Below, one piece after another: positions 1 through 64,000 of a DNA stretch of 64,000 bases. The notes under the pieces are model-generated. The model ran no database searches, was not told where the DNA came from, and saw only the letters and a list, made by a program, of their open reading frames with translations. Both the position numbers and the translations under genes were made by a program. Position 1 is the first letter of the stretch, and every line of letters begins with the position of its first letter. The stretch is from NCBI GenBank assembly GCA_002189035.1, contig NEEC01000007.1:3286001-3350000 (forward strand), read 5' to 3'. The stretch is from Utricularia gibba (lineage: Eukaryota > Plantae > Magnoliophyta).

Positions 1-107
1 CAGCTTCTCCCTTATATACAATCCTTGTTCCATTACCTATAGGGTTGAAATCCTATTCCTTGCCCTGCTAGAGTTTTCCTCCCTAATGCTAATTGCCATT
101 CTCGCAG

Positions 108-784
108 CTGGTTAGGTATGCTTCCAGGGACATGGGCGTACGTGAGTGCAGGTGCATTTGGGCGCGCCTTGATCGTGAGTTCAATGTTTTTCCCTGAATC
201 CGATGCCTGGTTTTTCGACTGCGTTTGCTCGTATGAACTGTATAGCTTTGTTTCAGCAAGAAGAATCTGAAGTTGGCTTACCAGGAGGAAGTGGGCAGCT
301 TTTAGCTCTGGGGCTGGGGCTGCTTGCCACCGCAGTTGCTGCAACTTATGTCGCCCGTCTAGCTAAGGTACACCAAGATTGCGACCAGTCTAAGTTTAGT
401 GTATAGTTTGTTCGATTTAATTAATAATTTATATTTAACTAATAAATAGAAGTTATTGTATAATTAGAAGCATTTTATTATTAATAAATATAAGCTATTA
501 TTGATTAAATAAGTTATATTTTCTCAATTTGATAAGTAGATAAAATAGTTAAAATTGAAATAAATTAAGAATAAATAGAAGATAAGTTTTAAAATTAATG
601 AATTAAATGTAAAAACATTTATTTTTATTTTTATTTTAAGTTATAAGTTGCAAAATAAGTCACATAAATTACTTACTTAATCTTTTAGTGATTGGAAAAT
701 GGTGTGTGTTTGGATTCTGGTATGGCTGTTTTAATCACTTGCTGGTTTGTGATGCTGTAGGACGCGGTGAAGGACATTGATTAG
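108..784 (+). CDS. 3' exons of a TVP38/TMEM64 (SNARE-associated Golgi / VTT domain) membrane protein; 5' part lies outside the window
   Basis: Exons 108-174 (WLGMLPGTWAYVSAGAFGRALI), 257-367 (QEESEVGLPGGSGQLLALGLGLLATAVAATYVARLAK) and 761-784 (DAVKDID*), joined by GT-AG introns in frame. Motifs match the plant TVP38/TMEM64 C-terminus. Confidence 0.85.
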
Positions 785-1104
785 ATACCTCTGTGGCGAG
801 CAGTTGAATAGGCTGCTGCATCTCCTCATTGTTAGATGTATGTTGTATATCCGAGCAAGCTCTCATGTATCTCCTACAATAATGTAATGCGAATAATTAA
901 AAAATTCTAATTTATTTATGGGCTTAGCTGCTGGGCCTCTTCGAAAAATCCAATGGCCCAATAAATGTGCCGATGCGGAAAGGGATACAAGTACTTCGAC
1001 GAGTACGATTTCTATGTACAAAAACCGCGATTACGAACCGTGCCATCATCGTTGCCCTGTGGAAACCCTAGGTTGTTTCGTGCTTCACGTCCACGGGATC
1101 TGTT

Positions 1105-4100
1105 ATGGCGGAGGAGAGCGTCATCGAGTCTCTGGAATCTTCCCCGGTGGCGTCTGTTGCGGCGGACCACCATAAGAGGAAACACGTAGAGTTGGAGCTT
1201 AATACCGCCCCTGAACTTCCCACCGACTCGGATGCTCTCCCTGATGGCGAATCGGTAGCTAACGGTACGAGGAGAGATGAGAATGGTGTTGATAATGAAT
1301 CCGAGTGTAAGCGGCCGCGTACGGCGACGAACGGTGGAAATGTGGATGTCGCGGGCGATGGCATAGGTATTTCGCCATGGTGGTTTTCTGTTATCTCTAT
1401 TACTACGGCGTTGTGGCATTGCTCAGTCTTAATCTTTGGATGAAGCTTCCAAGTCTGTAGCGTACGCTAATACCTCGCATCTGTGTAGATCTTAGCAGTA
1501 GTGATCATACAGAGGAGACAGTTGAAAAGCTCAGTGAAGTGCCAGCTGAACACCAGAAACCTGCAGATGAGAATAGTCAAGAATCTGCTCAGATTGTTCC
1601 CCCACAAGTGCCTTTCGTTGATGGGAATGAGATTGATAAGAACGAGACAGTTGACCTGGAAAAATCCAAGGATGAAGTCGAAGAAGAGTCGAAGGAAGTG
1701 CAGGATTTTCCAGTTGCCCCTCCTGAAAAGCAGCGGATCATAGACACTGAGATAGTGTCTCACAAAATGGAAGTTCCGAATGATAAGGTAACCAGGAACG
1801 TTGTTTGTGAACTTTTTTTCGGTCAAATTGTTGAATTATTCAGTAGAATTATAATTCTTGATTTTTGTTTAGTGGTTCTGTAATCCTGATGCTTGTAATC
1901 CGAAAGGATGATTCTGAACTGTGCTCTTTCCATTTCTTTTGAAGGTGGGAGTCCTTATTGGCAAAGCAGGGGACACTATTCGGTCCCTCCAGGACAACTC
2001 AGGTGCCAAAATCCAGATCCTGCGGGATGCAGATGCAGATCTACGGTCTGCAACCAGACCTGTCGAACTAGTGGGTACTTGGGAGAGTATAAAGAAAGCA
2101 GAAAAGTTGATAAAGGATGTAATTGCAGAGGTAGGGCTTTCCCCAATCTTTCTTTTTTTGTTTATGCGTTTTTGGAGTTGCCTCGTTATCTAGATTATGC
2201 CACGCATCTTGAACATTAGGCTGATGCTGGTGGCTCTCCTTCGCTGGTTGCTCGGGGATTCAGTGCTGTGCAGGTTTCCAGTGGTGGTGAACAAATTGAA
2301 ATGCCAGTTCCGATTGACAAGGCTGGTTCAAAAAAGCTATTTGTGCTTCTCAAAAGACTGAATTTCAATGAGTTTATGGGTTTTTTTTTAAATCATGTTG
2401 TAATCTTGAAACCTGAATGATTGTTTAGGTTGGTCTGGTCATTGGAAAGGGTGGGGAAACAATTAGAAATTTGCAAACTAGGTCAGGGGCGAGAATCCAG
2501 GTATATACTGTGTTTATTGAATATTGTGTCTTCAGAATCATGGAACTTTGAATTGGAAACAATATCCATTGTACATATACAGTTGTTACAACAAAGCCCG
2601 TCCGATGGAGACCATTCCAATGAGAAGACAGTTCGGGTGACTGGTACAAGGAAGCAGATTGAAATGGCCAAAGAAATGATAGAAGATGTGATGAATCAGG
2701 TTTGTCTTGGTTTTTCCCTTTGCTTTGTAAATCATCTTATTTTTGGTGATGAGCACTTTACTGTATTTGTATGCTTTCAAAAAAGCATGGTTATCAGTGC
2801 TCTTCATTTATTGCATCATATTATTTAGATTATCAATTGATTTTAGCTAATATGACGCTGTATGTGATATATTACATTATGGATACCATGTGGTAGGTAA
2901 ACTTTTGAAGTTGCATGTGATTCGTGTTCTCTGTTTGTATATTCTCATGAATGAGGATTGTGCTTGTGTTCACTGCCCATGTTATTTGGCTCTTATCATG
3001 ATTGCCTTCTACCTTAGTGAATAAACAGTCAAATGCAATCACGAGTTAGCTATTTACACCTATTCGTGAGATGTTATTTCCATGTAGTTTCAAGATGTAT
3101 CCTATGATCAACATTATGTGGCATGTGCGAAGGTTGTTTCAACATTGACCAAATCGTGTGTTAATTAATAATGATTCAATTTACCTGTTACTGAAAGTGG
3201 ATGAGGTACTGCATAGTAGGCTCCTAAGACCCTGTCTGGTCATTATTAACTTTATCTATTGTTAACGAATTTTCTTTATTTTTTAGGCTGTATGTGCACT
3301 TGTGAACCAAAAATTAGATCAAGGCTTAACATGATACTTGCTTTTATCCCTCTTGATTATCTCTACCCTTCCAGTGTTCTGAAAAACACATCCAACTGAT
3401 TATTATTTATTCTATGAGCTTGAGGTGGGACACCATGGGCTACACAGCTTCATAGAAGGGGGTCTGATTATATTATCTTTTTAGGTCTCTTAATGCTATA
3501 AGATGATTAAATTAGATTTCCGGTTGCCATTATTTATCTGTGTAAAGGTGCCAATGTCGAATTGGTTGGCTGTAAAAATGCAGATTTGGCTTTTCCTTTC
3601 ACTACCAGTTCGCTTTGCCCTTTTGGTGTCTCAATACTCGACCACTATCCTTTTGCATCACCAGAGGAGAGGTATCAAGCATTACCTCAACATTGCAGGA
3701 TGTTAATGATAGTTGGTAAGATTGTTTTTGGACTTGGAAGCTGATAAGACTAGTGCTAATAAGGCAACATGACATGCCTGATCATGTTCTTGAGAAGTTA
3801 TTGGAAACAGTGCCTCAAGTTGCTGAGAAACATTAATTGAATGTTGGCTGAATCTATTAGTTTTATGCCCCATTTTAGATACATCAGATCCAATTTTATG
3901 CTTAGTCTTATCGTTACCATGGTTACTGTGAGGCTCCATTATCGCTCTTTCATCTTGGAATATATCTCTTCATCTAAGCTTTGTTCTGACTTTCTTAGTT
4001 TTTTTTTTTTTTTTTTGTTCTTTCTCTGATAAGTTTCTGTTGCCTTTTTTTTTCTCCATGTTAGTAGTTGACGGGTATACCTTTTTGGTGGTCATTTACT

Positions 4101-5621
4101 GTTGTTTCTTTAAACAGGTTCCGAATGGTAAATCTCTTTTAGTGTTTTTGCCATGATGTGCAGGCTAATTACTGATGCTATTCAATTGGTTATGTTATAG
4201 TTCACGATTTATGAATCTGGCATTTGTGTTCTAACCTGTATCAGCTTATTCATATTAATGATTGCATGAGCAATTATTTATTTGTACCCATTCTTATCCG
4301 TGTTTGTTTGTATAGAGACTTGGATCAAGGTTTACTCCCCTTTTCACCCTTCATCTGACTCAGTTTCTCCTTCCCAGAACTTGAGGCCGTCACCTCTATC
4401 TGGCGTTTACAACCAGTCTGGATATCGTTCCCATGGGCCTAATGCTCCTTATTGGGGACCTCGAGGCCAACCTCATTCACAATATCCTGGTTACGACTTT
4501 CCCCAAAGAGGACCGTATTCTTCTCAATATCCACCCCAATCGTATGGCAATTATCCTCCCCACAGGCTCCAAGAGGTGGCTTTGGCCCTGGTTGGGATCA
4601 TAGGCCTCGGTCGCACGCGCCGTATTACCAGGTGAGTGGGAATCCGAGCTCTCATTTTATGTTCTGCTGAAGGTCCTGCTGACCTCCTCTGTTTCAGGGA
4701 TCATACAACTATGGACATCAGCAAGGGCCCGATTATGGAGCTCCACCTCCTTATCCTCCTCCTTCCGGACAACCTTATGGTCATGGTTATGGTGGTGCTA
4801 AATATGATTACCATCCTTCTACGCAGCATTATGGTTCCATGGGTTCTCAACCAGCCCCATATGCTCAAGGCGGTGGCACACACCCAGGTTATGGGCATCC
4901 TGATCAGTACGGCAGGCCACCCATGTATAATATGCAGCCACAAGGACCTCCTCAACCTTACGCACAACCAAGGCCTGGTCAACCTGGTGACATGTCATAT
5001 TCAGGACCTGGTTCTTCTGCCCAATCATTTGTGCATGCGATGCCGTCGCAGCCGCCATATCCATATACTAGCGGAGCAGTGCAGCAAACATACTCCGCGT
5101 ACTCCTCCGTGCCTTCCGATGCATATGGCCATGTTTCTTCCGCTGCACCTGCGTCTAGTTATCCTCAAGTTGGGTACGCATCAGCAATACCCCAACAGGC
5201 CACGGCTTATCCCCAAGCCACCATGACGGGGATGTATGGCTCATACCCAGCCGCGCAGAGTGGTTATGCCGAGCAAACAGCTGCTACCAATGCATATGCG
5301 GGGCATCAAGTTGCTGCTGCACCTTCCTACACCGGAACTCAAGTTGCCTCGTCTTACCCGTCGGCAGCTCAAGCCGCCACGGCACCCACTTATAACGGAA
5401 CTCAAGTTGCTGCTTCTTATCCTCCAACTGCGGCAACCCCGGCTGCTCCAACGCAGGCAGCCCAACCGCAGCTAGCGGCCACCTACGATCAATCTGGAGG
5501 CTATGGAGCCATACCTGCCTCGTCCACCATTCCAAAAACATCTGATGCGACTGCTGCTGTGCCCGCCCCCGCGCCATATCCTCAGTATGATTCGAGTCAG
5601 ATGTACGGAGCAGCTCGTTAG
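1105..5621 (+). CDS. KH-domain RNA-binding protein (far-upstream-element-binding-protein-like), 8 exons, Q/Y/P/G-rich C-terminus; one -1 frameshift at 4558-4561
   Basis: Exons 1105-1366, 1489-1787, 1945-2130, 2220-2321, 2429-2500, 2583-2699, 4378-4631, 4698-5621. Two KH GxxG motifs: VGVLIGKAGDTIRSLQ and VGLVIGKGGETIRNLQ. Intron 4 is GC-AG. Confidence 0.9.
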
Positions 5622-6232
5622 AGCAACCAGCGGCCTTGCCAGCGGATGTAAGGAACCCTCAACTCTGGAGCGGATGTGTGGTCGCTGCTTGAGTGCCTGC
5701 GCTATGCGATAGGAGTAACACAAATGATCATTATTATAGGAACATTCGTTGTCTTTTGTTTGTAGTTTCAAGTAGATTTTGCCCCCCCCTTCTGGTCGTC
5801 GAATTGAACTCCATGATTTTCAATGCTAGCCAGGTTAGAAGTACCCCAGAGAGTATATGGTTTATTAAAGAACGAACAAAAAATGGTGAAACAATCACCA
5901 TTTTTCAGTGAATTGCCTTCGGGGTGGCTCTGCCCTATATTCCAATGGGACATCGGCGTTGGCTGATCCTACAACACAGGAGGCGGGAACACGGCGGATA
6001 TGAGTAACGGAAAATGAGAGTCGCCGCCTGTGCGTTTCTGCAGTCAAAGACAAGCGCTTTCACTTTTTATTCACATCGGACGATCTCTTCTTCATTTGGC
6101 TTGCCTTGTGGTGCCATCTTTTCCTCTTTCCTTCCCCAGAAGAAAACAATTCAGCTTAATTCCTTCCCTGGGCGTTTTTCGTTTCAAAATTCTGTATCTC
6201 CATCTCTCAAAACACTTTTTTGTTGATCGTTT

Positions 6233-7546
6233 ATGTCTAGTCTGATTGCTTATTCTTTTGGTCGGTGTTTTTCACAGCCTGCGTATTCAGTTCCTTCTTT
6301 GAAGCTGTATTTTATCCACCGATGGCCGAATTATGGCCGTCGTGGAAAATGTGTAGGTGTTGCATCCTGGAATCGGACCTTTGCTTCTGGTGCTATTGTG
6401 AAGAGCCAAAACCAAAGCAGAATCGAGCAGAACAGTTTGGTGTCTGAAATGTTTCTAGACATAAGGAGTAACATAATGGATCTGGAGTCCAAGTTAGCAA
6501 ACCTCGCTCCAAGGTTGTCTATGAGCACCATTACGAAGATATTTCGGGTACTGAGTTCTAATAGAGTTTTGGGTTTGAGGTTTTTTGATTGGACACGAAG
6601 TAATTTTCCGAAGCTGCGAAGGAATGCACGACTTTGTAGCTTAATGATAGATAACTTTGGAAGGTTGGACGATTTTGAGAATATGTTAATCATGATGAAG
6701 GACATGTCTTCTGAAAACATCTGTTTAACATCTGAAGCCTTCGGATATTTTCCTATCTCGGATTTAGCAGAATCTTCATTGACTGAAAGCATAGAAAATG
6801 CTGTGGAAATGCTGAACCGGGTTGGAGGATCTTGTAGAAATTCTGGCGTATATGCATTGATCGAGATGTTTAGCAAGCTAAATATGATTGATATGGCAAT
6901 GTATGTTGTATCAATCACTGAGAGGAAAGAAGCGTACTTTAGCAGGATGATCCGTGAAAAATGCAGAAGGGATCTCGTTGAAGATGCATTTAGCTTGATA
7001 AGGGAGATGGAAGAAGCAGGTATATCCCCTCGTATCAACGTGTATAACTACATTCTCGGAAATTTATGCAAGAACAGCCGGATGGATGAAGTAACTGGGT
7101 TGGTTAATAGAATGAAAGAAGCTCATGTCAACCCTGATGGAGTAACCATTGAGATTCTGATCAACTCAGCTTGCAGATCAGGAAAGTCCAACAATATACC
7201 ACCGCTTCTTCATCAACTGGAATGTTTAGGAATCGAGCCTCGGCCGGAGACTCATCTGCGCTTCATCAGGACAATGTTCGCAAATGAGGAATATGAAGCT
7301 GTGTACAAACATGTGGCTGATTCATGTGTAGTGTGCAGTAGAGGTAGCAACATGATATACTGCTTATTTGCTAAGCTTCAACTCAAGAAAGGTGATGTTC
7401 TGAAGGCTTCAGAAGTTTTGGTTGAAATGATGGAGAAGAGATTGAAGCCGGATGCCTACATTTACAGGAAAATTGTGAAGCAGCTTCTGGATATTCAAAG
7501 GCAAGATTTGGCTAGGAGCATCCAATCCTTGTATTCCAGATTCTAG
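6233..7546 (+). CDS. P-class pentatricopeptide repeat protein, single exon, 437 aa, probable organelle targeting peptide
   Basis: Uninterrupted ORF with 35-aa PPR units, e.g. YFSRMIREKCRRDLVEDAFSLIREMEEAGISPRIN / VYNYILGNLCKNSRMDEVTGLVNRMKEAHVNPDGV. Confidence 0.9.
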   Translation: MSSLIAYSFGRCFSQPAYSVPSLKLYFIHRWPNYGRRGKCVGVASWNRTFASGAIVKSQNQSRIEQNSLVSEMFLDIRSNIMDLESKLANLAPRLSMSTITKIFRVLSSNRVLGLRFFDWTRSNFPKLRRNARLCSLMIDNFGRLDDFENMLIMMKDMSSENICLTSEAFGYFPISDLAESSLTESIENAVEMLNRVGGSCRNSGVYALIEMFSKLNMIDMAMYVVSITERKEAYFSRMIREKCRRDLVEDAFSLIREMEEAGISPRINVYNYILGNLCKNSRMDEVTGLVNRMKEAHVNPDGVTIEILINSACRSGKSNNIPPLLHQLECLGIEPRPETHLRFIRTMFANEEYEAVYKHVADSCVVCSRGSNMIYCLFAKLQLKKGDVLKASEVLVEMMEKRLKPDAYIYRKIVKQLLDIQRQDLARSIQSLYSRF

Positions 7547-8509
7547 AAAAGCCCCTCACGAGTATTATTGATAGTTCCCAGAGTGAGGCTTCATTCAAAA
7601 GGGAAAGATCGTCCCAATTGCTTAAAAAGATATAACGTGGTTTACAAGGATGGTGAAGGTGAATATCATTATCAAATCTTTCTTCGTGCACACTCCTCCA
7701 GGTTAAATAGTTTGAATGTAGTTGTTCATACCTGTTTTTTTGGTTCAGCTGGTGGTGTGAGACGCCAGGCAGTCCATTCGCCTGTTCTTGGGCCATATAT
7801 TTCCATGACAAGTGCTCGGGTGGGTGCTTTCAGTATATCAAACATGCTATGTAAGCCACAGACTCGGGAACAACAACCCGTTCCAGCACCAGCCCACTCA
7901 AAGTTTACTCAAGGCCTTAGATCCCTCTCCGGATTCCCTTCTTCCGACCGGACTCCCTATTTCCCCACTTTTTTGTCTAGCTAGTGAGAGAATTGTAGAC
8001 TTTTTGTAAGTTAGCTGTTGGCTAAGGGATATATGTTGGAGTGTGATGTCCCTTTGAAGGAAGAAAAGGAACTTTGATCGGGAAAATGACAGAAGAAGAA
8101 ACTCACTATGATGAAGATAGATTGTAGGAACAAGACGAGCAGCAATGGATTGAGGGCAAGGAACGATTTAGGGTTTATGATTTTAGGCTCAAGTCAAACC
8201 AAGTTATTGAGGGTGTTTTACATTAATTGTAATAAATTAACTTATAAGTAGTAGATGTTTGTTTGAACTTATTTATAAAAGTTATAATTAAAAGTTAGTA
8301 GTGTTTGACATAAATTTCAAAATTTGTAAATAAAAATTTAAAATACCCTTATATTCATTTAAATGTTTTTAATAATATAACTTATATTTATTATTCTCAC
8401 ATAATTATAATAATATCAACACAAATCTTATTCAATCATAATAATATGCATAATGAATGATAGATTGAGTTACATAAACTCTGAAAACAACAAAAGATAA
8501 ACTAAAGTT

Positions 8510-9675
8510 GATATTAGGAAATATTTTTAATTCATTCTACGAATTGATGCACATATTGCATTACGTAAGGCATTCATATATGCATCTTGAGTTGAAGATA
8601 CAAAAGCTTATACCATTGGTAAAATTGTTTGAAGATTATATGGTGGAATTCAATTATCAGCTTCAAAATGTAAGAAATTCGGATCATTTGCATCAACCCT
8701 CTTGATAAAATTGCAAATTGCCATAATTGCTAGTACAATAAGTATTTGGTCATACCATGAAAATTTCCAAGGAAGTCTATTAACCATGTTAAACTTTGTC
8801 TTTCATACTCCAAAACATCGCTTAATTATAGAATGTAGTGAAGAGTATCAATAATTGTACATCTCAGTAGGATTTCTAACCCATGGATTAACACGAAACT
8901 CTTCCAAATGGTACATTTGACATCTATATGATGTCAAAAAAAAAAGTAGTATTCATATACCTAAAATCCGCAAGATCATGCATTTGTCCTTCATATCTTG
9001 AAGCTACAAAGATGAATAGCATATTGAAGTCGCATACTGCCAAAATATTCTGTGTGGCTTCACGGTATCGACCAAAAAAAGGATGTTTATCTTCTTTTCT
9101 AATTCTCGCCAGAATATGCGTACCATCAATGGCATCAATTGCATCTTGAAAATGAGGTCAAAATCGAGAATCATTTCTTATTTTTGCAAGGGGAGTCAAC
9201 TTATCATTGTTGGGACAATAAATTTAGAAGCCATATTTGCACAAGCATCAAGAACTACACGAAAACTTTGACTGACAATATATCCAGAACATTGGAACCA
9301 TTCTTGAAGCAAACGATTACTATATTTCAAATCCATTGCCAAAAGAAACGTCACCACTTGTTCCTCAACAGAGATGTTGCGCGTGGCTATTAAACCATAG
9401 TGTTCATATAAAACACTACATAACCTATGAAATGTTTCTCGTTCCATTCGAAGTAGTTGATATGAGCAAATCCAGTGGTCTTCCAATATACCCTTCAACC
9501 ATGCAGCTCCAGTTAACTTTCTATCTCGACAAGACATTCTTACAAAAGTGCATTGGTAAAATTCAAGAATGGATTGCACTAGTGTTGCTATAACAGAGAC
9601 TATTTTAGCATTTGGAATCTCACCTTCATCTTTAGAATTATTGGTGCGCAGGGAAGAGTTATTGGAAGAAGACAT
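8510..9675 (-). pseudogene. Harbinger DDE transposase, disrupted
   Basis: LRMERETFHRLCSVL...ISVEEQVVTFL, DAIDGTHI, TQNILAVCDFNMLFIFV and IIKRCFGV motifs, with in-frame stops. Left end approximate. Confidence 0.85.
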
Positions 9676-10071
9676 GGATGCGTTGTGTATGAGAATGATG
9701 TATAACCTTAATTTTATAGATGAAAAAGGTGGAATCTTTGTAAGAAATCACATGCAATAGTTTTAGAAACCCACATGCAATTGTCGTTGAAAAGCAAATA
9801 CAGCTAATAAAGCATATGGAATTGATGCAGGAAAAACATATGGAATTCATGCAGAAAAGCACATGGAATTCATGCAAAAAGCATTGAGAATTGATGTATA
9901 AAAGCACTGGGAATTGATGCAGAAAAGCATATGGAATTGTTATATAAAATCAAAATTCAATTAGACATCCACATGAAATGGTTCAACTTTAAAGAAAACG
10001 ATGTTCTTACTACATTTCAATTTCACCCACTAATATTAAAAAAAACTATTTTAAATTATCACTCTTATATG

Positions 10072-11134
10072 CTATGATAAATGCAACCTCTCTGCATTAC
10101 TTGTCATACTTATAAAAACTTCACGATAAACAATCTTGCCAAACGCCAATGCAATAGCTCCAAACACACTTGGATCCTCTCGTACATCTGGAATTCCCCT
10201 CACTATATCTAAGCACTCTGCAATCAACGGTAACTTTGGTCTTTGAGGCACAGATGAAAAAGATACACTCTTTAACTGATTTGTTAAAGCAACCACTGAC
10301 TCAGCCAACTTTTCTCCTGTTTCTTTCATGGTTCTTCTTTGATGTTTGTTTCCCACATTAGCACTGCTCCCACCAACTTTCACACTTCCCTAAACATTAA
10401 CGGATTAGAAGTAAATTCATATAATACTAAAATAATTTAAATAGTAATATATATGTTGTGGATTATCATAAAATGATGATTGTTCATTCATTTCAATATC
10501 AATATTGTAGAAAAAGTCATCATCTTGGATATTTATGTTGTCTAACTCAACTGATGCATCACCATCATTAGTAGAGCTATCAACTCCAATCAACATACGA
10601 TAAGGTGCTCGTGGAGGGACTTTGCCATTTCTAGTATTTCATGCCGAATCAGCTATTGCAGTCATTGGTGTGAAGATAACACTTTACAAATCTGAATAAA
10701 TAGGTGGAGTGGTCTTGAATATTTTTTGCATCCTAGCATCTCCTAGAAAATATAAAATAATTGATTATAATGCATTTATCATTTATAAATACAATAAAAA
10801 ATCACCTTAATCATTCTTGACCACCATTCATCTGTTCTAGTTATGATTCCCAAGTTGTCATCTTAGCCAATTCCAGTTGTCTTTTGAAGCCTAATCCACG
10901 TAGATAAATATTTTTTCATTATATTGAATTTATTCTTCAACTGTTTTATCACATAACAACGGCCCATCCTTTCATTAAACTCTTTCAAATCCCATGTCAC
11001 CCTTGAGAATTAAAACATGTTCCAAGCATATTGTTTGCATAAACTTGATGTGCACAAGCTTTCAAAACTATATGAGTAGCATTTTCGTCCCAAGCAGCAC
11101 TAGAGGTAGGCAAAGATGATCCTTGTTTATCCAT
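10072..11134 (-). pseudogene. Harbinger Myb/SANT-like DNA-binding ORF, disrupted
   Basis: ATG at 11134: MDKQGSSLPTSSAAWDENATHIVLKAC...QLKNKFNIMKK...TTGIG*DDNLGIITRTDEWW. Last exon 10072-10383 reads LIAECLDIV...AFGKIVYREVFISM. Confidence 0.75.
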
Positions 11135-12759
11135 GTGTTCCATGTTTTAAAAAATGATTAATATATCATTTAATTATAAACATCTAATACTATTTCAAAT
11201 AAATTTTTAATAACAAAAGATAAAATAACAAAATTGCACATATAAAAATTAAATCTTGCATCTAGTATATATCAAAACAAAAAAAGGTTCGAGAAATCTT
11301 CGTTAGCCTACAAATGATTGCATTCCATACACAATAATCACAAAAATATAGAAGATTTAGATGAATGCATATAACAAAACAAGCCAATAGTATCATTAAA
11401 TCACATATAGACAAGGAAAACATAAAGATCACAACTTTTTAGGTAGCTAGTTACCAAAAATGTTAAATTGCAATAGTACCAAGGAAAAATAAGATTTGTG
11501 AAAAAAAAAAAGCCACCCTCTGGATCAATTGCTCCCGGTATTACACAAATATTGAAAATAGAAAAGAATATGTTCAAGATTCTATGTTTTGAAGAAAATA
11601 AACCTGATGAAACATAAGTGTAGGCTTTGACCCATAATAACAAAAAAAAAAAAAAAAAAGATCCCTCTTGTGATGTAAAGATAAAAACAAATGAATTAGA
11701 TATTGTGCTTTAATACAAAATTCCCATAAATAACATTTAATAATGATAAAAATCAATTTGATATTATGTTCTAATACAAAACTTAAACCCTAAAATCATC
11801 CCTAAATCACAAATGATACTAAATTTCATGTATAATTAAACACATATTTCAAACAAATTTCACATTTGAATAAACACTCATTTCATGTAGTTAAATATCA
11901 CCTTCATAACCTCTCATGAAAATATAAACTAGAAACTCACCACAAACCTCCACCAAAGAGTCGTAGGAGAAATTTTAGGATGAAGTAAAATTTTTATCAT
12001 TTAATATTTCAATATGAGGGCATATAAGTAATTTCACAGGATTTTTTTTTTAATTTAAGTTACATTTAAGTAACTATATACTACTTTAAAATACTATTTA
12101 TAAGTAACTTATAAATCATAACTTATAAGTTAAAAAAACACTCATTTAATAAGTTTACTACCTATAATTTGGTTAAGTTATTTATAAGTTATATAAAACA
12201 CTCCCATTATTTGAGGTCCAACAGAGTGAGAAGTTCAAGTTTGAAACAATATTTCTAGAAGTTAGCTCATCTCAATTTGAAGTTCACATAATTTGGATGT
12301 CACTTGATTAGAGATTACACATGAAGCTACAAGAAGATCAAGATAAAATCAACAACTACTCAAGCCAAGACCAACGATCATATATGCATTATAAATATTA
12401 GTTGAACATTTTGTATATAAATGCAATAAAGACTTCATATATTCCACAATAAGTTCTACAATTCTTCCCAAAATTTCACTTCTATTTTATACTCAACAAA
12501 ATTCATGCCTAGTTACTTGCATGGTGAACTTGACATAAAGTGTTAAGAAAATCGATATTGCCACCTATAGAAATCTGCTTCACTCTATACCCAAGCATAA
12601 CTACACTGCAACAAACTCCACTAGTCTTTAATGACTAGAACTATGAATCATAGGCTGTTAGAATGGAGAGCTAGTCAGAATGAATGATTTATGCTCAACT
12701 ATTAATTCAATTAAATTTTCTTTCTTTATAGAGATAGAAGATGAAAATCAAAGTCAAAT

Positions 12760-13665
12760 CTGCTCAAACCAAGAGTTAAGTATGTTCTAGACCAAGCACG
12801 AATAGAAGAAATATGGGACAAGCTTGTTGAAATGTATGGAGAAGACAAAGAGGCTCCAAAAAATAGAATACAACGACAATGGAAACTTTTTGACAACCTC
12901 AAATTTATACTAGGAAATGAGCATTTAACAATTTTCTGAAATACTAACCAAGATTGTCACTGAGTTGAAAGCACTTGGAGAACCTATGGAGGATCAAAGG
13001 ATAAAATACAAGATCTTGAATGCTCTTCTCAAATCATTTGCTAGAGTGGTTTGAAGAAGCACTAGAAATATCATATGAATCAGAAGAAGTTCTTCATGAA
13101 GATACTCAAGATAAAATTCTTAAAGGCATTACATTTCAAGTTATTGAAAATCAATCTCAAAGTTATTTATCTGTCAGAAATCAGGGAATGTATTTTAAAG
13201 CTAGAAAACTAAACTTGAGGTCCAAACTAATTGCTTTTGGAATCCTATAATACCATGCTCTTGGAGGGAAATCTTATAGAAAATTGTATTAAATTAAGTT
13301 ACAAAATGAATGATACATATCTTTCCTTTAAATCAAATAAGAAGATTGAACTTTATCCTTTGTCTCAAAACACCTTAATAACTACCTTCATTGATTTGAG
13401 AAAACAAGAAGTTTTGCTACTGGATAGTGGGTGCACACATCACTTGTCCAACAATCGTAGCAAATTCACTACCTATTTACCTCTTATAGGAAAGTTCATT
13501 GAAGTAGCAGATGGTAAACTTATACATGTGGAAGGATTGAGAACTATATACCTTGAGATTGCATATAAACTCATTAAAATCAATGGTGTTTATTTTATCT
13601 CGAAAATAACCCATAGTCTACTATTCCTAAAAAATTTTAGGAAATTATTATACCAAGTATATTAA
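12760..13665 (+). mobile_element. Ty1/Copia gag-protease remnant
   Basis: UBN2-like gag (NQIVTELKALGEPMEDQRIKYKIL) and protease motif LLLDSGCTHHLS...IEVADGK, with several stops. Boundaries approximate. Confidence 0.75.
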
Positions 13666-13816
13666 ACTCTAAGAACTAATTATGTGTTTTAAATAAAACC
13701 ATTGGGATCATTTATTATAAACATTGGGAACTAAATTTGATAAAATGAAAAAACTTCCTATATTTTTTATACAATTTTATCATTAAGGTTCTAAGCATAA
13801 CTACAGGTACTCCCAC

Positions 13817-15044
13817 ATGGCCACTAAGTGTTCAGTTATGATGTTCAGTTTACCCACCGTCCGTTGTGCTGGCCCCGCCCTTCCCCTAAAATCGTCCACC
13901 ACCGCCGTTCTCGCGACTGTTCCGATGAATCATCTTCTTCCCAAGGGCGCGATCTCACATGTTTCCGGCGGTGTTTTGGTTCTATGCCGGGGTGCAGGTC
14001 GCGATTCGGCGGTGGCGAAGTCGGATAATTCCACCACCGCTCTGGTGGAGACAGAATCGGCGGCTGATATAGTCAGGAGGTTCTACTCTGGATTCAATGA
14101 CCGTAATTTGGCCGCCTTGGAAGCTATCATTTCAGAGGATTGCACTTACGAGGATCTCGTTTTCCCTCAGCCTTTCGTCGGCCGCAAGGTAGGTGTTTGG
14201 TGTAGGGCGTCAATTTCAATTTCGAATGTGGATTTTGTTTGAGTTTGTGCGTCGTCTTGGAGTTTTAGGCGATTCTCGAGTTCTTTAAGAAGTTCATGGA
14301 TTTGACTAGTAGAGACCTGCAGTTTGTCATAGACGACATCTCTGAGAAGGATGAGTCTGCTGTTGGAGTAAGTTGGCACCTGGGTAAGTATGTACTAAAT
14401 TTGTATTGAATAGCTTAGGAGCAACAAACTGTATCACAACTCACAACTGTTTGGAGTTTGAGACATCAGCACCGCCACGCCTCCGCTGTATTGGCGTCGA
14501 TGCTTAGTGATGATGATGATTTACTTTCCTTGAATGGGCGCAGAATGGAGGGGAAACCTTTTCCGTTCAGCAAGGGATGCAGCTTTTATCGGAGTAGTGT
14601 GATCAACGGCCAGAGACAAATAATGTAAGCCTTTTTCGTCTTCAAGTTGGGTCTGATTTGTGAGGATGATATTGTTGATGGGGTGATTCAGGGTGAAATG
14701 TCTGACCTGAACTCACTGATGCATCTCTACTCGCATCGAACATTGGATCATTCCTTATTTCTGCGTTGCAAGCCTAGCTTTTTAAGTCACTTGTTCCATT
14801 TTGATGGGCGACCATAATGATTCGAATTCATGCAACAGATATGGGAGAGATTCTGTCGAGCCGACGGTGAAACCAGGAGATGCTGCATTGGTAATACAAC
14901 CAACACTAATTTCTCCAACGGACAATAATTTGTTTAGTAATTTCTCTTTGTCTGAGATTTGTTGGTTTTTGGCATTTTCAGTTCGCCATAGGCGCTATCA
15001 CTCGCCTCCTGGAGAAATTCCCTTCTTTAGCAGACGTGCTATAG
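13817..15044 (+). CDS. NTF2/SnoaL-like family protein with probable plastid transit peptide, 5 exons; one -1 frameshift at 14550-14553
   Basis: Exons 13817-14188, 14269-14383, 14544-14624, 14839-14890, 14982-15044. Motifs AADIVRRFYSGFN...ISEDCTYEDLVFPQPFVGRK, LQFVIDDIS, KPFPFSKGCSFY and YGRDSVEPTVKPGDAAL. Confidence 0.85.
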
Positions 15045-15398
15045 GCTCAAACTTGGAACAGGTGTTGCATCTCCCCTATGCTGTACATCACTAGAGGAAG
15101 CATTGAATAATTAATTATTTTAAAAATCATTTTGTATACGAAGTACAGGAAACAAGTAGGATAACAACAACTGGATTTGCAAAAGAATCTGCTAGAAACC
15201 TCACTTGCGCATACCCTCCGCGGGCAAGAAAAAAAACAAGAAAACAAAAAGGTTAAGGTGCAAGGGTAGTTTTTGTCAAAATCATCAGTTTGTGGGCCCC
15301 TTGATACCACACGGTGGCAAAGGTACATGAGCCTCGAGAAATCCTCCCAAGATTCCGCCGCCATTGACGGCTGATTCGCGATCCCTACCTAAATCGCA

Positions 15399-17852
15399 AT
15401 GTCTGCGGCTTCATGTTTCGCCGGCCGGCATTGTGAGGTCCGCCCTGAATTGACGTCATCTAGTCGATTCAACAGTTATGCGTCATCGGTCAGTCAAAGA
15501 GCTATTCAACTCGTGCTCTCCAAGCCGTTCTCTGAGGTGATTGAAATCTTTCATGCGGTTTTTTCGTAAATTTGAGGAGAATCAACATTATCTTCGCATT
15601 TTCCCCTGAAAAATTCTTGGATGCGAAGGAATTTTCGTGTGTCTCAATGTTTTTTTGCTGCACATTTAAGGTTTTATCCGAGATTCGAGCTGTGTGAAAA
15701 GTTCGGGAAATTTATTCCAGGGCACCATTTTTACGGGCATTTCTTTTTCTGTTATTTGTTTTCATCAGAAATCGGTGAATCATTCAAGAAGTTCACCGAT
15801 GTACCCAACTATAAGGATGAAAATGATTGGTGAAGGGCTGAGGGAGCAGAATACTCTGGTCAAGCCCGCAGACATTTTGGTAATAAACGGTGTGAAGTGA
15901 TATCCTGCACAGTTTACTGCTTTTGTTTGTTAGTTCTGATGTACAAATATTTTCTGTAGGGATATGAACTTGTTCAAGGAGCTGGGGTAAGATGGAGCTA
16001 CATTCTAGACAAATCAGCTCCCCAGCCACCAACTGCTGTTTTCTTGCATGGCATTCTAGGTAGCAGGAAAAACTGGGTAGGATTCATTCATTTTCTTGGA
16101 AACTTTTCATTCCCATGTCAATGATCACTCAATGAACCTCTTCATTCTTGGTTGAAAACGTTGCAGGAAGTTTTGCCAGGAGGTGCGCCAAAGAGTTTCC
16201 CAAATGGCAGGTAATTGCTGTCCTTTCTACTGATCTAAATGCATACGTGTAAAATTGGCATTTTTATGTGCACCTAATTTATGTTCATTTTTTTCAGTTT
16301 CTCCTTGTAGACCTACGATGCCATGGCGATTCAGCATCTCTTATGAAGAAAGGGCCGCACACTGTTTCTTCAGCTGCGCTTGATGTTTTGAAACTCGTAT
16401 GATTCTAATGATGATGCTCTGCACTTAGATTTTCCGTGCATGTCTTTATTCTTCTTTATGTTAGTAGAGCTTTTCTAAAATTTAAGAATAATGTGTTTAG
16501 AAAATCAAATGCTGAATTGTAGATTCAACTTATCTTCGTTCCTTCTTAATGTAATGACCGGAATTAATTTTTTTCTGCTGTCTAGCTTGGCCGACTAAGG
16601 TTATCCCTCGGGTGGTTGTTGGCCACAGTTTTGGTGGTAAAGGTAACGCAGAACCTGTTGAAATTTCATGGTGTTGAAAGTTTTCTTTATTTCATGGTGT
16701 TTCTTTTCTATCCAGTTGCCTTGAGCATGGCAGATCAGGTTGCAAAACCACTCGCTCGCCCTGTTAGAGTATGGAGTTATTAAATCCTTTCTACACTGCC
16801 CTTAATGACTCAGCTCCTCTCTATGGTAACCCATTCATGTTTTTTAATTTCATTCAGGTATGGGTATTGGATTCTACTCCCGGAAGAGTTCATGCTGGTG
16901 CACATGGAAATGACCATCCTGCTGAACTCATTTCTTTTCTTAGTAAATTGCCAAACGAGGTAATTTGAAATTTTCAGCATCATCGTAATGCTGTGTGGAC
17001 TGATTTACATTTACGTTGACACAATATTTCTTACATCCTCCGGATTGGTATCAAGAAAGGTCTCCTCCAAAATGGATGTTGTTGATCGTCTAGTTCAGCA
17101 TGGCTTCTCCAAAGATGTAGCCCAGGTATAATAAAGCCTCAAGCCTGTAATTTACACTGATTTACATATTTCACTTCATCTTGAATGTAGTGGGTGGTAA
17201 CCAATCTTCGGCGATCTGGAGAAGGTAATGGATCCTTGGTGAACGGAGCATTGGCATCAAGCTACTCATGGGCATTCGATCTCAATGGCATTGCTGAAAT
17301 GTACCAGTCCTATGAGGACACAAACCTGTGGCAAGCTATCTGTCGCCCTGTATTATCTCCGCTTGTTTAGTGCATCACTTTTTTCTCAGCATAACCATTT
17401 TTCTCGGCAAGAAACTGTTTATCTCTCGCGCTCCACTTTCACCATCTGATTCTCCGGGCACATGCTTGCAGGAGTCTTGTAGAAGATGTGCCTCGAGGTC
17501 TGCATATCAATTTTCTCAAAGCAGAAAGAAGTCTGCACAGATGGGCGTTAGAAGACCTTCACAGAATCCATTCTGCTGAGGAACAAGCTGCTGAAGAAGG
17601 AGGCGCTGTTGAAATGCATGTCCTGGAGGATGCTGGCCACTGGGTATGGTCTAGTTTTTCATGTTATGCAATGAAAGAAAATTCCCGCCATCTGTTTCTT
17701 ACAAATGAATGCTTGCAATCCGAAGTTACATCATACAAGGGGGGCTAAGTTAGCACCCTGTCTGTTGATTCGAAACTGGTTTGTTTTAGGTACACGCTGA
17801 CAACCCGGATGGACTTTTTAGGATTCTCTCGTTCTCATTCCAAGGATTCTGA
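15399..17852 (+). CDS. ABHD11-like alpha/beta hydrolase, 12 exons; two -1 frameshifts (16075-16077, 16605-16607)
   Basis: Exons 15399-15536, 15769-15879, 15960-16076, 16167-16210, 16298-16396, 16586-16642, 16716-16768, 16858-16959, 17060-17125, 17191-17330, 17472-17643, 17790-17852. Motifs FLHGILGS, VDLRCHGDS, GHSFGGK (nucleophile elbow) and AGHWVHADNPDGL. Confidence 0.88.
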
Positions 17853-18666
17853 CCATTTCTTGTGTTTTCATGGTATATTCAAACTGCAATATATTGGCGC
17901 TTAGAGTCGTCGCCCCCTTGAAATCTGACGCAAAGATCCCAGCAGCATTTATTTTGCAGATTGGGGAATTCCTGGTTTCTCAATGGCAGTTGAACCAAAC
18001 CACGAGCATATGTCGAAGCCTGCCTGCCTGCCTGGTCTGAAAATTCATGGATGATGAGGAAAATTAGGGCATCTCAAATTTTATTATTGAAATTTTCTTA
18101 TATTTGATTGGTTCAACTTCATAATGTACTTACTACGCGGCTATTGAAAGTTTCTTTTTACATTTAAAAAATGGAAACTCAAATTGGATTCCGACCAAAC
18201 CGCATTCTCAAACCAGTTGCATCTTGTGTCTGATCATTCTGAAAATAGTACGAACATCGTCCTGAGCAAAGTTTATCTTCCGAATAAAAATAAAACAATG
18301 ATAATATTAATGAATTCTGAACACCTTGAATTTTTTTATCTCATCTGGGGTTTTTGTAAAATCAGCATAAAATGAAAGTCAAACAGTGTTATGATAAATG
18401 AAGTTTGCGTCAATACGTCGGCAGGATGAATCACATGCAGAAGTGGCTTCAGCCGCAGCTCCTCGACTAAAAAAAAAAAAAAAAAGCCTACCGTTTCACA
18501 TTCGAATTCGTGCTTCTGACCTTTGTTTTATAAGGTCTACTTTGATGGTGACGTTGAAGGTGACTCAGACCATCTATATAAACAAAAACAAAACCGCTCC
18601 AGAGTCCAGAGCATCATCCTAAACTATCATAAGACAACAGAACCAGGAGAAGGAAGGGAAGGCGTC

Positions 18667-19053
18667 ATGAGCACTCACAACAGCAATAACGCCCCCACCA
18701 AGTACAACGGCGTTCGCAGCCGCAAATGGGGCAAATGGGTCTCCGAAATCAGGGTCCCCGGGACCCCAGACCGTCTCTGGCTTGGAACCTACGCTTCTCC
18801 TGAGGCCGCCGCCGTTGCCCACGACGTCGCACAGTATTGCCTCCGTGGCGACGCCTCCCCGCAACGCTTTAATTTCCCGTTGGTTCTCCCCGCCGGTGCC
18901 CGATTCGGGTTGTCGCCGAGGACGGTGCAGAGGGTGGCCTCGGAAGCCGGGATGGCGGTTGATGCTCGTTTGCAGGGTTCAAAGCAGATGTATGGGGGAA
19001 GCTACTCCGGTGGACCGGAGTCTCTCGATATCTCCGTTGATGATTACCTCTAG
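18667..19053 (+). CDS. Small intronless AP2/ERF transcription factor, DREB type (ERF019/ERF020-like), 128 aa
   Basis: AP2 domain KYNGVRSRKWGKWVSEIRVPGTPDRLWLGTYASPEAAAVAHDVA, then LSPRTVQRVASEAGMAVDA and terminal LDISVDDYL. The longer ORF from 18523 is probably 5' UTR read-through. Confidence 0.92.
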   Translation: MSTHNSNNAPTKYNGVRSRKWGKWVSEIRVPGTPDRLWLGTYASPEAAAVAHDVAQYCLRGDASPQRFNFPLVLPAGARFGLSPRTVQRVASEAGMAVDARLQGSKQMYGGSYSGGPESLDISVDDYL

Positions 19054-19522
19054 AGGACGGCCTCTGCTCGTGCCATGCATGAATGGCGGGAGGGGGCCTT
19101 TTGGCGGCATCGGCCCCTGTGCCGTACCACCTTCTCTCTCTGTCTCCCTCTTTTCCTTTTTGTCAAGTTGAGGAATTGATTTTTTATATAACTAAAATCG
19201 GAACAGACAACAAAAAGACACTGCATTTAGGCAAAGCCCATGTCTCTGGTTTTATGTGACTTGAATTGGTCCCTGGACGGTTTTCTCAGCAATACCTCAA
19301 CAATGAGGACTGCTTTGTAGTCATCTAGATTTAGGCAACAAGGAATCTGTAGCAAACAAAGCAAATGGTGCTACAAAGTCGAACAACCTCATCATTCATT
19401 GCAACTACTGTACACGTGGTTTCGAAGATGGCCTTCAATTCTCTGTAGAACTCATCCGATCGGAACTCGATTCTTGACCGAGCTAACTCACGACTGCCGT
19501 ACGACAACCAGTGGCCTTTGCA

Positions 19523-20833
19523 CTAGAAGTCTTGCTTGGGCTTGCGGCTCAATTCAGTGTAACGCCCCCCCATAAGTTGAAGAACCTCTCGCCACAGACC
19601 ATCAGAGGAATTTTGCGAAGCGCCAGAGATCAAGTTTGCACTGCAAGCAGCAACGCACCAGTAATCTGCATCGATTTCGTCTCTCAGTTGGTCCAGTTGC
19701 CACCCTGCATATCCCATAAAGAAACCAAAGTCTTGAGGCTTAAGTAGCCCCTTCCTCACCAGCTCGGAAGCCCCATCTAAGCTGTTCCGGGAACCATAGC
19801 ACACCCCGGGTATCACTTCTTCAAAGCCTGGAAAAACGTATGTTTCCCCTGTCCCAACTAGAAACATACTTGCATCAAGGGGTCCGCCAAAAAGCAAAGA
19901 ACTGTCAGCAAATGTTGTTGCTAACTCGTTATTGGTTGGATTCACATGCTTCATCTTTTTGTTAAGAGGTCGATTTCTAATGATCCCAAAAGGCCCCTCC
20001 TGGGGGTTCCTGGTTCCTGATCTGAGTAGAAGGATAACAGTTCTTTCAAAGCTTCTCACTCCATCGAGCTTTTCTGTAGCAACAAGTAGAGATCCATTCT
20101 CAGGTGCCGAAATAGGGTGCGCCCACTTGAGGGGAAGTTGCTGTGAATGGGGCAATGATGATGCCCTACCAGAGGGGGAGGAATCTGGAACCTCATCCTG
20201 GAAATTTACATTCATACAGACAACATCGTAATCATGAAAATAGAGGAATTTTCGCACAATTCGCATCATATGCAATCCTGGAGTTCCTCCATAAGCAAGG
20301 AGTTACCTGCTCCTGTTTGTAGAGCATCGCTCTAAATTCTCTCCAGTCCAATGGCTTACGGTGATGCTTCTTGGGATTAGCATCACCACCAGATTTCGCA
20401 TTATCATTGTGCCCTATTCGAAAGGAGAGATAGCTGACAAACACATGCAAGCATACTCAACGGAACTCAAAAGGCAATAACCAATTCCAAACATTTCCCA
20501 AGCCAAATGGAGCAAAACTGAGGAATTATTGATCATAGACACACAAAAAAGAAAGACAAAGAGGAGCTTCTAGGACAGATATCATATCCCAATTACCAAT
20601 CCATAAATCAATCAATAAGTCAACTCAGAAAGAGCTTTCACCAGAATTCTGATTACTCCGATTTCCCGAGTTCTTTTGCGCCATAGCTTTAACGCTAGAC
20701 GACTGATACCTCGAAACCTTAATCTCCACAGTCATGGAGTTGTAATATCTCGAATTCCCGAAAATGGGTTTCTCGGGAGCAAATTTCCGAGGAAAAGACC
20801 ACTGCTTTTCGCATGCATACACCGCAGATCCAT
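19523..20833 (-). CDS. DUF179 (UPF0301/YqgE-AlgH family) protein with probable transit peptide, 3 exons; probable -1 frameshift at 20775-20777
   Basis: Exons 20833-20642, 20413-20307, 20197-19523. Motifs LDWREFRA, WAHPI...GSLLVATEKLDGVRSFERTVILLL, FGGPL, FFMGYAGWQLDQL and LWREVLQLMGG. Confidence 0.88.
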
Positions 20834-21167
20834 GGATTCACGGTGCAACACGAACAAGAGATCTCCGAGTCCTGTTATCACTTTTCCTTATAAGGAAGGA
20901 ATCAGAAGCAACCATGGAATATCCTTCCGGAGGGAATTGAGGCGAAAATGGCACTCAACTGGGTAGACAGATATTCTATCCTGCGCCATGCATTTTAGCA
21001 GATAGTTTCTATCTTGCGCCTGGCTTCGATGGTGGGCCCAGACAAAAAATCTATCCAAGAGCCTTAAGGCCCAGTCCGAGTCCTTAGTTGCTCATTCATC
21101 TCTCAACTGGATTGGCCGGGAAAATTAACGGCTGGAAACTCTGTGGTATCTTCAACTTCAAAACTCA
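20834..21167. promoter_or_regulatory. Candidate bidirectional promoter between the divergent DUF179 and GST-N/thioredoxin-fold genes
   Basis: Only 334 bp separate the two ATGs. Site II-like TGGGCC / GGCCCA motifs occur at ~21034 and ~21068. Confidence 0.55.
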
Positions 21168-23741
21168 ATGCATTCTCCGGCGGTTTTCTCCGTAAATCCG
21201 TTCTCCGTCAGTTTTTCCTTCAGAAACTCGATCGATGATCGCAAGTCTGCGGTGGAGTTATCGAGTATCTTTCCAGTATTCACCAATTTCAGTGCTTCAG
21301 CTGCCGGATTTGCAGTTTGTTGCAGAAATCAGCGCAAGTGTATTGTTACGGAGAGAAGGAACATCTCGTGTCATGTGAAGAGATTTATGGGTAATGAAAA
21401 TGAAGCTTTGACTTCAAGTGAAGATGATGCTACGGGAAACGCAAGCAGCGGATCGACCGCCAGTTTCTTGTCCTTTCTCTGCCCGTTGCTTAAGCTCTTC
21501 TCAGTAAGTGATACTATTGCTTTCTTATAGTACTAGAGCTAATTTCTTTGAGTCGCATTTCAGCTTTAGCGTGGTCATCATTTCTGGGTTTATTTTGTAG
21601 GCTGGAGATCCGTCCGGTGACCGAAACTATCTGCTGGAGGTATTCTGCTCATTTTTACTGTTTTAGATATTTTCAATGGCCCTGCTCTGCGTAGATTGCA
21701 TGCTGTACTGCAACCTCTTTTTTTCTTTATTATAGACGAATCTCGGGACAAACATAACAGCCGTAGCATTGAAGAGTTGAATGTATCTGTTAATGCAACG
21801 TCTGTTTTTCTTTATTGTAGCTTCACTCGAAACTATTGGCCTTTTTGTAGGAGTCTACGTCTTCAATATCCAGTTTAGCAAGGTTTTTTTGGGGGTCTAG
21901 ATCAGTGTATCCTAGTCCAGATGACCATGAGATATTAGATCCCCCACTGCTTCTGCAGCTCTATGAATTTGGTATGCTTCTTTTTTTTTAATCAATGACT
22001 GGATGGCCTTATTTTTTTTTTAAAAAAAAAACAGCTAGATGTCTTCCTCTCTCACATCCTTATCTTAGATGGAAGTGAAAAGTAGTAATTTAATTTGAAA
22101 GGTAATGCAATTTTAACTTCATCCGCCTTGATCTTGGTTTAACTGAAGTATGTAGGATTTGTCAACAGAGGCATGCCCCTTCTGCAGGAGGGTAAGGGAA
22201 GCGATAACTGAAATTGATCTATCTGTGGAGGTATGCAAGAAACATTATATTAAATTTCAAATAAGGAAAAAAAAATGAATATCGGTATTGAATCTCCATT
22301 GATTTCCAGGTTTTTCCATGCCCAAAAGGGTCGAGGAGACATCGGGAAGTTGTCAGGAAACTTGGGGCAAGGAACAGTATGCATTTTGTTCCCTATATCC
22401 GTTTCAGAATACAACATTTTCTTTATTTTTCGACCATGAATCTAATTATAATTTCATTGGAATCATTGATTGCAAGGCCCCAGCTTTATTTTCACCATTT
22501 TCCATTCATCCAAATGCTCAAGTATTCGGTATATCAACATTGTGTAACATAACAAAATTAGAAAAATGCAGGTTTCCTTTCCTTGTAGATCCAAACTCAG
22601 GAACTTCATTGTATGAAAGCGGTGAGTTGCTTCTTATATTTCAGTATGCTTTTTACTTGAATTCATTTACAGCAAGTGAACACCAAATTCCATCATGTTG
22701 TTTGAGGCATTCTTTACTGATCACATTGAGCCAATGGAGAATCTCTTTTCTAGGTGATATTGTAAAATACTTATTCCAGAAATATGGAGGAGAAAGAAGC
22801 CCCTCATTTGGGTTGTTAGAGAGGTGAGTCACTATTTGAGTTTTCAGCATATATTCAATTTTTCATACCCTAACATATTATTATTTTTATTATGAGCGTA
22901 CAGTACCATGCTAACAGGATGGATGCCAACTCTACTTCGAGCAGGCAGAGGAATGACCTTGTGGAAAAATTCCTTTAAGGAGCCGCCGTCTCAGAAAATA
23001 GAACTCTTCTCATTTGAGAACAATCCAGTAAGCATTGGCCGTCATTGCGGTCTCATCCATCCAAAGTTTTTCATTTTTTATGTTGGGGCTCACAATCATT
23101 CGTGCTTCTTTTTTTTTCTTCTGCAGTATTGTAGGATTGTTCGTGAAGCACTTTGTGAGTTGGAGCTTCCATACATAGTTCGTAGCGTTGGTCAAGGATC
23201 AAAGAGAGCAAAGCTCCTATATGAGATATCTGCCTCAAAAGAGGTCATTTTATTAAAATGCTTTACATTCTTACTTGTCAAAATGATCTTTCAGCCAAAT
23301 CGCGCTCCACGCTATGTAGTGTTGTTAGCAGTTCCCATTTCTCAGCATAAAGCACGCACGTTTTAGCAATGTATCATCTAAGTGAGCCTGCCTTGAATGT
23401 ATCATATTCTTTGAACAGATATCTGGTCTCACCTGGAATTTCTTTCCATATTCTTTGAACAGATATCAACAAAGTATCTTCTGGCCCACCAAAATTATCA
23501 TTATCTCACCTTTTTAATTGTTATCGATGAACTTTCGTACGTGTGATTTATGTACTTTACCTCATGCATGGAATCCAGTGCAGTCTTGTTGCCAAGTCAT
23601 ACAACTGAAATGATGTAAATGCAGGTGCCTTACCTGGTTGATCCCAACACAGGAGTGGGACTTGGGGACTACAAGCAGATCGTATCTTACCTGTTTCAAA
23701 CATATTCTTCTGCCAGCGAAAAGGTCTCAGACCTAAGGTGA
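21168..23741 (+). CDS. Plastid-type protein with two GST-N/glutaredoxin (thioredoxin-fold) domains, 10 exons; one -1 frameshift at 22364-22367
   Basis: Exons 21168-21503, 21601-21639, 21851-21971, 22169-22230, 22310-22376, 22572-22621, 22754-22823, 22904-23027, 23127-23243, 23625-23741. Motifs LQLYEFEACPFCRRVRE (CxxC), FPFLVDPNSG, ENNPYCRIVREALCELELPY and VPYLVDPNTG. Confidence 0.9.
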
Positions 23742-24749
23742 ACGAACCTTCTTTCTTTGTACGGGCTCAAACAATTCTTTCCATATTCTCTTCGATGGCG
23801 CGGTCTGAAACATCTGTGTTCTTGAATGTAAATTTAAGTGGTGAAATTGATTGGTAGGTGACAAATGCCAAGTCATTTTGGAATGTAATGAAGGTTGGGA
23901 GAGCCAAGCAGACGCCCAGGCCAGTCAGCCTTCTCTATTAAAGAAAAAAATGGTTGACATCAATGTTCGAATTTAAAAAAAAAAAAATGAATGTTGCATA
24001 TGACACAAAAAGCAAAATTTCAAATACAATGATTAAATTTTAATAAAATTTTAAAAAATATATTTCATTTAAAAAATCCAAAATTTGAAAGGTTGAATAA
24101 AATCTTGAAAAATATCAATCTGTTGAAATGAGATGATGAATGTAAAAAGACATTTGCAACCTTCAAGGAGTATCTAATGTCTCCATCAACCTCTTTTCAT
24201 GAAACCATTCTCAAGATTACCTATGAGAGCAATCTCTTAAGTTAAGTGAGTATGGTTGTTTTGGTGTGGAACTTTAAAATTGGCTAGACATTGCTCGGGA
24301 GGATTTTACAAAAGGATATCTATCTACAATTCATTTGGCTTGAAATAAGGCTCTTTTCAGCTACGGGAAATCCAAAGTTTTCTACAATAGAATTAACAGC
24401 TATGCATCCGAAAATCATGAACGAAAGCAAGAAAAGTTGTGGCAAAATGGCTCATTCTAAATAGTTGGCTCCAATGGATTTATATTTGAAACCAGTTGAA
24501 ACCATATCCCTCTTCACTAAATAATTAATCACGTGCGCTCAAAGTGTCCAACTTAAGCAAAAATAGAGGGAAAATTAGAATCAAAGAAGGAAGGAGACAA
24601 AGGAGGGGTCGAAGAGAAGGTGTTATTTTCAAAAACTGAGTTCGAAATTACAAGGATTGATTTTATAATAGAAAAAATAACGATCATCTTTTTTACAAAA
24701 ACTATTCTTCCTTAAATAAATATTTTTTTTAATCTTATCATTCTTCTTT

Positions 24750-26380
24750 TCAGTTGTATTCATTGTTTAGACCAATCTTGAATTTTAGGAAATATCCCAA
24801 CTTTCTCTTTTCTTTCTGAATTCCTTCTTCTTTTAAGGCTTTGAGTTTTATCTTTGTTTCTATTCTTGCCTTGATTTGATTTGTTTATCATGAAATCTTG
24901 TATTCCTGCATAATTGAGATTAATAAGATCAGATGATGTAAGATTACTCCACATTGTAGAGGATCTTTATTACCAAGGATCAACATGTAGAAAGGTGCGG
25001 TGGATCAACTGGGCACCTTCTCAAGTAAAACTAGATGCATTAGTGCCCTTCCAATGAATAAGGAACTGAAAAAGAGGATGGTTGGGACAGGCAATGAGAC
25101 AATGATCCAAAATACAAATAGAACATGAATTAAAGGAGGCATCAATGGAGCAAGAGGGCAAAGTTGTTGATGGAATAAATTTTTGATTGATGCATTTGGT
25201 CAAAAGTGAGACATGAGATACTAGGTGCATCTTGCTGTCTAGGGGTAAAGCAAGGTGATAGCCTATAGTCTCAATCTTCTCCAAAACTAGATATGGTCCA
25301 AAATGTTGGCATGCCAATTTCAGATTCCAATGAACAGCCAAAAAATTTTGCTAATATGGTTACAACTTCAAGGAAACTTCATTTCGGAGCAATCTTGGTC
25401 AGCATAGAATTTCATTTTATTTTGTGCTTGTACCAAATATTGCTTAGGTGTGTTTATAAGTTGGAGATATTCTTCTAAGCTAGGTATAAGGGCCATGCTT
25501 GTGGACCCTAGCAGTGCTCTAAGCAGATGCGTTGAAAAGTAATCATATAATGCATTGTCTTGTACCTATTCTTATATTTTAGTAATCCATTCTGAAGGAT
25601 GAAATTATGGCGTGACAAAGGATCCTGAAGTTTGCCAATGTACACAACTTCTAATATTAGGTCGCTTTGTAGTTGAGTTGTAGTTCATTCAAACAATGAG
25701 ATTGTAAAATTGAAATGAAATGCACAAAAAGTATTTGTGAGATAACATAAGCCACCTTGTTTTCTTTCCCTTACTTATAGTGATTTCAAATTCAAAATTA
25801 GGAGTTTGCACATCCATTTTGTTTTCAAAGAATGTGCCTAATCCTTGTTCTTTTACAAAAGGGAATGCTATGTTGATTCATTTTGAATATAAAAGAATAT
25901 TCAATTAGGTAGTGTTTCCAATAAAATACTGCTTGAACAAGTATGATTAACTTTTTTTGATAAATAGATAATCTTTTATATTTCTCTCCCAAGGGCATTA
26001 ATTTGTCTCAACCAGTACATAGAATGGTTGATATTGCTAATCTTGATACTGACATCACTTAAAAGTATAATTAAAGAAATACATAGAATTTCAGGAAATA
26101 TCTCAACTTTCTCCTTTATTTTTGGATTTATTTTTCTTTATGGTTTTGGATTTCCTCTTTGTCCATGGTCTTGGCTAGATTTCATTTTTTTTCTTCATTA
26201 AATCTTGTCTTCCTATGAAATTCAAAATAATTAGATTAGATGGTGGTGCATGTATAACATTATCCCTCATTACAAAAAATCCTTGTCCCCAAGGATGAAG
26301 ATTTAAAAATTTGGGGTGGATCTATTAAGCATTTTCCAAGTAACAGTGGATGGCTGAGTGTACTCTCAATGGACAAGGAG
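24750..26380 (-). mobile_element. Two degenerate Ty3/gypsy (chromovirus-like) 3'-end remnants
   Basis: FGPYLVLEKIETIGYHLALP...MHLVSHVSLL and FLIHWKG at 25021-25341. Segments ~24770-25000 and ~26090-26350 are diverged copies of each other. Boundaries approximate. Confidence 0.65.
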
Positions 26381-27079
26381 ATGATAAGAATAGTGATGAT
26401 AATTTATTAGTGATATTTTGTATATCCGTTTCAATTATAATGATGTTTATATTGATGATAATTTATAGCATCAATATGCTCAACAAACTGATACATCATT
26501 GCTAGCTATAAACATATACTAATCAATCATCAGAAGTAACATTAACAATAGTTATTAAAATTGCCAAAGATCTGGATGAAAATTGAAAGTTTCTATTGTT
26601 AATAGGCTTTTTTCTGATTATAATATTCTTTTAAATTTCCTTATTTCATAAATTTAACATTTTGATATAGTGTTTGGGTACAAAGACTATTACAGTCATT
26701 TGGCAAGTGATAAATTTATTAGTTTATATTATAGCATTAATATATCTAGTAGTAAAATTAAATATTTTTAGTATGATTTCCAATATTTTGTTACTTTTAA
26801 TATTCTTTATATTTTATGTATAAAAATGGAATCGATAACTTAATTTACCTTCATTTTTAATGTTTATTTGATAAGTATTAATAGTATCTTCTTGGGGCAA
26901 ATAGAGTTTAATTTATATGTATAAAATTGTAAGATCCAAGTGCGAGGAAGAGGCATAATAGATTAGTTCCAATACTTATCGTCTCAAGGCCTTCTTGTGT
27001 CATGAGGCGGGTTCGGGAGACTTATGTGCAGTGGGACTACACACCAAGACCAGACACACATTTATTGGGAGCCCCAGAT

Positions 27080-27443
27080 GCTGACGAGTGATAATATACA
27101 AATTTTTATGTTTTTAGTCTATAAAAATTATTATCTTATATTATGATTTGAATGTTTATTATATTATTTTAAGTGTTTTTTTATAGTTTATGGATAATTA
27201 TAACTTTAAGTGTATTTGATTTATTCCATCAGTTACTAACCAATTTTGAATGCAGCAGAAAAGTCGTAAAACCAAGGCCGAACATGAATTTAGCATAGCC
27301 ATCAGTCAATAGGACACACAGCACGAAGGGGAGACAATTGAGTATAATTTTTACCGCATCAGAGTGTAGGTCAGAAATCGTACTTGTGTTGGAAAAGCTA
27401 GTAGCCACTAGCAGCCTATCTAACTTTTACCAACTCATCCACT
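27080..27443 (+). mobile_element. Probable Athila-type LTR fragment, cut by the Mutator insertion
   Basis: Begins TGACGAGTGATAATATAC and continues as an AT-rich tract typical of Athila LTR 5' ends. No coding sequence. Confidence 0.4.
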
Positions 27444-27538
27444 GGAAAAATCAATATAAATAATATTGTTTATTAAAATCATTATATTAATAATGTTATG
27501 CGTCATTACTAGTGGCGCTTTGATATTTGCAATGAATG

Positions 27539-27680
27539 GCTCCATCAGCAATGGTGCCTTAGAGAAAGCTCCATCATTGATGGTGCCTTAGAGAAGGCTC
27601 CATCATTGATGGCGCCTTAGGTAACACTCCGTTCGTGATAGCGCCTTAGATAAGGCACCATACGTGATGGTGCTTTAGAT
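27539..27680. repeat. 29-bp tandem repeat x5, each unit a short palindrome (GCTCCATCATTGATGGTGC), subterminal to the MULE
   Basis: Unit starts at 27539, 27568, 27597, 27626 and 27655. Related palindromes (GCGCCATCAGTGATGGTGC) occur at 32950-33060 near the other TIR. Confidence 0.85.
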
Positions 27681-28218
27681 CTACTAAGTCCATACTTCTC
27701 CTTCTATATATATCTCACATCTTCATAAATTTTTTCATTCATCTTCAAAGTTGAGTAAAATCTGAGTTGAAGAAAATTTTGGTAATATCGTTTTTTCATT
27801 TTATAGTATTATTTATTTAGAATTTTTATATTTCATAATAATTGATTACATATATTTATTTTATCATTTCAGAATGGATAAATATACTAGCGATTTTTTT
27901 GATTTTTTGGGAATGCCATCTGATTTGCCCTACAATGAGGGTGAAAGTTCGCATACTCCGTCATGGTCTTGCACCAATATGCCAAATGTTAATTATGGAG
28001 GTACTTATTTTATTACACATGTTAAGACATCCATTTTTTTATATTTGTAATAATTAATTGTATTGTAGGTGTATCTCCGAGTCTTCAATTATCATTATCT
28101 TTAAACCATGATAACAGTCCAAGTGTGAACGTGGCTGAAGGATTCCCCATAGAAGGTAATTTTAGTGAGATTAAGTCTTAATATATGAAATTATTATCAT
28201 TAATTGTTTTTTTAAGAT

Positions 28219-30243
28219 ATGGTCGACCTTGATGATGACGGTGGAGACACCGACTCGAGTGAGGATTCTGAAGCCCCACCAACAAATGTTTGTGAGGACG
28301 AAGCACCAGAGACCGGAATTGAGGCACCTCGTGCAGTACAATTGCCCGGATCTCGCTCTCGACGATTCTCTGGGGTGTTTCGTGAGGGAGGAATACCCTC
28401 TATCCAAAACAATCCGGTAAACACTTTCGTATCCGAAGAATTTAAATATGGTGGCAAATATAGGCGATAAATTGGGAATTGCATTTACTAGTAAAGTTCT
28501 GCCCACTATCATATAAAACGAGGATATGAATTCATTGTTCCTATTAGTCAGCCCACATTCTGGGAGGGCAAATGTGCTCGTGCTAACATGGATCCTAAGT
28601 GTTATTGGCGCATAAGGATTATGCGATCTGCACGTGATGGAGTTTGGTAAGTATCGGTCTATGACTTTCCACATACTTGCATGACATATATGGATGGAGC
28701 GCAACATCGCAACCTTTCTGGTTTATTCATTGGATATGAACTTATGCATACTGCACATAGAGGAGGTATAGTTTAAATATTTCTTAATTTTTTTAACATA
28801 GTTTATATTTTTAATAACTTTTCTTTTTTGTAGAGATTAAGGTTGCAGATGCTCGAAAATGTATTTTTGAGAAATATCAAAAGAAGATTACTTATGAACG
28901 TGCGTGGTAAGGTGCTCAACTTGCTTTTGAGTTGGTCTATGGAACATGGGAATCATCAGTGCAAAAACTACCTGCATTATTTTTGTCAATCACGCAAGCC
29001 AATCCGGGTACAGTGGTCTCATGAGACTGCTTTCCCACTATTACAGGAGATGATCATAAAATCATGCACTATGTTTTTTGGGCCTACGATCCCTTTATTC
29101 GAGCATTCAAGTTTTGCAGGCCTATTGTTATGATTGATGCCACCTTTTTATATGGACGTTATGACCACAAGTTGCTCGTGGCCACTACTAAGGATCGAGG
29201 TGGTCACATCCTACCATTAGCTTGTGCATTTGTCGACAAGGAGAGTAGAGATGCATATCTTTGGTTTATTGATTTGCTAGATGAGCATTTTTTTTGTTGA
29301 GGCCAGGGTAGTATAATCTCGGATAGAGCTGCAGGCATCCTTGCAGCTGTGAGGAATTACGTTGGGTTTCAAGAAGGCCGTCTGACCCACTTTTGGTGTT
29401 TGCGTCATTATGTTTCCAACTTCAACAAGAAGTTTGGAAGCAAAATACTTAAGCAAATGGCTTACAACGCCGGAGCAACATGTGATCCAAGAAAGATGAT
29501 GATGTACCTCGAACAAAAGAAAAATCCAATGGCTTATGCATGGTTCTTTGAGCCGGAAAATGGTCCATATGAGAGATGGGCACTCTCATATGATTCTGGC
29601 AGACGCTACGGGAATCTAACTTCTAATGCAACAGAGATCATGAACAACGTTCTCAAGGTTTGCCGTCGGTTTCCCTCAGATACAATTGTTGAGACTACGT
29701 TGTACAAGTCAGCTACCATCCTCCGCGAGCGTAAAGTGGAGATCACCTCGAAGACAGAAAACCACCAGGTATTATGTTTGAGGTTACTTAATTTCGAATA
29801 TTTTTAATGTTTTATTATTTTACTTTATGTATAGCACTTGTTATCTGTGTGTGGAGGCGCTCTCAGATGAGGCAAAACGTTTTTGGGATAGAGCACGTGA
29901 ACGAGCTAAGACACACAAGGTGCGTCAATTCGAGACGGCGAATATGTCATTTCAGATTGAAGTCGTCAGCCGTGGGAAAGGGAGACGCTATCGTTATAGA
30001 GTGATGCTTTGTGATCAAACTTGTAGTTGCGGAAAGTGGACTAAGTATGGTGTTCCATGCTCTCATGTTGTTGCTGCTGCTGAAGAGGTTTTCAATCCTC
30101 TTGACTCTGATACCTATGTCCCTTACCCGGGCTGGACCATATACCATGATCCTACACGCCGTCGGACTATTGTTGGCAGACAACGTCGCACAAGAATACA
30201 CAACGAGATGGATTGGGGAGTGAATCCACCACCAGCAGAATAG
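28219..30243 (+). pseudogene. mudrA: MuDRA-like transposase, disrupted by several stops
   Basis: MULE domain (FWAYDPFIRAFKFCRPIVMIDATFLYGRY...LPLACAFVDKES, FWCLRHYVSNF, TSNATEIMNNVLK) and SWIM finger CSCGKWTKYGVPCSH. In-frame stops near 28468, 28488-28492, 28648 and 29298. Start approximate. Confidence 0.88.
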
Positions 30244-30378
30244 TCTGATAAATTTGGTTTTTTATGGTTTGAACTTTGATTAATTGCTAGTTGGAGTTAT
30301 TTATTTTGGATATTTTATTTATTGTTGTTTTCAAACTACTTTCATAAAAATAGCTTATTCGATAACAACAAAACACAT

Positions 30379-32422
30379 CTACTCATGCCTACGCTGCCGT
30401 GATGATGATGGACGGGTCGCATCATGTGGACCACTATATGGTGGTGGAAATGGGAATCTCCAATACCCATGTCCCCTCCTAGCACTAGACTGGCTCGATC
30501 CTGCATGGGGCATCATGAATTCTGAGTAAGGAGGCGGCCAAGGATATGACGGAGTCATAGCTAAGAGTGGTGGTCGCATATAGGAAGAAGGAGCCTCGCA
30601 TGTTGATGGTCTACTCGTTGGTGCCGCATACTGCTGAAGCAACTCTGCATTGAAATCCTCATATGCTTGGTCCATGTGGACCTGTGCAGGGTCATCATCA
30701 CTAGGTAGCGGTGAGTGATGTGCCACGAGTGACTGGCTCCATCCAAGCTGTTGGCTAAGACCCTCATATGCCCATGTTGCTTCTTGATCCTCAGCACGAA
30801 ATCTATCTAGCTGTGCGACCTGAAAACAAACAAGATATCAGAAATAAGTTGACACGATCTAACTCATATTTGCACAAAGGATTATTTTACCGCATAAGCT
30901 ATCGGCTCTGCATCTCCACCTCGATATCCATCACCCTTCTCTCGTCTTCTTCCAAGATACAACAATGCATGCGGCCTATACCAAGTCATGTACGCCGCCT
31001 CAGACACTGTAGGGATGTCATACATCTGGAGAATGTGAGTGTGCCTAGATGTCCACAAAGCTATACGTGCAGCATGCTCCAACGTCCAATCAGTATCGTA
31101 GGAGTCTTTGGTAAACTTATGTTCTGCAGGATATCGATCTGGAGGGAGTGGAATAACACGGCCACATCCAAATTGACGAGAAACTCGATCAGGGCACTGG
31201 GGCTCCACTCGAGATGCATATATCATCGGACCGGCATACTGCCAAAGCATAGGATCACATTCCGGAACACACATTAAACGTATATCCTCGTAAGGAGTCC
31301 ACTCAAACTGTCCAAGAAACAATGAAATGTCTGTCATGACAATATCCACGGTTCAACGAAAAATAAATTTATATGAAAACAATGTACCTCGTCATCCCCG
31401 CAAACCAAATCAAGTGTGTCACAGATTGGTTCTAACTTGTGGGAGACCACATTTGAGTGGTCGAGCCAACCTTCAAACCTCCAACCATTCACGGACGGTT
31501 TAAACCCCTCGCCCTCCCAATATACATCATGTGGGAAATGACGCTTCAGTATAGGACGTAGAGATGAGATCTGAGTATATGCCCACAGCTGCATAAAAAA
31601 CATTATAATATGATAAATTTTAACGTATATAATACTAATAGGGAAATCAAGAAATTGAACCTGAAGAAGACGATGGGCACCACCCATTGTAACTCGCCTA
31701 AGCGCACACAAATCAAGCTCGCGATATAAATTCGCTAGGACAGTTGTCCCCCAACTAGTAGTCATCCAACGATCTTGATCTGCCATCCAATCAAGGACAC
31801 TTAACTTGGCACGGTTACCGGTGGAATCCTGGAAAAAAACCCCACAACAGACTAATAGTACCATCGCACGAGCAAAACGTACAACTTCCTCCTCAAGAGT
31901 CTCCGCTGTGATACCAATATATGTATCATCAATGTATGTCTGAAGACCAGTCATAATGAACTGTGAATCACCAACAATGAAGGTCTCCTCAGGCTCCCAT
32001 CCAAAGTGTTCGACACATAGTTCATGCCATTCCTGTGTTGTGCGTTTTGTGCGAGTGTGAACCATCGGTATACCATCAATACGAAGACCCCACAGCATAG
32101 AAACATCTTGGAAAGTGATCGTGGCCTCTCCACATGGTAAGAAGAAGGTGTGCGTCTCTGGACGCCATCTCTCAACTAAAGGTGTGAGTAAATTGGGGTC
32201 TGGTTCCATTCGTAATGTCTTAAGAACTCCATAAAAACTCCAATCATCAAGATATCTTGCAGTCCTCTCCTCCCATGATCTGCCTGCCAGGAATTTGTAG
32301 CTATGTTTGAATTGCATCGTTTTACGATCTGATCCCTGTAATAGACCATAAGTAATGTGTTGTTGCTGCATATCCAATAGGATCGGATCCTCAGGACCAT
32401 GAACTCTTAAACGTGACGACAT
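30379..32422 (-). CDS. Plant Mobile Domain (aminotransferase-like, MAIN/MAIL-related) protein, 4 exons, 606 aa, apparently intact
   Basis: Exons 32422-31661, 31588-31388, 31307-30891, 30819-30379, with phase-0 GT-AG introns and no stop or frameshift. PMD motifs LVERWRPETHTFFLPCGEATIT, WGLRIDG, SWGTTVLANLY, LLQLWAY, FEWTPY and PDRVSRQFG. Confidence 0.88.
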
Positions 32423-33164
32423 GTCAATCTACAAAAAAAACATTACATATTTGACAAGAAATAATATAATAAATTAAATATATTATTCAATAATAAAAAC
32501 ATATTATTCATAAAAAAAATCTTACGTCAACGTACAAAAAAATGTAAAACAAATTGATAAATATCATATATGTAATAAAAAAATCATGACAAATTAATAA
32601 AGAAAATTATTAATCAAACAATAAAAAAATTAAATAACTAACTTAATTATTTTCCTGCAATCAAAAAATTAAAATATCAAAACTTGCGAATATATAAAAA
32701 ATTCATAGTCTTACCCTTGTAATCAAAATGTTTTTTGATCACAATTTACACTTGTAGAATATGAAGAACGCTCATGGTATTTATAAGGAGAATGTACCAA
32801 TAGAACAAGTGAGCGTGCTTGAGGAATGGAAGGGTATTTATAAGGAGAATGTAGTGAGCGTGCTTGAGTAATGGAAGGGGAGCATGGGCTCCTGCCATTG
32901 AGAGTACCGAGGGGAATGGAAGGGGAGTGGGCTCCTGCAATTGGGAGCACCAAGGCGCCATCAGTGATGGTGCTATGCTGTATGCACTTGGAGGCACCAT
33001 CAGTGATGGCGTTCTTTAGCATACGGTTCCTAAAGCGCCATCAATAATGGTGTGATAAACAAAGCGCCACTACTAATCACATATACTATTATTAATATAT
33101 TGTATTTAATAAATAATATTATTTATATTACTTTTTCCTCACCCCCTACACATTATAGGTATAT

Positions 33165-35860
33165 GACAACTAGAAGGAAATGTTTAATCTCATGTAATCA
33201 TGGATCCTTTTGAAAAATATATAATAATAAGGCATTTATTGAAGGAAAGACACGTTCACACGATACACCAACATATCATTTATTGACCCAAGCTCCATGC
33301 ACATGAATAGTGGGAAATAGGACAACTGGACAACTCAGCGAGTTTGGGTGGAGGGAGAGTCATCTACATCCTCTTGGCCTATGAACAAAAGTAAGGAAAA
33401 TTAGTGCTCATGTCTCTAAGGCTGTATGAATGGAAGAATTGTGTGATACCAAATCACATTGCCTCCGGGTATCTGTGGCCACATCAGCTTGGACCCATAC
33501 CAAGGAAGGTTTTATTCCTAGGGCTCCTTAAGAGAGAAAAACACTGACATGGATGCAACACACTACACGTATAGACGCGAACCCCCCCAAAAACCGTACA
33601 TGCGATTCTCACTGCATACGGCTCGCACAAAGACTCCTAAATCCTTCACAGCATCCACCTGCTATGTGTTTAGCGGAGAGAGTATAAACAAACCATCCAT
33701 CGCGCGTTGTCTAACTCCTGCATTCCAGCAGTAGGCCTTCAATTGGTCCCTCTCTCCAATCCTTGATCAAACTTGTGGGGGCGGGAGTGCTTGGTTGCTG
33801 GGGTTTCCTTTTCTGCACTATGGTTTTGCCCTCTCACACTCCCCCATTCCGACCTCTGGCCTTCAATTGGTCCATAGTGCCTTGGTCTAACATTTTGTTA
33901 TGAACTGGCTGGACAAAGATGAATTGAAAGATGGATGGTTTGAAAAGCTTGACCGTTATGCATCCTAAGGTTAATGAGTGAGCTCTACCATAGTTCTCTT
34001 ACCTTAAGCTGATAGGTTCGTATCTCCTATGAACATGATATTATCAAACCATAGAAAACGAAGCTTTTCTCCAACCTCTCCTCCTGATCCATCTTACCCA
34101 CCCTCGTTCCCCTCTTGAATACTCACTTCTCCTTCTCCTCTTTATGCTAACCTCTTCTTTGGCTGTCAGGTGTATACAATGGGTCCATCCTTTTGTAGAT
34201 ATGAGAGTTACGAATTAGTCACTAATACTCTCAAATCATATTTCAACTACTTCCTCAATTTATGCCACCTCCCATATATACCCTAACTTCATTCCTACTT
34301 TGCACTAATTCTACCTTACTTCTTGGGAGACCTAGTCCCTTGCACAACTGCAACTTAGAATAAAGTTTCGTCCTGAAACTTACATACCTTCTAAATTGTG
34401 TAACACTTTAGGGAATGTCCTAGTGATATCCTCCAGCTTTTCCAATGTCACTTCCTTCTCCTTTTATTAAGTCCATTGAATTTTAACTAAAGCCACCTCC
34501 CATCTCCCCATTTTGACTATCTTCTCCTGCAACACCCTATCTGGTACCTCTGGGTAGGATAGGTTCTTGGCCAATTCAATTGATTCCAATCCCAAGACAT
34601 GCTGCACATGCTTTCTGAGTTGTGAAACGTGAAAAACATCATGCAATGCTGCCAACCACTGTGGTAACATTATTTTATATGCTATCGTCCCATGTTTGGC
34701 CAAAATGTCATAGGGCCTATGTACCATGGTCCCAACTTCTTCTTACCACTAACCCTAATTATGCCTTTTACTTTGACATCTTTAGAAACACCTTATCTCC
34801 TACTTCAAACTCCAAGAGCCTTCTCCCTTTATCCGCCCAATTTTTTTATCGATCTTGAGCTTCTTTCAATCACTGCCAAATGGTTCTAACATTATCCTCC
34901 GCATTGCTTACTAAGTCTTGTCCTAGTAGCTATCTTTCCCCTACCGAGTTTCTATAAAAGGGGGTTCTATATTGTTGCCCATAGAGTGCTTAGTACAGAG
35001 CCATTCCGATACTAGCATGATAACTGTTGTTGTAGGAAAATTCAGCCCAAAGGAAGATACCTCTCCCAATCGGCAGGAAAATCTAGTAAGCATGCCCTCA
35101 ACATATCCTTGAGTACTTGTATTGTCTACTCCAATTGCTCATCGATCTAGGGGTGATGAGCTATGCTCATGTTTATCCTTGTTCCAAGTACTTTTTGAAA
35201 GGTCTTCCGAAAATGAGATTGAAACTTCCCATCCAAATCGGAGACAATGCTAATCGAAATCCCATGCAAACATATTATTTTTCAAGTGCTTTTTGAAAGA
35301 TTCATCATGTTTCCTTATGGGCACCTCTAATGGTTGTAGTAGCCTGCTCGATCTTTGGTATTCTGCTTATACCTTTGACAAGTTAGGCATCTCACCATAG
35401 CCTTTGTTACATCTGTTTTCATCCCCAACTACTAAAATGTGAGTTTGAGGTCTCTATGTATCTTATTCTCCCTTGGGTGTATTGTCAACTTAGAACAATG
35501 AGCCTCTTCTAACAACCTGGCATGTAGCCCTCCTCCTTTAGGTACCCAAATTCTATCGTTGAGTCAAATCATATCATTCGTATCTATGCTAAATGCTATC
35601 CCTTTGTTCGTCGTTAGGGCCTTCCATTTTCCCGCTAAAGGGTCGTTCTTTTGTTCCTGCTTGATGGTTGTAATTAACTCTAGTTTGGCTTGCATAAGGT
35701 TGAGGACTCTCCCTCTTTCTTGTTAGTCCATATTCCAATTTCTGTATTTCATGATGCCACCCATCTTGTTCCTATCATTTCTGTTCATACCTCCTCTTGC
35801 TTTGTGCATCTGCTACCATATTGACATGTCCTGGTTTGTATTTTATTTCTAAATCATAGT
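33165..35860 (-). mobile_element. Degenerate Ty3/gypsy (Tekay-like) integrase-chromodomain plus 3' LTR
   Basis: GTIAYKIMLP...LHDVFHVSQLRK...VKIQWT at 34467-34727, with integrase debris to ~35800. The non-coding 33165-34150 region matches 53010-53620. Confidence 0.7.
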
Positions 35861-35869
35861 CCTTGTTAA

Positions 35870-37839
35870 GTGTCATTTTCTTATGTTGTTTTTATGCTTA
35901 ATTGTAATTAGAAATGTCCAATTAGGAGTCTATAATATGAGATTTAGGTTTTTATCTAGTTTAGAGTAATTATCCTAAATCTTGTATTTTATCTATTAAT
36001 TTTACTAGTTTTAATTGAGTTTTTCTAGAGGCACACACGTGACAGGAAGTGAGAGAAAGGGGCATCAGATGGCGACAAATTAGATCTTCCCGAGCTGACA
36101 TTCCCTTGATTTCCGGAAGACTGCAGACGCCTAATCATGAACCTTGACGTGTGGAACACGGGGGTCTCTGACATGCAACATCATTAGCATACCAGTATCA
36201 GAGCAGACGTTTGCTTGCAAGTCATACCAAGTTCAGCAGAACCAAGGGGACACGAAATCTCAGACTCTCATTCAAGTTCAGTTCTATTCAGATGCTAGAC
36301 AGGCAGTAGTTAGTTTAGTTTTTAGACTTTTGTTTCTTTCTCTAGAGGATTTTCCTCTAGCTTCTCTCTAGAACCTTGTTTTCGTTTCCTTTAGTTTGTA
36401 TGGCCGTTTCGCGGCTAGAAACTTTTGTTTTTGGGATGGAAAACCCCAGATCTATGTTTCGTTAGCTTATCTTCATCTCTTCTTTGAATTCGAATGGGTT
36501 TCGTATGTCTTCGCGTGACTATGTTGTAGTCTTTCTGTAAGAGTCCCCTTATTCAAGATTCATGGTTAGCTGGTCACTATCCGTAAGTCTTGGAGAGGAG
36601 CAAGGTGGAAAGCAACAACTCATGCCCTTTTGGCAGGAGGAAGACTACGTTTTGTCTGTGGCCGTACCTCAGGATCAATGGACAGGTAGTGACGTCGTAT
36701 ATGGACTCATTGGGTCATTGGCAATACTCGGGCACACACGCGCAATTTGGCCGTGAAAGTACACTGGCAGGACCTCTTATTCTCACGTTCGTCCAAGGAG
36801 GAGCAAGATCGGGCTATTCTCATGCCTTCTTGCAAGAGAGTGAAGAGAGGGTAGACAATACCTTACTCTTATATCCGAGTACTCAAGAAGACTAGAGAAG
36901 AGTGAAGATGCAACGAACATAGCTAGACAGGATTCCAAACTCAGGAACATTTTCTTTATTTAAGGTTCATCGCTTACGTTTATTTTTGTTGTCTGTTCAA
37001 AACCCCTCTTATTCCCTTACTCAAGCTTCATCACCAACGTTTCTTGCACCTTTTACTTTCAAAACAGTTTACAAATCGTGACAATTGTTCAGTGTACCTC
37101 ACCTTTCACTCAAAAACAACTCCCTGTATTCAACACAAATACTACGCTTTTGTGTTTTATGAGTTTTAAAAGTATTAAAATTTGTTGTTGAAACGACACG
37201 CATCAAATTTTTGGCGCCGTTGCCAGGGAGTTGAATTTTTTGTGTTTGGTGTTGTGTGTGTGAGTATCGTTTTTCTTTTTTCCTTTTTTTAGTTTTCTTT
37301 TCTTTTTCTTCTTTCTTTTTGTTTTTCTTTCTTTTCCTTGTTGTTTCTTTTCCTTGTTTCCGTTGCTGCTCTGTTTTTCTCTTTTTATGCAGCCAGGTCC
37401 AGCAAGGGTTCGTCCAAGTCTTAGATCTTACCGAGAAGTTCTATATCCTTTGGACCAAGGGGTGGAACAAACCTTTCTTTCTAAAAAAAGAGAACAGACA
37501 TCCTGTTCAACCACTAGAGACATCATGGCAGCACATATACCCATTGGAGTACCAGTAGTACCTGAGCCCCAGGGAGAACAACCTCAAGGAAATTTTCCAG
37601 TACTACTCCCCGCTAAACATGGACCAGCACTACAGACCATCAAGGATGGAATCACTGCAAATCACTCAAACCGTCCCTTATGCATCATCTTTGATGGAGA
37701 AGAAGACTATGAGCTACGTCCTTACTTATTCCAGATGCTTCCAAAGTTTGTTAGAAGGGAAAATGACGACCCTAATCGTCATCTACATGAGTTGCACACG
37801 GCTTGTGCATCCATGCGCCCCAAGGGAGCCACTGAATGT
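35870..37839 (+). mobile_element. Athila-type Ty3/gypsy 5' LTR, PBS and truncated gag
   Basis: LTR ends ...GACACGCATCA at 37205. PBS TGGCGCCGTTGCCAGGGA at 37212-37229 (tRNA-Asp type, typical of Athila). gag from ATG 37525 (YELRPYLFQMLPKF...DDPNRHLHEL) breaks off at ~37840. LTR start approximate. Confidence 0.8.
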
Positions 37840-38054
37840 ATTTTATTTAATAATTTTAAATAAGAAATAGTTCATGAAATATGACATGGTTTTCATGTGT
37901 ATCATGATGTGTTATGAGATTGAGGTACAGTGTTTTGAAGTAGAAAACTTATGCGGAAAACACTGCACCTCAATCTCATAACACATCACGATACACATGA
38001 AAACCATGTCATATTTCATGAACTTTTCCTTATTTAAAATTACTTAATAAAAAT
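37840..38054. repeat. Near-perfect fold-back inverted repeat, ~97-bp arms and 20-nt loop
   Basis: Arms 37840-37936 and 37957-38054. The inner ~68 bp have only 2 mismatches. Confidence 0.95.
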
Positions 38055-40543
38055 CATTTCGAAGCAAGGGAGTAGGGCTTTATTCAGTAATAGAAATTCA
38101 AGCACCAAGTAGAAAATTATGAATTCAAAAAGATTGGACTCAAAAATCAATTTCTGGGGGTTGACATATTTGAAAGGTTTTAAAAAATAAACTCATAACA
38201 TACTACTCCCATCTCCAAACCAATAATATCTTTTTGAAACAGAAACAAAGGATAAAAAGATGTCATGTTAAGCATACCTCATGAATCATAGCCAATCGGC
38301 ACATAAAAGTTATGAAACACATAGAAGCACATATTTGCACATAGAACATAGTACATAAATTGAGAACCCATCATCCCGCTTACCTTTGTCCAAATTGAGT
38401 CCTTTCAAAGCCAAACCCTTCGTAAACGTCTACGCTATAAGCTTGAGAAGTCTCGTGAATTTGAAACCGCTACACAGCTCTCAGCAAACCAAACATTACA
38501 ACGGTGCAAACTGTTTTTATGATATCCATGTAAGCAGATCTCCCACATTTTCCTCTTTTCCAAAAATGCTTTTCCTTTCATCTATGCTCCTTTTATAATG
38601 TTAGTCATGCTTATCTATAATTCCTCTAATTGAGATACATGTCACCACAATCAAAACACATTGCATTTTCTTAGTCTGCATGAAACACATGTCATCATCC
38701 TATTAAAACACGTGGTGCTCTCTGATTGGGCATACTGCATTTTATCTGTGTTATCGTGAGCTAATTAAAACACATGGCGCTTTCTAATTGGTCATGGTTA
38801 CATGTATGATCTTTCTCTATTCTACCTTTTCTTTTCCTCTTATTCTAATTCTAGTTTTGAAATATCACATTCTTCCCCCCTCAGACAAAGTTTTGTCTCG
38901 AAACTTGTTCATGAACTCAGGGTACTCTTTGAGTAAAGCATCTTTGATCTCCCGTGTTGCTTCAATTTCACGATGATTACTCCATTGTACCTTTATCATA
39001 GGAATAACTTTATTCCTCAGCTTCTTCTCTTGCCTATCTAATAGCCTAATAGGTACTTCCTTGTAGGACAAATTCTCTGTTAGACTCTCAGGTACCTCTA
39101 TCATGGTGTCTCTTGAAGTGTCCATACACTTTTTGAGTTTAGACACATGAAACACATTGTGGATCCTTTCCATCTCTATTGGCAATCTTAGCTGCTATGC
39201 CATGCTTCCAACCTTCTTTTCTATCTCAAAAGGTTCAAAATATCTTGGTGCTAACTTATGTGTTCTTTTGAATCGAGATACACCTTTCATTGGAAAGACT
39301 TTTCAATTAAACCAAATCGCCCTCCTCAAAGTTTAATGGTCTCCTTCTGAAATCAGCCCAACTTTTCATTCTATCTTGTGCCATATTTGGGTTGCTTTTA
39401 ACTATAGCCACCTTATCATTTGCTATCCTGACTAGCTCTGGTTCTGTTAGTTGTCTTTCCCCCACTTCATCCCAACCTAAAGGTACTCTACATTTCATAC
39501 CATATAAAGCTTCATAGGGTGACATCTCAAGACTAGATTTGTAGCTATTATTGTAGGCAAATTTAGCTAAGGATAGAAAATTTTCCCAACTACCTCCAAA
39601 TTCAAGAATGCTAGCTCTAAGCATATCCTCCAATATCTGGTTTACCGTTTCAGTTTGACCATCAGATTATTGGTGGAAAGTAGTTCCTAGAGCTTGTTGT
39701 ATGCTCTTCCAAAATTTTGAAGCATACCTTGGATCCCTATCTGATGTGATTCTCACTAGTACTCCATGCAACCTTACTATTTCACCAATATATAGTTCTG
39801 CTTGTTTATCCAAGGAGTTAGTAGATTTTACAATAAGAAAATGAGCTAGCTTTGGAAGGCCAACAATGAAATCCATGGTGATGTGATCCCACTTTCATTC
39901 TAGTATCTCTAAACACTGAAGTTCACCTCCTGGCTTTTGATGGTCAGCCTTCACCTTTTGATAGACATCACATCTTACAACATATCTTGCAATATCCCGC
40001 TTCATAAGCCACCACCAATGCTTCTTTAAGTCCCTATACATTTTGTTTCCACCAGGATGTACAAAAAATGCAGAGTTATGTGCTTTCACCAATATCCTGT
40101 GTCTCAATGAATGAGCTTCAAGAACAAACAATCTTTTCCCAAACCTGGTGAGTCCTTCAGATATCTACACTTGTTGCTTTGCTTTAGTTAGTGGCTTCTT
40201 CCATTTCAACTAATGGATCATTTTCTTGAGATCGTTGGACCTCATCAAAAATACTTGGAGTTGCTAATATAGCAATAATCACCATATCACTAGACTCAAT
40301 TACTTCCAAATTTAACCCCTCAAATTCCTTGACTAAGCATACTGCTCATCAACCCCTGTTTCCTTCTACTTAATGCATCAGCAACCATATTTCCCTTCCC
40401 ACGTGGATACTTCATATCAAGATCATACTTCTTTATTAGTTCAAGCCATCTTCTCTATCTCATGTTTAGCTCCTTTTGTGTAAATAGGTATTTCAGTGAC
40501 TTGTTGTCGATATATAACTCACATCTCACCCCATACAAGTAGT
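38055..40543 (-). mobile_element. Tekay/Del-type Ty3 element, 3' part (RNase H end, integrase, chromodomain, PPT, 3' LTR)
   Basis: [27 protein letters not shown]; HPGGNKMYRDLK zinc finger; ITSDRDPRY; IHNVFHVSKLKKC...IKVQWSNH. PPT at 38870-38882, then LTR starting TGTGATATTTC at 38869. Confidence 0.9.
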
Positions 40544-40558
40544 TGTTAGGTTTTACAG

Positions 40559-40730
40559 GTGGGTTCGGTTCCGAACTATCGGTTCCAAAACCACAGTTCG
40601 CTGTGGGCAATAGTTCCGGTTTCAGTTCGGAACCGTATCCCGAAACCTTGAACCGAACCGAAACCGGAACCGAGATTTGCGAACCGAAACGTAACCAGAA
40701 CTGATCATTTACTATTTGTAGGTGTTTTTC
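40559..40730. mobile_element. hAT-type subterminal region rich in AACCG/CGGTT motifs
   Basis: GGTTCGGTTCC...GAACCGAACCGAAACCGGAACCG cluster, as in Ac/Tam3-family ends. Lies on the 3' side of the hAT transposase at 45600-47485. Confidence 0.65.
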
Positions 40731-41366
40731 AGGCACCCATTTGAATCATTGTATATGTTTGTCATTGAAATTTTTAATAATTATTAATTTTTTAATATTT
40801 GGATATTGTCAAACAATATATTTAAAAATATTAATTTTTGTATTTAATTAGATATATTATGTAATATACTATATTAATTTATAAAAAATTTTAACTTAAA
40901 TTACTTGATAAAATACCTCAATAAAGTATAATTAAAATCAATATAATTTATGACTTAAATAAATGAAATAAATGATTAAATTATTAACATTTGAATATAT
41001 ATTTGATAAAATTAAATTTTTTAAAACAAATACAACAAGATTATAAATCATATAAAATGAATAGAGTTATTATTTATATATTTATTTTTTAAAATGAAGA
41101 TGTTTATATAGTTGTTTTATATAATCTATTGTAAGTATTGTGTATTTTATTTTATAAAAACATTATAAATAGATTATTTATTTATAAAATGAATAGAGTT
41201 GTATTTTTTAAATTAAAATAAAAACATTATTTATTTTATAAAGTTTTTCCAAACTTCATATATTTTGAAAACAAAAAATAAGAAGAATTAAATAGATTAT
41301 ATTTTCAAAATTAACATCGCATATTTTACGTCTCTTTTATGGAACGGTTTCTAGACAACCTTAATA

Positions 41367-41584
41367 ATCGTTAAGAGTGTTCAGGCTCTAGAGAAGATCC
41401 CAAGCACCTTCAATAACGTATCAGAGTGCCTGGACAACCTCTAACCATAACCCTAATTCTAAAGTACACGCTACCTTCGTTAAGGGTATCCAAACTCCAA
41501 AGAAGATCCCAAGCACCCTCAATAATGGATCAGAGTGCATGGACGACCTCTAACGACAACCCTAATTCTGAGGTACATGCTGCT
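41367..41584. repeat. 109-bp tandem repeat x2
   Basis: GAAGATCCCAAGCACC at 41393 and 41502; CGTTAAG at 41369 and 41478. Confidence 0.85.
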
Positions 41585-41802
41585 GAGGCATTAGAGGCAC
41601 CCTTAGAAATCATTATACTTGCCTCCAAGATTGATTTAAAGGATCACTATTCACTAGAACATATTTCACACGATGCATATGGGAATTTAACGAATTTAAC
41701 ACTAACAACAACATAATTGTCTATTAGAAAAAAAAAAGTCATCAACATAAATATTCCAACTACAACATAAGTGTTCAAAAAAACTAATATTAGAGGCTCC
41801 CT

Positions 41803-44083
41803 CTAACAATCTTGTAGGCATGCATAATACTTCCATAAGGCATGTCCCTCACGTATGGGAGGCTGTCCTATTCGGTTCTCATTAACATAACTTGGAATAT
41901 CATGAGCATACCATAACCCTTCAAGGAAAGTCCGCATTTCACCATCAACATTTAGTGATACATCATCCCTATTAGTATGCGAATAGGGACTTGGAAAAAC
42001 AGCATTATTTTCCTAAAAAATTAAGGGTTAGTTTTGATGTATAACCAAGTTTGGTTTAGAGTAGAATAGCAAAATGACTTACCGGATTGTTCATTGACTT
42101 GTGAGGCGAATCATCAATCAATAAGGTATTGTAACGGTCATATCTTGTGTTTAATCTATTGTTGACAGCCCATACCCGATTCAACTCCTTCATGTAGACC
42201 GTGTTGCTAGGATTGTTGTGAACATGTACACATGTGTCCGTAGTCATCGTTTGATCCCACACAAAAATTAGTTTATCAAATAACGAAGGTGGAAAGACCC
42301 ATTTAGTGATTGCTTGTAGCTGCTCCCTACAAAATAAATCAATTGCAAGAATTGACACCATTCTAAATACCAACAAAAAAAAAAATGCAACACACGTACC
42401 CACCACAAGATGACCATAAGGCTACATCAAAATTATCCAAACACCACTTAATAAAGTCACGGGCATATGGATGTAGAAAGATTGCATAAATTACACCAAA
42501 AATTACCTATGATATTTCACAAATCTTGGATGCATATAACACACAAAAATAAGTGTTGTCTTAGTACCTCATCAGCCATATATAATTTTATCTGGAGGAT
42601 TCATGACCTTGACGGTCCAGCCCTATACACGATGTCTACGAGCACACCATTGACATCCAAGATTATCAGCTTTCGTTGAGGTTCAGAGGCACTCAAAGAC
42701 GGTCCGGTATACGCCCGACGGCTCTCATAGCAATCCAACTTGTAGCGAAGCTCTTCATTCTCCGTTGTTATAAATTCAAGTCTCTCATCCACATCATTGA
42801 GATCATGTGTGAGCTCGTCCCCTTCAACATCATTACTCTCTTGTATCCTCTCATTCCTAAACAAGTCTTCATTCTTTTGGGATACTCTAGGATTCTTCAA
42901 CACACCACACCAATAATGTTTTGTCCCCGGTGCATCCACAAATGGTGGTAAAATGTCAATAAAACTCCTTTGCATACTTGAGAAGAGGAGTATAAGATCT
43001 TGTGCATCCCTCTTCTGCAAGGTGTCAAATCCTATAATAAAAGTAAATTTATTAACAATAGATTGAACAAAAATATTCAATATGAGTAATTTCGATAAGT
43101 TTAAACTTGAGAGCAATAAATTGAATGCACATATTCGAAACGGGAATTGAATAAAAATATTTAATAACACTAAACTCTATAAATATATACTCAATGAGAA
43201 TAGATTAAAAAATATTCAATAAAAATAGATTGAATAAAAATAGATAAAAAAGTATTCAATAAGAATATACCGAATAAAAATACTCAAAAAAAATATCTTT
43301 CAAAAATATTGAATAAGAACAGATTAAAAAAATCAACAAACAAATTTAATTAGATTAGATTGAATAAAAGTAGATTCTGAAAAATATTCAATAAAAACTA
43401 GATTTAATAAGATTAACTTCGCTAAAAATATTCAATAAAACTATTCAATAACAATAGATTTAATAAGAGTAGATTAAAAAAAACACTCAATCATAATACA
43501 TATAAACATTCAATACAAATATTTAATAAAAATATTCAATTATAATATGGAATATTTTTATTCATCTTTCTTCTAGCAATACAATGAAAGATTTACTTTT
43601 TACCTTGCCTGCTTCACTCGAATTAGGATGCATTTAAAGAAATTTGGTTCCCATTGGAGGACGTATCCAAATAAAGTTTGTACACCATTCCTCAAATCCT
43701 TCACTAGCACCAACCTTTTTTTCTCCTTTAAGGTGTAGTGGTTCTTATTTAGAGCCCTAGAGCATACACTCACATAAAAAAAAATAACGAAGTTCCACCT
43801 CAAGAGATAACTCCTCACAAATACTCACAAAAGCCAACACATATGAGATAGATCTTATAGTGAAATGAGATAAAAGAATCTCTAAATATTCTAATATTTC
43901 TTCTAAAAAGGGCAATAATGGTAAGCGCAAACCACAACGAAAATGCTACGTGCTTAAGGCAAATCCCATTGGACCCACACGGTTAGGAATTTCACTCTCA
44001 ATCAACTCATCCGGTTCTTTGTCTCAAATCTCATATTTATTCGGTATCAAGAATCTAGTTTTCAATTTTTCAGAAGTGTACAT
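41803..44083 (-). pseudogene. Spliced gene combining a Transposase_28 (TRP28)-like region and an FCP1/NIF (HAD-family CTD phosphatase-like) domain; disrupted
   Basis: 44083-43780: HFRCGLRLPLLPFLEEILEYL...VLAFVSICEELSLEVELRYF. 43014-41803: KLIILDVNGVLVD, FLHPYARDFIKWCLDNFDVALWSS, KLIFVWDQ, YMKELNRVW, NTLLIDDSPHKSMNNP and GEMRTFLEGL...NRIGQPPIREGHALWKYY. Contains stops, a frameshift near 42614 and one acceptor that reads AA instead of AG. Confidence 0.75.
43040..43560. repeat. Degenerate AT-rich minisatellite (AAAATATTCAATAA / TAGATTGAATAAAA units) filling an intron
   Basis: About ten imperfect recurrences of AATATTCAATA and TAGATT(G/T)AATAA within the 43603-43015 intron. Confidence 0.7.
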
Positions 44084-44834
44084 CTACAAAACACCCATAG
44101 GTATTGTATAAAAAATCAAATTACAATAATTGGACAAGATATTTCAATTTGGAACACAGATCAGCTATCCATAGTGGAAAATAAATTACTTACCTTGTTT
44201 AATTTAAACAACACTCCAAGTAGGTGGTGGGACTATGGGGGTGTCCGGTCACTTTCGTCTACGGGGGAGGGGAAAGAGGTAAGAAAATTTTCTTACCAAA
44301 TGGGTGGGGATTAGGGTTGTCTTAATTGAACACGTGGGGAGTGGGTAAAGTGGGGATTGGGGTGGTGATGTGTAGTGCTGTGTATGGGTGCATGGAGAGT
44401 TGGTTTAATTACCCAAATCATGAGGTAATGATTACACGCAATGTGTCTCTAGGTTTGTAGGTTGTCAGTAATTACTTTTGTTGTTTTCAGGTGAGAAGTG
44501 TCGCTCGGTTGAATCGACGCGAACCCACTATATAATTCTTTTAGAAGTGATGTTTAATTACTCGAATTTTGAAGCACCCAGAGTCGCTAATGTGGGCGAC
44601 TGGCACCGTAACTCGTAAAATTGTATTATCTAGGCACCTATACCCTAATATTTGGGAATTGCGCAATTTTGAAAGAAGACTTAATTTTCAAAAATATAAA
44701 TTTTTTTCGTGTATTAATTGAAATATAAAAAATTGAAAGTGAAATTCTTTAATATATCCTAAATATTAAATCAAATGTTAATGAAACATTGAAATAAAAT
44801 TTCAGTAAATAAAGAATATTAATCTGTCACTTAG

Positions 44835-45450
44835 ACCATTTTCCAGACACCCACATTGTCTCGTGGGTGTCTGGAAAGATAGTAGGATACCCTTTTCCAG
44901 GCACCCACAATGCCTCGCGTGGGTGTCTGGGAAGAATGGGTAAGACCATTTCTAGGCATCCATATTTGCTCATATGGGTGTGTGGGAAGGGGTGTTTCAG
45001 ACAGTTTTTTCTAGATACCCACTTCCCTCATGTGGGTGCCTTGGAAGGGTGTCTACGAGTGTGCAACCATATTCCAAGCACTCTATCTTTAGCAATGATA
45101 AGGATCGAATGCATTATTTATTTTAATAAAAATATAGCACTATATCCTGATGTTCAATCCTTATGTTTGCAACCATATTCCAAGCACCCATATTTGCTCA
45201 TATGGGTGTCTGGGAAGGGGTGTTTGAGACAATTTTTTCCAAACACCCACTTCCCTCATGTGGGTGCCTTAGAAGGGTGTCTACGAATGTGCAATCATAT
45301 TCCAGGCACTCTATCTCTAGAAACGATAAAGATTGAATGCATTATTTATTTTAATAAAATTATTGCACTCTATTCTTATGTTCTATCCTTATATGTGCAA
45401 CCATATTCCAGGCACCTATATTTGCTCATATGGGTGTTTGGGAAGGATGT
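44835..45450. repeat. Array of palindromic TTCCAGRCACCCA...TGGGTGYCTGGAA units, organised as a 228-bp tandem repeat (~2.2 copies)
   Basis: Perfect 15-bp-arm palindrome at 44840-44877. CATATTTGCTCATATGGGTG recurs at 44961, 45189 and 45417 (period 228). Confidence 0.9.
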
Positions 45451-45599
45451 ATCCAAAGGTTTCGATAAGTGCCCGAATCATATAATTTTAATGAAAGTCA
45501 TGAATACAACGTACTATTACAAAGTAATTGTAATTCATGGAGCACACAATGTTTTCAAATTAGAAGTCTTCAATTTCATCTTCACTTGAACTTGAGGAT

Positions 45600-47485
45600 A
45601 ATGTTCAATTTCTTTTCAATGCCTCTAGCCAATTCTTTAGACAAATGCATGCCTCCATAGTCTCTACGTTCAACTTGGATCACTTGTGATTAACAACTTG
45701 TCCCCTACACTAAATGCACTTTCGGATGCTACTGTAGATGTTGAAGGTGTTAGAAGATTTTTGGCCATTCTAGCCAAGATATGGTAAGTAGTAGAATTTG
45801 TCTTCCACTAATCCAATATATTAAAGTTTTCATCATCAACACCCTCAACAATAGGAGTATTATTGTAAATTGTAATTTGGTCAAAAGAATTTAATGAAGA
45901 TGATGAAGAGGGTGACACAAATGAGTTATGTTTTCTACGAATAATGTCCATCGGATTGTGACCGCCAAACATCGAATTATTACATGTTTTAGGAATAGAA
46001 ACACTAAGATCACTATATTTACAAGTATAAAGGGAATACATGGCACGTAAAACATTGTTAGCATCAACATCTATTTTTTCACAATTTTTAATGGAAAAAG
46101 CAACATCATCTACACTAAATGACTCTCAAATGTATTCAAGTAATGTTTTCACACCTCTAACTTAACCCGAGAATCCAAAATAGGTGCAATAAGAAACAAA
46201 TGTTGGATTTCATCAAAATATTTCAAAAACTTATTTTTCATATTTTGCACTACATCTCCCAAAAAATCACAATCAGTTTGATGATCATAAAAAGCAAACG
46301 AAATTTTATAAATACATGAAAGCATAAGTTGAGAAGTTGGATAATAAATACCACTCAAAATTTTAGTACAAGAATAAAATGTTTCTAATAAATTTACTAA
46401 ACCTCTTATTTTTTCAAAAATAGAATGAGTCAAGAAATTGAAACCCATAAAACATTCACAAAATTCAATAAGAACATTTTCATAAGGAATCAAAAATTGT
46501 AACATGTCATATGTAGAATTCCATCTAGTTGGACACTCATTTTTAAATTTTTGATAAGAGATATTTCTTTCTTGACAAATCCTCTTAAAATCATCTCTTT
46601 TATTACGTGTAGTTCTTATCATACTAACTAAATCACGAATAAGAATTAAAAAAATTTCACATTCTTTCAAACCATTTTGAACACACAAATTTAAGATATG
46701 GCAAGTGTACCTAGTGTGGAAAAAAAGGCTATTCAACATAGGATTCATGCTACTTTTCAAAATGCCAATAGCATTTGTATTTCCAGACGCATTATCCAAA
46801 GAAATAGAAAAAATCCTATCAGATATTCCATAAAATGTTATGACCTTTTCAATAATTTTAGCAATAGAAAAACCATTATGTGGTAATGACCATTCTTGAA
46901 AAGCTAAAATTCGTTTTTGTATACATCAAAAACATGTAATAACAATATAACTCTCATAGTTACAACCTTTCCAATCATCACAAGTTAAACAAAAATTACA
47001 TTGTAGAGATTTAAAAGTAGAAATTAAAGAGTCACGCATGTTTTTAAAATCCTCAAGTGTCATATGATGCGTGGTTTTCCTAGTAAAATTTTTGTATCCC
47101 GGTTGAGCTTGTTTCAACATATCATTAAAATAAGGTTTTTCAACTAATGAAAAAAGAAGTTCATTAAGTATCAAATAACGCACCACACTTACTTGAAAAA
47201 GTTTATAATTAGAAACAAAATTAGATAATCCCACACTATTATCACCCCTAAATATAGTTTAGTTTGACGAAATTGAGGTAATTTATCATTATGCTTCTCC
47301 CTAACATGCCTCTTATATGAATCGGTTCCCCAAACCTTTTTGAAAGTATACTCTTTACCACAATGTTTACAAGAAATTTTTTTGGGATTAGAAATAACAA
47401 AATGCTCTCTAACATCCAAAGAATCATCACTAGTATTTTTTGATCTTTTACGACACAGGAGACTTGATGAGGTAGAAGAACCCAC
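45600..47485 (-). pseudogene. hAT transposase (BED finger, DDE core, dimerisation domain), frameshifted
   Basis: KKISCKHCGKEY...GTDSYKRHVREKH; CLTCDDWK; MDNASGN; YTCHILNLCVQNGL; CPTRWNSTYDML; PSTSTVASESAFSVGG. Confidence 0.9.
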
Positions 47486-48487
47486 TTCTTGAGGATTAGA
47501 AAAATCATTATGTTTGGGTAAGGGACCACATTCAAGCTCTTGTAAAAACTGAAGGTCTTTTCCAAAAGAAAATTCTCTATCATTTTCAAAAATGCAAGGT
47601 ATAGCAGAATCAGCTTAAGAAGTTTGAGAAGAATTTTGTAAACCAGACCCCTTCATTTTGTAAAAAATAAAAAAATCTGTTACCCTGCAGACCTCACCAA
47701 TGTCGACCAAATGGAAATTTGAGACTTGAGAGTATCTCCAATCACGAGTTATATGTAAAAGTTGAAATAGAATTATTTCTGGTAATGAGTGATGATACAA
47801 TAAGAGAAAGTAATGCAAAACTATAAGATAACCATATCATATATATAGACAAATTTTTTATTAAATTAATAGCAATTGTTACTTTCAAAACCATGTGCAA
47901 CTCCACAGTGTGCACAGTTACAAATGCATATACTAACCATTGAGATTAATATATGCATAAAAAATATATTTTAAATATGATGTTGCCACAGTAGTCTTCA
48001 CATGAGTATTTTAAATATATACTTATGTTTAAATATGCATTGTGTTACCAATATGGATAAATTAGTAACCTTGGAAACACATAACTAGTTATTGAGAAAA
48101 ATATGTAGGTAATGAAATATTAAAATATTTATTTGGTTGAACTATCAAAATTATTCATAATTTTGAGTAATTTAGTAATTTTCTACTAAGGTTACACATT
48201 TTATATTTATTAATCTCACTCTAATTTTATAATTTATAGTATACACTCAATAATTATTCATAATCGTTTATAAATAATTCATATACATTTATTGAATATT
48301 TGGTATTGTTACATTTCACTGGATTTATTATGTAATATACTATGTTAATTTATAAAATACCTTAATTTAGAGTATTTTGTAAAATACCTTAATAAAATAT
48401 AATTAATATCAACATAATTAGTGACTTAAATAAATGAAATAAATTATTAAAATGATAAAATTATTTTTCGAGAAATTCAAAATACAG

Positions 48488-49861
48488 ATCTTGGAATATG
48501 GTATACATTATATAAAGAGACACTACGAATACTTTTCAATGGACTCTAATGTTCACCAACCGCCAACAGTAAATGGCCTCGATGGTACGTGAAGCACTCC
48601 GTCGATAACTTTATCAAGGCAGCAGGATGATGATCAATCTCCTCAAGTGTTATAGAGAAAATCGCCCCCTTACATATCAATATCAGAGAGAATGAAGATA
48701 TGAAAATCTCTGTGGCTCGAATCTTTTGATAGATATTTGGCAACATATCTAATCAAATCTCCATAAAGATCTTATCTTGTGTAGATATATATATGTTCCA
48801 AATCTTATCTATATCAGATCTTTTATTTTGAGTTTAATCAATATTAATCTTAAAATAACTCTCTATTTAATTTATCCACTTTACCAATTACATCTCATGT
48901 AATTGTGTCATTCTATTTTATATCAATGAGTGAATCCACTATTATGTATGACTCTATAGGCTTTTTCAATCAAGGCCGTAGTAATGGATTTATTAATTAA
49001 ATATTAATTAATTAAATCCATCATTATCAATCATGAGTTATGTGTAGCAACATATCATGATCCCCAAGATGTAAGAATAATCAGGTGAATTGATTGAGCC
49101 TTTCTATGACCAGCCACCATGCAATGAACAACTTTCATCATTCTTATATTTCATTCCATATTAGAACATGGGTGTGTGTCTTTCTGATGTATCGAACTTA
49201 TAATTGCATTTAAACACTAAAACTCAATGACCTACTCAAACACTTCGAGTGTCATTACCCTAAGCCTAGGACTTACTATTAGGCTTTGATGCAATTACTT
49301 GAGATAATATCTCATAGCTAACATGAGTGATGAATCCTTTATTGTTTAATCAATTATCTCCAACCTTAAAGAGTCACATCCCTTGTAATGAGCGAAAATG
49401 CAAGCTTAAGATCAAGACAACTTTGTTGACCTCAGGTCTAAGCTTACTTGCATGGCTGTCATATTCAATATCTTGGTACTAACACTTGGTTAGCTTCCCA
49501 TAGTAGCATCTCGAGGACGAGTCATCTAGCGAATTGATTCTCTAATCGAAACCCACACATAGGCTTTTGTAATCTCATTACATCAATTGCAAGAACTATT
49601 GCCTAAACAATTTAGGGAACTCAATGTGTGCCATATTATCCGTATTTGTGATATCCTCATTTCACAAATACTCTAGTCAGGGAATTTTTAACTTGAACAT
49701 AAATGTTTGAAGAATCTCACATTATGATCTTATCATAATTTCTATACCATATAGATCAAGTAGAGGATTTTATCATTGATATAAATTTGATCAAAATTCG
49801 AAATAAATATCAAAAGATAAAATTTATCAATGAGTTTATTGTCTCTAGAACGCATACATCA
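48488..49861 (-). mobile_element. Angela/BARE-like Ty1 solo LTR, main part; its last 15 bp are stranded at 40544-40558
   Basis: Minus strand starts TGATGTATGCGTTCTAGAGACAATAA, resembling Angela LTR starts, and ends ...AAAACCTAACA at 40544. Flanks GTAGT (40539-40543) / ATAGT (49862-49866). No coding sequence. Confidence 0.65.
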
Positions 49862-51662
49862 ATAGTACTGCCTCTAGATTTTCAAAGCAAAAACAACTAC
49901 AACTAGTTCCAAGTCATGTGTAGCGTAATTCAACTCATGGGTTTTAAGTTCCTAGATGCATAGACAATTACTCTATCGGTCTATATCAGCACACATCCAA
50001 GTCCTTGTTTGGAAGCATCAATATAGATTACAAAATTATCTCCTTCTGGAAAGTAAGGCTCACACTAGTGTTGTAGTCAATCTCCATTTCAACATGTTGA
50101 AACTATTGTCACAAGCTTCACTCCATACAAATGGTGCATTCTTCCTTGTTCAATTTGTCAATGGCTGAGCAATTTTAGAAAACCCTTCTACAAACCTTCT
50201 ATAGTACCCTGCCAAGCCTAGGAAGCTCCTAATTTCCTTAGCATTCAAAAGTCGAGGCCATTGAGCCACTGCAGAAACTTTCCCTGGATCAACTTGTATG
50301 CCTTCAACTGAAACAATGTGACCAAGAAAGCTGTGCTATTCAGCCAAAAGTCACACTTGCTGAATTTTGCATAGAGTTGCTTTTCCCTCATTAGATTATC
50401 ATCCTCAAATGCTTGCCATGAGTTCCCTCATTAGGAGAGTAAACTAAAACGTCATCAAGAAAGACCGCAACAAACTTATCCAAGAATGGTTGAAAAATCC
50501 TATTCATCACAACCATAAAAACTGCGGGTGCATTTGAGAGTCCAAAGGGAGCCACGTTACATTCGAAATGTCCATATCTAGTCCTAAATGCAGTCTTTGG
50601 TATATCATCTTGTTTAACCCTCAATTAATGATATCCTGACCTCAAGTCCAACTGAGAGAATACCCTTGCTCCTTGCAATTGATCAAATAAGACATGTATC
50701 CTTGAAAGAGGGTATTTATTCATTATTGCAAGCTTGTTCAATTCCCTATAATCATAGCACAATGTAAACTCCCATCTTTCTTCTTTACAAACAAAACAGG
50801 AGCACCCCATATTGATGTGCTAGGCTTAATATGTCCTTTTTCTAATAAGTCTTGCAATTGCATCCTTAACTCCTTTAGTTCTTGTGATGCCATTCGGTAT
50901 GCAGCCTTGGCAGCTGGTTTTGCCCCTAGAACCAATTCTATTCCAAGCCTAGTTTCCCTTTTAGGTGGTTGTCTAGGTAGATCTTCAAGAACAACATCCT
51001 GATACTCATTAACTACTAGAATGTCTTCTATTTTCTTTTCATGTTTTTCTGTCACAATGAAAACTAGGTAGCCGCAATCCTCCTGCTTCCCTTTTCAGTA
51101 CACCTAGCTACTTTGCTCCTAAGCTCCACAACTATATCTCCTATTTGTAGCTCACTTACTCCACAATTCAAAACAACTCGATGCCTCATTAACCAATCAA
51201 TACCCAGAATTACATCAAAGTTCGCCATATCCAACTCTATTAAATCTACTGGAAACTTCTGCCTCTTAATCACCACTTCACATTGACCGTATAGTTTTCT
51301 AGACTAATGTTTCCTCATGTGCAGAGGAGAGGACAATCTAAAATAAACATCTATTCCTATTCTTCCTAGAGCTCTAGCAAAATTCTTGGAGACAAAAGAA
51401 TGACTAGTAACACTATCAAATAAAATTAAAGTAGGCACATCTTCTATAGGAAATGTATCTATCATTAGTTCTTGCCCTTGTTCAGCTGCATCCTCCTTTG
51501 TAAGTGCAAAGGCCCTAGCTCTTGTTTGTGGTCTCTCCTTTCTTTGATCCTTGCTTATTCCAATTCCAAGCATTTGAGAACAATTCTCAGCATTATGTCC
51601 TGGTTTCCCACAGTAGAAGCATAACCATGTCCCCATTCTACACTCACCCCTATGTGGTTTAG
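49862..51662 (-). mobile_element. Tekay/Del-type Ty3 element, 5' part (zinc knuckle, protease, RT, RNase H start); continues at 40543
   Basis: CFYCGKPGHNAENC; LILFDS; DFDVILGIDWL; DYRELNK...KYPL; LDLRSGYH; [12 protein letters not shown]; FLDDVLVYS; NYATHDLELV. Confidence 0.9.
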
Positions 51663-52469
51663 TCAAGGAATTCTGACAGTGATGTAGTACTTGGAGAAAT
51701 TCCAAGAATATTATAGGTATGCCTCAAAGTGGATGGCTGATGAGGATGAGAAGGTCTTCAAGTTCAGGAATGAACTCAATGATGGGATTCAAATGAGCTT
51801 AGCTGGTCAATAGGTAAGTTTAATGAGTTTGTAGCTGCGGCAGTGAGAGTGGAAGCTGAGTTGAACAAGAGGGAGCAGGTTGATAATGAGAGGCCTAGTT
51901 TTGATCAACCAAGATGGCAACCAATTGTGAAGAGACCTTTTAGACCAAAAAATGGGAAGGAAGGAAATCACATGCCACTAGGAAACGAAACTATCTATCT
52001 AAAATGTTCTAAACCACATAGGGGTGAGTGTACAATGGGGATAGGGTTATGCTTCTATTGTGGGAAACCATGGCATAATGCTGGGAATTGTTCTCAAATG
52101 CTTGGAATTGGAACAAGCAAGGATCAAATAAAGGAGATACCACAGACAAGAGCTAGGCCCCTTGCACTTACCAAGGAGGATGTAGCTGAACAAGGGCAAG
52201 AACTCATGACAGATACATTTCCTATAGAAGATGTGCCTGCTTTAATTTTATTTGATAGTGGTGCTAGTCATTCTTTTGTCTCCAAGAATTTTGCTAGAGC
52301 TCTAGGAAGAACAAGAAGGGATGTTTATTTTAGACTGTCCTCTCCTCTACACATGAGAAAACATAAGTCTAGAAAACTATATGGTCAATGTGAAGTGGTG
52401 ATTAAGGGGCATAAATTTCTAGTAGATTTAATAGAGTTGGATATGACGGACTTTGATGTAATTTTGGGT
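51202..52469. repeat. Long inverted duplication: 461-bp arms (51202-51662 / 52009-52469) around a 346-bp gag spacer
   Basis: Both arms encode the same PHRGEC...CFYCGKP...LILFDS...DFDVILG peptide on opposite strands. 4 mismatches in a 62-bp sample. Confidence 0.93.
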
Positions 52470-53700
52470 GCTCGAAGCGGATAATATCGTGCAAGGCGAG
52501 TGTGGGTCATGACACCCTCACTACCCCCTTTGTTGAAGATTTGTCTCTTAGGTTCCTCCCTATTGTAGTCCCCTTTAAGTTGATTCTTCAGAAAGCACTC
52601 TCTTGCGAAATGTCCTTCTTTACCAAATTTATAGCATACTCCCTTGCCATAGTGACACTGCCCCTCATGATACCTGTTGCATTCCTGGCATAGTGGGTGG
52701 GTACGTATTCTAATTCCAACCTTAGTAGTTTTATGCAGCAGTTCATCTCTCGTGCTAAGCCGAGCTTTATACCTCAGCTTCCCCAATTCCCATTCCACTG
52801 ACAAGGCTGCTCCCAATATTTCACTTAATCTGGTTGAAGTGTCAGAGGAACCCAACGACCTTCTTGCAGTACTCTGGCTGTCCCTTTTATCTACTTCTTA
52901 TAAAACCTTGCTCTCATAACAATAAAACTATGATGCCCCCAATGCCACAGCCAACTGCCACTAGCGACACTGTCTAGCATTTACCAACTCACACCCTTCA
53001 CATGATAAGTAGACGACAACTAAAAGGAAATGTTTAATCTCATGCAATCATGTCTCCTTTTGAAAAACATATAATATTAAGGCATTTATTGAAGGGAACA
53101 CTCACATGTCATTTATCGACCCAAGCTTCATGCACTAGGAAATAGGGAGTCTAGGTGGAGGGAGAGTCGTCTATAACCTCTTGGCCTGTGAAAGTAAGGG
53201 AAATCAGTGCTCATGTTTTATAAGGTTGAATGAATAGTATAAAATAAGTGATAATAGCTTTTATGCATTCTATACCTAAGGCTCTCTTCTTATAATAGGG
53301 AATTACATTCTGTGATATGAGATCACATTGCCTTCAAGGTATCTATGGCCATAGAAACCTAGACTCACACCAAGGAAGGTTTTCTCCCCAGGGCTCCTAA
53401 AAGAGAACAACACTGACATGCACGCATTGTAAGAAAGGTTAATGAGCAAGCTCTACCATAATTCCCTTTCCTTAAGTTAATAGGTTCGTTTCTCCTACAC
53501 TATAAACATGATATTAGAAAATCGTATAAAACGAAACTTTTCTCCAACCCTCCCACTCCCCCACCCCCCCCCCCCCCTCTTGCTTCCCCGCTTGAATAGT
53601 CACTTCATCTTCTCCTCTTTCTACTGACCTCTCCTTTCTGCCAACTTGGATGCACACTACATGCTGCATGGTGGGCTGGTGCACATGTTGTAATGCCTAG
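52470..53700 (-). mobile_element. Short non-autonomous Ty3-like LTR element (LTR - degenerate PBS - ~400-bp zinc-knuckle segment - PPT - start of 3' LTR)
   Basis: PBS-like TGTTATGAGAGC at ~52910-52921; CQECNRYHEGQC...CYKFGKEGHFAREC; PPT GGGGTAGTGAGGG followed by TGTCATGACCC at ~52513. Upstream LTR shared with 33165-34150. Confidence 0.5.
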
Positions 53701-53783
53701 GGGGCACAACCAATTGTGTAATAGCAAGATGGTTTGTGAGCGACATGAAGGTTACATAATGTCACGACCATGATGGCCTTTTG

Positions 53784-56700
53784 TGTTGCATTTTTTATAG
53801 CACACAAATTTTCATGTTTTTAGGATATGAAAATCATGAGTTTTTAATTATGTTTAGTTGTTTATTTTATAATTTTAAGTATTTTTATATATAATTTAGG
53901 GAAATGTGATTTTTGGTGTGTTAGTGGGCTAAATCCTTTGATTTAGCCCACCCATGTTCTAACCCAATTTTGAGCCCAGTAGCTACCCGAAAATCATGGA
54001 AAAGTCAAGTATTTCGTGTAAGTTACCACGTAGCAGGAAGTAATGAATACACTATCTCGACAACAGTCTACAAGTTAGGGGTAGGAGCAGAAGAACTGTC
54101 AGAGAATGTACTTGACTTTATTACTCTAGGCCTGTGAACAGTGGCAGATGGAATCCAGGACCCTTATTACTTTACTTTAGTTTGTTGATGTTTTCAGTTT
54201 CTGCAACCAACAGTTGCACGATGTTCTTGACATTTTCGTTGTTTTATATTAATATCATTATCTTTTACCTTCCAAATATGAGTAGCTAAAACCCTAGGAG
54301 TGCCTTAAGGTGAAGCATGGTGGTGTGGGTCTAGAAATCTTAATAAAATTCACCATTGTTTCTTAGCTCTTGTTTCTATCAAACCATGGGTAGACCTAAT
54401 GAGAGGAACAAATAGCTTCACAACTTAGATGCTTGGTTTAGAGGTACACCAACAAATCAAGACGAGAGCAATAGGTGTTAGTCTGGGATAGAACTAGTAG
54501 AATCGGATAGACCTAGTTCTATATGCTTTGAATACGGGTAAATGTAATTGCAATGTTGGTGATGATATGGGGGATTAGTTTAGCCGAAAATATGATGAAT
54601 GACCTGGGTAAACTTAGGTTATTTGAAGTTGTGAATGTAGGAACATGGTAGACTAAATTAAGGATTTTGGCACTATACCACCTGCAAACTCTTAAGGCAC
54701 CTTAGTATTATTCTGAGTTAAAACTAGCACTTGTTACCTCTAGCGTTTAGACCTAATATTGTTTACTGATCTTTTTTACCGAACTTGTTTACCACTGTTG
54801 GTCTGAGCTTAAACTCAGACCCACAATTATTTCGAATTCTGCATCTGCTTAGAATATATTGCAAGCACCAGCTTCTTGTGATCGACCCCGACATCTACTA
54901 TACAAGTTTTCTAAATTTGTATTTTGTGTAGATTAGGCCTTATAAATTTATTTGATACAGAAGTTTGCTTTTATTGCAACGATATGCTAAAATTTTCCGT
55001 TTATCAATTTTTTTTCAGAACTGATTTGAAGAAAATACCAAGGAGCGGTAGAGAATAGCTCACTTTAGACCAAAAAAAGTTCAAGTCACCCCATTGGTTG
55101 CTAGGGTTGAGATACAGTTTAAATATGTTCCATAATTCATGCAGAATTATGTGTTGTTGGCCCAATTGAAGCTCAAAACCTAAATATGATCAGGAAATGA
55201 TCGAAGTTTGCTGCAAAAAAACTTCAGCTCCTCTTGAGCGCATCTAACTTGCATCCATCCTATGTTCCTTCAGATGTACATCGCTCCTCCTGGGTTTCTA
55301 ACTGAGGAAGACATCCAACACTCCCTGGGTCTTCCTCAAATTCAAATTTCACCAGTTCAAAGATGTTTAATATGTCGATTTCAGATCTGAATTTCTCAAA
55401 AGGAGTCTTTCCAAGAGGCTTTGTAAGGATGTCGGCATGTTGCCCAATACTCTCTACATATCAAATTGTAAGTCTGTTTTTTTATTGCATCCCAAATTGT
55501 ATGAAATCATACCTGAATATGTTTGGCCTTATGAATTGCGATGAATTTTTTGCAATCGATATTGCAGCCTTATTGTCCCTATAAAGAGCTATAGGTGTTG
55601 ATTGATTCGTCTCAATTTCCTCCAGCATCTGGCGAAGCCACAATGCCTGATTTGAGGCTGAAGAAGTGGAAATATATTCTACTTCCACCATGGATTGAGC
55701 CACTACAGCTGTCTCTTTGTATTCCATGAGAAGGGACTTTTGTTCAGGTAGAAAATATATCCTGATGTGGTTTTGCAATTCGTGCTCCAAGCATAATCAC
55801 TGTTGCAGAAACCTGATATTGTAAGTGGTTCATTCTTTGAGTAGGGGTAAAAAATACCATAGTCCAATGTTTTCTTGATGTAACGCAGGATTCATTTGGC
55901 TGCAGCAAAGTGGGACACTTTTGGAGCCTTCATAAATCTGGAAAGAATATTCATAGAGTAGTACAAATCAAGTCTAGTGTGGGTGAGAAAAATTAGGCTG
56001 CCAACCAAGTTTCTGTAGAGTGTAGGATCCACGTCTGTCTCATCAAATGAGTAATCCAAAGATGTTTTTGATAGAACATGAGTGGGACTTCCATTTGCCT
56101 CGTCCATCTTAAAGTTCTTGAGTGATTCTTGTGAATATTTTCTTTGACATAAGAAAGTGCTTTTTGTAGGTGCCTGCATGATTTCAAGGCCTAAATAGAA
56201 ACGCATCGGTCCCAGGTCTGTCATTTCAAATTCTCCCTATAATTTTGCTTTCAAATCATTCATAGAATGACTGTTGCTTGAGGTAATGAATAGGTCGTCC
56301 ACATATATGCTCATTAGTAGTTTCTGTCCATTTTCCTCTTTGTAAAATCGGGTCTATTCACTATGAGTTTGGATGAAGCCTTCGGATTCAAAAAATCGCA
56401 TAATTCTTTCATTCCAAGCTCTTGATGCCTGTTTCAAATTGTACAAGGCCTTTTTCATTTTCAATATTTTTTGTTCTTTGTGTTTGATTTCATAACCTTG
56501 TGGCTGCTTGTAGTAAATGACTTCAGTTAAAACACCATTCAAAAACGCTGTTTTTACATCCATATGATGGACTGGCCAGCCATAATGAGTTGCAAGAGCC
56601 TGCAACAGCTTCATAGTATCAAATCTAGACATAGGTGCAAACACTTGACTATAATTCACACCATGTATCTGGGCATATCCTTTTGCTACTAACTTGGATC

Positions 56701-59325
56701 TTTTTTTGTTCTCTGAGCCTTCAGCATTATATTTTGTTATGTGTATCCATTTCAGGTCAATTGGCTCTAATGCTAGGTCAGAAGGTCTTTCTAACAATTC
56801 TCAAGTATCATTTCTGATAATAGAATCCATCTCATTATCCATGGATTTCTTCCATTCCTCATCTTGTGCAGCATCTTCATAGGATGTAGGATCAGACCCA
56901 ACATAGCAGGAGAGAGCATCAACTGATAGGTTCATTGGTTGATTAATAATGTCCACTTAGTTTTATAAGTGCCCTTTTCCTCCTTACTCATTGATCGCTT
57001 GTCTATATCTTTTGTTTCATTGTCTGATTCGAGATTAGAAGGTTCCACAATAGTAAATTCTTGGTCACTCTCGACTTCTGAAAGTGGCTCATGAATATTT
57101 TCAAGAGGTGAATAATTGTTGATACTTTCTATAGCATATTCAGATGTGTTGTGTTGCTGTTCATGATTTTCTGTTTCAGTTTGTAAATCATCACTTCTTG
57201 CTCTAACAGGATGCTGATGCGGCAAGTGATAGGCACCGAATGTGTTAGATGAGAGGTTTCCAGCTGTCCTTTGTTTTTTATTTGTACCTATGGAAATAGA
57301 ATAGTCATTATTCCAAACATATCTGAGTTCTTCATCAAAGACAATGTTTCTACTTATGATGATAGACTGAGTTCCAAGTAGGTAAATTCTATATCCCTTT
57401 TTCATTGAACTATACCCAACAAAGATGCCAATGTTCATCCTTTCATCTAATTTGGATCTTTTTTCTGCAGGGATATGGGCATAGCAAATTGAGCCAAACA
57501 CTTTCAGGTGATCAATGGCCATTTTCTTTCCAGTCCAGAGTTCATGACGGGCCCTTCCTCAAATGGATCGAGAGGGCAATAAGTTCAGTAGGTATACTAC
57601 AATGGATGCGGCCTCAGCCGAAAAAATAAGCAGCATTTTTTTTCAAACAAGAGGCATCTAATCATATTTTGAATGATTCTATTTTTCTTTTCGCTAACAC
57701 CATTTTGTTCTAGAGTGTAGGGAGCGGTATAATGATGAACAATTCCTTCTCCTTGATAGTAAAGACTCGGTGACTTGGAGATGAACTCTCCCCCATTATT
57801 AGAGCATAAAACTTTTAATTTTTAGCCACACTTTTTTTCAACCATAGTTTTGAAGAATTTGAAAATCTCTATTGTTTCAGATTTTTGCTGCAAGAAATAT
57901 ATCCAAGAGAACTTGGAGTAGTCATCAACAAAGGTGAGAGAGTACTGCATATATCTGTGTGCACTAGAGCCAATTTTTCCTCACTTCCTCAAACTTTGAG
58001 GAAATGTATGCCTTACATATTTTCCTTTCATGCAGATTTCATAGCGAAAATTCGTAAACTTGATATCATCCAGCTCAATGATTCGTGCATCTTTCTGTAA
58101 GAGTTTCAAATTTTTAATAATGTAATTTTCGAAGCATTTGTGCCATAGGTTAGAGATTTTAGAGACTGAAACTACCACTTCATGAAAGTTTGTTACCTTG
58201 ATCTGGTACAAATTGTTACTAATCTACAGGGCCATTGTAGATCTATTTTTTATCAGATCAATAATTTTGATTCCTTCATTTAATAATTTCACTTCGAAAA
58301 CAGCACAGACTTAGTATTGAAGTCTAAGGTAATTCTATTTTCTCTAATTTGCATCTGTTTCTCAAAAGCTTGTAACTCACCGATGAACTTATCAAATTTC
58401 ATAGGTTCTTTATGTCCCATGATTTTCCATAGCTTTTCTTCAACTTCAACGGCACACAATTTGGGTAGGCTCATCATGGCCTTTTCTATAATCTTGGAAT
58501 CTAGGAGGTCTTCTCCTAGGGCTTGAATTTCATTAAACAGCTTTGAAGTTCGATCATAATATTGTTTTAGATTCTCTGAATCCTTCATAATATTTCTCTC
58601 AAATTCTTCCATCAGGCTTTGACGAGTGTATTTTTGCATTTTTTCATCCCTCCATATAGCTCTTGGAGTTTGTCTAAGATCTCCTTGGGTGCATGACAAT
58701 CAGTAATCTTGTCAAATACCTTGTTGGCAAGTGTGCATGCAGAGCTATAATGACAGCATACTTGTTTTCTTCAAAAGTTTTTAACCTTTTGAGTTTAGCT
58801 ACTGTAGGGTTTTTCCAGAGAGGTGAGGTTCACTTACCTCTTTGGAAATCACTGTCCAGTGCTTCTTGTACTTGAGATAAGGTGTTATTTTCCTAACCCA
58901 TCGATGATAGTTTTCACCATAGAAAATAGGGATCTTTGTCTGATCGGTGAAGGACATCAATTACAATGTGAGTTGACAAGTACATGCAAAATCAGTTGCT
59001 TGGATATCATGTTGCTTTTTTTATTCAAAACTGATTTGAAGAAAACAATGAGTGGTAGAGAACAATTGACTTTAGGCAAAAGAAGTTCAATTCACCCTGT
59101 CGGTTGCTAGGGTTGGGATACAGTTTAAATATGTCCCATAATTCATGCAAAATTATATGTTGTTAGCCCATTAGAGGCCCAAAACCTAAATAAGGTCAAA
59201 AAATTATCGAAGTTTGCAGTAAAAAAACTTCAACTCTTCTCGATCACATCTGACTCGCATCCATCCTCTGTTCCTTCAGATGAAGTCGCTCCTTCTGGGT
59301 TTCCAACTGAGGAAGACATCCAACA
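53784..59325 (-). mobile_element. Near full-length degenerate Ty1/Copia retrotransposon
   Basis: 5' LTR 59010-59325 and 3' LTR 53784-53794 plus 55007-55320; perfect TSD TTTTG (53779-53783, 59326-59330); PBS-like TGATATCCAAGC. gag UBN2, integrase (YTLEQNGVSE), RT (SKLVAKGYAQIHG, HHMDVKTAFLNG, YVDDL) and RNase H (IALYRDNKAAISIAKN). Zinc-knuckle/protease region appears deleted. Confidence 0.92.
53795..55006 (+). mobile_element. Athila-type solo LTR (1.2 kb) inserted 11 bp inside the end of the Copia 3' LTR
   Basis: T(T)ATAGCACAC...TTTATCA flanked by TSD ATTTT (53790-53794, 55007-55011). Removing it restores TGTTGC-ATTTT-TTTTCAGAACTGATTTG, matching the 5' LTR. Confidence 0.8.
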
Positions 59326-60379
59326 TTTTGCGTAACGTCGCAATCAGTCGCAAGGCCATTTCGAGGGAAAGTTGTGCTGGAGGAGAAAGGTAAGGGAAAC
59401 CGGCAACACTGCCGTGTCTAGGGATAAGAGATGCCTGAGTGAGCTTACGGGCGGGTCTGGATGGGTCTCCACGGCTGGAACCCATCCTGGCGATCAACGT
59501 GTGGTAGCCCCGGGAGATTCAAACTTAAGGGCTCTTGGGCCATTTTTACGTGCTTACAGCGTTACATTTAGGGGCTACAGTAGGCTAACCCTCTTGCATG
59601 CTTATCGCAGATGAATCGGTGAATCAGGCGGCGTCGTGCGGGTTGGATGGGTCGTTGGCAGAGTGAACCGAGGCAAGCACATGGGCAACAACCGGGAATG
59701 GTGCATTATTTCTACTTTCACACTTATGTTAACCTTTCGGGTTGTGTGGTGTTGAACCCTATGCTTTGAAATAACTGGACTTATTTTCCCTTAGAAATTT
59801 GATTTTTGGTTATTTAAAACCCCATGGGGTTCCGGGTCATCACAATCTTGGGTTCTAGTCAGAACTCAGAAGCAATATGGGACATAGAAAATAGAAATAT
59901 TTTAGAAAAATAGAAAAAATAAGAGAGATATTTGCAAAATACTCACTCATATCTAGAACTTCGAGTAATGAGAAAAGAAGGCAATTTGGGGAAAGAGAAC
60001 TTCATTTGGAGCTATTATGACATTGAACCTAGCTCCGTATTATTATTTCAATTAAAAAATAATAGTTGACAAACATTTATACTGGAATTAATTTTCTTTA
60101 TACATTTTGAAAATTTCATATTTTCTACTTGCTTTTCAGATATAGTTGTGATTGTTTATCTAGTTTCAATATATGATATTATGATTTCTTTTTTTAACAT
60201 GTATAGCTAGATTTCAAAGATGCCTTAGGTTATAAAAAGATGGTATGATATTTTAGCTCTTATTTTTTGTCTACATTTTTTTTTTTTTTTTGTCTTGCTG
60301 TCTTATTAGATCTCGCATAGATCTAAAGGATAGGGGAATAATAAATACAATTCAAACACCAGATTCGGAGGTAGATTAA

Positions 60380-60905
60380 AGGATTTGGATGAGTAGAGAA
60401 TATTGGATAATAAACCAATAGAATTTGAATGATCTATTTTTATTTATTTTATGAAATGATAAACTCAAGGGTGACATGATTAGAAAAACTTGAGTATGTC
60501 TTTAGGTGAAAATGTGGAATGATTCTGGTAGACCTAGTTTATTTCAAATTGTGAAAATACAAAAATATGGATTAGATTTCAGATTTTAATTTACTATACT
60601 ACCGAAGCTAACTTAATGCATCATTGTTTTTATTTGTATTCAATCAATATTTATTATCTTCTAGTTGTTTATTTAATTTCATTTACTACTTCAGAACACT
60701 ACCATTAGTTTTAGTTAGGAATTAGACTATAATTAATTTATGATTCTATATTCTATTCACACACTTAAGGCACAAGTTCATTGTATTCAGCTTTGATTCT
60801 GTAGTATCTTTTCGTTTAAATTATGTTTTTATGTTAATTGAGTTTATAAATTTATTCGAAAGAAAAAACTTTATTTGTAATGATTAGCAAAATTTTTAGT
60901 AATCA
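60380..60905 (+). mobile_element. Degenerate Athila-like LTR 3' fragment
   Basis: Ending ...TTTATTTGTAATGATTAGCAAAATTTTTAGTAATCA resembles the end of the 53795-55006 LTR. Confidence 0.4.
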
Positions 60906-61164
60906 ACAAAACTGATCACAAGCTTCTTTAGATCAAACAATTCTTACTGTCATACAAACTCTCCTTTTAACTTAGGGACCTTGTGCATCTTATCAATTGC
61001 TTCAACTCAATCTGAAAGCGTTGGAACTGAAAATGCATTGTAAGCTGCATGGACAACAGACGGGTGGTCGAGGGAGATGGAATAGCAAGGGTAGAGGTGA
61101 ATGGAAGAATGGGGGACGTGGAAGTGATAAGTCCCACATTTAATCTTATATTTGTCATACGAAT

Positions 61165-64000
61165 TTCTCCGACCCATAAGTTTCAATTAGGGATTAAATA
61201 AGCAATTTATCCGACCCATAAGTTTTGCGAATTGACATATTTGGCCTACAAATTTTTATTGCTATAGAAGACACCTATTTAATAATGAAAAATTTGACCT
61301 GATGAAATTTCAATTTCGGCATATTTGACCCACATAATTTATCGTTTCGATATATTTGACCTACACAGTTAAATCCAGTTAAATAATATTATTATTTTAA
61401 TAAATTATTAAAAAAATAAAAATTTCTATATTTGAAAATTCCTCCAAATAGATTAACAGGTGAATGAACGAATTTCTCCAAGAATTAACCCAAATCATTC
61501 ATTCCCCTAACTCCAACATTTTTTCCTTCTGGGTGAATTTCATGCAGAATCTTTTCCGGCTACTAGAGCTAAATAGCACTGCAATGGAGGGGTTGCAGGG
61601 GGCGGAAGCTAGGGTGCTATTTTTCAGTGGTGTGCCCGATAAGTTGTGGCTGAGGACCAAAAGGGTATGGGTTGCAGATGGCTAAGATTGAAGGACATTT
61701 CCTTTCTATGAAGTATTTAGGCCCCCTTCAACGTCAATGGACTGTTAGTTGAAGGTACCAGATCATTATTTTGACTTATAGGTCAATCTATAAGTGAAGA
61801 AAGGAATAGTAGGTTGTTAAGGTTTCAATAGAGTTGAACCTGCACTCAAACCTGAGGAGGGACTGAAGAGAACCTGTAACACAACTAGGGAAGAGGAAGA
61901 GCATTAAAGAATATATCAGGTAGCGGAGAGGGGTAATTGGGAAAGACAACAGATAGATTTGCTTTTTAGAGAGTCTATCTTATGGGTGTCACTATTATTT
62001 CATTTCATAATTTACGTTGTCTCTCCCTTGTAATTGATAATCAGTTGATTTTGAATGACACTATTTAATAAGGACTGCTAATACCGATTGAATGCTCATC
62101 TTAGTTCAATTTTATTGGAGTTCTTGAAAGTTTGCATTTAGGTATGTTGCGCTTTTAATCTTTGGTTTTCATATTGCAGTTATTGAAAGTTTGCATTCAG
62201 GTTTCTTATCCCTTCCGTGTGTGTGGATCTCTGGAATCGGGAAGATATTTTTTAGGGGGTCAAATGCAATGAAAATGTGTTTTTGACTTCTTGATGAGTC
62301 ATAGAGAAGTGAAAAAAGATGTTTTTTTTTTTATAATCACAACTAGTCTATGGTGCAAATACTATCATAGATTGGGTTTTGCATTGGTTTAAGATAAAAA
62401 AAATGTAACATTTTTTTTTATAATATATTGCACATTGTGAGATTAGTAAAATGTGTGCTTTTTACTTGTAATTTTTTATGGATTAGTGTTATTTCTTCTC
62501 CAGGATTATGTGCTCTTTGTATTATGCTATCACTAAGGGAGCCTTATGTTCTTTGTATGCATGTTTTATAAAGATTTTCCATATGACTTATGTTATGCTT
62601 CGTGTTAGTCCCATCAAAATAATGGGTGTTGGTTGTCCTCTTCAATCTTATTGTTGATTTCTTAGTTGATGTATTTGTAGATATGAATACTTACATGAAG
62701 TATGAAAACAGCTTCAAATTAGACTACGGGAGTGAGGAGGAAGACTATAATCGACGACCAATTGCCCATCGAGAATGATGATTATGGACTATCTTTGCAA
62801 GTTCTTGTATCCGAAGGGGTACAATTGGAAGCTCCTCGCAATGAAACAAGTGAAGACCCTTTGAACATTGTTAAAACGAAAAGCAGTAGTGTTCGAATAT
62901 AAGAACTTGTGTAAGTATAATTTGTTCTGAATAAATTGTATTATTATTGTTTTTAGTATTTAAATTTTGTTTTATTTATAGGGAAGGATAATCTTTGAAT
63001 TGAAAGCCGAGGCTAAAGACACACTTGAAGGATATTGCATGCAGAAAAGAATCCAATTTTGGTTTGAGAAGAATGATAAGCGTCGTTTGATTGCTCGTTG
63101 TAGAGGTAGTGAAGGGGAAACATGTCTGTGGAAGGTGTATGTGAAGATAACACCGATGACAACTTGGGGTGATTATGAAGTCACTCCACATCACCATTGT
63201 AGGCCACATGTGAAAAAATCAGTGAATGTGCGTTGGCTTGGGAAGATGTACATGGATAGGTTCATCGATTATCCGTTGATGAAGGTTGCGGATCCACTTA
63301 CGAATATAAAATGTGATTGGCATGTGAAGGTGTCTACTCACAAGATGAGGAGAGCGAAAGAAAACGCAAGCAAGATGGCTGTGGGAAGTATGAATAATGA
63401 TTTCGAGCACCTATGAAGTTATTGTAAACAATATCGGGTATCGAATGAAGGTGCTTCTATGACAATATTGGAGGTAGACGATAGTGAAGATGGGAAAAGC
63501 AAAATATGCAAAGGAGTTTATTTTTGTATTAAGGTATGCATTTTTGAAATATTTTTTTATATATTTGTGGATTTATTTTCAATTTTGTAGTATTTTTTCT
63601 TACATATTTTTGGTTGATTTATTGTTGAACATTGTATGTTAGAAGTGTTTTTTATTTATTATGTAATGATAAGTTAGCATTTAATTATTGTTGATTTATT
63701 GGATTATGTGATAATATTTGATTCTTTTTTTTTTAGTATTTTCGTGATTATGTTAATTATAGACTTGTAAAGATGGATTATGTATATATAGCCATAATGT
63801 GATTGGAGTTGATAGCACACATACATTGAGTAAATTGAAAGGGAAAGTGCTAGTAGTGATGGCCTCGGATCCGAACAATGGAGTTTTTCCTCTTGCGTGA
63901 GGTGTTGTTGGTAGTGAAACTTTGATGACATGGACTTGGTTCATAAAATTGCTTGATGAAGACTATGATATTCCAGAGGAGACGCAAGAATCGTTTACCA
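61165..64000 (+). mobile_element. mudrA: Second Mutator/MULE element with degenerate transposase, runs off the window
   Basis: GACCCATAAG / GACCTA subterminal repeats at 61170-61370. MuDR domain AKDTLEGYC...NDKRRLIARC...CLWKVY...HHHC at 63000-63416 and MULE motif DPNNGVFPLA*GVVGSETLMTWTWFI at 63860-63960. Confidence 0.8.

Follow-up and report, generated by a model that had tools for sequence, protein, structure and literature searches.

The 64,000-nucleotide window analysed here, the whole stretch of Utricularia gibba DNA, contains a minus-strand reading unit in which a Transposase_28 (TRP28) domain appears to be joined to a phosphatase-type domain of the FCP1/NIF family. This raises the question of whether the two domains belong to a single gene, whether that gene travels with a transposon, and what its product may have done. 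We conclude, with a probability of roughly 0.7, that the locus is a decayed five-exon accessory gene that shared a mobile unit with a hAT transposase, and that its ancestral product of ~495 residues carried TRP28 and a HAD domain of FCP1/NIF type, with an acidic helical linker between them. Direct observation covers the domains encoded, the splice architecture, the many copies, the linkage to a transposase in at least one other copy and the six transition-type stops. Coordinates of all features are given in Table 1.

Table 1. Features of the fusion gene and of the repeated block around it (positions are those of the window).
Feature	Position	Strand	Evidence or remarks
Whole TRP28-NIF-like pseudogene	41803..44083	(-)	5 exons, 495 codons plus stop, 6 internal stops
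Exon 1, TRP28-type N-terminal region, 160 codons	44083-43604	(-)	Stops at 44026, 43948, 43759, 43747, 43636
Transposase_28 / TRP28 domain core	43781..43945	(-)	PF04195, profile 6-61 of 69
Intron 1, swollen by AT-rich 13-15-mer array at 43146-43554	43015..43603	(-)	Repeat search
Exon 2, 149 codons: linker, acidic helix 42736-42816, HAD motif I 42657-42646	43014-42568	(-)	TGA stop at 42603
Exon 3: NIF-like strand and motif II (A-L-W-S-S)	42506-42400	(-)	PF03031 11.7 bits, profile 36-62
Exon 4: NIF-like core with M-K-E-L, L-I-D-D-S-P	42326-42083	(-)	PF03031 15.6 bits, profile 82-125
Exon 5: C-terminal 69 codons and stop, F-L-E-G-L ... G-Q-P-P-I ... W-K-Y-Y	42012-41803	(-)	Open frame
hAT transposase pseudogene: BED-finger region, RNase-H-fold core, C-terminal dimerisation region	45626..47589	(-)	PF14372, PF05699
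hAT-type subterminal segment, starting CAGGTGGGTTCGG, with dense CGGTTC/GAACCG-type motifs	40556..40700	(+)	Candidate 3' end of element
109-bp tandem repeat x2, 84% identical, 3' of gene	41368..41581	(.)	Repeat search
~50-nt palindromic-unit array (CCAGRCACCCA ... TGGGTGTCTGG), between transposase and fusion gene	44835..45449	(.)	Repeat search
Ty3/gypsy RNase H fragment, left flank of block	40455..40547	(-)	PF17917, profile 65-93 of 105, 17 bits
Ty3/gypsy RNase H-like fragment, right flank	48546..48746	(-)	Read by eye; no Pfam match on the piece

The initial annotation had proposed a multi-exon minus-strand gene that joins the two domains, and each of the sequence features that it had named for this gene was found in its place. 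The gene model built from the sequence showed that the fusion gene is real. Its coding sequence of 1488 nt is divisible by three, all four introns are bounded by GT and AG, and the phases match across every one of them. Exon 2 begins behind the acceptor ttgcag, and a consensus donor at the end of exon 1 meets this consensus acceptor in phase 0 on both sides, while the junction between exons 3 and 4 is in phase 2 and completes a Gly codon. The TRP28 and NIF-like parts are co-oriented, and an ATG heads exon 1. Retention of introns in the HAD part points to its capture at the DNA level. An alternative open frame over the tail of exon 1 (43603-43824, 74 codons) was rejected, having no Pfam match and misfitting the splice phases. 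The poly-T at 43777 is one base shorter in about half of the sister contigs, and this tail stretch may contain a compensated frameshift pair.

The copy of the gene at this locus is dead, and the locus does nothing now. Five of its six in-frame stops fall in exon 1, and all six are a single C>T or G>A step away from CGA, CAG, CAA or TGG. Death of the copy had been recognised earlier, and the six stops substantiate it, but the frameshift and the mutated acceptor that had been listed as further lesions are unneeded once exon 2 starts at 43014. Sister copies, read from the contigs of four public runs, are less broken. The site of stop 43636 is CAA in 20 of 20 contigs of one run (X4), and that of stop 42603 is CGA in sister contigs (loose end at 42598). 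The entire region from 40.6 to 46.5 kb is a many-copy repeat, with 275-2725 contigs per run on 5.9 kb at 80-99% likeness, and every part of it is covered by contigs of the four runs, in line with the initial proposal of a mobile family as opposed to a single-copy host pseudogene. Between 20 and 25 distinct X4 contigs carry a sister-copy letter in the left flank, in exon 4, at the exon-1 end of intron 1 and at the C-terminus of the transposase. Searches of the 64-kb window with tblastn and blastn found no second copy within it. Several sister contigs skip 271-503 nt in intron 1 (joints 43082->43517, 43040->43544 and 43245->43517), and none of the contigs listed bridges exons 1 and 2, a consequence of the low complexity of this intron.

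Exon 1 had been assigned to Transposase_28 on the basis of a signature, and a profile search bore this out: the stop-free piece 43760-43945(-) matched the Pfam model PF04195 at 30.9 bits against a cutoff of 26.2 (E 3.3e-7). The conserved positions of TRP28 are G21, P25, L34, P46, N47 and F55 (PMC11963269). Read by eye, the Gly, Pro, Leu and Phe that the TRP28 of Retand/Tat Ty3 elements conserves appear to be kept in the fusion gene, in the string G-L-R-L-P-L...I-L-E-Y-L...A-F-V. The positions corresponding to P46 and N47, also matched by eye, are Ile and Arg in the locus copy; the sister contigs carry Pro at the former (43857/43858), apparently the P46 of Retand. Nearly every recently active Retand retrotransposon has TRP28, which is encoded there by antisense ORFs, has a predicted DNA-binding ability and is of unknown function (PMC11963269). 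It is otherwise known from Retand/Tat LTR elements only (PMC11963269, PMC6317226), and the study of Retand found no similarity to it in other known TEs (PMC11963269).

Such a restricted distribution could mean that a stray Retand-type TRP28 fragment came to lie by chance upstream of an unrelated NIF pseudogene, and both the Ty3 fragments on the two flanks of the block and the concentration of stops in exon 1 would agree with this. The phase-0 junction of exons 1 and 2 with its two consensus splice sites, the common strand of the two parts and the ATG at the head of exon 1 argue against it, as does the finding that the TRP28 and NIF-like parts are repeated to a similar extent. In addition, the flanking Ty3 pol lies on the same strand as the gene, unlike the antisense arrangement in Retand, and is interrupted by the block. 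We therefore disfavour a chance juxtaposition, which we regard as extremely improbable, and treat exon 1 as part of the fusion gene. The TRP28 described here differs from that of Retand in being the first exon of a spliced five-exon gene, fused to a NIF-like domain, and in its hAT DNA-transposon context next to a transposase, rather than lying antisense inside an LTR element. Further to the right of the block lies a reverse transcriptase (50150-51055; RVT_1 52.5 bits at 50394-50624). A comparison of both flanks for inverted repeats yielded only a 158-bp direct AT-rich repeat (40834-40991 vs 48305-48462). The fusion gene does share with about half of the Retand POL-3'LTR regions the presence of flanking tandem arrays (PMC11963269). 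The bracketing arrays of the initial annotation were recovered on both sides as the 109-bp repeat and a 228-bp x2.2 tandem repeat (44945-45446), the latter enclosing the palindromic-unit array, a 10-mer of which occurs 6 times vs 0.12 expected.

The linker in exon 2 contains the charged, coiled-coil-like stretch that had been noticed earlier, located here as an acidic helical segment, E-L-T-H-D...R-Y-K-L, on the minus strand. Matches of exon 2 to coiled-coil Pfam models were weak (E 0.03-0.07). A full HMMER search with a 143-aa exon-2 piece detected no true relative among 1.84 billion proteins; the sole match, a repetitive F-box protein (P0001) aligned over 38 residues in four repeats, was spurious. 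ESM Atlas matches of exon 2 were leads scoring below 0.9, one of them NIF, and a scan of metagenome contigs with this exon gave no confirmed locus. The linker thus appears to be lineage-specific.

A complete HAD/FCP1-homology domain had been proposed downstream of the 5' exon. The motifs I-L-D-V-N-G-V-L, A-L-W-S-S, V-W-D-Q, M-K-E-L, L-I-D-D-S-P and G-Q-P-P-I...W-K-Y-Y indeed follow one another in the order of the NIF profile, with the HAD motifs in the same order as in the FCP1/SCP/CPL phosphatases (plant CPL/SSP; animal and yeast Scp1 and Fcp1), but the catalytic set is incomplete in the locus copy. Stop-free exon pieces were scanned singly against PF03031, and the matches of exons 3 and 4 are collinear with the profile. 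Neither fragment alone reaches the cutoff of 21.8 bits, which their rough sum exceeds, so the NIF match anticipated by the initial annotation was obtained as two sub-threshold pieces. NIF clusters accounted for 99 of the 100 named neighbours of exon 4 in the ESM Atlas, with a top score of 0.92. Motif I reads D280-V-N282-G-V (42657-42643), the nucleophile D280 being encoded at 42657-42655. The locus copy departs here from the D-x-D-x-T/V rule, the acid/base Asp being replaced by Asn, so that motif I is D-x-N and not the D-x-D of the NIF phosphatases. The Asp nucleophile, the motif II Ser (W-S-S, exon 3), the motif III Lys (M-K-E-L) and the acidic pair of motif IV (L-I-D-D-S-P, exon 4) are shared with these enzymes; the residues of motifs II to IV were assigned by eye and fall within matched stretches of the profile. 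Since the acid/base Asp is Asn, full phosphatase activity of the HAD domain is doubtful. A single G>A change would turn GAT into AAT, the codon of Asn282, and the substitution could be a decay private to the locus copy.

A phmmer search of the PDB with exons 4 and 5 returned no NIF chain, and a WD40 chain, the only match to exon 4, was attributed to chance. Exon 5 had no Pfam, PDB or usable ESM Atlas match; in this exon and in the linker the fusion protein is unlike NIF phosphatases, as both resemble no annotated protein found. A word-index search with a 121-aa piece around exon 4 revealed no words shared with proteins of 67-212 aa, and therefore the family is absent from annotated proteins of that size range; the search is silent on longer relatives. 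Scanning metagenome contigs with exon 4 gave no confirmed locus. Finally, unlike host NIF genes, the fusion gene is many-copy and transposon-linked.

A hAT transposase lies 1.5 kb upstream of the fusion gene on the same strand, and is itself dead. It matched PF14372 at 31.7 bits (cutoff 27) and PF05699 at 22.3 bits (cutoff 21.4). A hAT protein of Genlisea aurea is collinear with it over 46712 to 45626 at 50% identity in three frames, indicating two frameshifts in the transposase; close hAT homologues in other plants sit on contigs under 2 kb. A PPR protein also encoded in the window had no exact match on record, and its best homologues were Lamiales proteins with ~50% identity. The physical link between the two genes came from a deletion derivative. 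Contigs of two runs from different studies (X3 and X4) contain the joint 42964->45708, in which exon 2 runs straight into the C-terminus of the transposase, and the undeleted form is present in both runs. In X3 the latter includes a 699-nt contig identical to 44906-45604, and the joint must therefore derive from another copy, which implies that a single unit comprises both gene and transposase. The fusion gene and the hAT transposase are linked as a repeated unit in at least one other copy.

The initial annotation had placed the gene inside a hAT element. The transposase remnants upstream and the joint support linkage to a hAT transposase, but a TIR pair and a TSD, the formal proof of a position inside the element, were not found: no TIR pair or 8-bp TSD encloses both genes in any of three candidate element spans, and a systematic scan for TIRs with TSDs gave AT-rich chance matches only. 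No partner of CAGGTGGGTTCGGT was present in 47.6-50.2 kb. The CGGTTC/GAACCG-type motifs reach 19 in one 250-bp bin and are almost absent elsewhere in 40-50 kb, forming a cluster at one end only, and in sister contigs the joint 40672->40766 connects this subterminal segment with the AT-rich region that lies at 40766. The hAT copy may be 5'-truncated or rearranged. Alternatively, the fusion gene might not be hAT cargo at all. The CCAGRCACCCA-type palindromic arrays could mark the limits of a second, independent element that includes the gene and is adjacent to the hAT or nested beside it. The lack of a hAT TIR pair or TSD around both genes would be consistent with this, as would the orientation of CAGGCACCCA at 40730 (+), which faces CAGACACCCA at 44873, 44929 and 45212 (-). 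However, direct reading detected no matching TSD beside these motifs, and the CCAGRCACCCA-type motif also forms a tandem internal repeat. The deletion in the other copy joins exon 2 to coding sequence of the transposase, the outcome expected of abortive gap repair within one element, and the hAT-type subterminal segment and the transposase are on opposite sides of the gene. A separate element is thus very unlikely, and the gene is better regarded as part of the hAT unit.

Whether the unit ever encoded a working protein is a distinct matter. Pack-type transduplication could have joined a TRP28 fragment to a host NIF fragment within a hAT element, yielding a neutral chimera that multiplied passively without ever having been a working gene. 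Host-exon capture by plant DNA transposons is common (PMC8903248). The lack of relatives of the linker, the absence of the acid/base Asp, and the death of both the locus copy and its transposase would fit such an origin, and no RNA run contains the fusion gene stretch. Against this, the 495-codon frame is kept from ATG to stop across four canonical introns, and exons 2-5 contain one stop in 335 codons vs ~25 expected in DNA of 33% GC. At least two of the stops are moreover absent from sister copies. We consider a neutral chimera rather unlikely, and favour an accessory gene that decayed at this locus.

Plant DNA transposons are known to carry accessory or captured genes, among them VANC of VANDAL MULEs, the ULP1-like protease genes of KI-MULEs and CACTA elements, and PMD genes. 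The fusion gene is like transposon accessory genes and Pack-TYPE elements (PMC8903248) in being a second gene beside a transposase, at least partly host-derived and amplified with the element. It is unlike Pack-TYPE fragments, and departs from the definition of Pack-TYPE, in that the frame of the cargo is complete from ATG to stop, its introns retain working splice signals and the unit includes the transposase gene. Unlike VANC, the fusion gene is not known to have an activity. In Arabidopsis, the pairing of PMD and PP7-like proteins (MAIN/MAIL1-PP7L, MAIL3) is implicated in TE silencing. The fusion gene resembles PMD-PP7L in coupling a TE-associated domain, whose biochemistry is unknown, to one that is phosphatase-like and possibly inactive. 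The two differ in that TRP28 is combined with a HAD-type and PMD with a PPP-type domain, and in that the former is a TE-borne repeat and the latter are domesticated host genes. A search of the literature found no published description of a TRP28 and NIF-like gene family, as the initial annotation had supposed.

The initial annotation had suggested a CTD-phosphatase-like effector with a possible anti-silencing role. This role found no support, the acid/base Asp of motif I being Asn and the stretch being absent from RNA runs. We propose that the intact fusion protein would have acted in trans for the element. TRP28 could have served as a DNA- or chromatin-targeting module, a role suggested by the DNA binding predicted for TRP28 in Retand elements. 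The NIF-like domain may have acted on a phospho-Ser/Thr protein, by binding it or by slow turnover, and Asn at the acid/base position would be compatible with a substrate trap rather than a fast phosphatase. As a target, a nuclear RNA polymerase, through its CTD, or a CTD-bound factor would be likeliest. A bolder version, which we regard as quite unlikely, is that several cut-and-paste transposon superfamilies in one genome share and exchange a selected accessory gene, whose TRP28 binds DNA, perhaps the adjoining palindromic arrays, and whose NIF-like pseudo-phosphatase traps or slowly dephosphorylates a CTD, that of polymerase II, IV or V, or a protein partnered with it, tilting transcription or silencing toward the element. 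If true, such a protein would represent a class of transposon helper not described before and would give the first functional handle on TRP28.

The value of this locus lies in corroboration: it offers a clean exon model, less-broken sister copies and, through a deletion derivative, a link between the gene and the hAT transposase. If the fusion holds, it would widen the range of elements that carry TRP28 and would suggest a biochemical partner for this domain, namely phosphoprotein binding or turnover. It would also open the sharing of an accessory gene among transposon superfamilies to testing.

We rebuilt the fusion gene, which joins a TRP28-type N-terminus through a linker to a NIF-like C-terminus, as five exons on the minus strand of AT-rich plant DNA (37% GC). 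The model runs from 44083 to 41803, and its start and stop codons coincide exactly with the coordinates proposed in the initial annotation. All introns begin with GT and end with a pyrimidine-rich tract and AG, and their phases (0, 0, 2 and 0) are compatible, with the phase-2 junction (GG + G) forming a Gly codon. The joined coding sequence is 1488 nt long, equivalent to 495 codons and a stop. Upstream of the gene (44084-44400) lies a putative 5'-UTR intron (caag/gtaagt near 44188, then ttttgtag/ATG) with a possible non-coding first exon, and a C-rich stretch carries the telo-box-like motif AACCCTAA near 44310.

Exons of the rebuilt fusion gene, in window positions
Feature	Position	Strand
Exon 1	44083-43604	-
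Exon 2	43014-42568	-
Exon 3	42506-42400	-
Exon 4	42326-42083	-
Exon 5	42012-41803	-

Within exon 1, the stop-free core (43760-43945) matched the Pfam Transposase_28/TRP28 profile at 30.9 bits, above the cutoff of 26.2, confirming the signature reported earlier for the 5' exon. TRP28 is described as an antisense ORF that is the hallmark of Retand/Tat Ty3 elements (PMC11963269; PMC6317226); DNA binding is predicted for it, no function has been assigned, and similar sequences have not been reported from other transposable elements (PMC11963269). Exon 2 encodes a linker of 149 codons that includes an acidic helix at 42736-42816, and showed only weak coiled-coil matches in Pfam. The linker is probably lineage-specific, since HMMER, run in full against 1.84 billion proteins, gave no true relative and a single, spurious match; the collections searched were without this genome's own proteins, which accounts for the lack of relatives and restricts its meaning.

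HAD motifs follow in NIF order, from the final 25 codons of exon 2 through exons 3-5. Exons 3 and 4 gave collinear matches to PF03031 (11.7 bits, profile 36-62, and 15.6 bits, profile 82-125), and 99 of 100 named ESM-Atlas neighbours of exon 4 were NIF clusters, the best with a score of 0.92 and 200 shared features. However, each exon fell below the PF03031 cutoff of 21.8. Exon 5 alone found no match in Pfam, PDB sequence or Atlas searches, and PDB sequence searches found no NIF chain for exons 4 and 5. The proposed FCP1/NIF identity of the C-terminal half, as a NIF-like domain, has good but not formal support.

The hAT transposase pseudogene upstream of the fusion gene lies on the same strand (PF14372, 31.7 bits; PF05699, 22.3 bits). 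A 50% identical hAT protein of Genlisea aurea maps from 46712 to 45626 over three frames, and the transposase therefore carries two frameshifts. Between the two genes, at 44835-45449, palindromic units of ~50 nt (CCAGRCACCCA...TGGGTGTCTGG) are arrayed inside a 228-bp tandem repeat; the palindrome 10-mer is present 6 times, where 0.12 would be expected, and the units may be protein-binding sites. Tandem arrays are also carried by the TRP28 regions of Retand elements (PMC11963269). Single palindrome arms were seen at 40725-40739, near the left flank, and, inverted, at 48479-48502, near the right end of the block. Downstream of the fusion gene, a 109-bp repeat in two copies and an AT-rich stretch are followed by a segment (40556-40700) that begins CAGGTGGGTTCGG and is dense in CGGTTC/GAACCG motifs; 40-50 kb has no other cluster of this kind. 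The segment resembles the subterminal region of a hAT element, and contigs of sister copies (other family members in public DNA runs) link it to the AT-rich part (joint 40672 to 40766).

In another copy, exon 2 (42964) is joined directly to the transposase dimerisation region (45708), as found in two runs from different studies. Because one of these runs also contains a contig that matches 44906-45604 perfectly, the joint stems from a different locus. Internal-deletion derivatives of this kind arise when gap repair of a single DNA transposon is aborted, and they demonstrate co-occurrence of the transposase and the fusion gene elsewhere. Ty3 pol pieces surround the block, namely an RNase H fragment (profile 65-93) at 40455-40547, reverse transcriptase at 50150-51055, and an RNase-H-like piece read by eye at 48546-48746; the ~8-kb block appears to split Ty3 pol. 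The placement of the gene inside a hAT element is favoured by the same-strand transposase, the subterminal-like segment and the 42964 to 45708 joint, but no matching TIR or TSD was found for any candidate element span. This copy may lack part of its transposase end. That the fusion gene is cargo inside a hAT is, for this copy, well supported, though not formally proven. Near both block ends, and 7471 bp apart, lies an 82% identical AT-rich direct repeat of 158 bp (40834-40991 and 48305-48462), which may represent a small dispersed repeat or else belong to the structure of the element.

The stretch occurs in DNA runs from one organism given under a code and one 'plant metagenome'. We aligned contigs of four runs to 40600-46500 at a likeness of at least 80%. 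Between 275 and 2725 contigs aligned per run, covering every bin, with likeness ranging from <90% to >99%; C>T and G>A predominated among the changes. In one run (X4), the sister-copy letter was present in 20-25 distinct contigs at each of 40808 (left flank), 42176 (exon 4), 43566 (intron 1, just 3' of exon 1) and 45606 (transposase C-terminus), so the parts of the block are repeated to a similar extent. This establishes the many-copy family suspected earlier, and with its parts repeated to this similar degree, the gene cannot be an ordinary single-copy pseudogene of the host.

The sister copies have decayed less than this one. At 43636, CAA was found in 20/20 X4 contigs, compared to a TAA stop here; a contig loose end at 42598 gives CGA instead of TGA; and at 42407 sister copies encode Arg (CGT) rather than Cys (TGT). 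At 43857/43858 they have Pro in place of Ile, which we take, matching by eye, to be the conserved Pro46 of TRP28 (PMC11963269). Intron 1 is 271-503 nt shorter in sister copies, and its 13-15-mer array has expanded in this copy.

Six in-frame stops (codons 20, 46, 109, 113, 150 and 298) agree with the earlier view of a dead copy, but the frameshift and broken acceptor then invoked are not needed by the gene model. All six can be derived from CGA, CAG, CAA or TGG by a single C>T or G>A change, the pattern that methyl-cytosine deamination leaves in a silenced repeat. Exons 2-5 contain one stop in 335 codons, compared to ~25 predicted from base composition, which shows that the frame was coding until recently. 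A poly-T run at 43777 is one base shorter in about half of the sister contigs, and an alternative frame of the exon 1 tail (43824-43603) is open; a compensated frameshift pair there is thus conceivable, although this frame is mismatched to the splice phases and without a Pfam match.

The HAD domain, described initially as complete, departs from this at motif I, which reads D280-V-N282-G, with Asn at the general acid/base Asp position of D-x-D. Scp1-type enzymes that lose this Asp cannot turn over the phospho-Asp intermediate; with Asn at this position, an intact fusion protein may bind or trap substrate rather than cycle. A single G>A change would turn GAT into the Asn282 codon (AAT), which is compatible with both ancestral Asn and later decay.

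Elsewhere in the window, ~1.4 kb (48746-50150) separates the Ty3 reverse transcriptase end from the RNase-H-like piece, compared to ~0.2 kb expected; this interval has no gypsy-like ORFs and so probably represents a further insertion in that Ty3 pol. Two Ty3 gag-protease fragments (51202-51662 and 52009-52469) form a head-to-head inverted duplicate, 92% identical over 461 nt, and Ty1/copia-type pol and gag ORFs, broken into several frames, occupy 55892-58699 on the minus strand. MULE-type ORFs lie on the plus strand within 29349-32422 (SWIM-finger-like region, 29827-30243), with an open PMD-like gene at 31334-32422 and downstream ORFs on the minus strand; this region has no TRP28-NIF copy. The host gene part (1-23400) includes a Gln/Pro/Tyr-rich protein gene (4282-5621), an intronless 437-aa PPR gene (6233-7546; best matches in Sesamum, Paulownia and Erythranthe of the Lamiales, ~50% identity) and an AP2/ERF-type ORF (18523-19053). 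The PPR matches suggest a Lamiales-like eudicot as host.

Taken together, the initial interpretation is supported on the identity of the gene and on its mobile carrier, and the gene at 44083-41803 is one more decayed family member. A full-text literature search of incomplete coverage found no paper linking TRP28/PF04195 with NIF/FCP1 domains or DNA transposons, in line with the earlier statement that the fusion is undescribed. Its nearest counterparts are the accessory or captured genes of transposons (VANC, ULP1-like, PMD) and Pack-type transduplicates; unlike Pack-type fragments, the fusion gene retains a complete spliced frame. The fusion-gene family may represent a novel form of transposon accessory gene.
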